Shown here piece after piece: positions 1 through 47,869 of a DNA stretch of 47,869 bases. The stretch lies in contig CAYUVA010000037.1 of assembly GCA_964448115.1 (NCBI GenBank), positions 1 through 47,869 on the forward strand. Reading direction: 5' to 3'. Positions within the stretch are counted from its first letter, which is position 1; each line of letters starts with the position of its first letter. The DNA comes from an uncultured bacterium (lineage in GTDB: Bacteria; CAYUVA01). The position numbers were made by a program, and so were the translations under genes. The notes under the pieces were generated by a model that saw nothing but the letters and a program-made list of their open reading frames with translations, did no database searches and had not been told where the DNA came from.

Positions 1-2
1 TA

Positions 3-473
3 GATAGAGAATTATTTTCAATGACTTACCTCACACCAAGATATACTATTGGTGGTAAAAAGAATCCATTATATCATTGGGTATATGAGGATTGTATCAG
101 GGATAATCCTCTTAATCCAGGGGTATGTGCTGACATCGCCAATTTGTATAATCAAGATTACCCATTTCGCATCACCTATCAAGGGGATGGCTGTGCGCAG
201 AGTGCATTTTTCAACACTGAGGCGATCAACCGCCGAGGGAGCTTTTATTCTTATGTTGAACCGCGTGTATCCATGTTCTATGTCAAATACCCAGATGCAT
301 CAATCTCAGGCATTCTCGGCATTCCCGATTGGGCTGAGGGAGGTCAGGCTGGTGAGGCGATTAAGGAACTTTGGTACACAATTAATGGCAGTCCGGATTG
401 GACGCAGGTTCACTGGTCTGAGCTTGCCGAATCGTCTGAAAATGGATACCAAATACCATCGGCGGGAAAATAG
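3..473 (+). CDS. Hypothetical protein, probably the 3' part of a gene starting left of the window
   Basis: The frame of ORF 21..473 is open back to position 3 (GAT AGA GAA TTA TTT TCA), so ATG 21 may be internal. No family motif recognised. Confidence 0.55.
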   Translation, partial: DRELFSMTYLTPRYTIGGKKNPLYHWVYEDCIRDNPLNPGVCADIANLYNQDYPFRITYQGDGCAQSAFFNTEAINRRGSFYSYVEPRVSMFYVKYPDASISGILGIPDWAEGGQAGEAIKELWYTINGSPDWTQVHWSELAESSENGYQIPSAGK

Positions 474-587
474 GCAGTGGAGCTAATCTGTATGGCGTAA
501 CAAATATCTTGGTACAGATGCAGGCAGGTCCATAATAGCACATCCGTTGCTCTTGAGATCAGATCTTATGCCAACTGCGATCTGATA

Positions 588-3029
588 TTAAATATTCCCT
601 GAACGCCATGCGAAGTATGCCCAGCGGATAAGGTTGGATAACCAGACGAAAAACGGTTTATTGGAGTGATATGGTATCACACCTTGCTCCTTGGGAACCT
701 CTTCTCCTATAATTTTCATTACTTCCCAGGTGTTACCACCCCTAATCGGTGGAGGCGAGACATCTTTCATAGGGGTTAACGACATGGTTACTGGATTGCT
801 CACAAAGGTAAGTTCACTGGCAACGCCGGGGAATTTTCTTCGCCTTACCATAGGAATCGTTCGCTTATCATATTTGAGAATCTCCTTTGTCAGGTTTCTG
901 ATGCTTGTCGCTGGCATCATAAAGATGCTGCACTGCACTCCTGCATCGATAAGAGAGCTTTTCCAGAAGATAAGCGGCTTGCGAATGAACCTCTTCGCTG
1001 CCTGCGTCCATAGCTGTTCGTTATTCAGATCGAGTCTATTTATCAATTTTGCGCTTAGCATCCATTTAAGCATGTCCCGTCTTGGACCGGCTATACAAAC
1101 GAAGGCATCTAGCGCTCTTATAATCCCCTCCATTATTTGAGCATCTGGGTCAAAGGATACACTGACACCCTTGTTTTTTGCCTCGTTTAGCAGCTTCTCT
1201 CGCTGATAGTCGGCGACTCGATTTACCTGCAAATAGACAGATATGGTGGTCAGGTGGGTAGCGGAGAAGATCCCCTTGCCGGTAAGCTCACGATGATAAA
1301 GCCCCAGCATAGTTGAATAAGCGCCGGCAAGCCCGGAGCCGATATCGATAACCGGCGTTGGCAGTAGCTTTGGTCGTCCATGCTTTCCGTAAGACATCTG
1401 GATGCCGCTGACTGCCTGCACAACCTGCTCGAAACCGGGGCGATCCTTCCATCCACCCTCATTACCATAAGCGTTAAGATGCGTATAGACCATGTCGGGG
1501 AAGCTAGCTCGAACCTTGTCCGGGTGAATGCCGAAGCGCTTTGCTATATCGAGGTGGCGGTAGTTCTGTATGAGCACATCCGGGTGATATTTCTCGATCA
1601 GCTTCCATAGTTTCTTTTGACCCTCCTCGGTAGTGAAGTTAAGCGAGGCTGATCGCTTGCCGGGATTGAACACCAGGTGGAATGATAGCGCCCAATCGAG
1701 GCTAGTCGGATTTTGCACCATCGTAACCTCGGCGCCGAACTCTGCCAGTACCCTTGCAGCGCAAGGACCAGCGATTACTCTTGAGAGATCGAGAACCTTT
1801 ATCCCCTGCAATGCGTGTTGCAACGATGCCTTTTCTTTTTGGGCAGTATTCATATTGCCTGGCGCAGATTCCCATTCCGCAAGTATTTTATTGACTGCCT
1901 GGTCATCAATGATTCGAGGCTTCAAGCATGGCGGGCGCTGGGGGGATATTGCCGCCGCCCCTGGATACATCGCCTCGCCGAATACTGGATCGGTGAGCTT
2001 GCAGACATCGGTCATGCCAGACTCATAGCTATCGATCAGCCACTCATCGATGGTGCGAACCTTGATACAGCAAAGCCGCTCCCCTAGCAATTTTTCCCAC
2101 TCATCGGCGCTTTTGGTAATGAAAATCTTCTCATAAGCTTTGCGTATCTGCTTGGCTTCAGGGATGCTCTTTACCTGGCTCGGATCCCGCAGTGTTTCCT
2201 CGGAGATGATTCCCCTAAGCTCAGCGATCTCACTTTTATAGCCCAGCTCTTCGAGCATATCCATTATCTGGGCAGCATGGAGCGGAAGTGTGATGTGAAG
2301 GTATATATAGCGCTTATCCTTGCATAGCCAGGGGCTCATGAATGGGGTGCCGATCATCTTCATAGGCAAAAAGCCTCTCGGCACACCAGTTTTGATCAGA
2401 ACCTGAAGAATTTGCGCAAAGATATTGGATCGAAATAAGGATGTCTCGATATTTTGTCCCCTGCCAATTTTCACCCGTGCTATAAGCGCTGCCACTATGG
2501 CATTTGCTGCCCAGAAGCCTGCCATTACCGACCCAATGGGGAAGTCATGGTACTGTGGCTTGCCAATAGGCTTGGCATACAAGAATCCCGCCATGCCAGC
2601 AATGCCCTCGTAATCGGGAAGATTAGCTCGTGGATCATCGGGTGGAAAGGGATCTATGCTGCAACTGATCAAGCCTGGATTGCTACCAGTTCTAATCTTA
2701 TCAAAGTCGATGCCGATTTGTTGCATTGTGCCCTGTGGACAGCCATCGATGACCACATCGGCGAGGCTAATTAGCCTCATCAGCCTATCCCTGCCATCAC
2801 CACATTGAAGATCGAGGTTGGTCTCAATTTTCCCTCTTGATAGTATAGCACTAAGTATAGGATCTCGATCAGGCTGTGATCTATCAATTATGCGTAGGAC
2901 TTGTGCTCCCTGCTCAGCGAGGAGCATTCCAACCAAAGGTGCTGCAATTCTTTGTCCTATCTCGACGACCCGCAAGCCTTGTAGTATAGGTTCCTGATTG
3001 TTTTTTGCAGATGCTTTTGCTTTAGGCAT
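588..3029 (-). CDS. Family III (CaiB/BaiF) CoA-transferase, two fused domains
   Basis: Two copies of the family N-terminal motif (LQGLRVVEIGQRIAAPLVGMLLAEQGA and LQGIKVLDLSRVIAGPCAARVLAEFGA), plus DVLIQNYR and AYGNEGGWKDRPGFEQVVQAVSG in the second half. Confidence 0.9.
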   Translation of the reverse strand: MPKAKASAKNNQEPILQGLRVVEIGQRIAAPLVGMLLAEQGAQVLRIIDRSQPDRDPILSAILSRGKIETNLDLQCGDGRDRLMRLISLADVVIDGCPQGTMQQIGIDFDKIRTGSNPGLISCSIDPFPPDDPRANLPDYEGIAGMAGFLYAKPIGKPQYHDFPIGSVMAGFWAANAIVAALIARVKIGRGQNIETSLFRSNIFAQILQVLIKTGVPRGFLPMKMIGTPFMSPWLCKDKRYIYLHITLPLHAAQIMDMLEELGYKSEIAELRGIISEETLRDPSQVKSIPEAKQIRKAYEKIFITKSADEWEKLLGERLCCIKVRTIDEWLIDSYESGMTDVCKLTDPVFGEAMYPGAAAISPQRPPCLKPRIIDDQAVNKILAEWESAPGNMNTAQKEKASLQHALQGIKVLDLSRVIAGPCAARVLAEFGAEVTMVQNPTSLDWALSFHLVFNPGKRSASLNFTTEEGQKKLWKLIEKYHPDVLIQNYRHLDIAKRFGIHPDKVRASFPDMVYTHLNAYGNEGGWKDRPGFEQVVQAVSGIQMSYGKHGRPKLLPTPVIDIGSGLAGAYSTMLGLYHRELTGKGIFSATHLTTISVYLQVNRVADYQREKLLNEAKNKGVSVSFDPDAQIMEGIIRALDAFVCIAGPRRDMLKWMLSAKLINRLDLNNEQLWTQAAKRFIRKPLIFWKSSLIDAGVQCSIFMMPATSIRNLTKEILKYDKRTIPMVRRRKFPGVASELTFVSNPVTMSLTPMKDVSPPPIRGGNTWEVMKIIGEEVPKEQGVIPYHSNKPFFVWLSNLIRWAYFAWRSGNI

Positions 3030-3121
3030 AATATTTATCTCCCATTACATAAAGTGAAGATTATATTGGCTATATGCAGTTAGTCAAGCAATTTAGTTTG
3101 AACTATTACACTAGTTTAATC

Positions 3122-3150
3122 TTGACATGTAAATAGAACTGTATTATATT
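3122..3150 (+). promoter_or_regulatory. Sigma70-type promoter of the gntR-ABC operon
   Basis: TTGACA (3122-3127), 17 nt spacer, TATATT (3145-3150), just upstream of ATG 3173. Confidence 0.7.
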
Positions 3151-3160
3151 AACTAGTACA
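3140..3160. promoter_or_regulatory. YtrA/GntR-type operator palindrome
   Basis: TGTATTA-N7-TAGTACA (one mismatch) overlaps the -10 box. It resembles the TGTA...TACA autoregulatory sites of YtrA-subfamily regulators. Confidence 0.65.
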
Positions 3161-3172
3161 ATTAGAACACTG

Positions 3173-3559
3173 ATGTTTATATGGAAATTAGTTGAACATT
3201 CTGCAGAGCCTATCTATCGACAGATTATGCAGATGATAAAGTACGACATAGCTGTCGGTCGTTTAAGTACTGGCGATCGCCTACCCTCGATTAGAACTCT
3301 TGCCCTGCACCTGAAGGTTAACCCTAATACAATTGCCAGGGCATATAGTGAATTGGAGAGGGAAGGGATTATTGTAACCCGACAAGGAAGTGGAGCCTAT
3401 GTGGCTAGGGTAATCTCCAGATTCAAGACTAGGGAGTCGCGCAGTATCATTAAGGAAATGCTGAGTAAGGTCATCATTGAGGCATACCATTTAGGGATGA
3501 GAAAAGACGAGATCATCGCTCTATTCAAAGAGAAGATTCAAGATATCTATCGCCAATAA
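3173..3559 (+). CDS. GntR family transcriptional regulator, YtrA subfamily
   Basis: PIYRQI...GDRLPSIRTLALHLKVNPNTIARAYSELEREG...RQGSGAYV, short C-terminus, followed by an ABC ATPase. Confidence 0.95.
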   Translation: MFIWKLVEHSAEPIYRQIMQMIKYDIAVGRLSTGDRLPSIRTLALHLKVNPNTIARAYSELEREGIIVTRQGSGAYVARVISRFKTRESRSIIKEMLSKVIIEAYHLGMRKDEIIALFKEKIQDIYRQ

Positions 3560-3572
3560 ATGGAGACTCCAG

Positions 3573-4496
3573 ATGGAAAGAAATGACTATGTAATCGAGA
3601 TAAACAACCTTACCAAGAGTTATGGGAAAAAAGTAGTCCTCGATGACATAAATCTGATGATAAATTATGGTGAAACAGTCGGCTTGATCGGCAGAAACAG
3701 CGCCGGGAAGACGACCATCATGAACATCCTTCTTGGAAATCTTAAGTTTGATAAAGGGAATGTAAAAATCCTGGGAAAGGATCCCTTCAAGAATAATGTC
3801 TGGCTTAAGGAAAAGATCGGCTTCGTTCCAGAACGACCTAGCTTCTACCGTTGGATCAAGATTGGAGACCTTATTCGCTTTGTGGAATCCTTCTATCAAG
3901 ATTGGGACAGAAAGAGAGAGAACCTTTTTCTTGAGAGATTCGATCTATGCCCAAAGCAAAAGATATCAACCCTGTCCCGAGGAGAACTAGCCAAAGTTAG
4001 TCTTTTATTGGTATTTGCAAGAACCCCAGAGACTATACTGCTAGATGATCCCGCGCTAGGTCTGGATTATGTGTCCAGAAAGGAGATTATCGAGATACTT
4101 ATAGATCTGATAGCCGAACGAAGAAGAAATATCCTCATTTCGAGCCATTTTTTAGATGATCTTGAAAGGATTATTGATCGTGTAGCTATTCTACATCAAG
4201 GAAAAGTTGTTCTCTTTGAATCAATGGAGACGCTGGCGAACGAGGCTAGGCTTATAAGGATCCATAATAATGACCAGCTCAATCATCAAGTTAGAGATGC
4301 GGCAGATATATTAAAAAGCTATCCATGGGGTTATGAGATTATATGTTTTTCCAAGAAGAGAGATATTGAGGAGATGGCTAAAAAATATTATGGGGACGAT
4401 TTCAGCATCCACAGCATGACCTTGGGGGATATTTTCGAGGCGTTAACCTCGCAAGGAGAAAAATGGTGGCATCGGGAGGGAAATGATGTCTCGTAA
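3573..4496 (+). CDS. ABC transporter ATP-binding protein (YtrB-like)
   Basis: Walker A GRNSAGKTT, signature LSRGE, Walker B ILLDDP, H-loop SSH. Confidence 0.93.
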   Translation: MERNDYVIEINNLTKSYGKKVVLDDINLMINYGETVGLIGRNSAGKTTIMNILLGNLKFDKGNVKILGKDPFKNNVWLKEKIGFVPERPSFYRWIKIGDLIRFVESFYQDWDRKRENLFLERFDLCPKQKISTLSRGELAKVSLLLVFARTPETILLDDPALGLDYVSRKEIIEILIDLIAERRRNILISSHFLDDLERIIDRVAILHQGKVVLFESMETLANEARLIRIHNNDQLNHQVRDAADILKSYPWGYEIICFSKKRDIEEMAKKYYGDDFSIHSMTLGDIFEALTSQGEKWWHREGNDVS

Positions 4497-6519
4497 TTTG
4501 AATATACTTAAAAAAGAGCTACTCCAAAACAGCGGCATAATATTGACTTCATTAGGGATATCAAGCTCATTGATAATTCTGGGCAGCCTTATCATCAATT
4601 TAAAAGGGTCAAAGGGGATAGAAAGCTTTTGGGATGCAGATTTTATAGGATTTCTTTTATATTTCACTGGTTTTTTATTACTAATTTTTACGATTGCAAT
4701 TCCTGGAAGCGTTAGCTTTACTGATGAGGAAAAGGATAATGTTTTTAGTCTAATTTATTTACTTCCTAATGGTTTAAATAGGTTGTCAAAAATAAAATTT
4801 ATTGCAGCCCTAATTAAAGCCTATATTATTTATATTGTCGGACTATATTTTTCATTTTTCATTATTTTTCTATTTTTTAATAAATCAGACTTTTTCTTTT
4901 ATCAATGGATTGGGTTTCCCCTAGTATATATAATTACTCATTTTGCACATATTTTTTCTTTAGAATATAAAAATGGTCTTTTATCTATGTTTATTTCGAT
5001 TATCATCTGCATATTTTTTATATTATTTTATTTATTTTTTGTTTGCGCAAATTTTTATGCAGAAGTAAGCAAAATATTCTTTTTTTTAATTTTATTTTTA
5101 TTGATATTTGAATTTTTATTATATAATAAATTAATAATTAACAATAATACTATTTTTATATTTATTTACAGATTTTTTGTGCTAATATTTATTGTGTTAT
5201 TTAGCATTGCGATAATGATATTTGTTCAAAGTTTTTTAATTCATAAATTTATTAAAAAAGAGCCTGAAACAATAGAATTATGTCGTGGTACAGACAAAGG
5301 TAAGGGAATAATCTACACATCCTGGGGAAATCTTTATCATCTTGATATCAATAAAGCAAAACTAACTTTAAAAAGTCCCAGTCTTAGAATCCATAATCCT
5401 TTTTTTGATAGGGATTATGTTATATCAGAAAATGGAAAATATGCCTATGAAATAACTCCCAACTATTTTATGTTATTTGGACCACCATATCTTTATAAAA
5501 GATACTTAGACGATGATAATTTCATTTATGTTGATAACATATTTTATATGCCTCATCCATTAAGGTTTAATATATCATCAATAGATATCGAAACAGGAAA
5601 TAATTTAACTAATATTACGATTGAAAATAAAATGAATACTAAATATTACTATTGTCTTTTAAAATCATTACGATATAATCTAATACATTATCAAAATAAT
5701 ATCTTATTATATAACAATAATATTAATGTTTTTCAATATATTAAAATAAAAAATGAATTAATGAATTTTATGGTATCTAAAATGATAAATAAAGATATTA
5801 TTGTATTCGTAAAAGACAGCAAATATACTTATAGACAGGAAATTCTATTATATTCCTTGAGACAGCAAAAAATATTAAAAACATTTAATATTATTAATTA
5901 TAATAATATAATATTATATAATAATAAAATATTAATATCAGGACCATCTAAAATATCATTATACAATATAAATGAAACTAGATTAATTAAGGATGTAAAA
6001 TCTAAGGAAATATTTAAACTAAATACCCTTATAAGAAAATTGGGAAATGATATTGTAATATATGACCTTAATTTAAATATTGTAAACAATATTGATAATA
6101 TATGTCATATAAAAAATCCAGTATTATATAATTTTAATAGAATAAATAGAGCCCAAATTGATAATATATTTGTAGTTGAAATAAATAAAGAGAAAAAAGT
6201 ATATGATTATTATTTATATGATAAAGAAAAAAATAACTTATATAATATATTTAAATCATATAATTTTTACTTTATAGAAATATCAAATGGTAAAAAATAC
6301 ATCGCATTCTTTAACGAATATGACTCACTACCTATTAAAGTAATTGACTTAACTGGGAATGTCATCGCAGAGATTTCACCACAATATTCAACTCCATATT
6401 GGTTTGGAAACAGATACTTGATATTAAAAAGAAAGAATGAGGATTTTGGTAAAAGTATCGATTACTTTGATATAAAAGATAAGCAGATAAAAACAATAAA
6501 TATCAATAAAATCAATTAA
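4483..6519 (+). CDS. Putative ABC permease with a large soluble C-terminal (possibly beta-propeller) domain; extremely AT-rich
   Basis: Overlaps the ATPase stop. ILKKEL start and SFTDEEKDNVFSLIYLLP...KIKF permease-like motif, several hydrophobic segments, then a long N/I/K/Y-rich region. Open for 678 codons. Confidence 0.7.
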   Translation: MMSRNLNILKKELLQNSGIILTSLGISSSLIILGSLIINLKGSKGIESFWDADFIGFLLYFTGFLLLIFTIAIPGSVSFTDEEKDNVFSLIYLLPNGLNRLSKIKFIAALIKAYIIYIVGLYFSFFIIFLFFNKSDFFFYQWIGFPLVYIITHFAHIFSLEYKNGLLSMFISIIICIFFILFYLFFVCANFYAEVSKIFFFLILFLLIFEFLLYNKLIINNNTIFIFIYRFFVLIFIVLFSIAIMIFVQSFLIHKFIKKEPETIELCRGTDKGKGIIYTSWGNLYHLDINKAKLTLKSPSLRIHNPFFDRDYVISENGKYAYEITPNYFMLFGPPYLYKRYLDDDNFIYVDNIFYMPHPLRFNISSIDIETGNNLTNITIENKMNTKYYYCLLKSLRYNLIHYQNNILLYNNNINVFQYIKIKNELMNFMVSKMINKDIIVFVKDSKYTYRQEILLYSLRQQKILKTFNIINYNNIILYNNKILISGPSKISLYNINETRLIKDVKSKEIFKLNTLIRKLGNDIVIYDLNLNIVNNIDNICHIKNPVLYNFNRINRAQIDNIFVVEINKEKKVYDYYLYDKEKNNLYNIFKSYNFYFIEISNGKKYIAFFNEYDSLPIKVIDLTGNVIAEISPQYSTPYWFGNRYLILKRKNEDFGKSIDYFDIKDKQIKTININKIN

Positions 6520-6520
6520 A

Positions 6521-8950
6521 TCATTTTAACATCAGCCTTAGGAATATCCCTGCCAGCAGGTAAATCACGATGCCGATAAGGCAAACCGCAGTGAAGCCCA
6601 TATTAACCGCCAGGATGATCGCTAAGGTTGAACCTAAAATGCTGGTCGCTCCGTTCATCGCCCATGCCCAAGGAATCAAGGATGCATTGACATCGCCCAG
6701 ATACCTGATCCCGCTAGGGAATAACATGCCCATAAAAAATCCTGCGGGGAAAATTAAAATTACGCTCAGGAGCACCTTGAAGCCAAGATTCATGCTAATC
6801 AACCAATAAAATAGATAATGCTTCATTGGCAGATACAAAAGCAATCCCAGGCACAGAATAAATGGAATGTATGACAAAAAAGCGCCTGCTTTTATCTGCA
6901 ACCGCTCGGCAAACCAACTCCCCAAGCCAGTGAAGATAAGCAGCGAAAATAAAACTACAGATAGCGAATATAGCGGGTGTCCCAAGAAAAATATGAAGCT
7001 ATGGATGAAAAATATCTCGATCAGCATGAAGCCTAGTCCCAAACATGAAAAATAAAGCAACGGCGCCCACAGAGAACTGCCACTACCCTGCGTCCGGCGC
7101 CTTAGCCAAAGGGGAGCTACCAGAAACAGGATAACTACCACTACCAGCCCGAAGAATAACACGAAAAGCCAATTGGCAACCTGGTTGAACAATCCCCATA
7201 ATATGTTCTCCTTCAGATGACCATCCAACAGGCGGGTGAAGAAATACCAGGGCTTCACTGCATAAAAAAAGAATGGCTTGTCATCTACCGTTGGGCTGAT
7301 GTCGAACTCATAGTGCTTTATGAAGCGCTTTGGATGCACGCTTGATATCAGTCTTGAGCTGGGATGTTCGCTATCCTGTCCTGGAAGATGAAATATCTTG
7401 AACCTTAAAGTCTCAGCCTTATCCTTAAGCAGCTCGATTTCGTCCTCGGTGAATGGAGTGCGCTTTACTATAAATACCGCCTTGCCGTTAATGGCTCGAG
7501 TTGCACGCGAGCTAGGCAGCGGATTCTGCAGGATTGCTATGTGAGCCTGTGGATTGTCGATTCCCATTTCTCTCAGTGCTTCAATGGCAATGGCTGCCAG
7601 GCGTGGTATGGTGCGCGGCTGCTTGAGGCTGTGCCGGGTGATGCTCAGGATGCCAGTTGGCTTCAGGTGCTCAAGGTAATCGACGAACGCCTCCACCGTG
7701 TATATGTAATTCTCGGAGAGGGCAAAGGCACCGGCGAGCGTTGCTGCTGAGGTATCCACCATGGGGACATGGATGATATCGTATTTTTTCTTGCTCCTTT
7801 GGATGAAGCTGCGCCCTTCCTCGATATATAATGAAGCCCTTGTATCGTAGAATAATCTACCAGAATAATCGGCAAAGTATTCGGATAAATAACCTATGGT
7901 AGGATTTATCTCCACCGCATCGACATGTCTGCTGCCCAGAAGCAAAGCTACCAGCACATCCCGACCTCCCCCGGGACCGATGATCAGGACATCAGCGTTT
8001 CTTTTAAGATAATAGGGTAGCGAGTTGATATCGTATCTTAAAAATTGGATGGCAGACTCATTGTAGTCCCCGGAAAACTTGATTATCGGCGTGTAGGCAA
8101 AGGTGTCGATCCAGACGCCTAGAGTGTCGGGAAGCTCTCCTTGATAAACGACACTCAAGCCCTCCACATCAGGATTGGCGAAGCGCTCGGTTACATTGAC
8201 CCTGGAGAAGGCATCCCAGCGAGTATATATATTGTATTCCTGAGTCATCCCCCTTGCATATCTAAGCGGTGTGAAGGGAAACAGCTTATCGATGGCGATT
8301 AGTCCCAGGCAGAGAGCCATGATAACCAGGGCTGCTATTGATTTATGCTTCGAGCCGGCTAGGCTGCCGAGAAAGAATGCACTAAGCGCACCTAGTGCAG
8401 CTATCAGAAACAGGCTGCACAAGCCACCGAGAAGGTTCATGGTGAGTATCACGGCTAGACATCCCAAGCCAGCTCCCAGCAGATCGAAAAAATATATCCG
8501 ATTTACATGAGAGCTGAGGTGGTACAAGACCAGGCTTATGATCAGTCCGCTTAAGAAAAAGGGCGCAATGAACAGGAGGCTCAGCACCAATAGCGATGCA
8601 AATATATTATGGCTGGGAGAGAAGCTCGAGGTATCCATCACCCCAGGAAAATACATCCGGGGAACGATGAAGGTGGGGATTATGGTGAATATCGAAGACA
8701 ATAGAGCAAAGGTCGATACCTGTTTATATAACTTTTCAGTGGTAAAATATTCCTTGAAGACATATACCATAATGCCGCTAGCCCCCATGCCTATAAGCGC
8801 TAGCGATATGGCCATGAAGGCGAAGTGATAGAGGATCACAGCCGAAAAGACCCTGGTCAGCACTAACTCAAGCATCAAGGTCGATAGACAAAGAAAAAAG
8901 ATGCCCCGATATACCCTGGGATCGAGTCTTGCCTTGCTTGTTATATTCAT
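6521..8950 (-). CDS. Membrane protein with a central spermidine-synthase-like SAM-binding domain
   Basis: TM bundles at both ends flank VLIIGPGGGRDV...VDAVEINP...EEGRSFI...KYDII...YTVEAFVDYLEHLKPTG. Confidence 0.85.
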   Translation of the reverse strand: MNITSKARLDPRVYRGIFFLCLSTLMLELVLTRVFSAVILYHFAFMAISLALIGMGASGIMVYVFKEYFTTEKLYKQVSTFALLSSIFTIIPTFIVPRMYFPGVMDTSSFSPSHNIFASLLVLSLLFIAPFFLSGLIISLVLYHLSSHVNRIYFFDLLGAGLGCLAVILTMNLLGGLCSLFLIAALGALSAFFLGSLAGSKHKSIAALVIMALCLGLIAIDKLFPFTPLRYARGMTQEYNIYTRWDAFSRVNVTERFANPDVEGLSVVYQGELPDTLGVWIDTFAYTPIIKFSGDYNESAIQFLRYDINSLPYYLKRNADVLIIGPGGGRDVLVALLLGSRHVDAVEINPTIGYLSEYFADYSGRLFYDTRASLYIEEGRSFIQRSKKKYDIIHVPMVDTSAATLAGAFALSENYIYTVEAFVDYLEHLKPTGILSITRHSLKQPRTIPRLAAIAIEALREMGIDNPQAHIAILQNPLPSSRATRAINGKAVFIVKRTPFTEDEIELLKDKAETLRFKIFHLPGQDSEHPSSRLISSVHPKRFIKHYEFDISPTVDDKPFFFYAVKPWYFFTRLLDGHLKENILWGLFNQVANWLFVLFFGLVVVVILFLVAPLWLRRRTQGSGSSLWAPLLYFSCLGLGFMLIEIFFIHSFIFFLGHPLYSLSVVLFSLLIFTGLGSWFAERLQIKAGAFLSYIPFILCLGLLLYLPMKHYLFYWLISMNLGFKVLLSVILIFPAGFFMGMLFPSGIRYLGDVNASLIPWAWAMNGATSILGSTLAIILAVNMGFTAVCLIGIVIYLLAGIFLRLMLK

Positions 8951-9062
8951 CCTATTATTGAAGGATTAACCCTTGGTGTCTTAGTCAGCGCCATTATAAA
9001 CGCTTAAGGTAAAAAAATAAAAAAGGATATCGAGATCCATCGATTGTCAACAACTACCATGT

Positions 9063-10508
9063 CTATTCACGATATCTGTACAGTTCATTGAAGAACTCGG
9101 TTAGCATCTTCTCTCGCACCTTGGCTGGCAGGGCATTTAGCACCTGGTTTATCTCAGCAAGTCGCTCAGGCAGTTCCACCCCTTTTATCCCCGCCATGGA
9201 AAGCATCTGCTCGAACACGCTCTCATTAAATTCGATATTTTCTTCACCAGCAAACATGGAGCTGATTAACTGGGGAAGCTCCGACCTCTCGGCGCTCTTG
9301 GCGCGCTGCACAGCCTTTTGCAGGTCTGCAAGAAAATCATCTACCCACTTGCGATTCGACGGATTTATCGACAGGTGAATATTCTCCTTGGAGCTATGAA
9401 ATGATAGCTGCGGCTGGATGAACCATCCCAGTTGCTTCATCTCGTCTATTATATGGAATACATCCACCGTATCCGAGGTGAAGGACAGAAGGTTCATCTC
9501 CGGGTAAGCCATCAGCCTTAGATCGTCCATCTTATCGATTGCATCAGCCATAATTTTCGTGGTTTGGAGCGCATTTCGGGCAAGCTCAAGATACCCCTCA
9601 TCGCCCAGGAAATTCACGATAGCCCAGGCAGCAGCCAAGGGACCGCCGGTCTTTGTGCTTTGGATGGTGTTGTTTATCACCGAGTACCCGGACCAACTGG
9701 CGCAGGTATATATCTGGTACTTCCTTAGCTGCTTGTTTCTGTAAAGCACGACGGAAGCGCCTTTTGCTGCAAAGGCGTACTTGTGGAAGTCCATGGATAT
9801 GGAGCTGACGCCGGGCACAGAAAAATCAAATGGTGGCACCGGCGAGCCTAAACGCTTGAAATAGGGAAGCAAAAATCCTCCCATGCAGGCATCGACATGC
9901 AGCCATAGTTCGTGTTCTTGCGCCAGCTTGCCCAGATGCTCGATGGGGTCGATGACGCCATGAGCATAAGAGACAGCGGAGCCGACCAGCATTATCGTAT
10001 TGGGAGTGATTGCACCTTGAATCGCATCCACATCAGCCTTATAGGTAGCGGGATCAATCGGCACCATCACCGTCTTCACATCCAGGTAGTGCGCTGCCTT
10101 GTGGAAGGCTGCGTGTGCGGTCTCAGGGAGGATCATCTCCGGCTCTCTTATATTGGGGCGTTTGTCTCGGTTGTAATCCCTGGCAGCCTTGACAGCGAGT
10201 ATAATGCTCTCGGTGCCGCCGCTGGTAAAGTTGCCCACCACATCCTGGTCTCCACCCAGATGGCTGGCAGCCATGGAAACCAGCTCGGTCTCGAAGCGAA
10301 GCATGCTCGGAAACGCAGTAGGGTCCAAGGCATTCTCGGACAAAAAGCTCATGTAGGCATGTTTTATAACCTCTGAAGCCTCCTCGCCGGGGTCGTAGAT
10401 ATAAGCCCATGCCCTGCCATCCCGCCAGTTCATGTCGTTTGCGCGGTATTGTTCCATAAGCTCGATGATCTTTTCCTTTGCAAAACCTTTTTCTGGAATC
10501 TTCTTCAT
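9063..10508 (-). CDS. PLP-dependent group II decarboxylase / sphingosine-1-phosphate-lyase-like protein
   Basis: FTSGGTESIILA, AHAAFHKAAHY, WLHVDACMGG, SMDFHKY (PLP lysine). Confidence 0.88.
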   Translation of the reverse strand: MKKIPEKGFAKEKIIELMEQYRANDMNWRDGRAWAYIYDPGEEASEVIKHAYMSFLSENALDPTAFPSMLRFETELVSMAASHLGGDQDVVGNFTSGGTESIILAVKAARDYNRDKRPNIREPEMILPETAHAAFHKAAHYLDVKTVMVPIDPATYKADVDAIQGAITPNTIMLVGSAVSYAHGVIDPIEHLGKLAQEHELWLHVDACMGGFLLPYFKRLGSPVPPFDFSVPGVSSISMDFHKYAFAAKGASVVLYRNKQLRKYQIYTCASWSGYSVINNTIQSTKTGGPLAAAWAIVNFLGDEGYLELARNALQTTKIMADAIDKMDDLRLMAYPEMNLLSFTSDTVDVFHIIDEMKQLGWFIQPQLSFHSSKENIHLSINPSNRKWVDDFLADLQKAVQRAKSAERSELPQLISSMFAGEENIEFNESVFEQMLSMAGIKGVELPERLAEINQVLNALPAKVREKMLTEFFNELYRYRE

Positions 10509-10701
10509 ACAATTTGCTCCGCGAGTAAGTTAATCTGCTGTTTTAGTTGTAAAGCACCTCACTATGATAACAGGAAATTGGTAACATCAAATAACTGGCG
10601 CTGTCAACGATTGTGTTTCTCCCCAGATTCTCGGTTTGAAATCCAAGGTGTGGAGATGGCAAGAATAGGGTGTCCTTCCTACTGTCGCGCTCCCACCCCT
10701 T

Positions 10702-10885
10702 TGTTATTGCCGTCCCGCAATAAATGCGGGGGGAATCCAAAGGAAAAAATGTTATTACCTTATGAGCCCTGCGCAAGCTAGTGAGAAACTCGGAATGATC
10801 CCGACCTTATCGGTAGCTTGGTATTACTGACATTTTGAGACAAACCCTTTTTATTCCCCCCCGTTTACGGGGAGATGAAGGGTGA
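10702..10885. repeat. Cluster of REP-like GC-rich palindromes in a divergent intergenic region
   Basis: CCCGCA-ATAAA-TGCGGG (10714-10730) followed by GGGAATCCA; CCGA-CCTTA-TCGG (10801-10813); CCCCG-TTTA-CGGGG (10859-10872) flanked by CCCTT...AAGGG. Confidence 0.4.
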
Positions 10886-11006
10886 GTAAACTGTCTCGAA
10901 GTGGCGACCTAAATCTTATGTCATGAGGAGTGCCGACTTTTGGGATCTTGTTTTTAATACCATTTGCTAAAAGTGCATAAATTCAAACTTTAGAACAAAT
11001 TATATA

Positions 11007-11035
11007 TTGACATCAGAGAAAGGGTGATATATAAA
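11007..11035 (+). promoter_or_regulatory. Candidate sigma70 promoter for the barrel-caspase genes
   Basis: TTGACA (11007-11012), 17 nt, TATAAA (11030-11035), in an AT-rich context. Confidence 0.5.
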
Positions 11036-11131
11036 TATTGTAATCAGGATAACGAAATTACAGAAAATCTCGGACAGAACTTAGAAAAGGTACTCAGTGA
11101 ACTTTCTATGTAGATAAATATCAAAAGGAAA

Positions 11132-12370
11132 ATGCCAATGGAGAAGCAACCTCATTTCGACAGATTGATCGGGATAATTGTCCTGTTGATAATTATGGTG
11201 CCTGGGATGGCATTCGCCTTGAGGGCAGGCATACCGGCTAAGGCTTTCAACATATCCTTCTATGGGGCTGGTGCGCGAGCTATGTCCATGGGCGGTGCGT
11301 TCATCTCTATCGCCGATGATGCGACCGCTGTGGAGTGGAACCCGGCTGGTATCTGCGTGATGATAAAACCGGAGGTGTTCCTCAGCGCCAAGCTGATCGA
11401 CTTCACACACCAGGAATTAAAGGGCGGAACCGCCGATGCAATCGAATACCAGGATGTCAAAGAGAGCTATATCAGCCCCACCTTCGGGAGCCTGGTCATT
11501 CCCATCAACCGATTCGTGCTCGGATTCTATCGCCTGGTAGTCGCAGATTGGCGCAAGGAGTGGATTTCAGCCCCGATATACACATCGGATAGCCAAGCAG
11601 TCTTTATATCTGGATTGGAAAATAAAACTATTACTGAAGTGGTCAATTACGGCATTACACCAAGTTACCGGCTCAAGGATAACTTCTATATCGGCGCCAG
11701 TCTCAGGTATTCTGCGCTCTCGAATGACGCCGAGGGGAGGCGCTGGACACCGGGAAGCACCAGCCCGACGGTGAATAGAGAGATCACGGATAACTACATG
11801 GGCATAGATCTTGGTGCCTTGTATAAGTTCGACCATTTAAGGCTCGGAATGGTTTATAAAAGCGGCGGAAGCATAGAGTATTATGACAACTACTGGGGAG
11901 ATGAATACACGCTCACCGAGAAGATAAATATACCCTGGTCCCTCGGATTCGGCATATCGGGAATTTGGAGCAATTTTACCGCTGCCTTCGATGCGGTCTA
12001 TGTGCCATACTCAAACCTGGGCGAGGATCTTGTCCTGCCCGATGATCCTGCGATTGAAGGGGTTTGGTATCCCGGAAGGGATGTGGTAGAGCTTCATCTC
12101 GGATTGGAGTATGTGGTTGTACTCGGTCGGGTACCGATTGCCCTGAGAAGCGGGATCTTTTATCAGCCGGCTCATCTGCCATACTATGACTCGAAGGATA
12201 GCACCCAGCGTGATGACATATTCACCGCAAATGTCTTCTACAAGGATGATGACCTAGTTTTCTTAAGTGCTGGCTTGGGCACAGCCATCGGTCGGGTAAA
12301 GGTTGACATTGGATACACAACTGCTGATAATATAAACGAAACATTAATATCAATCGGTTTTAGATTTTGA
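11132..12370 (+). CDS. Outer-membrane beta-barrel of the FadL/PorV superfamily
   Basis: Signal peptide, GARAMSMGGAFISIADDATAVEWNPAG plug motif, alternating strands, C-terminal ISIGFRF with terminal Phe. Confidence 0.85.
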   Translation: MPMEKQPHFDRLIGIIVLLIIMVPGMAFALRAGIPAKAFNISFYGAGARAMSMGGAFISIADDATAVEWNPAGICVMIKPEVFLSAKLIDFTHQELKGGTADAIEYQDVKESYISPTFGSLVIPINRFVLGFYRLVVADWRKEWISAPIYTSDSQAVFISGLENKTITEVVNYGITPSYRLKDNFYIGASLRYSALSNDAEGRRWTPGSTSPTVNREITDNYMGIDLGALYKFDHLRLGMVYKSGGSIEYYDNYWGDEYTLTEKINIPWSLGFGISGIWSNFTAAFDAVYVPYSNLGEDLVLPDDPAIEGVWYPGRDVVELHLGLEYVVVLGRVPIALRSGIFYQPAHLPYYDSKDSTQRDDIFTANVFYKDDDLVFLSAGLGTAIGRVKVDIGYTTADNINETLISIGFRF

Positions 12371-12372
12371 GG

Positions 12373-14658
12373 ATGAGGTATATACAGATAGTCTTGTTTG
12401 CTATAGTCATCATTGCAATAGTGCCTGGTGTGCTCTGCGCAAAGCAGTGGTACGAGTACTACGAGAATGCGATAAGATTGTACAAGGAAGGTTATTATGC
12501 GGATGCAGAACAGATTTTGCTCGATCTAATAAAGCAAAAGCGAAAGCCTGATAGGCGCATCCGCACTTACGGGATGAACTTTATCGAATATACTCCATAC
12601 AAGCTGTTGGGCGAGATCTACATCAGCCAAAAAAGGTGGAGCCAAGCGGATGAGGTTCTTAAAAAATCATTGAAATACGGCGCTGCGGAAAGTTCAGATG
12701 TAGAGAGCCTCCTTCAGAGCCTGCATCTTCCCCCAGAGACGCCATTTATCGAGACCTTGAAAAGCGATTACATCAGCGGTCATTTCAGGCTGCTCTGGGA
12801 TGCTACTCGGCGAGCAAAGAAGTATGAACTGTGGATATCCGATTCCATGTATTTCACCCAATACTCCAAATATCTGACCGACAGCAACGGGATAGCGATA
12901 CTTATCGATGCCAGCGGGCTTTATTATATAAAGCTCAGAGCCATCAATGACTACGGCGAGAGCGAATGGAGCTATATAGGTGAGCTAACTCTTCTGTTGC
13001 CGACCTATACCCCTACCTCGACCGCGACCGAGACCGACACGCCGAGCCGAACGCCAACTACAACCAGAACGCCTACTAATACAAGGACGCCGAGCAGGAC
13101 TCCAACAAAAACCTCGACATACACTGCTATTCCGACTCGCACTCCAACCAGGACACCGACCAGAACAGCCACACGCACACCTACCGGGCTACCGACCTTG
13201 ACTCCAACAAGGACTCCCACGCCGACCCGAACGCCGACCGCAATACCTACCTACACACCGACTCCTACTGGAATTGCCATTCCACCGCAAATTACCGTCC
13301 ATGAGCCTGTCGATGGCTATCAGACGACCCTTCCAGCAATTGCTTTGAAGGGTATAGTAAGCTCTCGTGTCCCTATAGATGACTTCTATGTCGCGCTTGG
13401 CGATCACTACAATAAGATCCCCATAAAAAGGGCATTGGATAGACGCCGCCAGGTGAATGAGATAAATTTCTCGGAGAGGATCAACCTAAGCCCCGGCTCC
13501 AATCGGATATTCGTTGTGGCAGGCAATAAATTCGGCATTTCCCGTAAGACCATCACTGTATATTTCAACGAGCCTACGCCAATCCCGGATGAGGAACGAA
13601 AGCTGGTCAATATAGACCGCATAATCGGCGGTCAAAGGTATGCTGTTATCATTGGAATCGCTGAATACGAGGATAGATCGATCCCAAGGCTTAAATATAC
13701 TATAGCTGATGCAAAGGCTATTTATGATACGCTGGTCGATCCTGAAGTGGGACAGATGAAGCCGGACAATATTCGGCTTTTGCTCAACAAAGAAGCCACC
13801 TTGATAAATGTCAAGTCAGCCATAGGTGATTGGGTCAGGCGCCAGGGAGCTACCCAGGACGACACCCTGATATTTTACTTTGCCGGGCATGGCGCTATTG
13901 CCGATGATATCTTTGGCGAGGAGCCTGATGGGATGGCAAAATACCTGGTCTGCTATGATACAAAACTGGATAAGCTGCACTTTTCCGGGCTTTCACAGTT
14001 GGATATGAACAGGTTATTTAGGTCGTTAAACTTGAAGCGCCTGGTTGTGATATTGGATGCCTGCCACTCTGGGGGAGTCGCCGGCTTCGGACTGCTTTCA
14101 TCGACCGGTCGAAGGACTTTACCAGCTAATTTTTACAGCAATCTATCCGGCGAGGGGAGAATCATCATCAGCTCCTCCAAAGCCAACGAGGTCTCGATGG
14201 AGTTGGATAGACTGGGGCATGGGCTTTTCACATATCATCTTTTAGGTGCATTGAAGGGCAAGGCTGACACGGATAAGGACGGCTTCTGCACCATAAACGA
14301 GATATACAACTATGTAAGCAAGATTGTTCCGCAGGAGGCTGGCAAGCTCGGCGGCAGGCAGCAGCCGATACTCGATGCCAGGCTGGAGGGGGACTTTGCG
14401 GTTACTTACAATATGTCTATTTTCAGAAAAATAGAGGAACTCAAGAAAGAAAGGCTTGCCAGACTGCTGGTCATTTTCTCTAAAGGTGAGATTACCAGCG
14501 AGGAGTATCAGCAGGCTTATGATATTCTGAGCAAGGACGACTCCGAGCTGACCTCGCTAGAGAAGGATCTTAAGAACCTTGTGATCGGCTTAGTAGAGGG
14601 CACCATCCGCCCAAAAACTTTCTCCGAATCGAGGAAATTGCTGATACAGCAAAAATGA
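12373..14658 (+). CDS. Secreted multidomain caspase-like (peptidase C14) protein: signal peptide, TPR, FN3-like, Pro/Thr linker, Ig-like, caspase
   Basis: [17 protein letters not shown] (His), ILDACHSG (Cys), [21 protein letters not shown]-terminal hydrophobic signal. Alternative TTG start at 12367. Confidence 0.88.
13000..13285 (+). repeat. Pro/Thr/Arg low-complexity linker (TPTRTPT)n inside the caspase gene
   Basis: Translation shows repeated TPTR/TPTN/TPSR units. Codons are varied, so the repeat is not a recent DNA duplication. Confidence 0.8.
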
Positions 14659-14751
14659 GGATATACTAAAAATGTATAAGCCAGGAAGCACAACTAGCAT
14701 GTTACTTTAAGAAAAGGTAATATTATAGCATAATCATCTAAACTGGAGGAC

Positions 14752-17283
14752 ATGATGATGAACAAGGCATTATGCTCGGTATCACTTAGCCTTCTGGCAG
14801 CGATGATAATTTGGGCTGTGCCGACCATAGCTCAAGGCACCACGATCACCGTCGGGCACGGCGGCGGATACGACTACGGCACCATAACAGCGGCACTTGC
14901 AGCAGCAACATCGGGAGATACGATAACCGTCGCCGATGGAACTTATAATTACAATAGTGGAGAGTCTTTTCCGCTAGTTATGAAGCAAGGCGTTACACTG
15001 CAAAGAGAAAATGAAAGCATTCAGCCAATAATCGCAGGAATATCAACCCAATCGGTGATAGAGGTCGAAAATATATCCGATCCGGAAAACACCATCATCG
15101 ATGGCTTTATAATCCGCGATGGCGGTGGTAAGGATGTATCTGGCGAACGATATGGTGGCGGGATCTTCATGTATCTTTCATGGATAACCATCAGAAACTG
15201 CAAATTCACGGCGAACAACGCCAAGTATGGCGGCGGAATGTTTCTAGATAAATCAAGTCCTAACATTTTTTATTGTGAATTCGAGGATAATGAATCTTCA
15301 AGTCGTGGAGGTGGAATATATTGCAAGAATAACTCCAATGCGAACTTGTATAACTGCACTTTTATCAATAACAGCGCATCAGATTCTGGTGGCGGGATGT
15401 ATTGCTATGACTCTTCCCCCACCTTGACCGATTGCACCTTCAGCAATAACAGCGCAGATTATGGTGGCGGGATGTATTGCTCTTATTCTTCCCCCACCTT
15501 GTCCGGTTGCACCTTCAGCGATAACAGCGCATCAGATTATGGTGGCGGGATGTATTGCAAATCTTCTTCTTCCCCCACCTTGACCGATTGCAGCTTCAGC
15601 GATAACAGCGCATCTTATGATGGTGGCGGGATGTATTGCAAATCTTCTTCGCCCACCTTGACCGGTTGCAGCTTCAGCGATAACAGCGCATCAGATTCAG
15701 GTGGCGGGATGTATTGCTATTATTATTCTTCCCCCACCTTGACCGGTTGCACCTTCAGCAATAACAGGGCATCAGATTCAGGTGGTGGGATGTATTGCTA
15801 TTCTTCTTTCCCCATCTTGACATATTGTACCTTCACCAGAAACAGCGCATCAGATGAGGGCGGTGGGGTGAATTGCCATTATTCATCCCCAACATTAAAA
15901 AATTGCATATTATTTGGAAATATTGTTAATAATTATGGTGGAGGAATCAGTTGTGATAATGCTGATCCAATAATTATAAATTCAATAATCAATTTTAATA
16001 TTTCAAATATTCAGGGAGGCGGTATTCATTGTGATAATGACTCAGATCCAACTATTAAAAATTGTGTCATTACAAGGAATAAAACCAGTAGAGAAGGCGG
16101 CGCTTTGTTCACCTCTAACAACTCCAATCCTATATTGAAGAATACCATACTATGGAATAATTCACCTGATGAAATATATGATTTTATGAGTCCACCTGAT
16201 GTTATCTATTGCGACATAAAGGGTGGATATTCAGGGACAGGAAATATCAATGCAGATCCATTGTGGGTAGATTATAATTATGATTTTCATCTTCTTCCTG
16301 GCTCCCCATGTATAGATGCCGGCACTAATCTAGGCGCGCCGGATACAGACTTCGATGGTCAGTTAAGACCAAATCCGAATACAGGAATTACCGATATAGG
16401 TGCTGATGAATTTTACTCAGGATATGTAACCCCAACTCCAAGACCGACCGCTACTCCCACTGTCACTCCAACACCGACTATAACTCCTACTTCAACAAGC
16501 ACACCAACATCAACGAATACCCCAACAGCTACATCAACGACCGTACCGACCTTTACGCCTAGACCAACCTATACATCAACGCCTACATCCACTCCGAGGC
16601 CATACCCCTATAATCGCATTTTAGTTGCCGGTTATTGTGATACTTATGTGGATAGAATGTTGACTTCCGATGTATTTATGTTATCTTTATCAGGAGCGCT
16701 TGATGGATATGATATTATTGGCGTTGAGCTTTGTTATCTTTACGGTAATTCAGCAATTCCCTTGGGTATAGCTCTCGAATACACACCGCCTTTCCATACA
16801 TTGTCGTTCATAATTAAAGAGTACTCAATTCCATCTGGCTCAATTCCCTTTGGCTTAGTTGCACATTACTTGCCGCCAAAGGACAGCGAGCTATGGCCAT
16901 ATTTAGTTGTGCCACCGGGACCGCCGACGCTGACGCCGACAACTACACCGACCGATGTCCCCACCTTGACACCGACACCGTCTGTTACGCCCACCGCCAC
17001 GCCGACAGAGACCCCCTTCCCGCCGACAGCGTGCTTTACGATTGATCAAGATTGGCATGTACCAGATGATCCCTTCAAGTGCGATGCCTCTTGCTCCGAA
17101 GGGGCGACCGAGCTTGAGTACTGGTGGGACTGGGACGATGGAACTGGCTATCACCAGGGCAGCGACTACGAGGAGCATGCCTATACTTGGGACGATCTTG
17201 GTTATCATGATATCACGCTTAAGGTTATCGATCTTTATAATCAGGAGGATACATATTCCATCAGGATAGAGGTTGTGGAGTGA
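14752..17283 (+). CDS. Secreted parallel beta-helix repeat surface protein with Pro/Thr linkers and a C-terminal PKD-like domain
   Basis: GGAGG RBS; signal peptide; YGTITAALAAATSGDTITVADGTY...GESFPL start; GGGMYC..SSPTL..C.FS.N repeats; GNINADPLW...DFHLLPGSPCIDAG...DIGADEF cap; PTACFT...DASCS...YWWDWDDG...ITLKV PKD-like end. Confidence 0.88.
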   Translation: MMMNKALCSVSLSLLAAMIIWAVPTIAQGTTITVGHGGGYDYGTITAALAAATSGDTITVADGTYNYNSGESFPLVMKQGVTLQRENESIQPIIAGISTQSVIEVENISDPENTIIDGFIIRDGGGKDVSGERYGGGIFMYLSWITIRNCKFTANNAKYGGGMFLDKSSPNIFYCEFEDNESSSRGGGIYCKNNSNANLYNCTFINNSASDSGGGMYCYDSSPTLTDCTFSNNSADYGGGMYCSYSSPTLSGCTFSDNSASDYGGGMYCKSSSSPTLTDCSFSDNSASYDGGGMYCKSSSPTLTGCSFSDNSASDSGGGMYCYYYSSPTLTGCTFSNNRASDSGGGMYCYSSFPILTYCTFTRNSASDEGGGVNCHYSSPTLKNCILFGNIVNNYGGGISCDNADPIIINSIINFNISNIQGGGIHCDNDSDPTIKNCVITRNKTSREGGALFTSNNSNPILKNTILWNNSPDEIYDFMSPPDVIYCDIKGGYSGTGNINADPLWVDYNYDFHLLPGSPCIDAGTNLGAPDTDFDGQLRPNPNTGITDIGADEFYSGYVTPTPRPTATPTVTPTPTITPTSTSTPTSTNTPTATSTTVPTFTPRPTYTSTPTSTPRPYPYNRILVAGYCDTYVDRMLTSDVFMLSLSGALDGYDIIGVELCYLYGNSAIPLGIALEYTPPFHTLSFIIKEYSIPSGSIPFGLVAHYLPPKDSELWPYLVVPPGPPTLTPTTTPTDVPTLTPTPSVTPTATPTETPFPPTACFTIDQDWHVPDDPFKCDASCSEGATELEYWWDWDDGTGYHQGSDYEEHAYTWDDLGYHDITLKVIDLYNQEDTYSIRIEVVE
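15370..15840 (+). repeat. Six near-identical in-frame tandem repeats (75-81 nt) encoding beta-helix rungs
   Basis: Units start at 15370, 15448, 15523, 15604, 15682 and 15763 (lengths 78, 75, 81, 78, 81, 78). Shared core AACAGCGCA...GGTGGCGGGATGTATTGC...TCCCCCACCTTG...TGCA(C/G)CTTCAGC. A degenerate seventh unit starts at 15841. Confidence 0.95.
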
Positions 17284-17378
17284 GGCGTGAGGCTTGGTTA
17301 TTGAACCACAAAGGCACCAAGGCACGAAGAGGAAAGTGATACCGTGATAAGGTGATACCGTGAAGAGAGGATGGTTAA
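17283..17378 (+). repeat. Dispersed modular intergenic repeat, copy 1
   Basis: AGGCGTGAGGCTTG (17283-17296), AACCACAAAGGCACCAAGGCACGAAGAGGA (17304-17333), GTGATACCGTGA twice (17336, 17352), GAGGATGGTTAA (17367-17378). Three of these modules recur on the minus strand at 36139-36206. Confidence 0.75.
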
Positions 17379-17561
17379 ACAAGGTTAACTGATTCAGCGC
17401 TGAAACAGTTACCAGGTATCAGGTTAGGCGCGGGGGAGAATGAAAAACTTTCGTTTGATAGTTGAGTCTGCAATTTTTTCGTGTAATTCTCGCTTTTAGC
17501 AAACCTGCTAAGCATTTTTTAATTTCTTATGTTGGAATTACAGTAACCGGCTAATCAATTC

Positions 17562-17590
17562 TTGACATAAGATGAACCCTCGCTGATAAT
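17562..17590 (+). promoter_or_regulatory. Sigma70-type promoter of pspA
   Basis: TTGACA (17562-17567), 17 nt, GATAAT (17585-17590). AAGGAG RBS at 17612-17617. Confidence 0.65.
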
Positions 17591-17624
17591 GATTGAGCAC
17601 AAGAATAAGCCAAGGAGTAAAGGC

Positions 17625-18320
17625 ATGTCATTTATAAAACGATTCATCGATGTCATAAGAGCCAACATCAACGAACTTATCGATAAAGCCGAGCATCCGG
17701 TCAAGATGTTGGAACAGCTTATCCGAGATATGGAGGATAACTACAAGAAAGCCAAGGTCAAGACAGCCCAGGTAATGGGAGAGCTTAGGGTGATTGAGAA
17801 TCGTCTCGCTAAAGCCAAGGATCTTGAGAAAGCATGGAAGGATCGCGCTATGCTCGCCCTTAGAGAAGATAGGGAAGACTTGGCTAAAGAGGCGCTGCTT
17901 AAACGCCGAAGCGCCAGCCAGGATCAAGCATTCCTGCAACAGGAACTCATCAAACAAAAAGAAGCAGCCGAGACCCTGCAAAAGGGGCTTAAGGCGCTCG
18001 AGCTTAAGATCGAGGAGGCTAAGAAGAAAAGAGCAATACTTGCGACCAAGGTAAGAAGGGCACAAGTCCAAAAGGAGCTGAGAGAGGTAATCACCGGTAT
18101 TGATGATGAGGGCTTGATCAAGGCTTTCGATGATATGGAGGAACGAATAGAGCTGATGGAGGCACAGGGCGATGCGCTGAAGGAGCTGGAAGGTATCAGT
18201 GCTGAACAACAACTTCAAGCGCTGGAGGCTGACCACGAGCTTCAAAAGGAGTTAAAGGCACTCAAGGCAGAGATGGGCATACTTCCTAGCGAAGACATGG
18301 ATGAGCCAGAGAAAGACTAG
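17625..18320 (+). CDS. pspA: PspA/IM30 family protein
   Basis: MSFIKRFIDVIRANINELIDKAEHPVKMLEQLIRDME, REDLAKEAL, AFDDMEERIELMEA. ATG 17625 follows AAGGAG (the ORF track starts at 17589). Confidence 0.93.
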   Translation: MSFIKRFIDVIRANINELIDKAEHPVKMLEQLIRDMEDNYKKAKVKTAQVMGELRVIENRLAKAKDLEKAWKDRAMLALREDREDLAKEALLKRRSASQDQAFLQQELIKQKEAAETLQKGLKALELKIEEAKKKRAILATKVRRAQVQKELREVITGIDDEGLIKAFDDMEERIELMEAQGDALKELEGISAEQQLQALEADHELQKELKALKAEMGILPSEDMDEPEKD

Positions 18321-18362
18321 GTAGAGACCAAAGTTTCCCTTCATTCATATAAGATTTTTTTT

Positions 18363-19874
18363 ATGGTAGTCTTGTTATCAATATTCATGGTGGTTTCCTT
18401 GCTTGGCTCCACTGCCGTTTACTTCAGCAGGCGAACAGTAGCCAACAAGATTGCTGTAGGGCTTGCAGTAGCCTTTTTCGTGCTAGCTTGTCTGATTCTA
18501 CTTTTCGCTTACGGCTCATTTGGGTATGGTGGAAGGATAGTTAAGCTGCTCGAATACCCTTGGCTAGCCAATCAAAGCGTCTATTCAGTGCGGTTGGCTT
18601 TTATAGTAGATCCCCTTTCATGCATTATGATTCTGCTGATCTCTCTGATGCTGCTGGTAAATACGATCTATTCTGTTGACTATATTGGTTCTGGCAACCC
18701 TAGATACCTAAGCAGCCGGCTGCGCAATATCCGTCGTTATCATTTTTGGATGATTTTCTATGCCTTTTCCCTGGCAGGCGTTGTTCTGGCGCAGAATTTC
18801 CTTACGCTTTTGTGGTTCTGGGAGCTTGCAACCGTATGTACCTGGGCGCTCATCTCTTATTATACGATCAAGGCTAAGGCATCCAAGGCGAGTCAGAAGA
18901 TGATAATATTAAACTCCCTTGGGGATTTATTTTTTATCGTCGCAGTCTTGGTACTTTACAGCAATGCCCACAGCCTGGAGTTTTCCTCGATCAGTAGCTT
19001 ATCCTCAGGACTCAGCAGCCTGGTATTCATCCTGCTATTTCTGGGTGCCTCGGCAAAGTGCTCCATGATGCCCTTTTTCTCCTGGCTTGCGGATGGTGCC
19101 AAGATCTCTGCTCCAATCGGAGCATTTATCCAGGGAGTCGGGCTTGTCAAGGTTGCCGTGATCGTGTTTGCTCGGATACTATTAAGCAATCAAGGTAGCG
19201 CAGGGAATACCACTTCATATCTGATGTTGCTTATGAGCCTAGGCACCATCATTATCGCAGCATCCTTGGTCATCTATCAGCGTGATCTCAGGCGAGTGGT
19301 AACCTTCGTAACTATAACCCAGGTGGGATACATGATGCTTGGATTATCCTTATATTCCAGGGGCATACAAGAGGGGATACATGCTGCCTTGCTCGTTCTG
19401 GTTGGACATGCAGCCGCGGCAACTTTATTCATACTGGCAGTAGGCTATATCGGTAATCGTAGCGGGAATACAAGAAAAGATGCCATCTCAGGTCTGTACC
19501 ATCGGATGCCCTTGGCTGCCATCAGCCTGCTATTAGGAGTGATCTCCCTTATCGGATTGCCACCCTGGGGGCTTTTTTGGGGTAAGCTGGATCTGTTTGC
19601 AGCCTGCTTGCACTACAAAGGCTTTATAGGCATTGTTAGTTTTATTGTTATCGCCTTGGAGACTATTTGGATGATGTTAGTTTTACTCCACATTGCACAT
19701 GAGATCATCTTCGGCAAGCCACCTAGGAGCCTAAGGGGCTCGGATGAAGACCAAAAGCAGGTGGCAGGAGAGGTCTTCTTCATAAGGATAGTTCTGGTTA
19801 TTTTGATATTTCTCAACCTGGTTTTCTCGCTTTTGTTTTTACCTTTAATCACCAAGGTGAGGGTGATCTTGTGA
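18363..19874 (+). CDS. Antiporter-like membrane subunit (HyfD/NuoL/MrpA family), partly degenerate
   Basis: FIVDPLS...IYSVDY, LWFWELATVCTWALI, SAKCSMMPFFSWLADG, RDLRRVVTFVTITQVGYM, IGLPPWGLFWGK. Confidence 0.85.
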   Translation: MVVLLSIFMVVSLLGSTAVYFSRRTVANKIAVGLAVAFFVLACLILLFAYGSFGYGGRIVKLLEYPWLANQSVYSVRLAFIVDPLSCIMILLISLMLLVNTIYSVDYIGSGNPRYLSSRLRNIRRYHFWMIFYAFSLAGVVLAQNFLTLLWFWELATVCTWALISYYTIKAKASKASQKMIILNSLGDLFFIVAVLVLYSNAHSLEFSSISSLSSGLSSLVFILLFLGASAKCSMMPFFSWLADGAKISAPIGAFIQGVGLVKVAVIVFARILLSNQGSAGNTTSYLMLLMSLGTIIIAASLVIYQRDLRRVVTFVTITQVGYMMLGLSLYSRGIQEGIHAALLVLVGHAAAATLFILAVGYIGNRSGNTRKDAISGLYHRMPLAAISLLLGVISLIGLPPWGLFWGKLDLFAACLHYKGFIGIVSFIVIALETIWMMLVLLHIAHEIIFGKPPRSLRGSDEDQKQVAGEVFFIRIVLVILIFLNLVFSLLFLPLITKVRVIL

Positions 19875-21979
19875 TCGGAATTATTTTGGCAAATATCGGT
19901 TTAGTTGCCCTGATAGTCATTGGAATATTGATCTATTTCACCCAGGATACTGAGCAAGGGCAAAGCTTCGTGCGCAGGATATCATTCTGGTTCGTTGCGG
20001 CAGCTTCCCTTATCAATATCATATTATCGCTATCGGTATTGATCTCGGGAAGTCCTTTATTTTTCAATATCAGCACAGTCTTCATTAAGCCACTTCTCTT
20101 TGAGATCGGTTTCAAGCTCGATACATTAAGCGCGTCCTTTCTTTTACTCATCAGCATCGTTAGTGTTGCGGTCACCGGTTTTGCTGCTCGTTACATGGAG
20201 CGTTTCTTAGGGGAACTGAAGCATTTTTATCCTCCCTATCTTTTCTTGATCGCCTCTGTTATGTGGTGTCTGATCGTAGAGAATCTTTTTCTATTTTTCA
20301 TTTTGCTTCAGATCATCATCATCTCTTCCTACCTGTTGCTTTGTTATAATAAATCTCGCGAGGAGAAGTTGGTTAGCGAGTATCATTACTTAGTCTCAAA
20401 ACAGCTCGGCTTGATTCTACTTTTAATCGCCATGTTGCCCCTGGTTTGGCATATCATACCATTATCAGGAGCTGGCTTCAGCGGAACTTGCGAATCCTTG
20501 AGCTTGCTTTCCGATAGCTCGCCGGTCCCTGCTTGGATCATTTACCTGGTCCTGGCAGTTGGTGCTCTGATATTCCTCCAGATGTGGCCGCTGAGAGGTA
20601 AAGGGCTAGTTGAATCGCTGGTATCTCATCCAATGCCCGGCATCCTCGCACTTCAGATATTTCCACCCTTGATAGGATTTTACATACTGATGCGCCTGGT
20701 GTCCTTTGGATTTCAGCCTGGCAGCAGCCATTACATATTCGGTTTCATGGCAGCAGCCCTAGGTGCTATCTCTTGCACCAGGGGGGTGGTAACTGCCCTT
20801 GGCAAGCGTGATCTACTCATCTCTTCAGGATATATTCTGCACTCTTATTATGGATTCATACTGTTTATGCTTGGTGTCGGTTGCGTGGTATCTGTTTCTC
20901 GATCGCTGCTATTTTTGCTTTTGTTTCTGTGCGCAGGGATGCTTTTATTCATAACTATCCTGTCTTATACGATGCTAGGTGTAAGCCTGGGCAGCGTCCA
21001 GTTTTTCATTGGACACCTGGAGCCGAGCCGCCTAGGAAACCTGAGAAGGTATCTCCCTATGACCTCTTTTTGCTTATTCTATGCTGCAATCACATTGTGC
21101 GGCTTGCCTCCCCTTGCCGGATTCCTGCCTATGTCCTTGTTCATATCGGGGAGTTTCGAGGCGGGAGCTTATTATCCGATCTTCGGTTTAATAGGCATCG
21201 TAATATTCATCTTTTCAATTTCTATTGCCATTTATCTTGTCAAGGAACTATCCCTGAGTGTGTTTGGCGAGGCGCAAAGCTCGGTACGCAAGGCTCGCCC
21301 AAAGGAAGCCGAACAGGCTAAGGCGATGCTTTGGACGCAGTGGAGCCTATTGGGCGTGAATACCGTGCTGGCATTGTTTCCAGGATTGCTGGCGATGTGG
21401 GGCTTCAGGGCGATACTGGGAATGATACAAGATCGAAATATCCCAATGCCCTTTGACCATCTTTTCTTTGGGAGACCATTCTTGGCGGTTTTAGTCAAGA
21501 GGCCGACCCTTATGGGGGAAGATGTCCTTATCGGGACCTGGATACCGCTGGCTGTAATCTCGATATTGACCGTGATCACCCTGTTAACTCTATTTTTAGC
21601 CAGGAGATTCCATAAAAGCTCCATCGAGGAAGATCTATCGCAAAACGATGCGACCTTTGCTGAGATCAGCGAGGAGATAATCTCCCAGTCCCCTCATCCC
21701 ATCCCTATGCCTGCTGGTGCCTTGAACAAGCTTGCCTATCAACAGAAGGCGGGTGGCTTCAGCATCAGGATGCCAAGCTTCTTTACCAGACTTGCAGATA
21801 TAGACAGTTGGCTTTATGGACCGATCCTCAATCGTTTCCTTCGCATCAGTGAGCTTCTCAAGAAATTCGAGCCGGGGCGGATGGAAAGCCAGCTCTCATG
21901 GCTGTTGGCGCTCTGTTTGCTGCTGGCGGCTATTATCCTGATGGTTAATTGGAATATCTTCGGGTTTACAAAATGGTAG
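19871..21979 (+). CDS. Antiporter-like membrane subunit (HyfB-like), degenerate
   Basis: FKLDTLSASFLLLI, LGNLRRYLPMT, LCGLPPLAGF, SVFGE; about 700 aa with a HyfB-like C-terminal extension. GTG start overlaps the upstream stop. Confidence 0.75.
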   Translation: MIGIILANIGLVALIVIGILIYFTQDTEQGQSFVRRISFWFVAAASLINIILSLSVLISGSPLFFNISTVFIKPLLFEIGFKLDTLSASFLLLISIVSVAVTGFAARYMERFLGELKHFYPPYLFLIASVMWCLIVENLFLFFILLQIIIISSYLLLCYNKSREEKLVSEYHYLVSKQLGLILLLIAMLPLVWHIIPLSGAGFSGTCESLSLLSDSSPVPAWIIYLVLAVGALIFLQMWPLRGKGLVESLVSHPMPGILALQIFPPLIGFYILMRLVSFGFQPGSSHYIFGFMAAALGAISCTRGVVTALGKRDLLISSGYILHSYYGFILFMLGVGCVVSVSRSLLFLLLFLCAGMLLFITILSYTMLGVSLGSVQFFIGHLEPSRLGNLRRYLPMTSFCLFYAAITLCGLPPLAGFLPMSLFISGSFEAGAYYPIFGLIGIVIFIFSISIAIYLVKELSLSVFGEAQSSVRKARPKEAEQAKAMLWTQWSLLGVNTVLALFPGLLAMWGFRAILGMIQDRNIPMPFDHLFFGRPFLAVLVKRPTLMGEDVLIGTWIPLAVISILTVITLLTLFLARRFHKSSIEEDLSQNDATFAEISEEIISQSPHPIPMPAGALNKLAYQQKAGGFSIRMPSFFTRLADIDSWLYGPILNRFLRISELLKKFEPGRMESQLSWLLALCLLLAAIILMVNWNIFGFTKW

Positions 21980-22896
21980 TTATAACATCCACAGCCTGGT
22001 TATTTTTTTACCTGCTACTTTTACTGCTCATCTCTCCAGCCGTGGAATGGTTTGCGCGCTGGGTAAGAGCTTTGCTCATGGCAGATAAACAACCTAACCT
22101 GCTTAGCCTGTACAAGAGGCTGGTAAATATGGCTGGTAGTTATACACCGCAGAGCCTCAAAGCACCTTATGGAGGCATTTTCCCCCCGTTTTTCCTTGCT
22201 TTAGTGATCACTGCTGGATTGATGTGCCCACTATGTATTGGGAGCCAAACAGGCTCAATAGGAGAGATTACCGCATTTGTCGGCTTGATCTCCCTGGGAC
22301 TTATCATGTTTATTCCAGTCGGATTCGCCTACCGGAGGAGTTTCAAGGAGATACTGGGATCTCTTGAGATCAGGCAGGCGATTGTCGGCGATGCGATATT
22401 TCTGCTAGGGATATTGGTCTATAGTCTGAGGAATCTTGGCTCACATTTCCATAGCATTGACAATCTAGGATTTTGTATTTCCAGCCTGTTGGCTATCCTG
22501 GTGATGCTATGGGGCATTAGGTCCCTTGCCGGCAAGCTACCATTCCCGCTCTACGGATCGCCTCCTCCTGCCGAGATATCCTTAGTTTCCAACTACAATC
22601 CGCATGGTCAAGGCTTATTAGCACTTGCTTTCTACCTGAAGAATTGTCTTTATTACAGCCTTGTATTAACAGCTTTGGTTAATGAAATAGCCATGCAATT
22701 AAGGGAGTTGGAGCTAACATTTTGCCCTTTGGCAGGCATTACTTTACAGATACCCTCGATGTTCGTGCTGGCAGGTATCCTGTCAGCGATAAGCGCATTA
22801 CTATGGAGCAAGGAGGTCAAGATAACCTGGACACATCACAGTATAATCCTCGCATCAGGCGTTTTAGCAGCGATACTCAGAATGATAGGAGTGTGA
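21973..22896 (+). CDS. HyfC/NuoH-like membrane subunit, degenerate
   Basis: LLLISPAVEWFARWVRALL...PNLLSLYKRLV resembles the NuoH/HyfC N-terminus; GKLPF...EISLVSNY...GLLAL resembles the loop region. Size and position fit. Confidence 0.65.
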   Translation: MVVITSTAWLFFYLLLLLLISPAVEWFARWVRALLMADKQPNLLSLYKRLVNMAGSYTPQSLKAPYGGIFPPFFLALVITAGLMCPLCIGSQTGSIGEITAFVGLISLGLIMFIPVGFAYRRSFKEILGSLEIRQAIVGDAIFLLGILVYSLRNLGSHFHSIDNLGFCISSLLAILVMLWGIRSLAGKLPFPLYGSPPPAEISLVSNYNPHGQGLLALAFYLKNCLYYSLVLTALVNEIAMQLRELELTFCPLAGITLQIPSMFVLAGILSAISALLWSKEVKITWTHHSIILASGVLAAILRMIGV

Positions 22897-22897
22897 G

Positions 22898-23557
22898 ATG
22901 CTTACTTTTTTCTTGAACAGCCTGGCTTTGCTCACTTTGGTTATAGTTGTGATCTGGACCCTTATCCCCCGGATCAAGGGCACCATCTTGTATATTATTT
23001 TCTTACTAGCCATAGTTACCCAGGCTAGCTTGATCCTGATTATCGGGAGGTTTTTTGAGCTACTGTTGCCCCTTGTTTTATACTTGGGTATCCGCATTTT
23101 GCTCGCCTGGCAATTGCAGGGTCGGATGAAGGAAGCGGATTCGAGGATAGTGAGCAATGGATTACCCATCAATCGCCGGCAGCTTTTATGGATTTACAGC
23201 TCGATATTTATTTTCATATTACTCTTCGGGGGATTGAATATGGTTTGGCTCTTGGACTGGCTGATGACTAATTTCCTCGAATTCCCGTCTTATGGAGGCG
23301 GTGGTTTTCTGATCTCGCTGCTTGTGGTTATCATCGGGTTATTCAGCCTCGCATCAAGCCGAAGCCATAATGAATTTGGTTTATCGTTGCTTTTAGCCGA
23401 CGGGGGACTGTTGATTTTTCTTCTTTTGCTCAACCAGTGGGGAAGCTCAATTGATTTAGGAATATTTTCCCTGTTTGTCCCCGCATTTCTATTAACTGAC
23501 AGATACCTTGGCAACCGTCAAAGAGAGTTAAAACACGAGCTGGAGGTTAAGCATTGA
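22898..23557 (+). CDS. HyfE-like membrane subunit (putative)
   Basis: 219 aa, mostly hydrophobic, LVVIIGLFSLASSRS...GLSLLLADGGL; lies between the HyfC- and HyfF-like genes. Confidence 0.55.
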   Translation: MLTFFLNSLALLTLVIVVIWTLIPRIKGTILYIIFLLAIVTQASLILIIGRFFELLLPLVLYLGIRILLAWQLQGRMKEADSRIVSNGLPINRRQLLWIYSSIFIFILLFGGLNMVWLLDWLMTNFLEFPSYGGGGFLISLLVVIIGLFSLASSRSHNEFGLSLLLADGGLLIFLLLLNQWGSSIDLGIFSLFVPAFLLTDRYLGNRQRELKHELEVKH

Positions 23558-25053
23558 GCGAGTCGGTTAACAACCTAGTAATGTTCACTCCGCTTTTGCC
23601 TCTATTTTTCGCGCTTCTTTTATGGCTGCAAGGAGCCGGTAAGAAGGACTCTGTGAAACTTAATCTGTTTCTCATAGGCAGCCTTATGGTTGTTAGCTTC
23701 AATCTTTATTATGTCATTAGGACGACAGCTACCGTTTTGGTTGCTGCCCATCATCTCTTTTTAGTAGATGCTATCGCCACCCTATTTTCGTTAGCTACCA
23801 GCTTGATTATTTTGATGGCTGGGATTTACACCTTCTTTTATTCAAGGCGCTCGCGGCAAACAAGCAAAGGTCGCAGCCCGGTGATAGGCTCTTATCTGGC
23901 TAGCCTGTTGCTGCTGATGGCGACCATGAATTATGGATTCTTTTTAAGGGATCTCTTATATGGCATCTTTTTGTTTATCATATCTGCGGCAGCGGTATGT
24001 CTCGCCTTAGCATCGTTCAACAGAGAGGAGCCTATCTTTATTGCACGAAGATTTATCAAGTTTATCGCTTTGGGCGCGATTTTAGTTGTTCTAGGTTCTT
24101 TTGTATTAAGCGGACTTTTTTACGATTCTGAGGTCTATCCGCTTTTCCCCGGCTTGGATCATTTTTTGGCAGAGAATCGGGGAGAATGGGGATTGGAGTC
24201 TGTATGCGCCCTGGCTGGAGGTTTGCTGTTCTTCGGATTCTTGTTTTTTAGCGGCGGATTTCCGGCTTATATATGGCAGAAGAACTACAGCAAGCGCTTG
24301 CGGGTGGTGGATGCTTTCCTTATCAACGGCTTATTCTCATGCATCGGGCTGTATGGGATGTATCATTGGGTCGCGCCAATTGCACACAGGATAAAACATC
24401 TTGGGATGATCATCATCTTTATAAGCCTTGTCGGCATGTTGTTCGGAGCCATAAGGAGCTTCACCCAGAAGGAACTTCGCAAGTATCTTTTGTATGTAGC
24501 TATTGTGCAGGTCGCCATGGTAATGCTGGGGATCACTGTAAAGAACGGTTCCGCGTTCTCCGGTGGATTATTCCATATATTCAACCAGCTTTTGCTTCGC
24601 TTCTGCCTGGTCGGCGTGCTAGGAGGTGTCATGTTTCGATGTCGCAGCGCTCGAATTACCCAATTGGGAGGGCTGGCGAAAAAGATGCCCATATCGTTTG
24701 TTCTTTATTTCGGGATAGCGTTGGCTCTGGGAGGGATGCCGCCTTTCAGTTCTTTCTGGAGCTTTACTAGCATTGTACTGGGACTCGTTGAGGGGGGATA
24801 CCTCTGGGTTGCCATTGCGGTTGTATTCGCTAATCTGTTGTTTTTTGTATCACTACTCAGTATGGGCAGGAAAATATTCCTGGGAAGAACCATGCCGGCT
24901 GCCGTCTCGGATGATCTGACCATCAAGGAACCTCCATTCGGTTTGCTGGTGCCGGTTACTATTATAGCGGTCATCACGCTGATTTTAGGTCTCTTCCCTC
25001 AAATTATATCACCTTTGATAAAAGCAGCAGGGGACGCTCTGCTGTCAGCGTAG
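23554..25053 (+). CDS. Antiporter-like membrane subunit (HyfF/MrpD/NuoM family), degenerate
   Basis: FLVDAIA, TQKELRKYLLYVAIVQVA, LGGLAKKMP, LALGGMPPFSSFWS, LILGLFP. Confidence 0.8.
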   Translation: MSESVNNLVMFTPLLPLFFALLLWLQGAGKKDSVKLNLFLIGSLMVVSFNLYYVIRTTATVLVAAHHLFLVDAIATLFSLATSLIILMAGIYTFFYSRRSRQTSKGRSPVIGSYLASLLLLMATMNYGFFLRDLLYGIFLFIISAAAVCLALASFNREEPIFIARRFIKFIALGAILVVLGSFVLSGLFYDSEVYPLFPGLDHFLAENRGEWGLESVCALAGGLLFFGFLFFSGGFPAYIWQKNYSKRLRVVDAFLINGLFSCIGLYGMYHWVAPIAHRIKHLGMIIIFISLVGMLFGAIRSFTQKELRKYLLYVAIVQVAMVMLGITVKNGSAFSGGLFHIFNQLLLRFCLVGVLGGVMFRCRSARITQLGGLAKKMPISFVLYFGIALALGGMPPFSSFWSFTSIVLGLVEGGYLWVAIAVVFANLLFFVSLLSMGRKIFLGRTMPAAVSDDLTIKEPPFGLLVPVTIIAVITLILGLFPQIISPLIKAAGDALLSA

Positions 25054-25066
25054 TCTTATCCGCATT

Positions 25067-27145
25067 ATGAGACAGGTTATCCCATTAAATAAAGGCTGGC
25101 GATTTTCACCTGTTGAGCAACTGCTCGAGGAGCACAAGGACTATGTCTTCGATGATTCCTCGTGGATACCAGTAGAGCTTCCCCATCAATGGGCATCATT
25201 GTTTAGCCTGCGCCATTACGCAGGTAAGGCTGTTTATCGCCTCCGCTTTGATTTGGAACAGGTCCCCAGGGAGCGGTTCTATTACTTGAGGTTAGGTGGG
25301 ATCTTCTATTATTTCAGGGCTTTCTTAAACGGGAATCTGATCGGAGAATCCCGGGGATACCTATATGATCATGTTCTCGATATAACCATGCATCTTCTGC
25401 GCAGAAATATACTTGTAATCGAGGTTTATTGCCCGTATTCGGAGGGCTTGGTGAACCCCGGGGGAATAGCCTTGCCGGTAACCCTGGAGGCAAGGTTGCC
25501 GATAGCGATCACCCAAGCGAGATTTTCTCCAAGCGTGTTATCGCAAGGAAGAGCTAAACTGGAAGCAAGGCTCAACTGTCTATTACAAAATAAATATTTA
25601 CTGGATCAAAAGGGGATTAGGAATTATCGATCACCACAGGAGGTTGCCTTTCGATACCGCATTGAGCCGATCGGCTTCGATGCCCCGATTACCGAGATGG
25701 AAACCAGCCTGGATCTCTATGATAACGACAACTTCATATTTCATGTCATCGAGTTGAATGAGCCGCGCCTCTGGTGGGGCTGGGACCAGGGGATGCCTAA
25801 TTTATATAGAGTCATAGTGGAACTTCATGGCGAAAAAGGGCTCTTGGATAGAATCGAGTCATCGGTGGGGATCCGATGCATCGCCATGCATAACAAGGCG
25901 CTGTTTCTCAATGGACGAAAATTATATCTGCGAGGCACCAATTACCTTCCTACCAGGCAACTTATGTCAGAGATTACAGAGCAACATCTGCGCACCAACC
26001 TTGATCTGATCAAGAAGGCTAATATCAACACGGTAAGGGTATTATCGCATATTGAACCACCAGCTTTTTATGATATCTGCGATGAGATGGGCATTCTAGT
26101 CTGGCAAGATTTCCCACATCATGGGGATTTAAGATCCTTTGCGACTCGCCAGGCAGCCAATCAAGCGGAACAAATGACTCGCTACCTGCACAATCATCCC
26201 AGCGTGGTGCTCTACTGCTCACATAGCAAGCCTCTTTTCCAGGAAATATCAAAAACCCGAACCAATGCTCGCCAAACGAGTTCATTATCATCTTCTCGAT
26301 TAAACAACTGCATGCTTGCCAGGATGTTAAAGGCGGTCATAGCAGCCTCTGATCCGACAAGGGCTGTTTTGTCTAGTCCGGGAGCGAGCTTTCACTGTGG
26401 AAGGTGCAAGAGGCTATTGAATCGGCTTGAGGGACGGCTCAGGATATTGAAACGACATTTGAAGCTGGTGGGGCAGCTTAGCGCTAAGGCATTCCCAAGT
26501 ATAGAAAACATACCCAAGTTGTTTCATGACAGTATGGAGGATAAGTCGGGTCTTGATAAGTGGTTATTAGAAGACCTGCTGCAAGATGATCAGTTGGAGT
26601 CCTATATCCCCATGCATCAAAGGATTAGCCTGGAGGACTTGGTTAATGCCACCCAGGGATACCAGGCTTTTTTTATCAAGGTGATCATCGAGCGATTGAG
26701 ACTGCTCAAATACAATCTGAACAATGGTGTTATGCATTACTGCTTCAACGATTGCCATCCAGCCATATCATACTCGGTTGTTGACTACTGGGGTCATGCG
26801 AAGAAGGGCTATTATGCGATAAAGGAGAGCTTTGAGCCGCTACAAGCGATTGCTAAGTTGAAATTGGAATCCTACCTGACGCAGGTTAAGGAGGAAATCC
26901 CTTTATTTCTTGTAAACGACACATCAAATGAGTATAATGATATATCTGTGGAAGCTCTTGTTATGCTAAACGATGAGCTAGTTACTTGTGGTCAATGGAC
27001 GCGCAGCATCGAGGCTGATGGGAGACCTGTCGAGCTGGGCAGGCTTCGCTTCGATCCCTTCAAGCCGGGACTATATGAACTAAAAACAAAACTTTATGCA
27101 AGCCAAGGTGTTATACATAACAACTATGAGTTGCTCGTCATATAG
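25067..27145 (+). CDS. GH2 (beta-mannosidase-like) fold protein apparently lacking catalytic glutamates
   Basis: EPRLWWGWDQGMPNLY, LNGRKLYLRGTNY, ANINTVRV, FYDICDEMGILVWQDF, NHPSVVLYC, YSVVDYWGHAKKGYY. No signal peptide. Confidence 0.85.
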   Translation: MRQVIPLNKGWRFSPVEQLLEEHKDYVFDDSSWIPVELPHQWASLFSLRHYAGKAVYRLRFDLEQVPRERFYYLRLGGIFYYFRAFLNGNLIGESRGYLYDHVLDITMHLLRRNILVIEVYCPYSEGLVNPGGIALPVTLEARLPIAITQARFSPSVLSQGRAKLEARLNCLLQNKYLLDQKGIRNYRSPQEVAFRYRIEPIGFDAPITEMETSLDLYDNDNFIFHVIELNEPRLWWGWDQGMPNLYRVIVELHGEKGLLDRIESSVGIRCIAMHNKALFLNGRKLYLRGTNYLPTRQLMSEITEQHLRTNLDLIKKANINTVRVLSHIEPPAFYDICDEMGILVWQDFPHHGDLRSFATRQAANQAEQMTRYLHNHPSVVLYCSHSKPLFQEISKTRTNARQTSSLSSSRLNNCMLARMLKAVIAASDPTRAVLSSPGASFHCGRCKRLLNRLEGRLRILKRHLKLVGQLSAKAFPSIENIPKLFHDSMEDKSGLDKWLLEDLLQDDQLESYIPMHQRISLEDLVNATQGYQAFFIKVIIERLRLLKYNLNNGVMHYCFNDCHPAISYSVVDYWGHAKKGYYAIKESFEPLQAIAKLKLESYLTQVKEEIPLFLVNDTSNEYNDISVEALVMLNDELVTCGQWTRSIEADGRPVELGRLRFDPFKPGLYELKTKLYASQGVIHNNYELLVI

Positions 27146-27186
27146 ATATTGAAATGAAAAGATCACACCATAATCAGGAGGATTAG

Positions 27187-28029
27187 ATGAAAGTCAAGAT
27201 GCCTGTATTGTATGCGAGTATCCTCGGAATGCTGGTATTATGCCTTTCAGCAGCCGATGCCCTCCAGGTCAAGGAAGGCGCTTGGGTTCTTTACGAGAAG
27301 ACCTTTACTAACGACAAGGGTGTCAAGCTAACTGGAGATCTCAAGATCTCTGCGTTGGGTAAGGAAAAATTCGAGGGTAAGGACTGTAGATGGATCGAGA
27401 TCCATGAGAACCTCGCAGATAAAAAACGAATCAGCAAACTACTGGTCGAAATCAAAGAACCGAAGGATCTGCAGGACAACCTCCAATTTTGGGGCGAGGT
27501 GCACCGCCTTATCATTCAAGATCAAGGAAAGGAGGCAATGGAGATACCTAGGCAGAGTTATGCTAACTATCTGCCTAACATCCTTGAGTACCCCAGAAAG
27601 GGCGGGAAACATCAACCGACCGTAAAGAAGAGTCAGATCAAGGAACTTAAAAAGGAAAAGCTCGTCATCGCTGATAAGGGAAAAATAAAGGCAGAACATA
27701 AAAGACAGCAGGTCTCCGAGGTATCCAAGATAAACTTGGGATTCATCAACCTGACCGATACACTTGACATCCAAAGCGATCTTTGGGCTAGCGACAAGGT
27801 GCCACTTACCCAGGTCGCCAAGTTCCAAGTCAAGTATAATGTCATATCTGTGAATAAGAAACCCGATGGCGAGGAAGTCAAAAAGGGACCGAAAACTTCT
27901 CAGCTTACGCTAGTGATTAAGGATTATGGAGATAAGGGCGCCAAGAGCATGATCAGCGGCGAGGTAAAGAAGATGCAGCTACCCAAGTTCCCCTTCCTCA
28001 TGCCACAACAACAAAAGGAAGGTAAGTAG
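27187..28029 (+). CDS. Secreted Lys-rich hypothetical protein
   Basis: AGGAG RBS and a signal peptide (MKVKMPVLYASILGMLVLCLSAADA). No family recognised. Confidence 0.75.
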   Translation: MKVKMPVLYASILGMLVLCLSAADALQVKEGAWVLYEKTFTNDKGVKLTGDLKISALGKEKFEGKDCRWIEIHENLADKKRISKLLVEIKEPKDLQDNLQFWGEVHRLIIQDQGKEAMEIPRQSYANYLPNILEYPRKGGKHQPTVKKSQIKELKKEKLVIADKGKIKAEHKRQQVSEVSKINLGFINLTDTLDIQSDLWASDKVPLTQVAKFQVKYNVISVNKKPDGEEVKKGPKTSQLTLVIKDYGDKGAKSMISGEVKKMQLPKFPFLMPQQQKEGK

Positions 28030-28273
28030 GAGCAATATAAGAAATCCCAAATGGAGTCCTAAAAGAAGAGCCTATCTACCGGGCACGAGATTGCATTATC
28101 GTTTCCACACTATCATTTCTGTGCACTAAAGCATAAGAATAAGCAAAACTAAATTTGTTAAAATTTGGCATTGGTTGCCATTGTTGGGTTATAATATCTA
28201 CCGTAGCTGATTACGCTACATACCTGCCCGACAAAACGGGCAAGACAATGAAAAATGGGGATGTTAGGATATC

Positions 28274-28795
28274 ATGGATAGAGTTCGCTTGCTTTCAATT
28301 AATATAGCTGTTGCCATCTTTCTCTCCATGAATCTATTCGGTTGCCTAACAACGCGAAAGATAATGGTTGCGCCCGAATACAAGGCGCTCGAAGAGACGA
28401 TAACAAGATTCTGGGAGGCTCGTGTCAGCCAGGATTTCGAGACCATGTATGATATGCATACTCCCCTTTTTACCGATAAGGTCAAGTATGATGATTACTA
28501 CAAGAGGGCTAAGGGCGGTATTGTCGGCACTGTGGAGAAGTTCAAGATAGAGCACATCGAGCTTTCAGAGGATGGAAAAAGTGCTCGCAGTGCTGTTCTT
28601 AAAACTTTCATAATTTATTTCCTTTATGGAGTTGAGCATCGAACCGATATAATCGACTACCAACAATGGATCATGGATGAACAAAGCGGTACCTGGTATA
28701 TAGACGAGGATGCCAAGGACTTCAAACCAGGCAAAAAACAAGACGAGGGATCTGCCCCGTCATTTATGGAGATCTTTGATATTCCAAGCCGATGA
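28274..28795 (+). CDS. Putative lipoprotein, possibly NTF2-like fold
   Basis: Lipobox-like LFGC after a hydrophobic stretch; LEETITRFWEARVSQDFETMYDM...WIMDEQSGTWY. Confidence 0.7.
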   Translation: MDRVRLLSINIAVAIFLSMNLFGCLTTRKIMVAPEYKALEETITRFWEARVSQDFETMYDMHTPLFTDKVKYDDYYKRAKGGIVGTVEKFKIEHIELSEDGKSARSAVLKTFIIYFLYGVEHRTDIIDYQQWIMDEQSGTWYIDEDAKDFKPGKKQDEGSAPSFMEIFDIPSR

Positions 28796-28798
28796 GAT

Positions 28799-31700
28799 AT
28801 GGCATCAGACAACCAAAAGAGAACATCCAACACGCAATTCCAGGGGGATGCTAGCAGCTTAACTTCAATCGCACGATTTCTTCTTTATATCGCAGTCATA
28901 GCGGTGCCCTTTTTTTATCTGCCAATAATTGAATCACCCTTTCGCCTGCCAAAAGAGTCGATCTTCATTGCTTTGGTCTTGATTGCCGCTTTGATCGTAG
29001 CTTGGGATAAAAAACCGTTCTATCGATATATTTTTCCAGGCTACCTACCGCTGTTGATACTGTTACTATATGTTTTTGCCAGATCGATCGTCAGCAACAG
29101 GGCTCCAAGGATATCGCTTACGGCTTGGTTCTTTTTTCTGGTTTGTATCTTATTCATTTTGCTTGTTTTGCACTTGAATCACAGGGATGGATTTATCAAT
29201 AAGCTTTATTTATTACTTATGGCGACCAGCTTAGCCAATGCGGTTTATGCTGTTCTGCAATACATTGGATTCAATCCCTTATTGGCTCCATTGGGCGAGT
29301 CGCATGTTGATAAGCGCGCCGTTGTTGGGCTTATCGGCAATCCGAATACCCTTTCAGCGTTCATAGCTTCGGCTGGTGTAATATTCATCGCCTGGTGGTT
29401 TTGGGGTAAATCAAACAAGGCATCGATTATCGGTATAGTTGGCGCCATGATTATATTTACAGCCTTGATCCTTAGCGGCTCCAAGACATCATTGGTGGCT
29501 TTCGAGGGTGCTATCGTCTTTTTGTTATCAGTTAAGCTCAGGCTATATCGAATTAAAAGCCTGCTGATCTTCATTTTTATTATCATCATAATGGCAACCG
29601 GAACCGCATATCTATTCCAGGCTGAATCATTGCCCTTGAAGTTTGTCAGCCTGAGCCAGCAGAGCATCGCATACAGAACATTGGTTTACATGGCAACCAT
29701 ACGACTGATCGCGGACAATCCTTTCTTTGGAGTTGGTCCGGGCATCTTTGCAATGGCTTATGCAAAGTATCACCAGTCGGTGGTCGCCGGTGGCAGGTTT
29801 CCCGAATCGGTCGAGATATTCCAGGATGTGTTGCAAGCACACAACGATTACCTCCAAGCAGCAGCAGAGCTGGGATTGCTGGGATTTATTATCATTCTAT
29901 GGCTTATGATCACAGTTGCCGGCTGCTCGATCAATGTTTTGAAACAAAAGGATAACCTCGAAGTCAGAATGATAGGTATTTCCGCAATTGCCGGCTTGAT
30001 TGTAATTGCTTTCGATGGGTTGCTTAGTTTTCCGCTTCACGTCATGCCCTCTATTATGAACTTGCTGATCTTTTATGCATCCATAATTTATATTTGCAAA
30101 AAGAATAAAATAAAATCTCATCGGACGAAGCCCCTAATATTGGGAACTCCAGGCAGGATTTTTATCTCTATGTTTTTGATCTTTCTTATTGTTTTCATGT
30201 TGAGTCCACTGGCGGTGGAGATCCTTTATTTTAAGGCAATGAACAAGGTCTCCAGCGGGGATCTCGATAGAGGTAGGCGTTTATTCAAGATCGCCAACTT
30301 TCCTGTTTTGGGTGGTTCCTGGAAGGTCATGATGGGACTAGGGATAACTCGCCTGAGAGAGGGCGATCCAGATGATGCCTTTTATTTTTTCAGTAATGCC
30401 CTTCGCATATCGCCCAAGCCTGCATTGTTGTATCTTAATCTAGGACGGATGGCTTTGGTGAAAAAGGATTACCAGACCGCTTTGGGGTACTTGCTGGAGG
30501 CTCTAAGGTACGATCCATACTACATGGAGGCTAAGGATACTTTGCTTGCCACCGTGGAATATATTGCCGCCAAGCCAACCATAAGTCCCCTCGACGCAGA
30601 ACAATTGTACAGTGCAACGGTCGATTACCTGAAAGATAGAGCCTCCTTTTGCAAGATCTTCTGCCGATTTTTTCTCGCCAAGGGAGATGTTGATCAGGCG
30701 GATGAGCTTGCCAATAGAGCTTTGGAACTGGAAGCGACAGATCCAGAGATATACCTTTACTTGGGCGATATCGCTTATAAAAAGGGCGATCACCGGCAGG
30801 CTGCCTGGTGGTATTACATCTTCAGCGAGCAGCTTACACGCAAGCCTGAAAAAATGGAGACCAGGCTTGCAAGCCAACTTAAGGAGATTTATCAGGCAGC
30901 CTTCGAGCAGAACGAGCGTCAGATGGTCATAGGATGCCTACAGAATCTCGGATATCATCAGTCGGTAATAAGTTTACTTGAGGATAGGAGAAAACAGGTC
31001 AACGAACTTGCCCTATGGGAGCATTATGAACTTGCTTATGCCTACTATCAGCTTAAAAGATTCGATGATGCAATAACTAAACTAGCAAAAGCAGGCTTCG
31101 ATGACCGCAAAACACTGACCATAAGGTTTTTGCTTGAAGCTCATACAGGTGCTGAAGTGCACCATGGTATCGAATACCTGTTTAAGGCACTGGAAAGACC
31201 TGTATCCATTGAGCTAAAGCACCTGATGGGCTTTCCGAGTAGGGCAAAAGAGCTACTTAAGGAGGGAATTTTATACAAGGGTCTTCGCTTCCGCCTGGAG
31301 ATCCTCGATGACATCGAGTATCTTCATATTGAGGATATCCCCGTGGAATATGGTTTCGAGTCTATTGAGTTTGAGAGGATGGGGATGATCAGCTTCGCAT
31401 ATACAAACGATGGACTGAATCTACTAAGGCAAACAAAGATAGCGCACCAGGATAAGGTTCGCTTCAGCCTAGCTAGCCAAGAGCACATTGAGGGATTGTA
31501 TTTTCAAGTAGATTATCGTGATCTGAATTCATCAGTCGTATCCTTGATCCCCTATTCGAGAAGCGAACACCAGGTATATGAGCAAGCATTAGCTATGCTA
31601 ACCAAGGGGATATTAGTGCCAGATAGAAGTCGAGAAAAATTACCTCAGGACATCGAAAACCTATATATCAAAGAGATTTTGTACATTACGAGGAGAGATT

Positions 31701-34486
31701 TTTCTTATCTCAACGATCTTGAGACATTAAGTTGGTATTCGGATTTTCTGATCCAGCTTTCTGGATATCTTAAAAAAATAGGAGAGAGCGATTTACAGAT
31801 GCAACTTCGCCTGATTGCATTTTTACTCCATCCGGCTGGGAAGGCTATGCTGTTGGAGCAGGTATCTTCTGAACCGACTATATTTGGCTCGCTTGCTGCC
31901 TTATTTATGCGAGGCATGGATTCCGAAGCTGCTGACTTCAGGTTCGAATTACTCAGGATTATGTTGCTTGGTTATCTTTGGAATGAACAGTTGCCAACAG
32001 AACTATCTTTATCTCCATTATTCAACAAGGCGGTCGATGAGCTTGAGGTGAAACATATATATCCAGAGTATGTGAACCAACTCGATATCAACCTTAATAA
32101 CAACATCAAATCAGGGCAGATGCGAATCATCAAAAAGTGGGGGAGAGTCCACAAGAGAATAACTACCAGAGATCTTAACGAAACCAGGCTTATGACAATA
32201 AAAATAAACGACGGGTCATATATCCCCGGAACCTGCGATCTCCAATTACGCGAATTCGTCAACCCAAAGACGAAGGTAAAGCTGAAAATATCGGTGCAGT
32301 TTTACCGGCTGGAGTTTAATGCCCTAAATGACAGCAGCAATTGCAGAAAGTTGGATATTGCAAAGATCCTCGTTTCACTCGGCGAATACAGGCTGGCTGC
32401 TCATTTTTTGGATTCATTACAAAACACCTGCAATAAGGACCAAGAGATTACGATGCTAAGGGCAGCGACAATTGCTAGGGATAAGGCTCAGCATGACTGG
32501 CTGCACAAGGAGCTGGACATTGGTCAAATTCCTTACAATAAGGCATTTCTTAGTTTTGTTAGCAATCTTTACAAGGAAAATGGTGATCTGAACGACTATC
32601 AGGGCAGGTTTAAATCTGTTATTCAAAATGGTTTGATTATGCGAAGTATCCCCATGCAAGAAAATTATTCGGTCGATCTTTCAACTTTCAATCATCTCTT
32701 CAGCCTCTATCTTAAGAATAATAAAGACTCCATTATGCAAGCTCCACCAAAATCTGAGATCATCATACCGCTAGATGGGATTGAGGCTGACATATTTAAA
32801 ATACTGGAGATAACAATACAAAAGATCAGCCCTGATTCGAAACAATTACAAGGAATCGAGATCTCATGGCTAAAGCGTGGAGAGGATTATTTTAAGAATT
32901 CCGTTTTCTCCCAAATAACACTGGATGATGATACGAATATTCTCCGTTTTGATATGAGCACACTGGATGCATGGAGCGGGCAGATAATGGCTCTTCGCAT
33001 AACATTTCCAGATGATAAACTGTTGTTTTTAATAGATTCGCTGAGATTTAATCCCTCTTTTAAGGTTACCGAAAAGAATGGTTCAGAGCTTGAAATGGCG
33101 CTTATCGCCTATCTGGCGGGGGATATAGATTATGCTGCCAGGTTGTTTGATAATTGCGAACAGGTTAACCTTTTACCTGGCGACCTGGCTCTTATAGCAT
33201 CGGTGGCTCTCGTCATGTCTAATCAACCCCAGCGCGCAGCCGAGATACTACAAGGCGCTGATACCATCTATAATACGGGGATATTAACCCAATGCGAGCC
33301 TGGTGAAATCATGCCATTTTTCCTTGAACATCTCTACTTCCAACCTACTGAAAAGCTCAATATGACCGGCTACTTTGACAATCTGCAACTCAAGGCGAAG
33401 AAAGGGATAATCCGACTTGATCGTATCGACGAAGATAATCCCCTTAATGCAGCAATTTATGATCGCCTGATTATCATGGGTAAGATGGTACATAGCGAAC
33501 ATGGATATCCTTTATCACTTGGCGCTCCATGGAAGGTTTCCTGGCAAGGATTTGATCTTGGCAGACCTTTTCAAGAGATTGAAATTATCGCTAATCCGAT
33601 GAGCACAGATAATCGGTTGATCATGCTAGATCTGAGCCGCCTTCCGGGTTGGCGCGGGTTGATTACTGGCTTTTCCATTGATTTGCAGGGAAAAGAAGAT
33701 ATGCTCCTCGATGTAGTCGGAATACTGCCCTCATTGGATGCATTAGGCGCTGAAGGATTAAGACGACTACAATTGTGGGCTAAAGGTGGTGATATTGCTG
33801 ATATTGTCGGGATCATTGAATGCTACCGCGATCAATTCCCTAGTCAAGCTGCAATGAAAGCATTGGATATATCGGTTGCCGAACTGTCCCATCAGGGAAA
33901 GATAGGTGAACTTGAATGTCTGCTAGATGGCTATTTTTGCCTATTTCCCTTCGATTATGGTGCGATGTCATGGCTATCAACCCTTCAGCCTGGGAGCCTG
34001 ATAGAAAAACTCGATGAAAGCATCGTGGATGCGCAGCAAGAGAGGCTCGCACTGTCCCCGGAAAGCATAATCCACTCAGAATGGAGAATTATGTGCGACT
34101 ACTCGATTAGCAAGCAGGCAATTCGACTTACCTCGGAGGATGGTAAATGTAAGCTAATGTTGGATTCTATGCCGGTTGACGGCAGAGGGTTTTCCAAGTT
34201 AGTGATCATTGTACAAGATGAGGGCCAAATCCCGTTTAATATTAACTTCTTTGATAAGGAGCTCAATAAACAAGGTTATGGCTTAAAAAAATTGCGTCCA
34301 ATGAACCTAGTCTTCGGTGGCGAGCTTAACGAGCTTAAATCGGCTATTGCTACTGCACCTGAAAATAAAGTGATCAAGCTGGTGTTGGATTTTAGCAATC
34401 TTGAGTGCTGGAAGGGGTATATTCACGGGATCGAAGTGAGTTTTGCAGCTAAGCAGGTAAAATTGTTATACATCGGGATTAAATAG
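28799..34486 (+). CDS. Giant O-antigen-ligase (Wzy_C/WaaL-like) protein fused to TPR repeats and repeated beta-sandwich-like domains
   Basis: GLIGNPNTLSAF, LILSGSKTS, NPFFGVGPGIF, QAHNDYLQAAAELGLLG, FPLH; then TPR-like helices and three D.S....W.G.I motifs. Confidence 0.85.
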   Translation: MASDNQKRTSNTQFQGDASSLTSIARFLLYIAVIAVPFFYLPIIESPFRLPKESIFIALVLIAALIVAWDKKPFYRYIFPGYLPLLILLLYVFARSIVSNRAPRISLTAWFFFLVCILFILLVLHLNHRDGFINKLYLLLMATSLANAVYAVLQYIGFNPLLAPLGESHVDKRAVVGLIGNPNTLSAFIASAGVIFIAWWFWGKSNKASIIGIVGAMIIFTALILSGSKTSLVAFEGAIVFLLSVKLRLYRIKSLLIFIFIIIIMATGTAYLFQAESLPLKFVSLSQQSIAYRTLVYMATIRLIADNPFFGVGPGIFAMAYAKYHQSVVAGGRFPESVEIFQDVLQAHNDYLQAAAELGLLGFIIILWLMITVAGCSINVLKQKDNLEVRMIGISAIAGLIVIAFDGLLSFPLHVMPSIMNLLIFYASIIYICKKNKIKSHRTKPLILGTPGRIFISMFLIFLIVFMLSPLAVEILYFKAMNKVSSGDLDRGRRLFKIANFPVLGGSWKVMMGLGITRLREGDPDDAFYFFSNALRISPKPALLYLNLGRMALVKKDYQTALGYLLEALRYDPYYMEAKDTLLATVEYIAAKPTISPLDAEQLYSATVDYLKDRASFCKIFCRFFLAKGDVDQADELANRALELEATDPEIYLYLGDIAYKKGDHRQAAWWYYIFSEQLTRKPEKMETRLASQLKEIYQAAFEQNERQMVIGCLQNLGYHQSVISLLEDRRKQVNELALWEHYELAYAYYQLKRFDDAITKLAKAGFDDRKTLTIRFLLEAHTGAEVHHGIEYLFKALERPVSIELKHLMGFPSRAKELLKEGILYKGLRFRLEILDDIEYLHIEDIPVEYGFESIEFERMGMISFAYTNDGLNLLRQTKIAHQDKVRFSLASQEHIEGLYFQVDYRDLNSSVVSLIPYSRSEHQVYEQALAMLTKGILVPDRSREKLPQDIENLYIKEILYITRRDFSYLNDLETLSWYSDFLIQLSGYLKKIGESDLQMQLRLIAFLLHPAGKAMLLEQVSSEPTIFGSLAALFMRGMDSEAADFRFELLRIMLLGYLWNEQLPTELSLSPLFNKAVDELEVKHIYPEYVNQLDINLNNNIKSGQMRIIKKWGRVHKRITTRDLNETRLMTIKINDGSYIPGTCDLQLREFVNPKTKVKLKISVQFYRLEFNALNDSSNCRKLDIAKILVSLGEYRLAAHFLDSLQNTCNKDQEITMLRAATIARDKAQHDWLHKELDIGQIPYNKAFLSFVSNLYKENGDLNDYQGRFKSVIQNGLIMRSIPMQENYSVDLSTFNHLFSLYLKNNKDSIMQAPPKSEIIIPLDGIEADIFKILEITIQKISPDSKQLQGIEISWLKRGEDYFKNSVFSQITLDDDTNILRFDMSTLDAWSGQIMALRITFPDDKLLFLIDSLRFNPSFKVTEKNGSELEMALIAYLAGDIDYAARLFDNCEQVNLLPGDLALIASVALVMSNQPQRAAEILQGADTIYNTGILTQCEPGEIMPFFLEHLYFQPTEKLNMTGYFDNLQLKAKKGIIRLDRIDEDNPLNAAIYDRLIIMGKMVHSEHGYPLSLGAPWKVSWQGFDLGRPFQEIEIIANPMSTDNRLIMLDLSRLPGWRGLITGFSIDLQGKEDMLLDVVGILPSLDALGAEGLRRLQLWAKGGDIADIVGIIECYRDQFPSQAAMKALDISVAELSHQGKIGELECLLDGYFCLFPFDYGAMSWLSTLQPGSLIEKLDESIVDAQQERLALSPESIIHSEWRIMCDYSISKQAIRLTSEDGKCKLMLDSMPVDGRGFSKLVIIVQDEGQIPFNINFFDKELNKQGYGLKKLRPMNLVFGGELNELKSAIATAPENKVIKLVLDFSNLECWKGYIHGIEVSFAAKQVKLLYIGIK

Positions 34487-34490
34487 TCTT

Positions 34491-35552
34491 ATGGAGAAAG
34501 AAAGAAAGAAATTTCTTGTGGTAAAGACCCATGCAATTGGGGATCTTCTGCTTATAACTCCATCGATTCGAGCATTGAAGAAGGCTTACCCAAGGGGGGA
34601 GGTCCATGTATTAACCGGGCGCATTGCTGCTCCAATTTTATATCAAAACCCGTATATCGATAGAATAATTCAGGTTAACGAGAAGGCTTTATTGAGTCGC
34701 TCTTTGGGGGAATTCTTTTATACAATCAGGCGCATTTCAAAGCAAAAGTATCGGGCTGCATTTATCTTTCAACAATCTACAGCAGTCCGCCTGATGGTAA
34801 GACTCGGTGGTGCAAAATCTATTTATAGCCTCGATTCAAGCTGGCGTGATAAGAACAAACCAGGACGCATCCCTTGGGTACCCAATGCAAATAGGTATGT
34901 TGCCGACAGCTTTCTTGACCTGGTCAGGGCTTATGGTGTAAAGGACGATGGTCTCAAGCTCGATCTTGACTTAATGCCTAGCGAATACAAGGATGCCTGT
35001 GAGCTTTTTTCATCAAGTACAAAGTCCCTGTCAATCGGAGTATTCCCCGGTGGCGGTAACAACCCGCGAGATCGAGTCTCTGCTAAACAATGGCATCCTG
35101 AGCGCTTTGCCGAGATGATACGAAGATTGCATGAATCGGTTAATTGCCGCATCTACTTGATTGGGGGCGCTTCGGACGAACATATACTTCAAGCGGTAGC
35201 AGATCAGGCTCCAGATGCGGTATTTAGGGTCGTTAGCAACCTTGACTTGCGTCAGTTGATTGCAGGTATATCTCAACTAGATCTTGTAATAACAAATGAT
35301 TCGGCTCCGCTTCATATAGCTATAGCACTGGAAATTCCCTTCGTAGCAATCTTCGCACCCACTAACCCAAGGGCATTGTTGCCTCCACAGCTTGTGCATT
35401 GGGCAGTGGCTCCACAGGTAGAATGTAGCCCTTGCTATAGCAATCAGCCTTTTCCAGGTTGTGAAAACCCTGGAAGGTGCATGAGCGCGGTTAGCGTTCA
35501 GATGGTGATGGACAAGGTCCTTGCCCGAATTGAGGAGATGTCGGTCAATTGA
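34491..35552 (+). CDS. Glycosyltransferase family 9 (heptosyltransferase-like)
   Basis: HAIGDLLLITPSIRALKKAYP, AKQWHPERF, VITNDSAPLHIAIAL, VAIFAPT, CSPC. Confidence 0.93.
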   Translation: MEKERKKFLVVKTHAIGDLLLITPSIRALKKAYPRGEVHVLTGRIAAPILYQNPYIDRIIQVNEKALLSRSLGEFFYTIRRISKQKYRAAFIFQQSTAVRLMVRLGGAKSIYSLDSSWRDKNKPGRIPWVPNANRYVADSFLDLVRAYGVKDDGLKLDLDLMPSEYKDACELFSSSTKSLSIGVFPGGGNNPRDRVSAKQWHPERFAEMIRRLHESVNCRIYLIGGASDEHILQAVADQAPDAVFRVVSNLDLRQLIAGISQLDLVITNDSAPLHIAIALEIPFVAIFAPTNPRALLPPQLVHWAVAPQVECSPCYSNQPFPGCENPGRCMSAVSVQMVMDKVLARIEEMSVN

Positions 35553-35613
35553 CCTGGTGCAAAGTATATATTGAGTTGATTACATTCGACTATATAAAAA
35601 TCCCCGGCATGGA

Positions 35614-35892
35614 TTATTGCTGGCTCACCTTTTTCTTGAGCGTTTTGCTCGGTCGAAACTTGAAGGTGGTAGCCGCTTTTATCTTTGCTAATTCGCCGGT
35701 TCTGGGATTTCTGCCCATACGAGGCTTGCGTTTATGGGGTTCAAATACTCCGAAGCCGCCGATCTTGACCTTCTTTTTTTCGAGAATAGATTCCTTGAGT
35801 ATGCTTAAAAGCGCATCAACCGCTTCCACAGCCTGTTTCTTGTTGAGCCTGGTCTGTTCCCAGACCTCGTTGACAATATCTTCCTTAGTCAC
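35614..35892 (-). CDS. hup: HU/IHF family DNA-binding protein
   Basis: MTKEDIVNEV...VKIGGFGVFE...RMGRNPRTGE...FRPSKTLK. GTG start preceded by GGAGG. Confidence 0.93.
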   Translation of the reverse strand: MTKEDIVNEVWEQTRLNKKQAVEAVDALLSILKESILEKKKVKIGGFGVFEPHKRKPRMGRNPRTGELAKIKAATTFKFRPSKTLKKKVSQQ

Positions 35893-36138
35893 TAGCCTAG
35901 CCCTCCTAGTTGTTTGAGAAGATCTACAAACGATAATATATTTCTATCATCATAGAAAATAAATGTCAAACAACCAGACACGATCCATGTGCTTGCGTAC
36001 ACGGCTTTCGCCACTTTGGGGTAATATTGGATTACCACTCGTATATGCTCGTGGGTCGGATAACCGTTGGTCGTGGCTTGTATAGACTGAGCCATGAGCG
36101 AGCGTTTCATATTTTATCGGGAATAACACAGTTGCCCA

Positions 36139-36206
36139 TCCTCTTTGTACCTTTGTGTCTTAGTGGTTAATTGACCATCCTCCCACAAGTTTCAAGCCTC
36201 ACGCCT
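36139..36206 (-). repeat. Dispersed modular intergenic repeat, copy 2
   Basis: Reverse complement gives AGGCGTGAGGCTTG (14/14 to copy 1), GAGGATGGTCAA (11/12) and AACCACTAAGACACAAAGGTACAAAGAGGA (25/30). Confidence 0.75.
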
Positions 36207-36289
36207 TAATCCACGCACCTCGCTTGGTTGTGATTATATAATTTCAGTCAACTCCTTGCCCGCAATTTCAATCGAGGCCTATTATGGTT

Positions 36290-37408
36290 CTATCTTTCAA
36301 GTATCTCCTTAAGGGCAGAACATAGAAGCAGTACATTGTTTTTTGTGCATGATTCGCCCATAAGCCCGATGCGCCATATTTTGCCGGCAAGCTCTCCTAG
36401 CCCGGCACCGATCTCAATACCATAATCGATGAGCAACCTTGTACGAACAGACTTGTCATCCACACCGGGTGGTATAAGCACCGAATTTAGCATGGGCGCT
36501 CGATACTGTTTTTCAACTAAAAGCTCTAGCCCAAGGGCTTGGAGTTTCTCCACCAGCAGGCGATGGCAATCGATATGTCGTCTCCACCTGGCTTCCAGTC
36601 CCTCCTCGAGCACCAGGCGAAGCCCTTGTTGTAAGCCAAGAATTGCGCTAACGGGGGCTGTATGATGATATGCTCGTTCCTCTCCCCAATAGCGCTGAAT
36701 CATGCTCATATCCAGGTACCAGCTTTGCACCTTTGTTTTTCTCTTGTTCATCTTCTCAAGCGCTTTTTCGCTGAATGTTATCGGTGCCAAGCCGGGGGGA
36801 CAACTGAGGCACTTTTGTGTACCTGAATAACAGACATCGATTCCAAGCTGATCAACGGACAGCTCAGCGCCGCCTAAGGATGTAACCGCATCAACCACCA
36901 GCAGCGTATTTGTATCCTTGATGATCTTGGATAACTCACCAAGTGGCTGAAGAACACCTGTTGAGGTCTCAGCATGTACCAGGGCGGTTACAGCCGGGGA
37001 GAAGGATTCTAGCTCGTTTTTTACCTGTTTAGGTTCTATCGGTTTCCCCCAAGGGAATCGGAGCGCCTTCAGATCAGCACCGATGCGTTGGACTATATCC
37101 TCCATCCGAGCGCCGAAGACTCCGTTGGTTAGCACCAGTACCCTGTCTTGCGGCTCGATTATGTTGACCAGTGCTGCTTCCATGCCTGCGCTTCCAGTAC
37201 CGGATATTGGTATAGTAAGGCGATTCTGGGTGCCGAAGACCTTCCTGAGCATCTGCTGAACCTGGTCCATAATGTGCAAAAACTCTGGATCCAGATGCCC
37301 CAGCAAAGGCAGACCTTGTGCAGCCAGGACGCTCGGATGCACATTGGATGGACCCGGTCCCATCAATATCCTCTGTGGCAAGCCCGATCTCTCAAAACTC
37401 ATAGCCAT
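36290..37408 (-). CDS. Alanine-glyoxylate / serine-pyruvate aminotransferase (class V)
   Basis: LMGPGPS, SGTGSAGMEA, VHAETSTGV, VVDAVTSLGG, YSGTQKCLSCPPG, YHHTAP, WRIGLMG. Confidence 0.93.
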   Translation of the reverse strand: MAMSFERSGLPQRILMGPGPSNVHPSVLAAQGLPLLGHLDPEFLHIMDQVQQMLRKVFGTQNRLTIPISGTGSAGMEAALVNIIEPQDRVLVLTNGVFGARMEDIVQRIGADLKALRFPWGKPIEPKQVKNELESFSPAVTALVHAETSTGVLQPLGELSKIIKDTNTLLVVDAVTSLGGAELSVDQLGIDVCYSGTQKCLSCPPGLAPITFSEKALEKMNKRKTKVQSWYLDMSMIQRYWGEERAYHHTAPVSAILGLQQGLRLVLEEGLEARWRRHIDCHRLLVEKLQALGLELLVEKQYRAPMLNSVLIPPGVDDKSVRTRLLIDYGIEIGAGLGELAGKIWRIGLMGESCTKNNVLLLCSALKEILER

Positions 37409-37429
37409 AGGTTTTTCATTGGTTTCGGT

Positions 37430-38389
37430 TTATTTCCAACACCCTAATGCCTGGTTTATATCTTGTGCCATAAAGCTGGCAGCCTGGCTGATGACCTCCT
37501 CGAAGGCATCAGGGGAATGATAATCGTCCCTATAAGCATAAATAATGCTCCGGGAGGCGTTGATCAGTGCTCCGTAGCCATCTTTATTGAAGCACTTTAC
37601 AACATCCTTGGCAGTAGCTCCCTGGGCACCGTAGCCGGGGACTAGGAAATATGCCCTGTTCAATCTCTTGCGCAGCTCGGCGGCATCCTCTGGATAGGTC
37701 GCTCCTACAACTATGCCCGGATTGGCATATCCATGTTGTATAGCCGATTCTTCGCTGTATTTCTCCACTAGCTTGGCAAGCTCCAAGAAGAGGCGTTCGC
37801 CGCCTTGGACAACCAGATCCTGAAGGTCGCCGGCTGACTGATTGGAGGTTCGCACTAACACGAAGATCCCCTTGCTGAAGTGGTTGCAGTCCTTGATAAA
37901 AGGCTGTATGCCATCATACCCCAAATAGGCGTTTACGGTGAGCGCATCCGCCTCTAACTGGGGTTTAACATGTTCATCGAATAGCTCTACCTCGCCAAGA
38001 TAGGCTGAGGAATAGGCCATTGCAGTGGAGCCGATATCGTTCCGCTTTCCGTCCAGAAGCACCAGCAAGTCCAGGTTATGGGCATACTTAATTATCTCGG
38101 AGAGCGCTTGCAGCCCATCGATGCCGTATTGCTCGAAGAAAGCCATCTGCGGCTTTATCATGGCAGTGTAAGGAGCGACCGCATCGAGCACCCGCTTGCA
38201 GAAGCCAAGCAGCACCTCACCGGCTGCCTTGAAGCTCTTTCCATGTTTCTCTATGGCTGCTTCCTTGAAGAATGAAGGAATCCTGTCCAGCCTGGGGTCC
38301 AGTCCAACCATGATGTGGCTCTTTTTTTGCTCGATACGCTCGATTAGGCGATGATAAAATCCTTTGTTCATCATATTTTCATTTTCCAT
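37430..38389 (-). CDS. pyrF: Orotidine-5'-phosphate decarboxylase (subfamily 2)
   Basis: VGLDP, KPQMAFFE, LDGKRNDIGST, LVRTSN, VVGATYP, LVPGYGAQG, NASRSIIYA. Confidence 0.96.
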   Translation of the reverse strand: MENENMMNKGFYHRLIERIEQKKSHIMVGLDPRLDRIPSFFKEAAIEKHGKSFKAAGEVLLGFCKRVLDAVAPYTAMIKPQMAFFEQYGIDGLQALSEIIKYAHNLDLLVLLDGKRNDIGSTAMAYSSAYLGEVELFDEHVKPQLEADALTVNAYLGYDGIQPFIKDCNHFSKGIFVLVRTSNQSAGDLQDLVVQGGERLFLELAKLVEKYSEESAIQHGYANPGIVVGATYPEDAAELRKRLNRAYFLVPGYGAQGATAKDVVKCFNKDGYGALINASRSIIYAYRDDYHSPDAFEEVISQAASFMAQDINQALGCWK

Positions 38390-38399
38390 TCGGTATCTG

Positions 38400-39197
38400 C
38401 TACTTGGTTTTCACTCTGATTACAAGTATCCCCCACTGGTTCTGTTGGGGAGCATCCGGTGGAAGTTCCGAGAAGCGCCACTGTTTGAGGTAGTCGATGG
38501 CGATGCGCTCGAACTCGGCATTTCCTACGCGTTCAGGCACCACCTTTCCCACCCAACCATTGGGTCTGACCCAGAACTTCAGTTGGATAGTTACCTCAGT
38601 GTCGGTCCTTACTGTTGGAGGTGGTGGGCGGTAAATTATACGATTTACCACCGGTCCCCTGAGATCGGCAGCGCTCAGTTCACCCTCCACTGTCGATACC
38701 TGTTCGGGCATAGCCTTTGGCTTAAGGTCTTTTATTCCCTGTATCTTTGCAGGCATCAACTTTTCGCCGGTTTCTGCGAGCAGTGATGGCGGTATGCGTA
38801 AGCCCTCTTGGAGTCCGACCGCTGCTGTGGTGTTGAAGATCTCTTGGGGCGGTTTCTCCTTATTGGACGGCATGAGCAGGCTTTCATCAAAGATGACCAT
38901 GCGATCTAGGCTAGTTGTTTCTGGCGGTGAGATAACCGGATTAGGCTCAACGATAGCAGCGCCTTGGGATATCTTCCATTCTTGTCCAGGCAGCTCCTCT
39001 TTACCTATGGGCACGAAGCCTCCACTTTTGGGGATATCCTCGATATCTTGTTCTTCAATGGGCGCCATAGTAACCTCTATATAATCTGGTTTTTGCGGCT
39101 CGATTGGTGGTATTTGGAGTCCCGGCGCGATGGCAAACAGAAGCAGATGAAAACAAATCGATACCAGCAGCCCTAATTTAAGCCTTTTATCTAGCAT
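38400..39197 (-). CDS. TonB family protein
   Basis: Single N-terminal TM with SICFH, Pro-rich spacer, C-terminal IQLKFWVRPNGWV...GNAEFERIAIDYLKQWRF. Confidence 0.8.
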   Translation of the reverse strand: MLDKRLKLGLLVSICFHLLLFAIAPGLQIPPIEPQKPDYIEVTMAPIEEQDIEDIPKSGGFVPIGKEELPGQEWKISQGAAIVEPNPVISPPETTSLDRMVIFDESLLMPSNKEKPPQEIFNTTAAVGLQEGLRIPPSLLAETGEKLMPAKIQGIKDLKPKAMPEQVSTVEGELSAADLRGPVVNRIIYRPPPPTVRTDTEVTIQLKFWVRPNGWVGKVVPERVGNAEFERIAIDYLKQWRFSELPPDAPQQNQWGILVIRVKTK

Positions 39198-39298
39198 ACA
39201 TTGAACCTTACTTGTTACCGGGTTATCTCAAGATTCATTGTAAGAGATCTATCCTCTTTTTTAAACAAGTGAAGGGATATATTTGGTTCAGAAAACAG

Positions 39299-41020
39299 TT
39301 ATTGCTCCAAAGGCATTTTCAATGTAGCAATTCTATCAAGCAGATCTTTAATCTCTGGATGAATTTCTTCGGGCTTCATATCAGCGGCGATCATATAATA
39401 CTCATTCTTTTTTGTGCTCACCCCAGCTTTCAAGAAAAATTCAGGCAGAATCGACTTGCTGACTGGGTTTATCCTCCAAAATTCATGTTCTTCCAGAGGG
39501 GTGCGAAGTGCAGCTGCCGGAATGTTATCTTTAAGCATTTCCATTGATGAATCCCTTAATAAAGGAGGAATCTCGCCAAGAAATCGTCTGAGTACCTCTT
39601 CTTGGATAAGGTAACTTTCGATCTCATATCTTTGCCATCGAAGTATCTCTAGTCCTGGACTAGAAATATCATGATCGGGTACTGCTCTATTGTCTCCATC
39701 AAGTATTAAAATACCTTTGATTTCTTCCTTTATTGCTTTAAGTGCAAAGAAATGGTTTTTAGCAGTCTTAGGATCATTCCCATGTAAGGGGTAAAAGAAG
39801 GGCTTATTCAGGAAATTCACCGCATCATGTTCCAGTATCCTTGCCCATTCTCTTAAAATATCAAGATCGCTTTGGTCTTCAAGGTATAAAATATCATAGC
39901 CTTTCTCTGCATTTAGGATATCTTGATTGGATAAAATCTTCAATGCCTCTCGGACCTCGTCCCTTTGAGGTCTAAATTCCAAACGGTGGGGAGAACCATA
40001 GAAGGATATGATATCTGAATAACTTGTGTTTTCTATGATCACCTCTGAGTGGGTAGATATAATAAGTTGAGCATTCATCTCATTGCATAGCTTATCAAGG
40101 TATTTCAGGATTTGTCTTTGTAAAATAACATGCTCATGGGCATCAGGTTCATCCAATAGGAATATTGATCCTCTTTTAGAATAAATAAATCCCAGCAGCA
40201 TAAGAACCTGTTGAAATCCACTGCCCGCTGAAGCTATGTCGAAGACCTTTCTTGCCCGCCCGGATTCTCGATATTCCACCACGATGAAAGGATCATATTC
40301 TGAATAATTTATATCGAGAAGCTCACAACCGAAAAGCTCAAAGATATCAGATTTTAATCTCTCCCAGTACCCATTATTTTTCTCTTGATATACTTCAAGA
40401 AGAACATTACGCAATATATCTCCAGGTTTTCCCTGTCCAATCATCAGGTTCTGATATCCTACATTCGCCCATCTTTCCTCAATGGCAATCCCAGAAAATG
40501 GTGGTACATGAACCACTCCAAGATTGATTATTTGGGGGGGAATATCATCAATTGAAGTTATTGCATTCCCTTTTTCATCATATAAATATACATATACCAT
40601 CTGCTTATTCTGATATCCAATGCCGACGGTAAGTTCCCATTTTATATTATTCTTCTGTGAGTTATCATCTCCAATTAGCGTGATCTTGCACTGTTTAGGC
40701 TTCCCGGGTTTTTCACCACCAGATTCATCCTTTCGATAAGAGGTAGATCGATTATGCCATAACATATTCATCTCCCTTAAAGGAACAGAGGTAAAATCCC
40801 CTCGAGCTATAGGGAATCCAGCATATTTACTCCTCCGGGTTCTTCTCTCATCTGTACTCTGTTTTACATAGGTTAGGACAAGGTGCCAAGTGCTTATAGC
40901 TTGTAGCAATGTAGTCTTCCCGCTGTTGTTAGGTCCGGCAAGCACCACCTTCTTATCGAGATTGAATTCCTGGCGCTCGAATCTTTTAAAGTTCTCCAAG
41001 ATAACCTTTTTCAACATCAT
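39299..41020 (-). CDS. ABC/AAA ATPase with a C-terminal TOPRIM-like domain (OLD-family-like)
   Basis: LENFKRF, GPNNSGKTT, AGSGFQQ, LLDEPDAH, ISTHS; then LYLEDQSD, LILDGD, YEIESYL. Confidence 0.8.
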   Translation of the reverse strand: MMLKKVILENFKRFERQEFNLDKKVVLAGPNNSGKTTLLQAISTWHLVLTYVKQSTDERRTRRSKYAGFPIARGDFTSVPLREMNMLWHNRSTSYRKDESGGEKPGKPKQCKITLIGDDNSQKNNIKWELTVGIGYQNKQMVYVYLYDEKGNAITSIDDIPPQIINLGVVHVPPFSGIAIEERWANVGYQNLMIGQGKPGDILRNVLLEVYQEKNNGYWERLKSDIFELFGCELLDINYSEYDPFIVVEYRESGRARKVFDIASAGSGFQQVLMLLGFIYSKRGSIFLLDEPDAHEHVILQRQILKYLDKLCNEMNAQLIISTHSEVIIENTSYSDIISFYGSPHRLEFRPQRDEVREALKILSNQDILNAEKGYDILYLEDQSDLDILREWARILEHDAVNFLNKPFFYPLHGNDPKTAKNHFFALKAIKEEIKGILILDGDNRAVPDHDISSPGLEILRWQRYEIESYLIQEEVLRRFLGEIPPLLRDSSMEMLKDNIPAAALRTPLEEHEFWRINPVSKSILPEFFLKAGVSTKKNEYYMIAADMKPEEIHPEIKDLLDRIATLKMPLEQ

Positions 41021-41059
41021 CGATACTCCTTAAATTAATAATATCACATTCCAATACCG

Positions 41060-41686
41060 TTGAATAACTCAAAGAGACTTACTATATTTAAGTCGATTAT
41101 GGTCGCTTTTCAGAAAAACACCAAAACGGTGCTTCATATAGCTCCCTTTCCAGCGCAATCAGCTTTGTATAGAGATATCTTCGAGTTTCATACCGCTAAT
41201 CCTATACCAGGAGGCTACCGATGCATAGCATTACCCCTAGGCGATTGCAGTTGCCGACCTGCAGACCTTATAATGTTTTTCTGGAGCATCTCTTTGTACA
41301 TCCTCTATCTGTTTCGAGCACAGTTCACCATCCTTCATATTCATCATATTATTAAAGCAAAAGGCTTACTCAGATATATTATCTTCATCAAGCTGGCACG
41401 CTTATTCAAAAGGAAGATAATATATCAGTATCATGAGTCAGATCCAAACAAAAGGGGCATTGCTGAATACAATAATCGAGGTTTGAGCAGATATCTTATT
41501 AGACAAGCTGAATGTCTGATCGGAAAAGGGCGATCCAATGATACTATAGGAGAGGGGAAATACCGCCTTATAATTGAAGATGATTTTTCTGCCCTGATTC
41601 ATATATTCAAAAGCAATAAGGCTCGGCTCTCAGGTTATCTTAGACAGCTCGCCAGTTGCTATGATCAGATGTTGGATGAAAGTTGA
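41060..41686 (+). CDS. Short GT4-like protein; N-terminal half only, possibly internally deleted
   Basis: VLHIAPFP, TILHIH, LARLFKRKIIYQYH, YLIRQAECLI and a terminal LASCYDQM helix. No nucleotide-sugar-binding domain. Confidence 0.5.
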   Translation: MNNSKRLTIFKSIMVAFQKNTKTVLHIAPFPAQSALYRDIFEFHTANPIPGGYRCIALPLGDCSCRPADLIMFFWSISLYILYLFRAQFTILHIHHIIKAKGLLRYIIFIKLARLFKRKIIYQYHESDPNKRGIAEYNNRGLSRYLIRQAECLIGKGRSNDTIGEGKYRLIIEDDFSALIHIFKSNKARLSGYLRQLASCYDQMLDES

Positions 41687-42864
41687 TGGCAGGTAGATCT
41701 ATCGCTTACATCGTTCACTCCTACTATCCCCAGGATCCAAGGGTACGGCGGCAGATGAGCACAATGGCTAAAAATGGCTGGGAGTGCCATGTCTTTTGCC
41801 TTAAGAAAAGCAATCAACCAGCCTCGGAAACGCACGAAGGTGTAAAAGTGCACCGTCTCCCCATTCAGAGGCACCGTGGAGCATCGATCATCGTGTATGT
41901 AGCCGAGTATATTGCTTTTTTTCTTTTTTCTTTTCTCGCCCTGACTGTATCCCATATACAGAATCGTTTTTCTATCGTGCAGGCTGGCAATCCGCCGGAT
42001 TTCCTCGTCTTTGGCTCCCTGGCGGCAAGAATTCTCGGAGCCAAGGTTGTGCTCGATGTGCATGATCCCATGCCAGAGCTGTTCGCTTCCAGATTCAAAA
42101 AAAGCAAGCCTGTCGGCTTGTTGTATAAACTGGTCGTAATGACCGAAAGAATAAGCATACTCTATGCGGATCTCGTTATCTGCGCTGAGAAGACTTCATT
42201 ACAAAGGCTGATCTCAAGGGGATTAGTAGCAGATAAAGCCATGGTGCTGATAAATTCCCCGTTGGAGGAGAAATTTGCTCCTCGTCAAAATAAAGCGAGG
42301 GATTGCTTTTCGAGCTTCCGATTGATCTATCATGGCACCCTCCTTTACAGGTACGGTGTGGATCTGCTGATCAGGGCAGCATACTTGGCTTCCCAGCACA
42401 TTCCAGACTTGCGAGTAGATATATATGGCAATGGAGATCTCATGGATGACTGTCGCAACCTGGTTAAGGAGCTGAACCTGGAGGATCTTGTAATCTTGCA
42501 CGGCTCTATCGCTCAAGATGACATACCAGCAGCATTATCAAACAGTCATGTTGCGGTGGTGCCGAATCGGCAAGATATCTTCACAGACCTGATCTTGCCT
42601 ACTAAACTACTGGAGGCAACAGCGATGAAAATCCCCGTCATAGCTTCAAAAACAAAGGGAATAGAGGCTTATTTCCCCGAGGATTCGCTTGTCTATGTAA
42701 AGCCGGGAAGTGTCCAAAGCCTAGCCGAGGCTATCATCAGGCTTTACAAGAATCCTGAGCTAGGCGCATCGATCGCCGAAAATGCTCACCAGATTTACCG
42801 TAACCTTCGCTGGTCAAAGCAGATTGAGTTGCTTGAGAAAAAATTCAGTGAATCCCGAGTTTGA
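41686..42864 (+). CDS. Glycosyltransferase family 4
   Basis: YPQDPRVRR, NPPDFLV, VLDVHDPMPE, LIYHGTL..RYGVDLL, PTKLLEATAMKIPVIAS. Confidence 0.93.
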   Translation: MAGRSIAYIVHSYYPQDPRVRRQMSTMAKNGWECHVFCLKKSNQPASETHEGVKVHRLPIQRHRGASIIVYVAEYIAFFLFSFLALTVSHIQNRFSIVQAGNPPDFLVFGSLAARILGAKVVLDVHDPMPELFASRFKKSKPVGLLYKLVVMTERISILYADLVICAEKTSLQRLISRGLVADKAMVLINSPLEEKFAPRQNKARDCFSSFRLIYHGTLLYRYGVDLLIRAAYLASQHIPDLRVDIYGNGDLMDDCRNLVKELNLEDLVILHGSIAQDDIPAALSNSHVAVVPNRQDIFTDLILPTKLLEATAMKIPVIASKTKGIEAYFPEDSLVYVKPGSVQSLAEAIIRLYKNPELGASIAENAHQIYRNLRWSKQIELLEKKFSESRV

Positions 42865-43189
42865 CAGTTGAGGAATGTAAGTTGTTGAAAATAAAGAATT
42901 CACTTTTTTAATAAGGTGCAATTTCTCACTACAGGAGAAAATTAGCATGTATTTGCAAGAGGCAACTAAAAAATTCAGATATCATGAATAGATTCCTCGG
43001 CGCCCTCAAGTTAAATACCTTGAAAATAGTATTCGACAAATCATCCAAACGCACACCGAAGGTAAAATATCTCCCCCCTGACCTCCGACTCTGAAGCCTA
43101 CATCAATTCAATCGCATTCCTAAGCTTCTCTGTAGCGCATTCATATCAAGTTCAGATCCTATTATTAAATCCATTATGTCAAACTAGAG
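42854..43189 (-). mobile_element. Non-autonomous, internally deleted IS remnant (IS1634-like)
   Basis: Terminal inverted repeats CCCGAGTTTGACA (42854-42866) and TGTCAAACTAGAG (43177-43189), 11/13 match. The minus strand carries a broken reading resembling an IS1634 transposase C-terminus: ECATEKLRNAIELM*ASESEVRGEIFYLR, frameshift, LDDLSNTIFKVFNLRAPRNL. Confidence 0.6.
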
Positions 43190-44407
43190 CTTATTCGGTG
43201 CTGATAAGAGTACTATCATCAACAATAAAATACCCAAGATAATAACCGACAAATCGTGCAAAAGACGCGAAAAAGACTTCCCGACCAATATGGGGTTCAG
43301 ATTGCAAAGCACCACGGATGCTGTTATAAACCATCTTTGCCATTTATGCTCAAGCCTGCCCCTAAGCCACAGAAAAAATGCTACACAATACGGCATAAGC
43401 ATGTAAACGAAGTGATGTTTCCAGGCGCTGAAGGTTATAAAAGGTATGCACAGATATAAAATCGAAGCCGTCAAAGCTATCTGATAGCCCTGGTTAAGTT
43501 CTCCAATTTTGGCAATTTTAATAGTCGCTGCCGATATTAGGATCGTTAAAATCGCCAGGTGTATTACATCCTCTAGGGTTTCTAGTAACTTTTTCCTATA
43601 CGGAAAATAATTCTTGTATAAATTAGAAAATAATCTATTAAGTGCTGCACGAAAGGACTGGTTTAAAAAGCTGAAAGTAACATCAAGACTTTCCTTGCTC
43701 TGGATCCCTTTAATGATTCCAATCCATCTTTCCATATATTGGATATTTTTATCAAATCCCACAACCATCGACGGAAAAATTACATACCATAATATGATGC
43801 CAATAATAGCCCCTGTTATGAATAAAAAACGTTTCTTCAACAGTAAATAGGGAATAATAATCACCGGAAAAAACTTTATCGCCAGGCTTACTGAGAATAT
43901 TAATCCACCAATAATATCTTTTTTATTTTCCATTAATTTCAACCCACAATAAGCAGGGAAGATCAAGAAAATGCTCGCCTGACCATAATTGAGATTATGA
44001 ATAAAGAAACGGGCGCAGGCTACCAACGGAAGTAGGTATGCCAAATAATCCATGGGACGGTTGCCATCTTGAAGCATCTTTATTCCTACTATTAGGCATA
44101 AAAACCATGATAGGATATTAAAAAAATACCATAATACCGCCACCATGAAGGGCGGCAACAGAGAAAGGGGTACAAATATTATCGCTAAAAAAGGCGGATA
44201 AATGTAGCTCAACATTTTCGCATTATGGTAACTGTAAATGTCGCCGTCTTTTAGAATTAATCGGCTTACATTATAGTAAACACCTAGGACATTGTCTTCT
44301 GGAATAGTGCGGTTGACTACTGTGATGCCTAGCACAATTAACATTGCCGCTGCAATAATTATAAATAACGAAGTCTTATATCGGTTTGGGTTTATGCTGA
44401 ATTTCAT
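43184..44407 (-). CDS. GT87 / DUF2029 membrane glycosyltransferase (GT-C)
   Basis: YIYPPFLAIIFVPL, NLNYGQ, LAIKFFP, NQS, AWKHHF; many TM helices. Alternative TTG start at 44443. Confidence 0.85.
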   Translation of the reverse strand: MKFSINPNRYKTSLFIIIAAAMLIVLGITVVNRTIPEDNVLGVYYNVSRLILKDGDIYSYHNAKMLSYIYPPFLAIIFVPLSLLPPFMVAVLWYFFNILSWFLCLIVGIKMLQDGNRPMDYLAYLLPLVACARFFIHNLNYGQASIFLIFPAYCGLKLMENKKDIIGGLIFSVSLAIKFFPVIIIPYLLLKKRFLFITGAIIGIILWYVIFPSMVVGFDKNIQYMERWIGIIKGIQSKESLDVTFSFLNQSFRAALNRLFSNLYKNYFPYRKKLLETLEDVIHLAILTILISAATIKIAKIGELNQGYQIALTASILYLCIPFITFSAWKHHFVYMLMPYCVAFFLWLRGRLEHKWQRWFITASVVLCNLNPILVGKSFSRLLHDLSVIILGILLLMIVLLSAPNKL

Positions 44408-44663
44408 CTTCGTGATAATAAAGAAACAAAGCCACAGAGTCAATGCTGAAGGTTAAATGTTTATAGTTAACGGACTATTTCATGAATATTTTTTCATAGA
44501 TGTCATAAATAGCCGCCTTCACAAGACACGATAAGAAGCCAACCTTGCATCACATTTATTGAAAGTATGACTCACTTGCTTCGAACCCAGATTCAGTTTT
44601 GATATAATCTATTGCTATCATTATCAAAGATAAAAAAAGGCTGCTATTTTTAATGATGCAGTA

Positions 44664-46784
44664 TTAATCCTCAAGTTGGGCGGCTATCTTATCCAAGATC
44701 CCCTTGGTGCTCTGCGCCGCTGCTTTGGATATACTCAAATAAGAGATCAAATAGTAAAAGATAGCGACCAGGTAGAGCACCCTGAAGCCAATAGCAAGGG
44801 AGAGATACTCTGTTATACCGCCAAGTACTGCTCCCAGTATATTTGCGCCAAATGCGATATCCCTGGCTGGCGCTTTTTTGAACGATATTATGAAGATGAT
44901 CCCTGCGAAGAATAACGGCAAGGTAACATAGGACCCGGCAAGCAGAACCTTCATTGATGTGCCTAATCCGCTTAGATGTTTGGCTGGTATGGCATAGTTG
45001 AGCATTATGCTTATAAACAGAAGCAAATATGGTATCTTGACCGAGGAAATGCCACTTTTTGCAACAAGTAGATTTGCTAGCAGGACCATGACAAGTATGG
45101 CTGCCACAACTATCGAATTTACCAGCCATGTGGAGCCAAAAATTAAAGAAAGCTCGGTAATACTCTTTGTTTCAAGGAGCATAAATGCAGCGCCGAGAAA
45201 GAAGAAATGAAGGTTATTGACTAAACCTCCGTGGTCATTAAAGTCCGCATCTTTAGAGGCTGTCTTGGACGGATTAAAAAGCAACACGAAAACCGCAGCC
45301 AATAAAAATAATGTTACCAGCATCTTGGCATAATCGGTAGGAATTCCACGCGATTTGAGATATAGAAACGGCCAGTCATCAGTCGAAATAGGGACATCGA
45401 TGGTGAGCTTCGCTATATCCTGAGGAGACAGGTAATTAAGCATAGGAACCGGGATAGGTTCAAGCTCTTTGTTGGGACTAACAACGAACAGTACCGCTCC
45501 TTTATTCTCGTAAACCAGGGGCTCTGCATCGAAAGTTTCACTTAGCATCTTTACGAAACGGCTGAACATCCAGTCCTTGGTCACCGCGAATGACACCGCA
45601 CACACGCCACCCGGCTTAAGTCTCTCCTTGACCTCCTGGAAGCATTCCAGAGTATAAATGTAGCTATCCAATCTAAGGGTTGACATGTGGGAGAATAGTC
45701 GCTGAGAGTCCAAGAATCCGAATACTACCAGATCGAACTTCTGTCTGCTGCGCTTCAGGAATGTGCGGGCATCGTTGACCATCAGGGTAACCCTCCCGGA
45801 CTGGTACGGTCTCTCAGGATGCAGCTTCCTGCCCAACTCGACGATAACCGGATCGATCTCAACAGCCACAATCCGTTCTGCTTCCATCCGAAGCGCGGCA
45901 GCAACATCGTTTCCACCCCCAGAGCCTATAACAAGGACATCCTGGAGCCTGGAAAACATGTAGGGCGCATCGTAGAAAGACTTGGAGCGCTGTAAGAATG
46001 AATCAAGAGGTACTCCATCTCTTAGGTTAAGTATATATTGATGAAGGTCGGTGTTGACATTAACCTGGTATCCGGCGAGGCGCATCTCCCCATTAGGCGC
46101 TAACATGGTCTTCTCGCTTACCGTCAGCCTATAGTATGGAGACCAAATATTGCCACGATCGTTGATCACAATAAGAAGAATCCCTAAAACAAAACAGGAT
46201 AATCCAAACAGCAGAAAGAAACGCTTGTTCAACAGGAAAAATAAGGCAACTATAAAGGAGATCAGAAACCATACCGGGGGGCTTAGACGAAGAAAGGATA
46301 TCATCGTAAAGCATAAAATGCCCAGAATGCTTCCGGCTACATTCACCGAATAGCCTGGTATTGCTGGTAACCTGGCAATAAGACGCCCGGTCAGTTGTCC
46401 GATCGGTATGAAAGTTACTATATTCAGGATAATAACTATCAACAACACATAATAAAGGTCGATATCCTTCGAATGAAGCATAAGAGTACTCCAGAATTCC
46501 TCAGCCTCGGTAGGTCTTGTTATATTGTATTCCCCAAAAACTGTGGCGGTTATTATAAGCAACAATGACAAAGGTGGAAATAGATAGAAGGTATTGATTC
46601 GCATTCTCGCTCGCAATGAACCTAGGCTCAAGCCTAAAAAGCTGGTAATCAGGATCAGATTGCTGTAGTAGGCGGTTATACGAACATTGGCAGCAAACCA
46701 GCGAATCACCAGCATCTCGAAGTACAAGCCAAGAAAACTTATAAAGAAAAGCTGTATATACGCCCTTTTATTGTCTGTTGTCAA
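44664..46784 (-). CDS. Membrane protein with a central spermidine-synthase-like SAM-binding domain
   Basis: FLGLYFEMLVIRW, WSPYY, VLVIGSGGGNDVAAAL, AVEIDP, NDARTFL, RLDSYIYTLE, TDDWPFLYL, FMLLETK. Confidence 0.88.
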   Translation of the reverse strand: MTTDNKRAYIQLFFISFLGLYFEMLVIRWFAANVRITAYYSNLILITSFLGLSLGSLRARMRINTFYLFPPLSLLLIITATVFGEYNITRPTEAEEFWSTLMLHSKDIDLYYVLLIVIILNIVTFIPIGQLTGRLIARLPAIPGYSVNVAGSILGILCFTMISFLRLSPPVWFLISFIVALFFLLNKRFFLLFGLSCFVLGILLIVINDRGNIWSPYYRLTVSEKTMLAPNGEMRLAGYQVNVNTDLHQYILNLRDGVPLDSFLQRSKSFYDAPYMFSRLQDVLVIGSGGGNDVAAALRMEAERIVAVEIDPVIVELGRKLHPERPYQSGRVTLMVNDARTFLKRSRQKFDLVVFGFLDSQRLFSHMSTLRLDSYIYTLECFQEVKERLKPGGVCAVSFAVTKDWMFSRFVKMLSETFDAEPLVYENKGAVLFVVSPNKELEPIPVPMLNYLSPQDIAKLTIDVPISTDDWPFLYLKSRGIPTDYAKMLVTLFLLAAVFVLLFNPSKTASKDADFNDHGGLVNNLHFFFLGAAFMLLETKSITELSLIFGSTWLVNSIVVAAILVMVLLANLLVAKSGISSVKIPYLLLFISIMLNYAIPAKHLSGLGTSMKVLLAGSYVTLPLFFAGIIFIISFKKAPARDIAFGANILGAVLGGITEYLSLAIGFRVLYLVAIFYYLISYLSISKAAAQSTKGILDKIAAQLED

Positions 46785-46816
46785 TTCTTTATTATTTACA
46801 TAGAATTACTTTTATC

Positions 46817-47869
46817 TTAAAAGGATATCTTGCTCGATTCTGCCGATCTCATCATCATTCGCATCTGCTCGATTATGCTTTCCCAGGTGGTCTGTTTGGC
46901 TAGTTCAGCACCCTTTTGTATTGCCTGGGGATCAGGATTCGCTAGTATGTCCTGTGCCACCGTGATGAACTCTTCTGCTGTATCTGCTATTGCAACTAAG
47001 CCTTTATATAATTCAACAATATCGAGAATGCTGGTCGAGATGACCGGCTTTTCTGCTGCCAGGTATTCCAGCATCTTGGTCGGATTGGTATGGATCGCCA
47101 ACTCATTGAGCTTGAATGGGATGAGAGCTACATCAAAAGCCTTCAGGTACCCGGGAAGCTCTTCGTAATTCTTCTTGCCTAATAGGTGTATGTTATCAAA
47201 GCGGCTCAAGTACGATGCATCGGTGAAGATAGGACCGATGAGCACGAAGCTCCAATCAGGACGCTCCTGTGCTACTGCGGTGATCATTTCGAGGTCGATC
47301 CTCTCGTCTATAGCTCCAAAATAGCCGAATATAGGCTTCGATATTGGTTCTATGTCCTTGGGGATTGGGGTCTGTTCCAAAGCAGCCTTATGAAAGTGAT
47401 CGTACTGAACTCCACAGGGGAAAAATCGAGCGTATGGATGATCGGCAGCCTTGCGCTTGAAGAGAGTATTTGTGCCGGTGAAAAGCAGATTAGCCTTATT
47501 GATTAACCTCTGCTCCTTTTGGTGTATCCCCTTCGGCGCCCATTGGAAGGCGGTATATTCATCCTGGATATCATAGATCACCATCGAGTGCTCGATGTCC
47601 CCTGTAAGATGCTCATATCCAGGATGAAAGAACCACAGGATCGGTGCACGAAGTTCCAGTTTCCAAGCATAATACCTCAATCGGGCAGCAATGATGAATC
47701 GATTATACCACTGAACAGGTTTCAGATGATGCCCGGCTCTGAAGACAGCCGGATGACAAGCCCAAAGATTATGGCCGATCTTCTCCAATCCCTTGCCCTC
47801 GTCGTAGAAGGTTTCCTTTGGACAATAATAAAGCACCCTTCCATACCTGGATAGATGACTCATTATATG
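46817..47869 (-). CDS. GT-B glycosyltransferase (GT4-like), 5' end probably outside the window
   Basis: IYDIQDEY, GYFGAIDERID, YEELPGYLKAFDVALIPF, NPTKMLEYLAAEKPVIST. The frame is open to the window edge (CAT ATA ATG). Confidence 0.88.
   Translation of the reverse strand, partial: HIMSHLSRYGRVLYYCPKETFYDEGKGLEKIGHNLWACHPAVFRAGHHLKPVQWYNRFIIAARLRYYAWKLELRAPILWFFHPGYEHLTGDIEHSMVIYDIQDEYTAFQWAPKGIHQKEQRLINKANLLFTGTNTLFKRKAADHPYARFFPCGVQYDHFHKAALEQTPIPKDIEPISKPIFGYFGAIDERIDLEMITAVAQERPDWSFVLIGPIFTDASYLSRFDNIHLLGKKNYEELPGYLKAFDVALIPFKLNELAIHTNPTKMLEYLAAEKPVISTSILDIVELYKGLVAIADTAEEFITVAQDILANPDPQAIQKGAELAKQTTWESIIEQMRMMMRSAESSKISF

Follow-up and report, generated by a model that had tools for sequence, protein, structure and literature searches.

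The charged residues of HyfB-, HyfF- and HyfC-type subunits serve in proton transfer or in coupling to the peripheral arm, and Mrp systems require two active large subunits together with MrpB, C, E, F and G. For complex I, proton conduction by isolated antiporter modules has been reported (PMC11496545). Large and small subunits of the hydrogenase type persist in Ehr complexes, which are presumed to have remained redox-driven (PMC6349859). Two PSP surveys name no complex-I-type partners of PspA in their main text (PMC11237479, PMC9239133). Here, we describe a locus in which pspA precedes genes for subunits of this type. The locus belongs to one genome, and relatives of the locus as a whole were not found in any of the collections searched.

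Organisation of the locus and identity of its products

The membrane genes follow pspA in the order D-B-C-E-F (Table 1). The seven successive frames from pspA to the GH2-like gene are all open over 9.5 kb in total, and the sequence is identical across contigs from three runs of one sample. A previous reading made from the letters alone (the sequence-only reading) had described tight or overlapping packing with intact frames, and the coordinates agree: 42 nt separate pspA from the hyfD-like gene, which overlaps the hyfB-like gene by 4 nt; the hyfB- and hyfC-like genes overlap by 7 nt (C start at 21973); 1 nt lies between the hyfC-like gene and the E-position ORF; the latter overlaps the hyfF-like gene by 4 nt, and the GH2-like gene follows after 13 nt. 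The single sigma70-like promoter of the same reading can be retained in part. It is the best promoter-like site between positions 17000 and 29000 and lies 35 nt ahead of ATG 17625, which is preceded by an AAGGAG ribosome site; the alternative pspA ATG at 17589 falls within the promoter-like site. However, the total number of such sites in this region is at chance level (19 seen vs 19.7 expected in shuffles). The pspA gene, the membrane genes and the GH2-like gene are predicted to form one operon behind a single promoter-like site. The gene for the Lys-rich protein starts 41 nt past the GH2-like gene and has an AGGAGG site before its ATG, and it could be transcribed on its own from a promoter-like site at 26910-26938. 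Its product has a signal-peptide-like N-terminus and no family matches in Pfam or NCBIfam.

Table 1. Features of the locus; positions are those of the window, i.e. the whole stretch of DNA that was analysed (47,869 nucleotides)
Feature	Position	Strand	Remarks
sigma70-like promoter-like site TTGACA-17-GATAAT	17562..17590	+	11/12 consensus matches
pspA	17625..18320	+	231 aa from ATG 17625; 243 aa from ATG 17589
hyfD-like antiporter-like subunit	18363..19874	+	503 aa; charge axis mostly retained
hyfB-like antiporter-like subunit	19871..21979	+	702 aa; charge axis gone
hyfC/nuoH-like subunit	21973..22896	+	307 aa; 315 aa from TTG 21949; acidic loop and most invariant charges gone
orphan polytopic membrane protein, hyfE position	22898..23557	+	219 aa
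hyfF-like antiporter-like subunit	23554..25053	+	499 aa; charge axis gone
GH2-like protein, cytoplasmic	25067..27145	+	692 aa; without both catalytic glutamates
secreted Lys-rich protein	27187..28029	+	280 aa; operon membership uncertain

The proteins of the locus were searched with Pfam and NCBIfam models. Proton_antipo_M (PF00361; cut-off 21.5 bits) matches the D-, B- and F-like proteins with 153, 46 and 74 bits, respectively (F-like, 2.2e-20). The best model for the D-like protein is HyfD (NF005097, 2.9e-81), and the HyfB model is covered by the B-like protein over positions 12-666 of 669 (2.3e-27). The NCBIfam models of Mrp subunits A and D match as well (1e-27 to 1e-40). In a maximum-likelihood tree, the D-, B- and F-like proteins fall within the HyfD (support 99/97), HyfB/HycC (97/98) and HyfF (92/94) clades, a placement that is less sure because the end branches are long (2.72 for the B-like and 3.25 for the F-like protein vs a median of 0.9; 2- to 3.6-fold the median across the three proteins). 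No relatives of the B-like protein with more than 28% identity were found. The closest HyfB relative that was found (25% identity, E 3e-28) lies in a complete hyf locus (the G004 locus), in which D and B are followed by C, E and F. Likewise, the F-like protein has no detected relatives above 34% identity, and the 34% match spans 41% of its length. The hyfC-like protein gave no Pfam or NCBIfam matches and just two matches among 1.84 billion representatives, both of them PF00146 proteins (3.6e-7 and 3.2e-6). Its comparison by hhalign with a HyfC/HycD/NuoH alignment yielded a probability of 95.2 (E 2.9e-8) over 248 collinear columns, and 0.2 in the reversed control. For the E-position protein, which has about 6-7 hydrophobic segments, no significant similarity to anything was found. 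Its place and size are those of E. coli HyfE (216 aa), and it is weakly linked to NuoK-like clusters (scores 0.84-0.89); it can be called HyfE-like by these features only. Thus, the proposed likeness of five genes to HyfD, B, C, E and F stands for D, B and F by the tree and for C by hhalign, but for E only by the features just named. The products have 503, 702, 315 (C from TTG), 219 and 499 aa, vs 479, 672, 315, 216 and 526 aa for HyfD, B, C, E and F of E. coli. The locus almost certainly carries the genes of a Hyf-type membrane arm beside pspA.

NiFe large-subunit and Fe-S genes are lacking at the locus. Elsewhere in the genome, PF00346 is confined to two nuo operons, and PF01058 occurs in the same operons and at a site on another contig (C2), where it adjoins a conventional NiFe large subunit. 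Searches with E. coli HyfG, HyfI, HyfH and HyfA using phmmer revealed no orphan in the genome. The missing redox module of the sequence-only reading is therefore borne out, and orphan hyfG or hyfI genes that could complete the complex from elsewhere were not found in the genome. The arm has no redox module of its own and is very probably not a redox pump.

The pspA product matches PF04012 (PspA_IM30; 5.5e-40) and TIGR02977 over positions 1-217 of 219, the latter with 141.6 bits, which is below the cut-off of 243. It is 24-39% identical to 30 PspA proteins and is the sole PF04012 match in the genome (94% complete), in which PspC was not found. At 30 PspA loci sampled from as many other genomes, no antiporter-, NuoH- or GH2-like ORF lies within 1.5 kb. 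A GH2-fold gene ends the series as had been noticed: GH2 domains were matched by Pfam, and the protein has no hydrophobic segments. Its best solved relatives are beta-mannosidases, whose WCGNNE motif is replaced by YCSHSK. The acid/base NE, present in 15/15 homologues, corresponds to S387-K388, and the nucleophile Glu of the (S/T)E(F/Y)G motif, present in all 14 homologues with data, corresponds to Q470. By alignment, the GH2-like protein is without either catalytic glutamate.

Charge-axis residues

The axis residues were audited in a MAFFT alignment that also contained 40 database homologues and the Hyf, Hyc and Nuo proteins of E. coli. The B-like protein keeps none of the seven: it has no TM7 Lys, and the other axis columns hold Q147, L267, F348, F352, G356 and M421. 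The F-like protein has I143, F232, C263, H341, Q345, R349 and F404, of which H341 is the only one of six HyfF axis residues to be kept, a Lys having been replaced by R349. No displaced Glu or Lys was found within 14 residues of the axis columns in TM5, TM7, TM8 and TM12. The TM5 Glu and the TM7 Lys are present in 40/40 homologues, and in 71 and 79, respectively, of a second, rougher set (n=85); the joint absence of the TM5 Glu, the TM7 Lys and the TM12 Lys/Glu occurs in 0/125 homologues of both sets. The motifs from which loss of the Glu/Lys axis had been read by eye, FILLQ and IFLQMWPL in the B-like and IFLFI, FFSGGFPAYIW and NQLLLR in the F-like protein, are all present at the canonical columns, and the alignment confirms this loss without shifted replacements. 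The same holds for the NuoH-like loop, which had been said to lack its acidic motif: the hyfC-like protein has PFPLYGSPPPAEIS at the PFDxxEAExE site of the family. Moreover, a conserved-charge audit revealed that most invariant NuoH-type charges are gone together with the acidic loop.

The D-like protein keeps five of the seven axis residues (E154, K232, K263, H349 and K408), with Q257 and A353 in place of the HyfD His and Lys. Two claims have to be corrected here. The HAAAA motif taken as disarmed is present, but it is no sign of disarmament because E. coli NuoM and NuoN carry A352 and S337 at the same column. Likewise, the term "non-pumping" does not hold as worded since five axis residues are retained, so one ion path through the D-like subunit may survive. 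This path may be impaired too, given the lack of the HyfD TM8 His and TM11 Lys.

Proposed role and alternative explanations

The arm genes are kept, the redox genes are absent, the relay residues are stripped from most of the arm proteins and PspA is co-encoded, which suggests that a former pump has taken on a new task in the membrane. We tentatively propose, as a whole reading, a redox-less, selected descendant of the formate-hydrogenlyase-2 (hydrogenase-4, Hyf) arm. The five proteins probably continue to form an arm-like complex. Within it, the B-, F- and C-like subunits would be structural, and the D-like subunit would offer the one path left for protons or cations. The complex would be unable to conserve redox energy and would be co-produced with PspA from one promoter. 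Its role could lie in the energetics of the membrane or in stress homeostasis; in a genome without detected PspC, it would most likely be a partner or anchor of PspA that responds to the PMF. A functional link between arm and PspA is conceivable in view of the one promoter-like site, the tight spacing, the sole pspA and the undetected PspC; direct binding of PspA by the arm is unlikely.

It is rather doubtful that the arm is a pure scaffold, i.e. a platform that anchors PspA oligomers instead of PspBC or LiaI and in which no subunit moves ions. Such a scaffold would fit the loss of functional charges from two of the three antiporter-like subunits and the NuoH-like subunit, the two HyfD axis residues missing from the D-like protein (Q257 and A353), and a genome with a sole PspA and no PspC found. 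However, the D-like protein retains the Glu-Lys pair, Lys in TM8, His in TM11 and Lys in TM12, all of which its neighbours have lost; this contrast is hard to explain if none of these residues were needed. Moreover, the contact between arm and PspA is putative. A stand-alone, reduced-Mrp-like transporter for cations or protons, with one active subunit, structural partners and a co-regulated or merely adjacent PspA, appears equally improbable. It would agree with the mostly kept D-like axis (5/7), the module common to Mrp and complex I, the matches to the Mrp A and D models, the reported proton conduction of isolated antiporter modules (PMC11496545) and the lack of such neighbours at the PspA loci sampled elsewhere (0/30). 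However, the small Mrp families were unmatched in the Pfam and NCBIfam searches, gene order and tree point to Hyf, and it would be left unexplained why three subunits and the GH2-like protein, all of them dead, have been retained.

The locus might also be a relic, in which the hydrogenase was lost, the membrane genes are drifting without function and the adjacency to pspA is accidental. Very long tree branches, active-site loss in four proteins including the GH2-like one and the occurrence of the locus as a singleton would be in line with decay, which is nevertheless very unlikely. Seven successive frames have stayed open at 25% identity or less, and overlapping start and stop codons are preserved. 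The codon scores of the locus genes (z -1.5 to +0.6 vs the 1810 long ORFs of the genome) and their GC3 (0.50-0.56; genome mean 0.567) are native. At family columns with a conservation of 80% or more across 47 reference rows (42 uncharged, 9 charged), the B-like protein keeps 28/42 uncharged residues, comparably to the working E. coli subunits HyfD (28/42) and NuoM (29/42), and 3/9 charged ones; the F-like protein keeps 22/42 and 1/9 (Fisher p 0.03). With these few columns, preferential charge loss gives p 0.13 at the 80% and 0.029 at the 60% threshold for the B-like protein, and 0.03 and 0.10 for the F-like protein. Selected repurposing over decay, as had been suggested, is favoured because of the long intact frames, the native codon use and the retained structural residues, which speak for a real, selected, redox-less variant in a single genome. 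It is most improbable that the arm serves a partner encoded elsewhere. Such a partner could be a soluble enzyme docking on the C-like subunit or the product of the C6 nuo operon (B C D E F G I A H J K L N), where nuoL and nuoN are present but nuoM is missing; the D-like protein is the only extra antiporter-like protein of the genome with the axis kept (5/7). However, the D-like protein is HyfD by the tree and not NuoM, the loop residues to which a peripheral arm binds are gone from the C-like protein, and neither nuo operon (C6 being the contig of one of them) is genetically linked to the locus.

Comparison with known systems

Like the proposed descendant of a Hyf arm, Ehr complexes (PMC6349859) are relatives of group 4 hydrogenases without hydrogenase chemistry; the locus differs in having neither a large nor a small hydrogenase-like subunit. 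In the Psp and Lia systems (PspA-PspBC and LiaH-LiaI), too, a gene for a PspA/IM30 protein leads an operon that also encodes integral membrane proteins. However, the partners at the locus are complex-I-type subunits, none of which is named in the main text of PMC11237479 and PMC9239133, and the genome has no detected PspC. With Mrp (CPA3), the locus shares a redox-independent complex based on PF00361 subunits, and the D-like protein has the residues such subunits use. In contrast to Mrp, only one subunit has the axis kept, the MrpB, C, E, F and G families are unmatched at the locus and the phylogeny is Hyf-type.

The Hyf arm (HyfB-F) of E. coli and Pectobacterium atrosepticum, as described in PMC13645896, resembles the locus in its five membrane subunits of matching sizes, namely one antiporter-like protein from each of the HyfB, HyfD and HyfF clades, a NuoH-type anchor and a small polytopic protein encoded between C and F. 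The order C-E-F is shared as well. The locus differs from it by the lack of HyfA, G, H, I and FdhF and by the loss of axis residues from the B- and F-like subunits and of the loop and most charges from the C-like subunit. Moreover, D precedes B as in the G004 hyf locus, pspA lies ahead of the arm genes and the gene for a dead GH2-like protein lies behind them.

Organisation and surroundings of the locus

The locus comprises pspA, five genes for hydrogenase-4 (Hyf)-type membrane proteins and a gene for a GH2-like protein. The proteins resembling HyfD, HyfB, HyfC/NuoH and HyfF are called D-, B-, C- and F-like, and the orphan that occupies the place of HyfE is called the E-position ORF. All genes between positions 17562 and 27145 lie on the + strand and are tightly packed, with gaps of 42, 1 and 13 nt and overlaps of 4, 7 and 4 nt, and none of the intergenic gaps contains a terminator-like site. 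The sigma70-like site in front of pspA is one of 19 such sites found between 17000 and 29000 versus 19.7 expected from shuffles, which corresponds to chance level. Three overlapping 16-nt copies of a repeat with a motif of about GTGATACC, spaced by 8 nt (17333-17364), and a 26-nt palindrome, TAACTGATTCAGCGCTGAAACAGTTA (17386-17411), precede the pspA promoter site by about 200 nt. These elements could serve as an operator or belong to the transcript end of the upstream gene.

Features of the pspA locus and its neighbourhood, and a reference hyfD gene from another genome
Feature	Position	Strand	Remarks
FadL-like outer-membrane protein gene	within 11132-17283	+	upstream of pspA
Gene for 763-aa protein	within 11132-17283	+	caspase (Peptidase_C14) and TPR matches; upstream of pspA
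Gene for 843-aa protein	within 11132-17283	+	beta-helix, Chlamydia-PMP-repeat and PKD matches; upstream of pspA
Sigma70-like site	17562-17590	+	TTGACA-17-GATAAT; 11/12 positions match; top site in 17000-29000
pspA	ATG at 17625	+	AAGGAG ribosome site before the ATG; downstream of the sigma70-like site
D-like gene	18363-19874	+	503 aa
B-like gene	19871-21979	+	702 aa
C-like gene	21973-22896	+	315 aa in the size comparison with HyfC
E-position ORF	22898-23557	+	219 aa
F-like gene	23554-25053	+	499 aa
GH2-like gene	25067-27145	+	follows the F-like gene
Secreted Lys-rich protein gene	27187-28029	+	280 aa; downstream of the GH2-like gene
Lipoprotein gene	28274-28795	+	173 aa; LFGC lipobox
O-antigen-ligase-like (Wzy_C) protein gene	28799-34486	+	1895 aa; TPR repeats
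GT9 heptosyltransferase gene	34491-35552	+
HyfD gene of genome G004	L027:13038-14489	minus	canonical reference

The genes downstream of the GH2-like gene constitute an envelope-biogenesis neighbourhood. Further away in the window, the G+C content of positions 4001-6000 is very low (0.269 versus about 0.48 for the genome). An ORF in this stretch (4483-6519, +) encodes a 678-aa protein without a Pfam family and lies directly behind an ABC ATPase gene (3573-4496). Moreover, a 573-aa ATPase with AAA_15 and AAA_21 matches, a type that is found in OLD-type/abortive-infection defence genes, is encoded at 39299-41020 (-).

Three sequencing runs of a single sample gave contigs that agree with the stretch 17500-27200 throughout, with no variants, and thus the odd residues of the locus are not assembly noise. 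The seven consecutive reading frames are open over 9.5 kb despite the low identity (25% or less) to any relative. The codon-use scores of the genes range from z -1.5 to +0.6 relative to 1810 long ORFs of the genome, and GC3 exceeds GC, as it does elsewhere in the genome. Horizontal transfer as the cause of the oddity is not supported because codon use and GC are native.

Identity of the membrane subunits

The hyf, nuo and hyc operons of E. coli K-12 served as annotated references, together with canonical hyf loci of four other genomes. The D-, B- and F-like proteins match PF00361 (Proton_antipo_M) with 153.3, 46.3 and 73.5 bits, respectively (gathering cut-off 21.5). HyfD is the best model for the D-like protein (273.6 bits; the runner-up NuoL reaches 158), and the B-like protein matches 12-666 of the 669 positions of the HyfB model. 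In a maximum likelihood tree of 25 antiporter-like proteins, the D-, B- and F-like proteins fall within the HyfD (ultrafast bootstrap/SH-aLRT 99/97), HyfB/HycC (97/98) and HyfF (92/94) clades, respectively, a placement that carries a long-branch caveat because their end branches measure 1.94, 2.72 and 3.25 changes per column versus a median of 0.9. The five membrane proteins comprise 503, 702, 315, 219 and 499 aa; E. coli HyfD, B, C, E and F have 479, 672, 315, 216 and 526 aa, respectively.

No relatives of the locus were found. Homologue searches returned the C-like protein itself alone, nothing above 28% identity for the B-like protein and nothing above 34% identity for the F-like protein. 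A scan of the genome collection with the D-like protein gave one irrelevant match, and metagenome scans with the D-like protein and with PspA gave no match. The best HyfB relative found (25% identity, E 3e-28) is encoded by genome G004 within a complete hydrogenase locus, in which D and then B come first, followed by C, E and F with HyfG- and HyfH-like genes between. In that locus (L027, G004:C11), a gene for a 136-aa 23S-rRNA-intervening-sequence protein (PF05635, 3e-35) lies between hyfB and hyfG at 9100-9510 (-).

Sequence comparisons with Pfam, NCBIfam and the PDB gave no match for the C-like protein, which stays under all Pfam and NCBIfam thresholds. When 1.84 billion representatives were searched exhaustively with HMMER, two proteins apart from the C-like protein itself were matched (3.6e-7 and 3.2e-6), and both are PF00146 (NuoH/HyfC) proteins. 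Moreover, an hhalign comparison with 14 HyfC, HycD and NuoH sequences gave a probability of 95.2 (E 2.9e-8) over 248 collinear columns, while the reversed control reached 0.2. Because of these two lines of evidence, the C-like protein is, judged from its sequence, a very remote NuoH-type (HyfC) subunit. It has kept R37, D148 (Glu in the family), K196, P198, F199 and E209, and the positions that correspond to E. coli NuoH R46, D63, K66, K70/E71, R148, D213, E216, E220, E228, K274, R291 and R293 are changed or deleted. The acidic PFDxxEAExE loop of NuoH-type subunits is not retained, and the lost positions include loop glutamates. Disrupting the loop glutamates in HycD is reported to impair FHL activity (PMC13645896).

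The HyfE identity of the E-position ORF cannot be assigned; it is favoured only by place, size, hydrophobic pattern and language-model leads to NuoK-like clusters (0.84-0.89). The hhalign probabilities are 0.1 against HyfE and 1.7 against NuoK, as compared to 92.2 for the positive control E. coli HyfE, and the comparisons with NuoJ and NuoA are at noise level. The ORF has no PDB match at E up to 10, no protein family and no relatives in 400 genomes, which are related at domain level only. Its single-sequence AlphaFold2 model (pLDDT 69.6, pTM 0.31) is too poor for use.

Loss of charged residues and of redox partners

The axis of antiporter-like subunits consists of conserved Glu, Lys and His relay residues across TM5, TM7, TM8, TM11 and TM12. 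We take its sites to be E144, K229, H254, H334, H338, K342 and K399 in E. coli NuoL, E144, K234, K265 and E407 in NuoM, and E133, K217, K247 and K395 in NuoN; the E. coli reference sequences do carry these residues. For the window proteins, axis residues were counted after L-INS-i alignment to 40 homologues from databases, with the corresponding E. coli Hyf proteins as the standard. The B-like protein has kept none of the seven HyfB residues (its columns contain Q147, a gap, L267, F348, F352, G356 and M421). In the F-like protein (I143, F232, H341, Q345, R349, F404), one of six HyfF residues is retained, namely H341, and a Lys is replaced by Arg; C263 in the TM8 column was left out of the count because Asn occupies this position in E. 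coli HyfF itself. The D-like protein (E154, K232, Q257, K263, H349, A353, K408) has kept five of the seven HyfD residues. The TM5 Glu and the TM7 Lys are each present in 40/40 homologues of this alignment, and in 71/85 and 79/85 homologues, respectively, of a second, rougher one. Neither set contains a homologue that lacks the TM5, TM7 and TM12 residues all together.

The sequence-only reading had claimed that Glu and Lys are gone from the B-like protein and had quoted altered motifs for the F-like protein. The loss withstood a check for an axis at shifted positions: there is no displaced Glu or Lys nearby, and the flanking motifs align well (e.g. GLPP..GF before TM12). A rescue by a shifted register was rejected. 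The same reading had regarded the motif HAAAA of the D-like protein, in place of HAxxK, as a further sign of disarmament. The motif had been read correctly. However, E. coli NuoM (A352) and NuoN (S337) are also devoid of this Lys, and thus the D-like protein is not demonstrably disarmed.

A residue-retention test was applied to family columns on which at least 80% of the 47 reference rows agree; this reference set leans HyfB-like. The B-like protein retains 28/42 uncharged and 3/9 charged residues, and the F-like protein 22/42 and 1/9, respectively; for E. coli HyfD and NuoM, the uncharged retention is 28/42 and 29/42. The Fisher p values for charged versus uncharged residues, which are based on small numbers, are 0.13 (80% threshold) and 0.029 (60%) for the B-like protein and 0.03 (80%) and 0.10 (60%) for the F-like protein. 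The direction of residue loss fits a selective loss of function in which the fold would have been retained.

No counterparts of HyfG, HyfI, HyfA or HyfH were found in the locus with Pfam and NCBIfam. In the genome, PF00346 occurs only in two nuo operons (contigs C6 and C9), and PF01058 in these operons and at one further site on contig C2, next to the large subunit of a conventional NiFe hydrogenase. A phmmer search in which E. coli HyfA, G, H and I were the queries revealed no orphan either, and orphan hyfG/hyfI genes elsewhere in the genome were rejected on the basis of all these searches. Thus, the earlier description of an arm without a redox module was confirmed by PF00346, PF01058 and phmmer, and so was the absence of mrpE, mrpF and mrpG from the locus, since the MnhB, MbhD, MrpE, MrpF and MrpG families have no match in any of its ORFs. 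The redox-less arm is real and has probably been selected; its mechanism is what we infer. As to the two nuo operons, the one on C6 (about 45303-57287) has the order nuoB C D E F G I A H J K L N and is without nuoM, and the one on C9 (about 33962-46950) consists of nuoA B C D G H I J K L M N and is without nuoE and nuoF.

PspA, the GH2-like protein and comparison with known systems

The window PspA matches PF04012 at 5.5e-40 (137.8 bits versus a cut-off of 33.9) and scores below the cut-offs of both the PspA and the LiaH equivalog models. It is the sole PF04012 match in the genome, and no match to PspC (PF04024) was detected there, at a genome completeness of 94.45%. One promoter-like site, the tight spacing, the sole pspA and the missing PspC speak for a possible link between PspA and the arm. 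Such neighbours were found within 1.5 kb at 0/30 sampled PspA loci in 30 other genomes. A complex prediction for the D-like protein and PspA, both supplied as alignments, scored 0.00, which gives no answer either way. In the main-text passages covered, one PSP survey names no partners of the antiporter, NADH, hydrogenase or Mrp kind (PMC11237479), and these terms have zero occurrences in the main text of another (PMC9239133). The literature searches turned up no paper describing such an arm, nor one that links PspA to antiporter-like subunits; the supplements of the surveys may list rare contexts. The former survey includes spermine synthase-7TM domain fusions among the PspA operon partners of other bacteria (PMC11237479). 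The window encodes two proteins with spermine/spermidine-synthase domains (6521-8950, 809 aa, and 44664-46784, 706 aa; both -), which are 8.7 and 17.5 kb off on the other strand.

The GH2-like protein matches GH2 fold domains as well as solved beta-mannosidases, and it has neither a signal peptide nor a hydrophobic segment. The WCGNNE motif of beta-mannosidases aligns with YCSHSK. The acid/base Asn-Glu pair is replaced by Ser387-Lys388, while Glu is present in 15/15 homologues from other genomes, and the nucleophile Glu by Gln470, while Glu is present in 14/14 homologues with data at this column. The closest full-length relatives (27-34% identity) retain both glutamates. Going by these replacements, which the sequence-only reading had missed, the GH2-like protein is a dead enzyme and does not qualify as an active GH2 protein. 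A 730-aa homologue with both catalytic glutamates intact is encoded in another genome (L080, G140:C50). Three antiporter-like genes, presumably the end of a nuo operon, lie 1.8 kb from it (7389-16469 for the whole stretch). They are on the opposite strand and convergent, and this proximity was judged to be coincidental.

It is conceivable, but with all steps taken together rather improbable, that the respiratory-type membrane arm has been exapted as an envelope-stress device that steers PspA. The de-charged HyfB-, C-, E- and F-like proteins would form a rigid platform, and the single live HyfD-like channel would read or bleed the proton-motive force. The conformational state of this channel would control where the sole PspA, a bacterial ESCRT-III relative, polymerises, and the dead GH2-fold protein may replace the lost peripheral arm. 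If true, PspA would have a partner of a new class, and a function would for the first time be assigned to an orphan complex-I-like arm. Reusable modules are regarded as the building blocks of complex I, Mrp and membrane-bound hydrogenases, and to our knowledge no function has been assigned so far to a membrane arm that persists without a redox or antiporter role. The locus may also be viewed as a natural experiment in one arm: the Glu/Lys relay has been removed from two antiporter-like subunits and spared in the third, the NuoH-type coupling loop has been removed, and fold-defining residues have been kept in the altered subunits. It yields testable predictions as to which residues are important in assembly and which in ion transfer. 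Should the PspA link be real, the PSP/ESCRT-III field would gain a new kind of membrane partner and membrane repair would be tied to a machine that is sensitive to the proton-motive force.

Among the known systems, Ehr complexes keep hydrogenase-like subunits (PMC6349859). The locus is therefore not an Ehr complex: Ehr is characterised by a hydrogenase-like large subunit without Ni-Fe ligands and a small subunit, whereas the locus has no PF00346 or PF01058 match. Mrp (CPA3) systems contain two active large subunits, MrpA and MrpD, together with MrpB, C, E, F and G. By contrast, an intact axis is found in the D-like protein alone, and since it has no small Mrp subunits and its phylogeny is of the Hyf type, the locus is not Mrp. 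Nor does it qualify as an FHL-2/Hyf complex: the hydrogenase subunits are missing, the axis is not conserved in each antiporter-like subunit, and the acidic loop is lost. However, with orthologues of HyfB, HyfD and HyfF and a HyfC-type anchor, the locus has its closest known counterpart in the membrane arm that belongs to FHL-2/hydrogenase-4.
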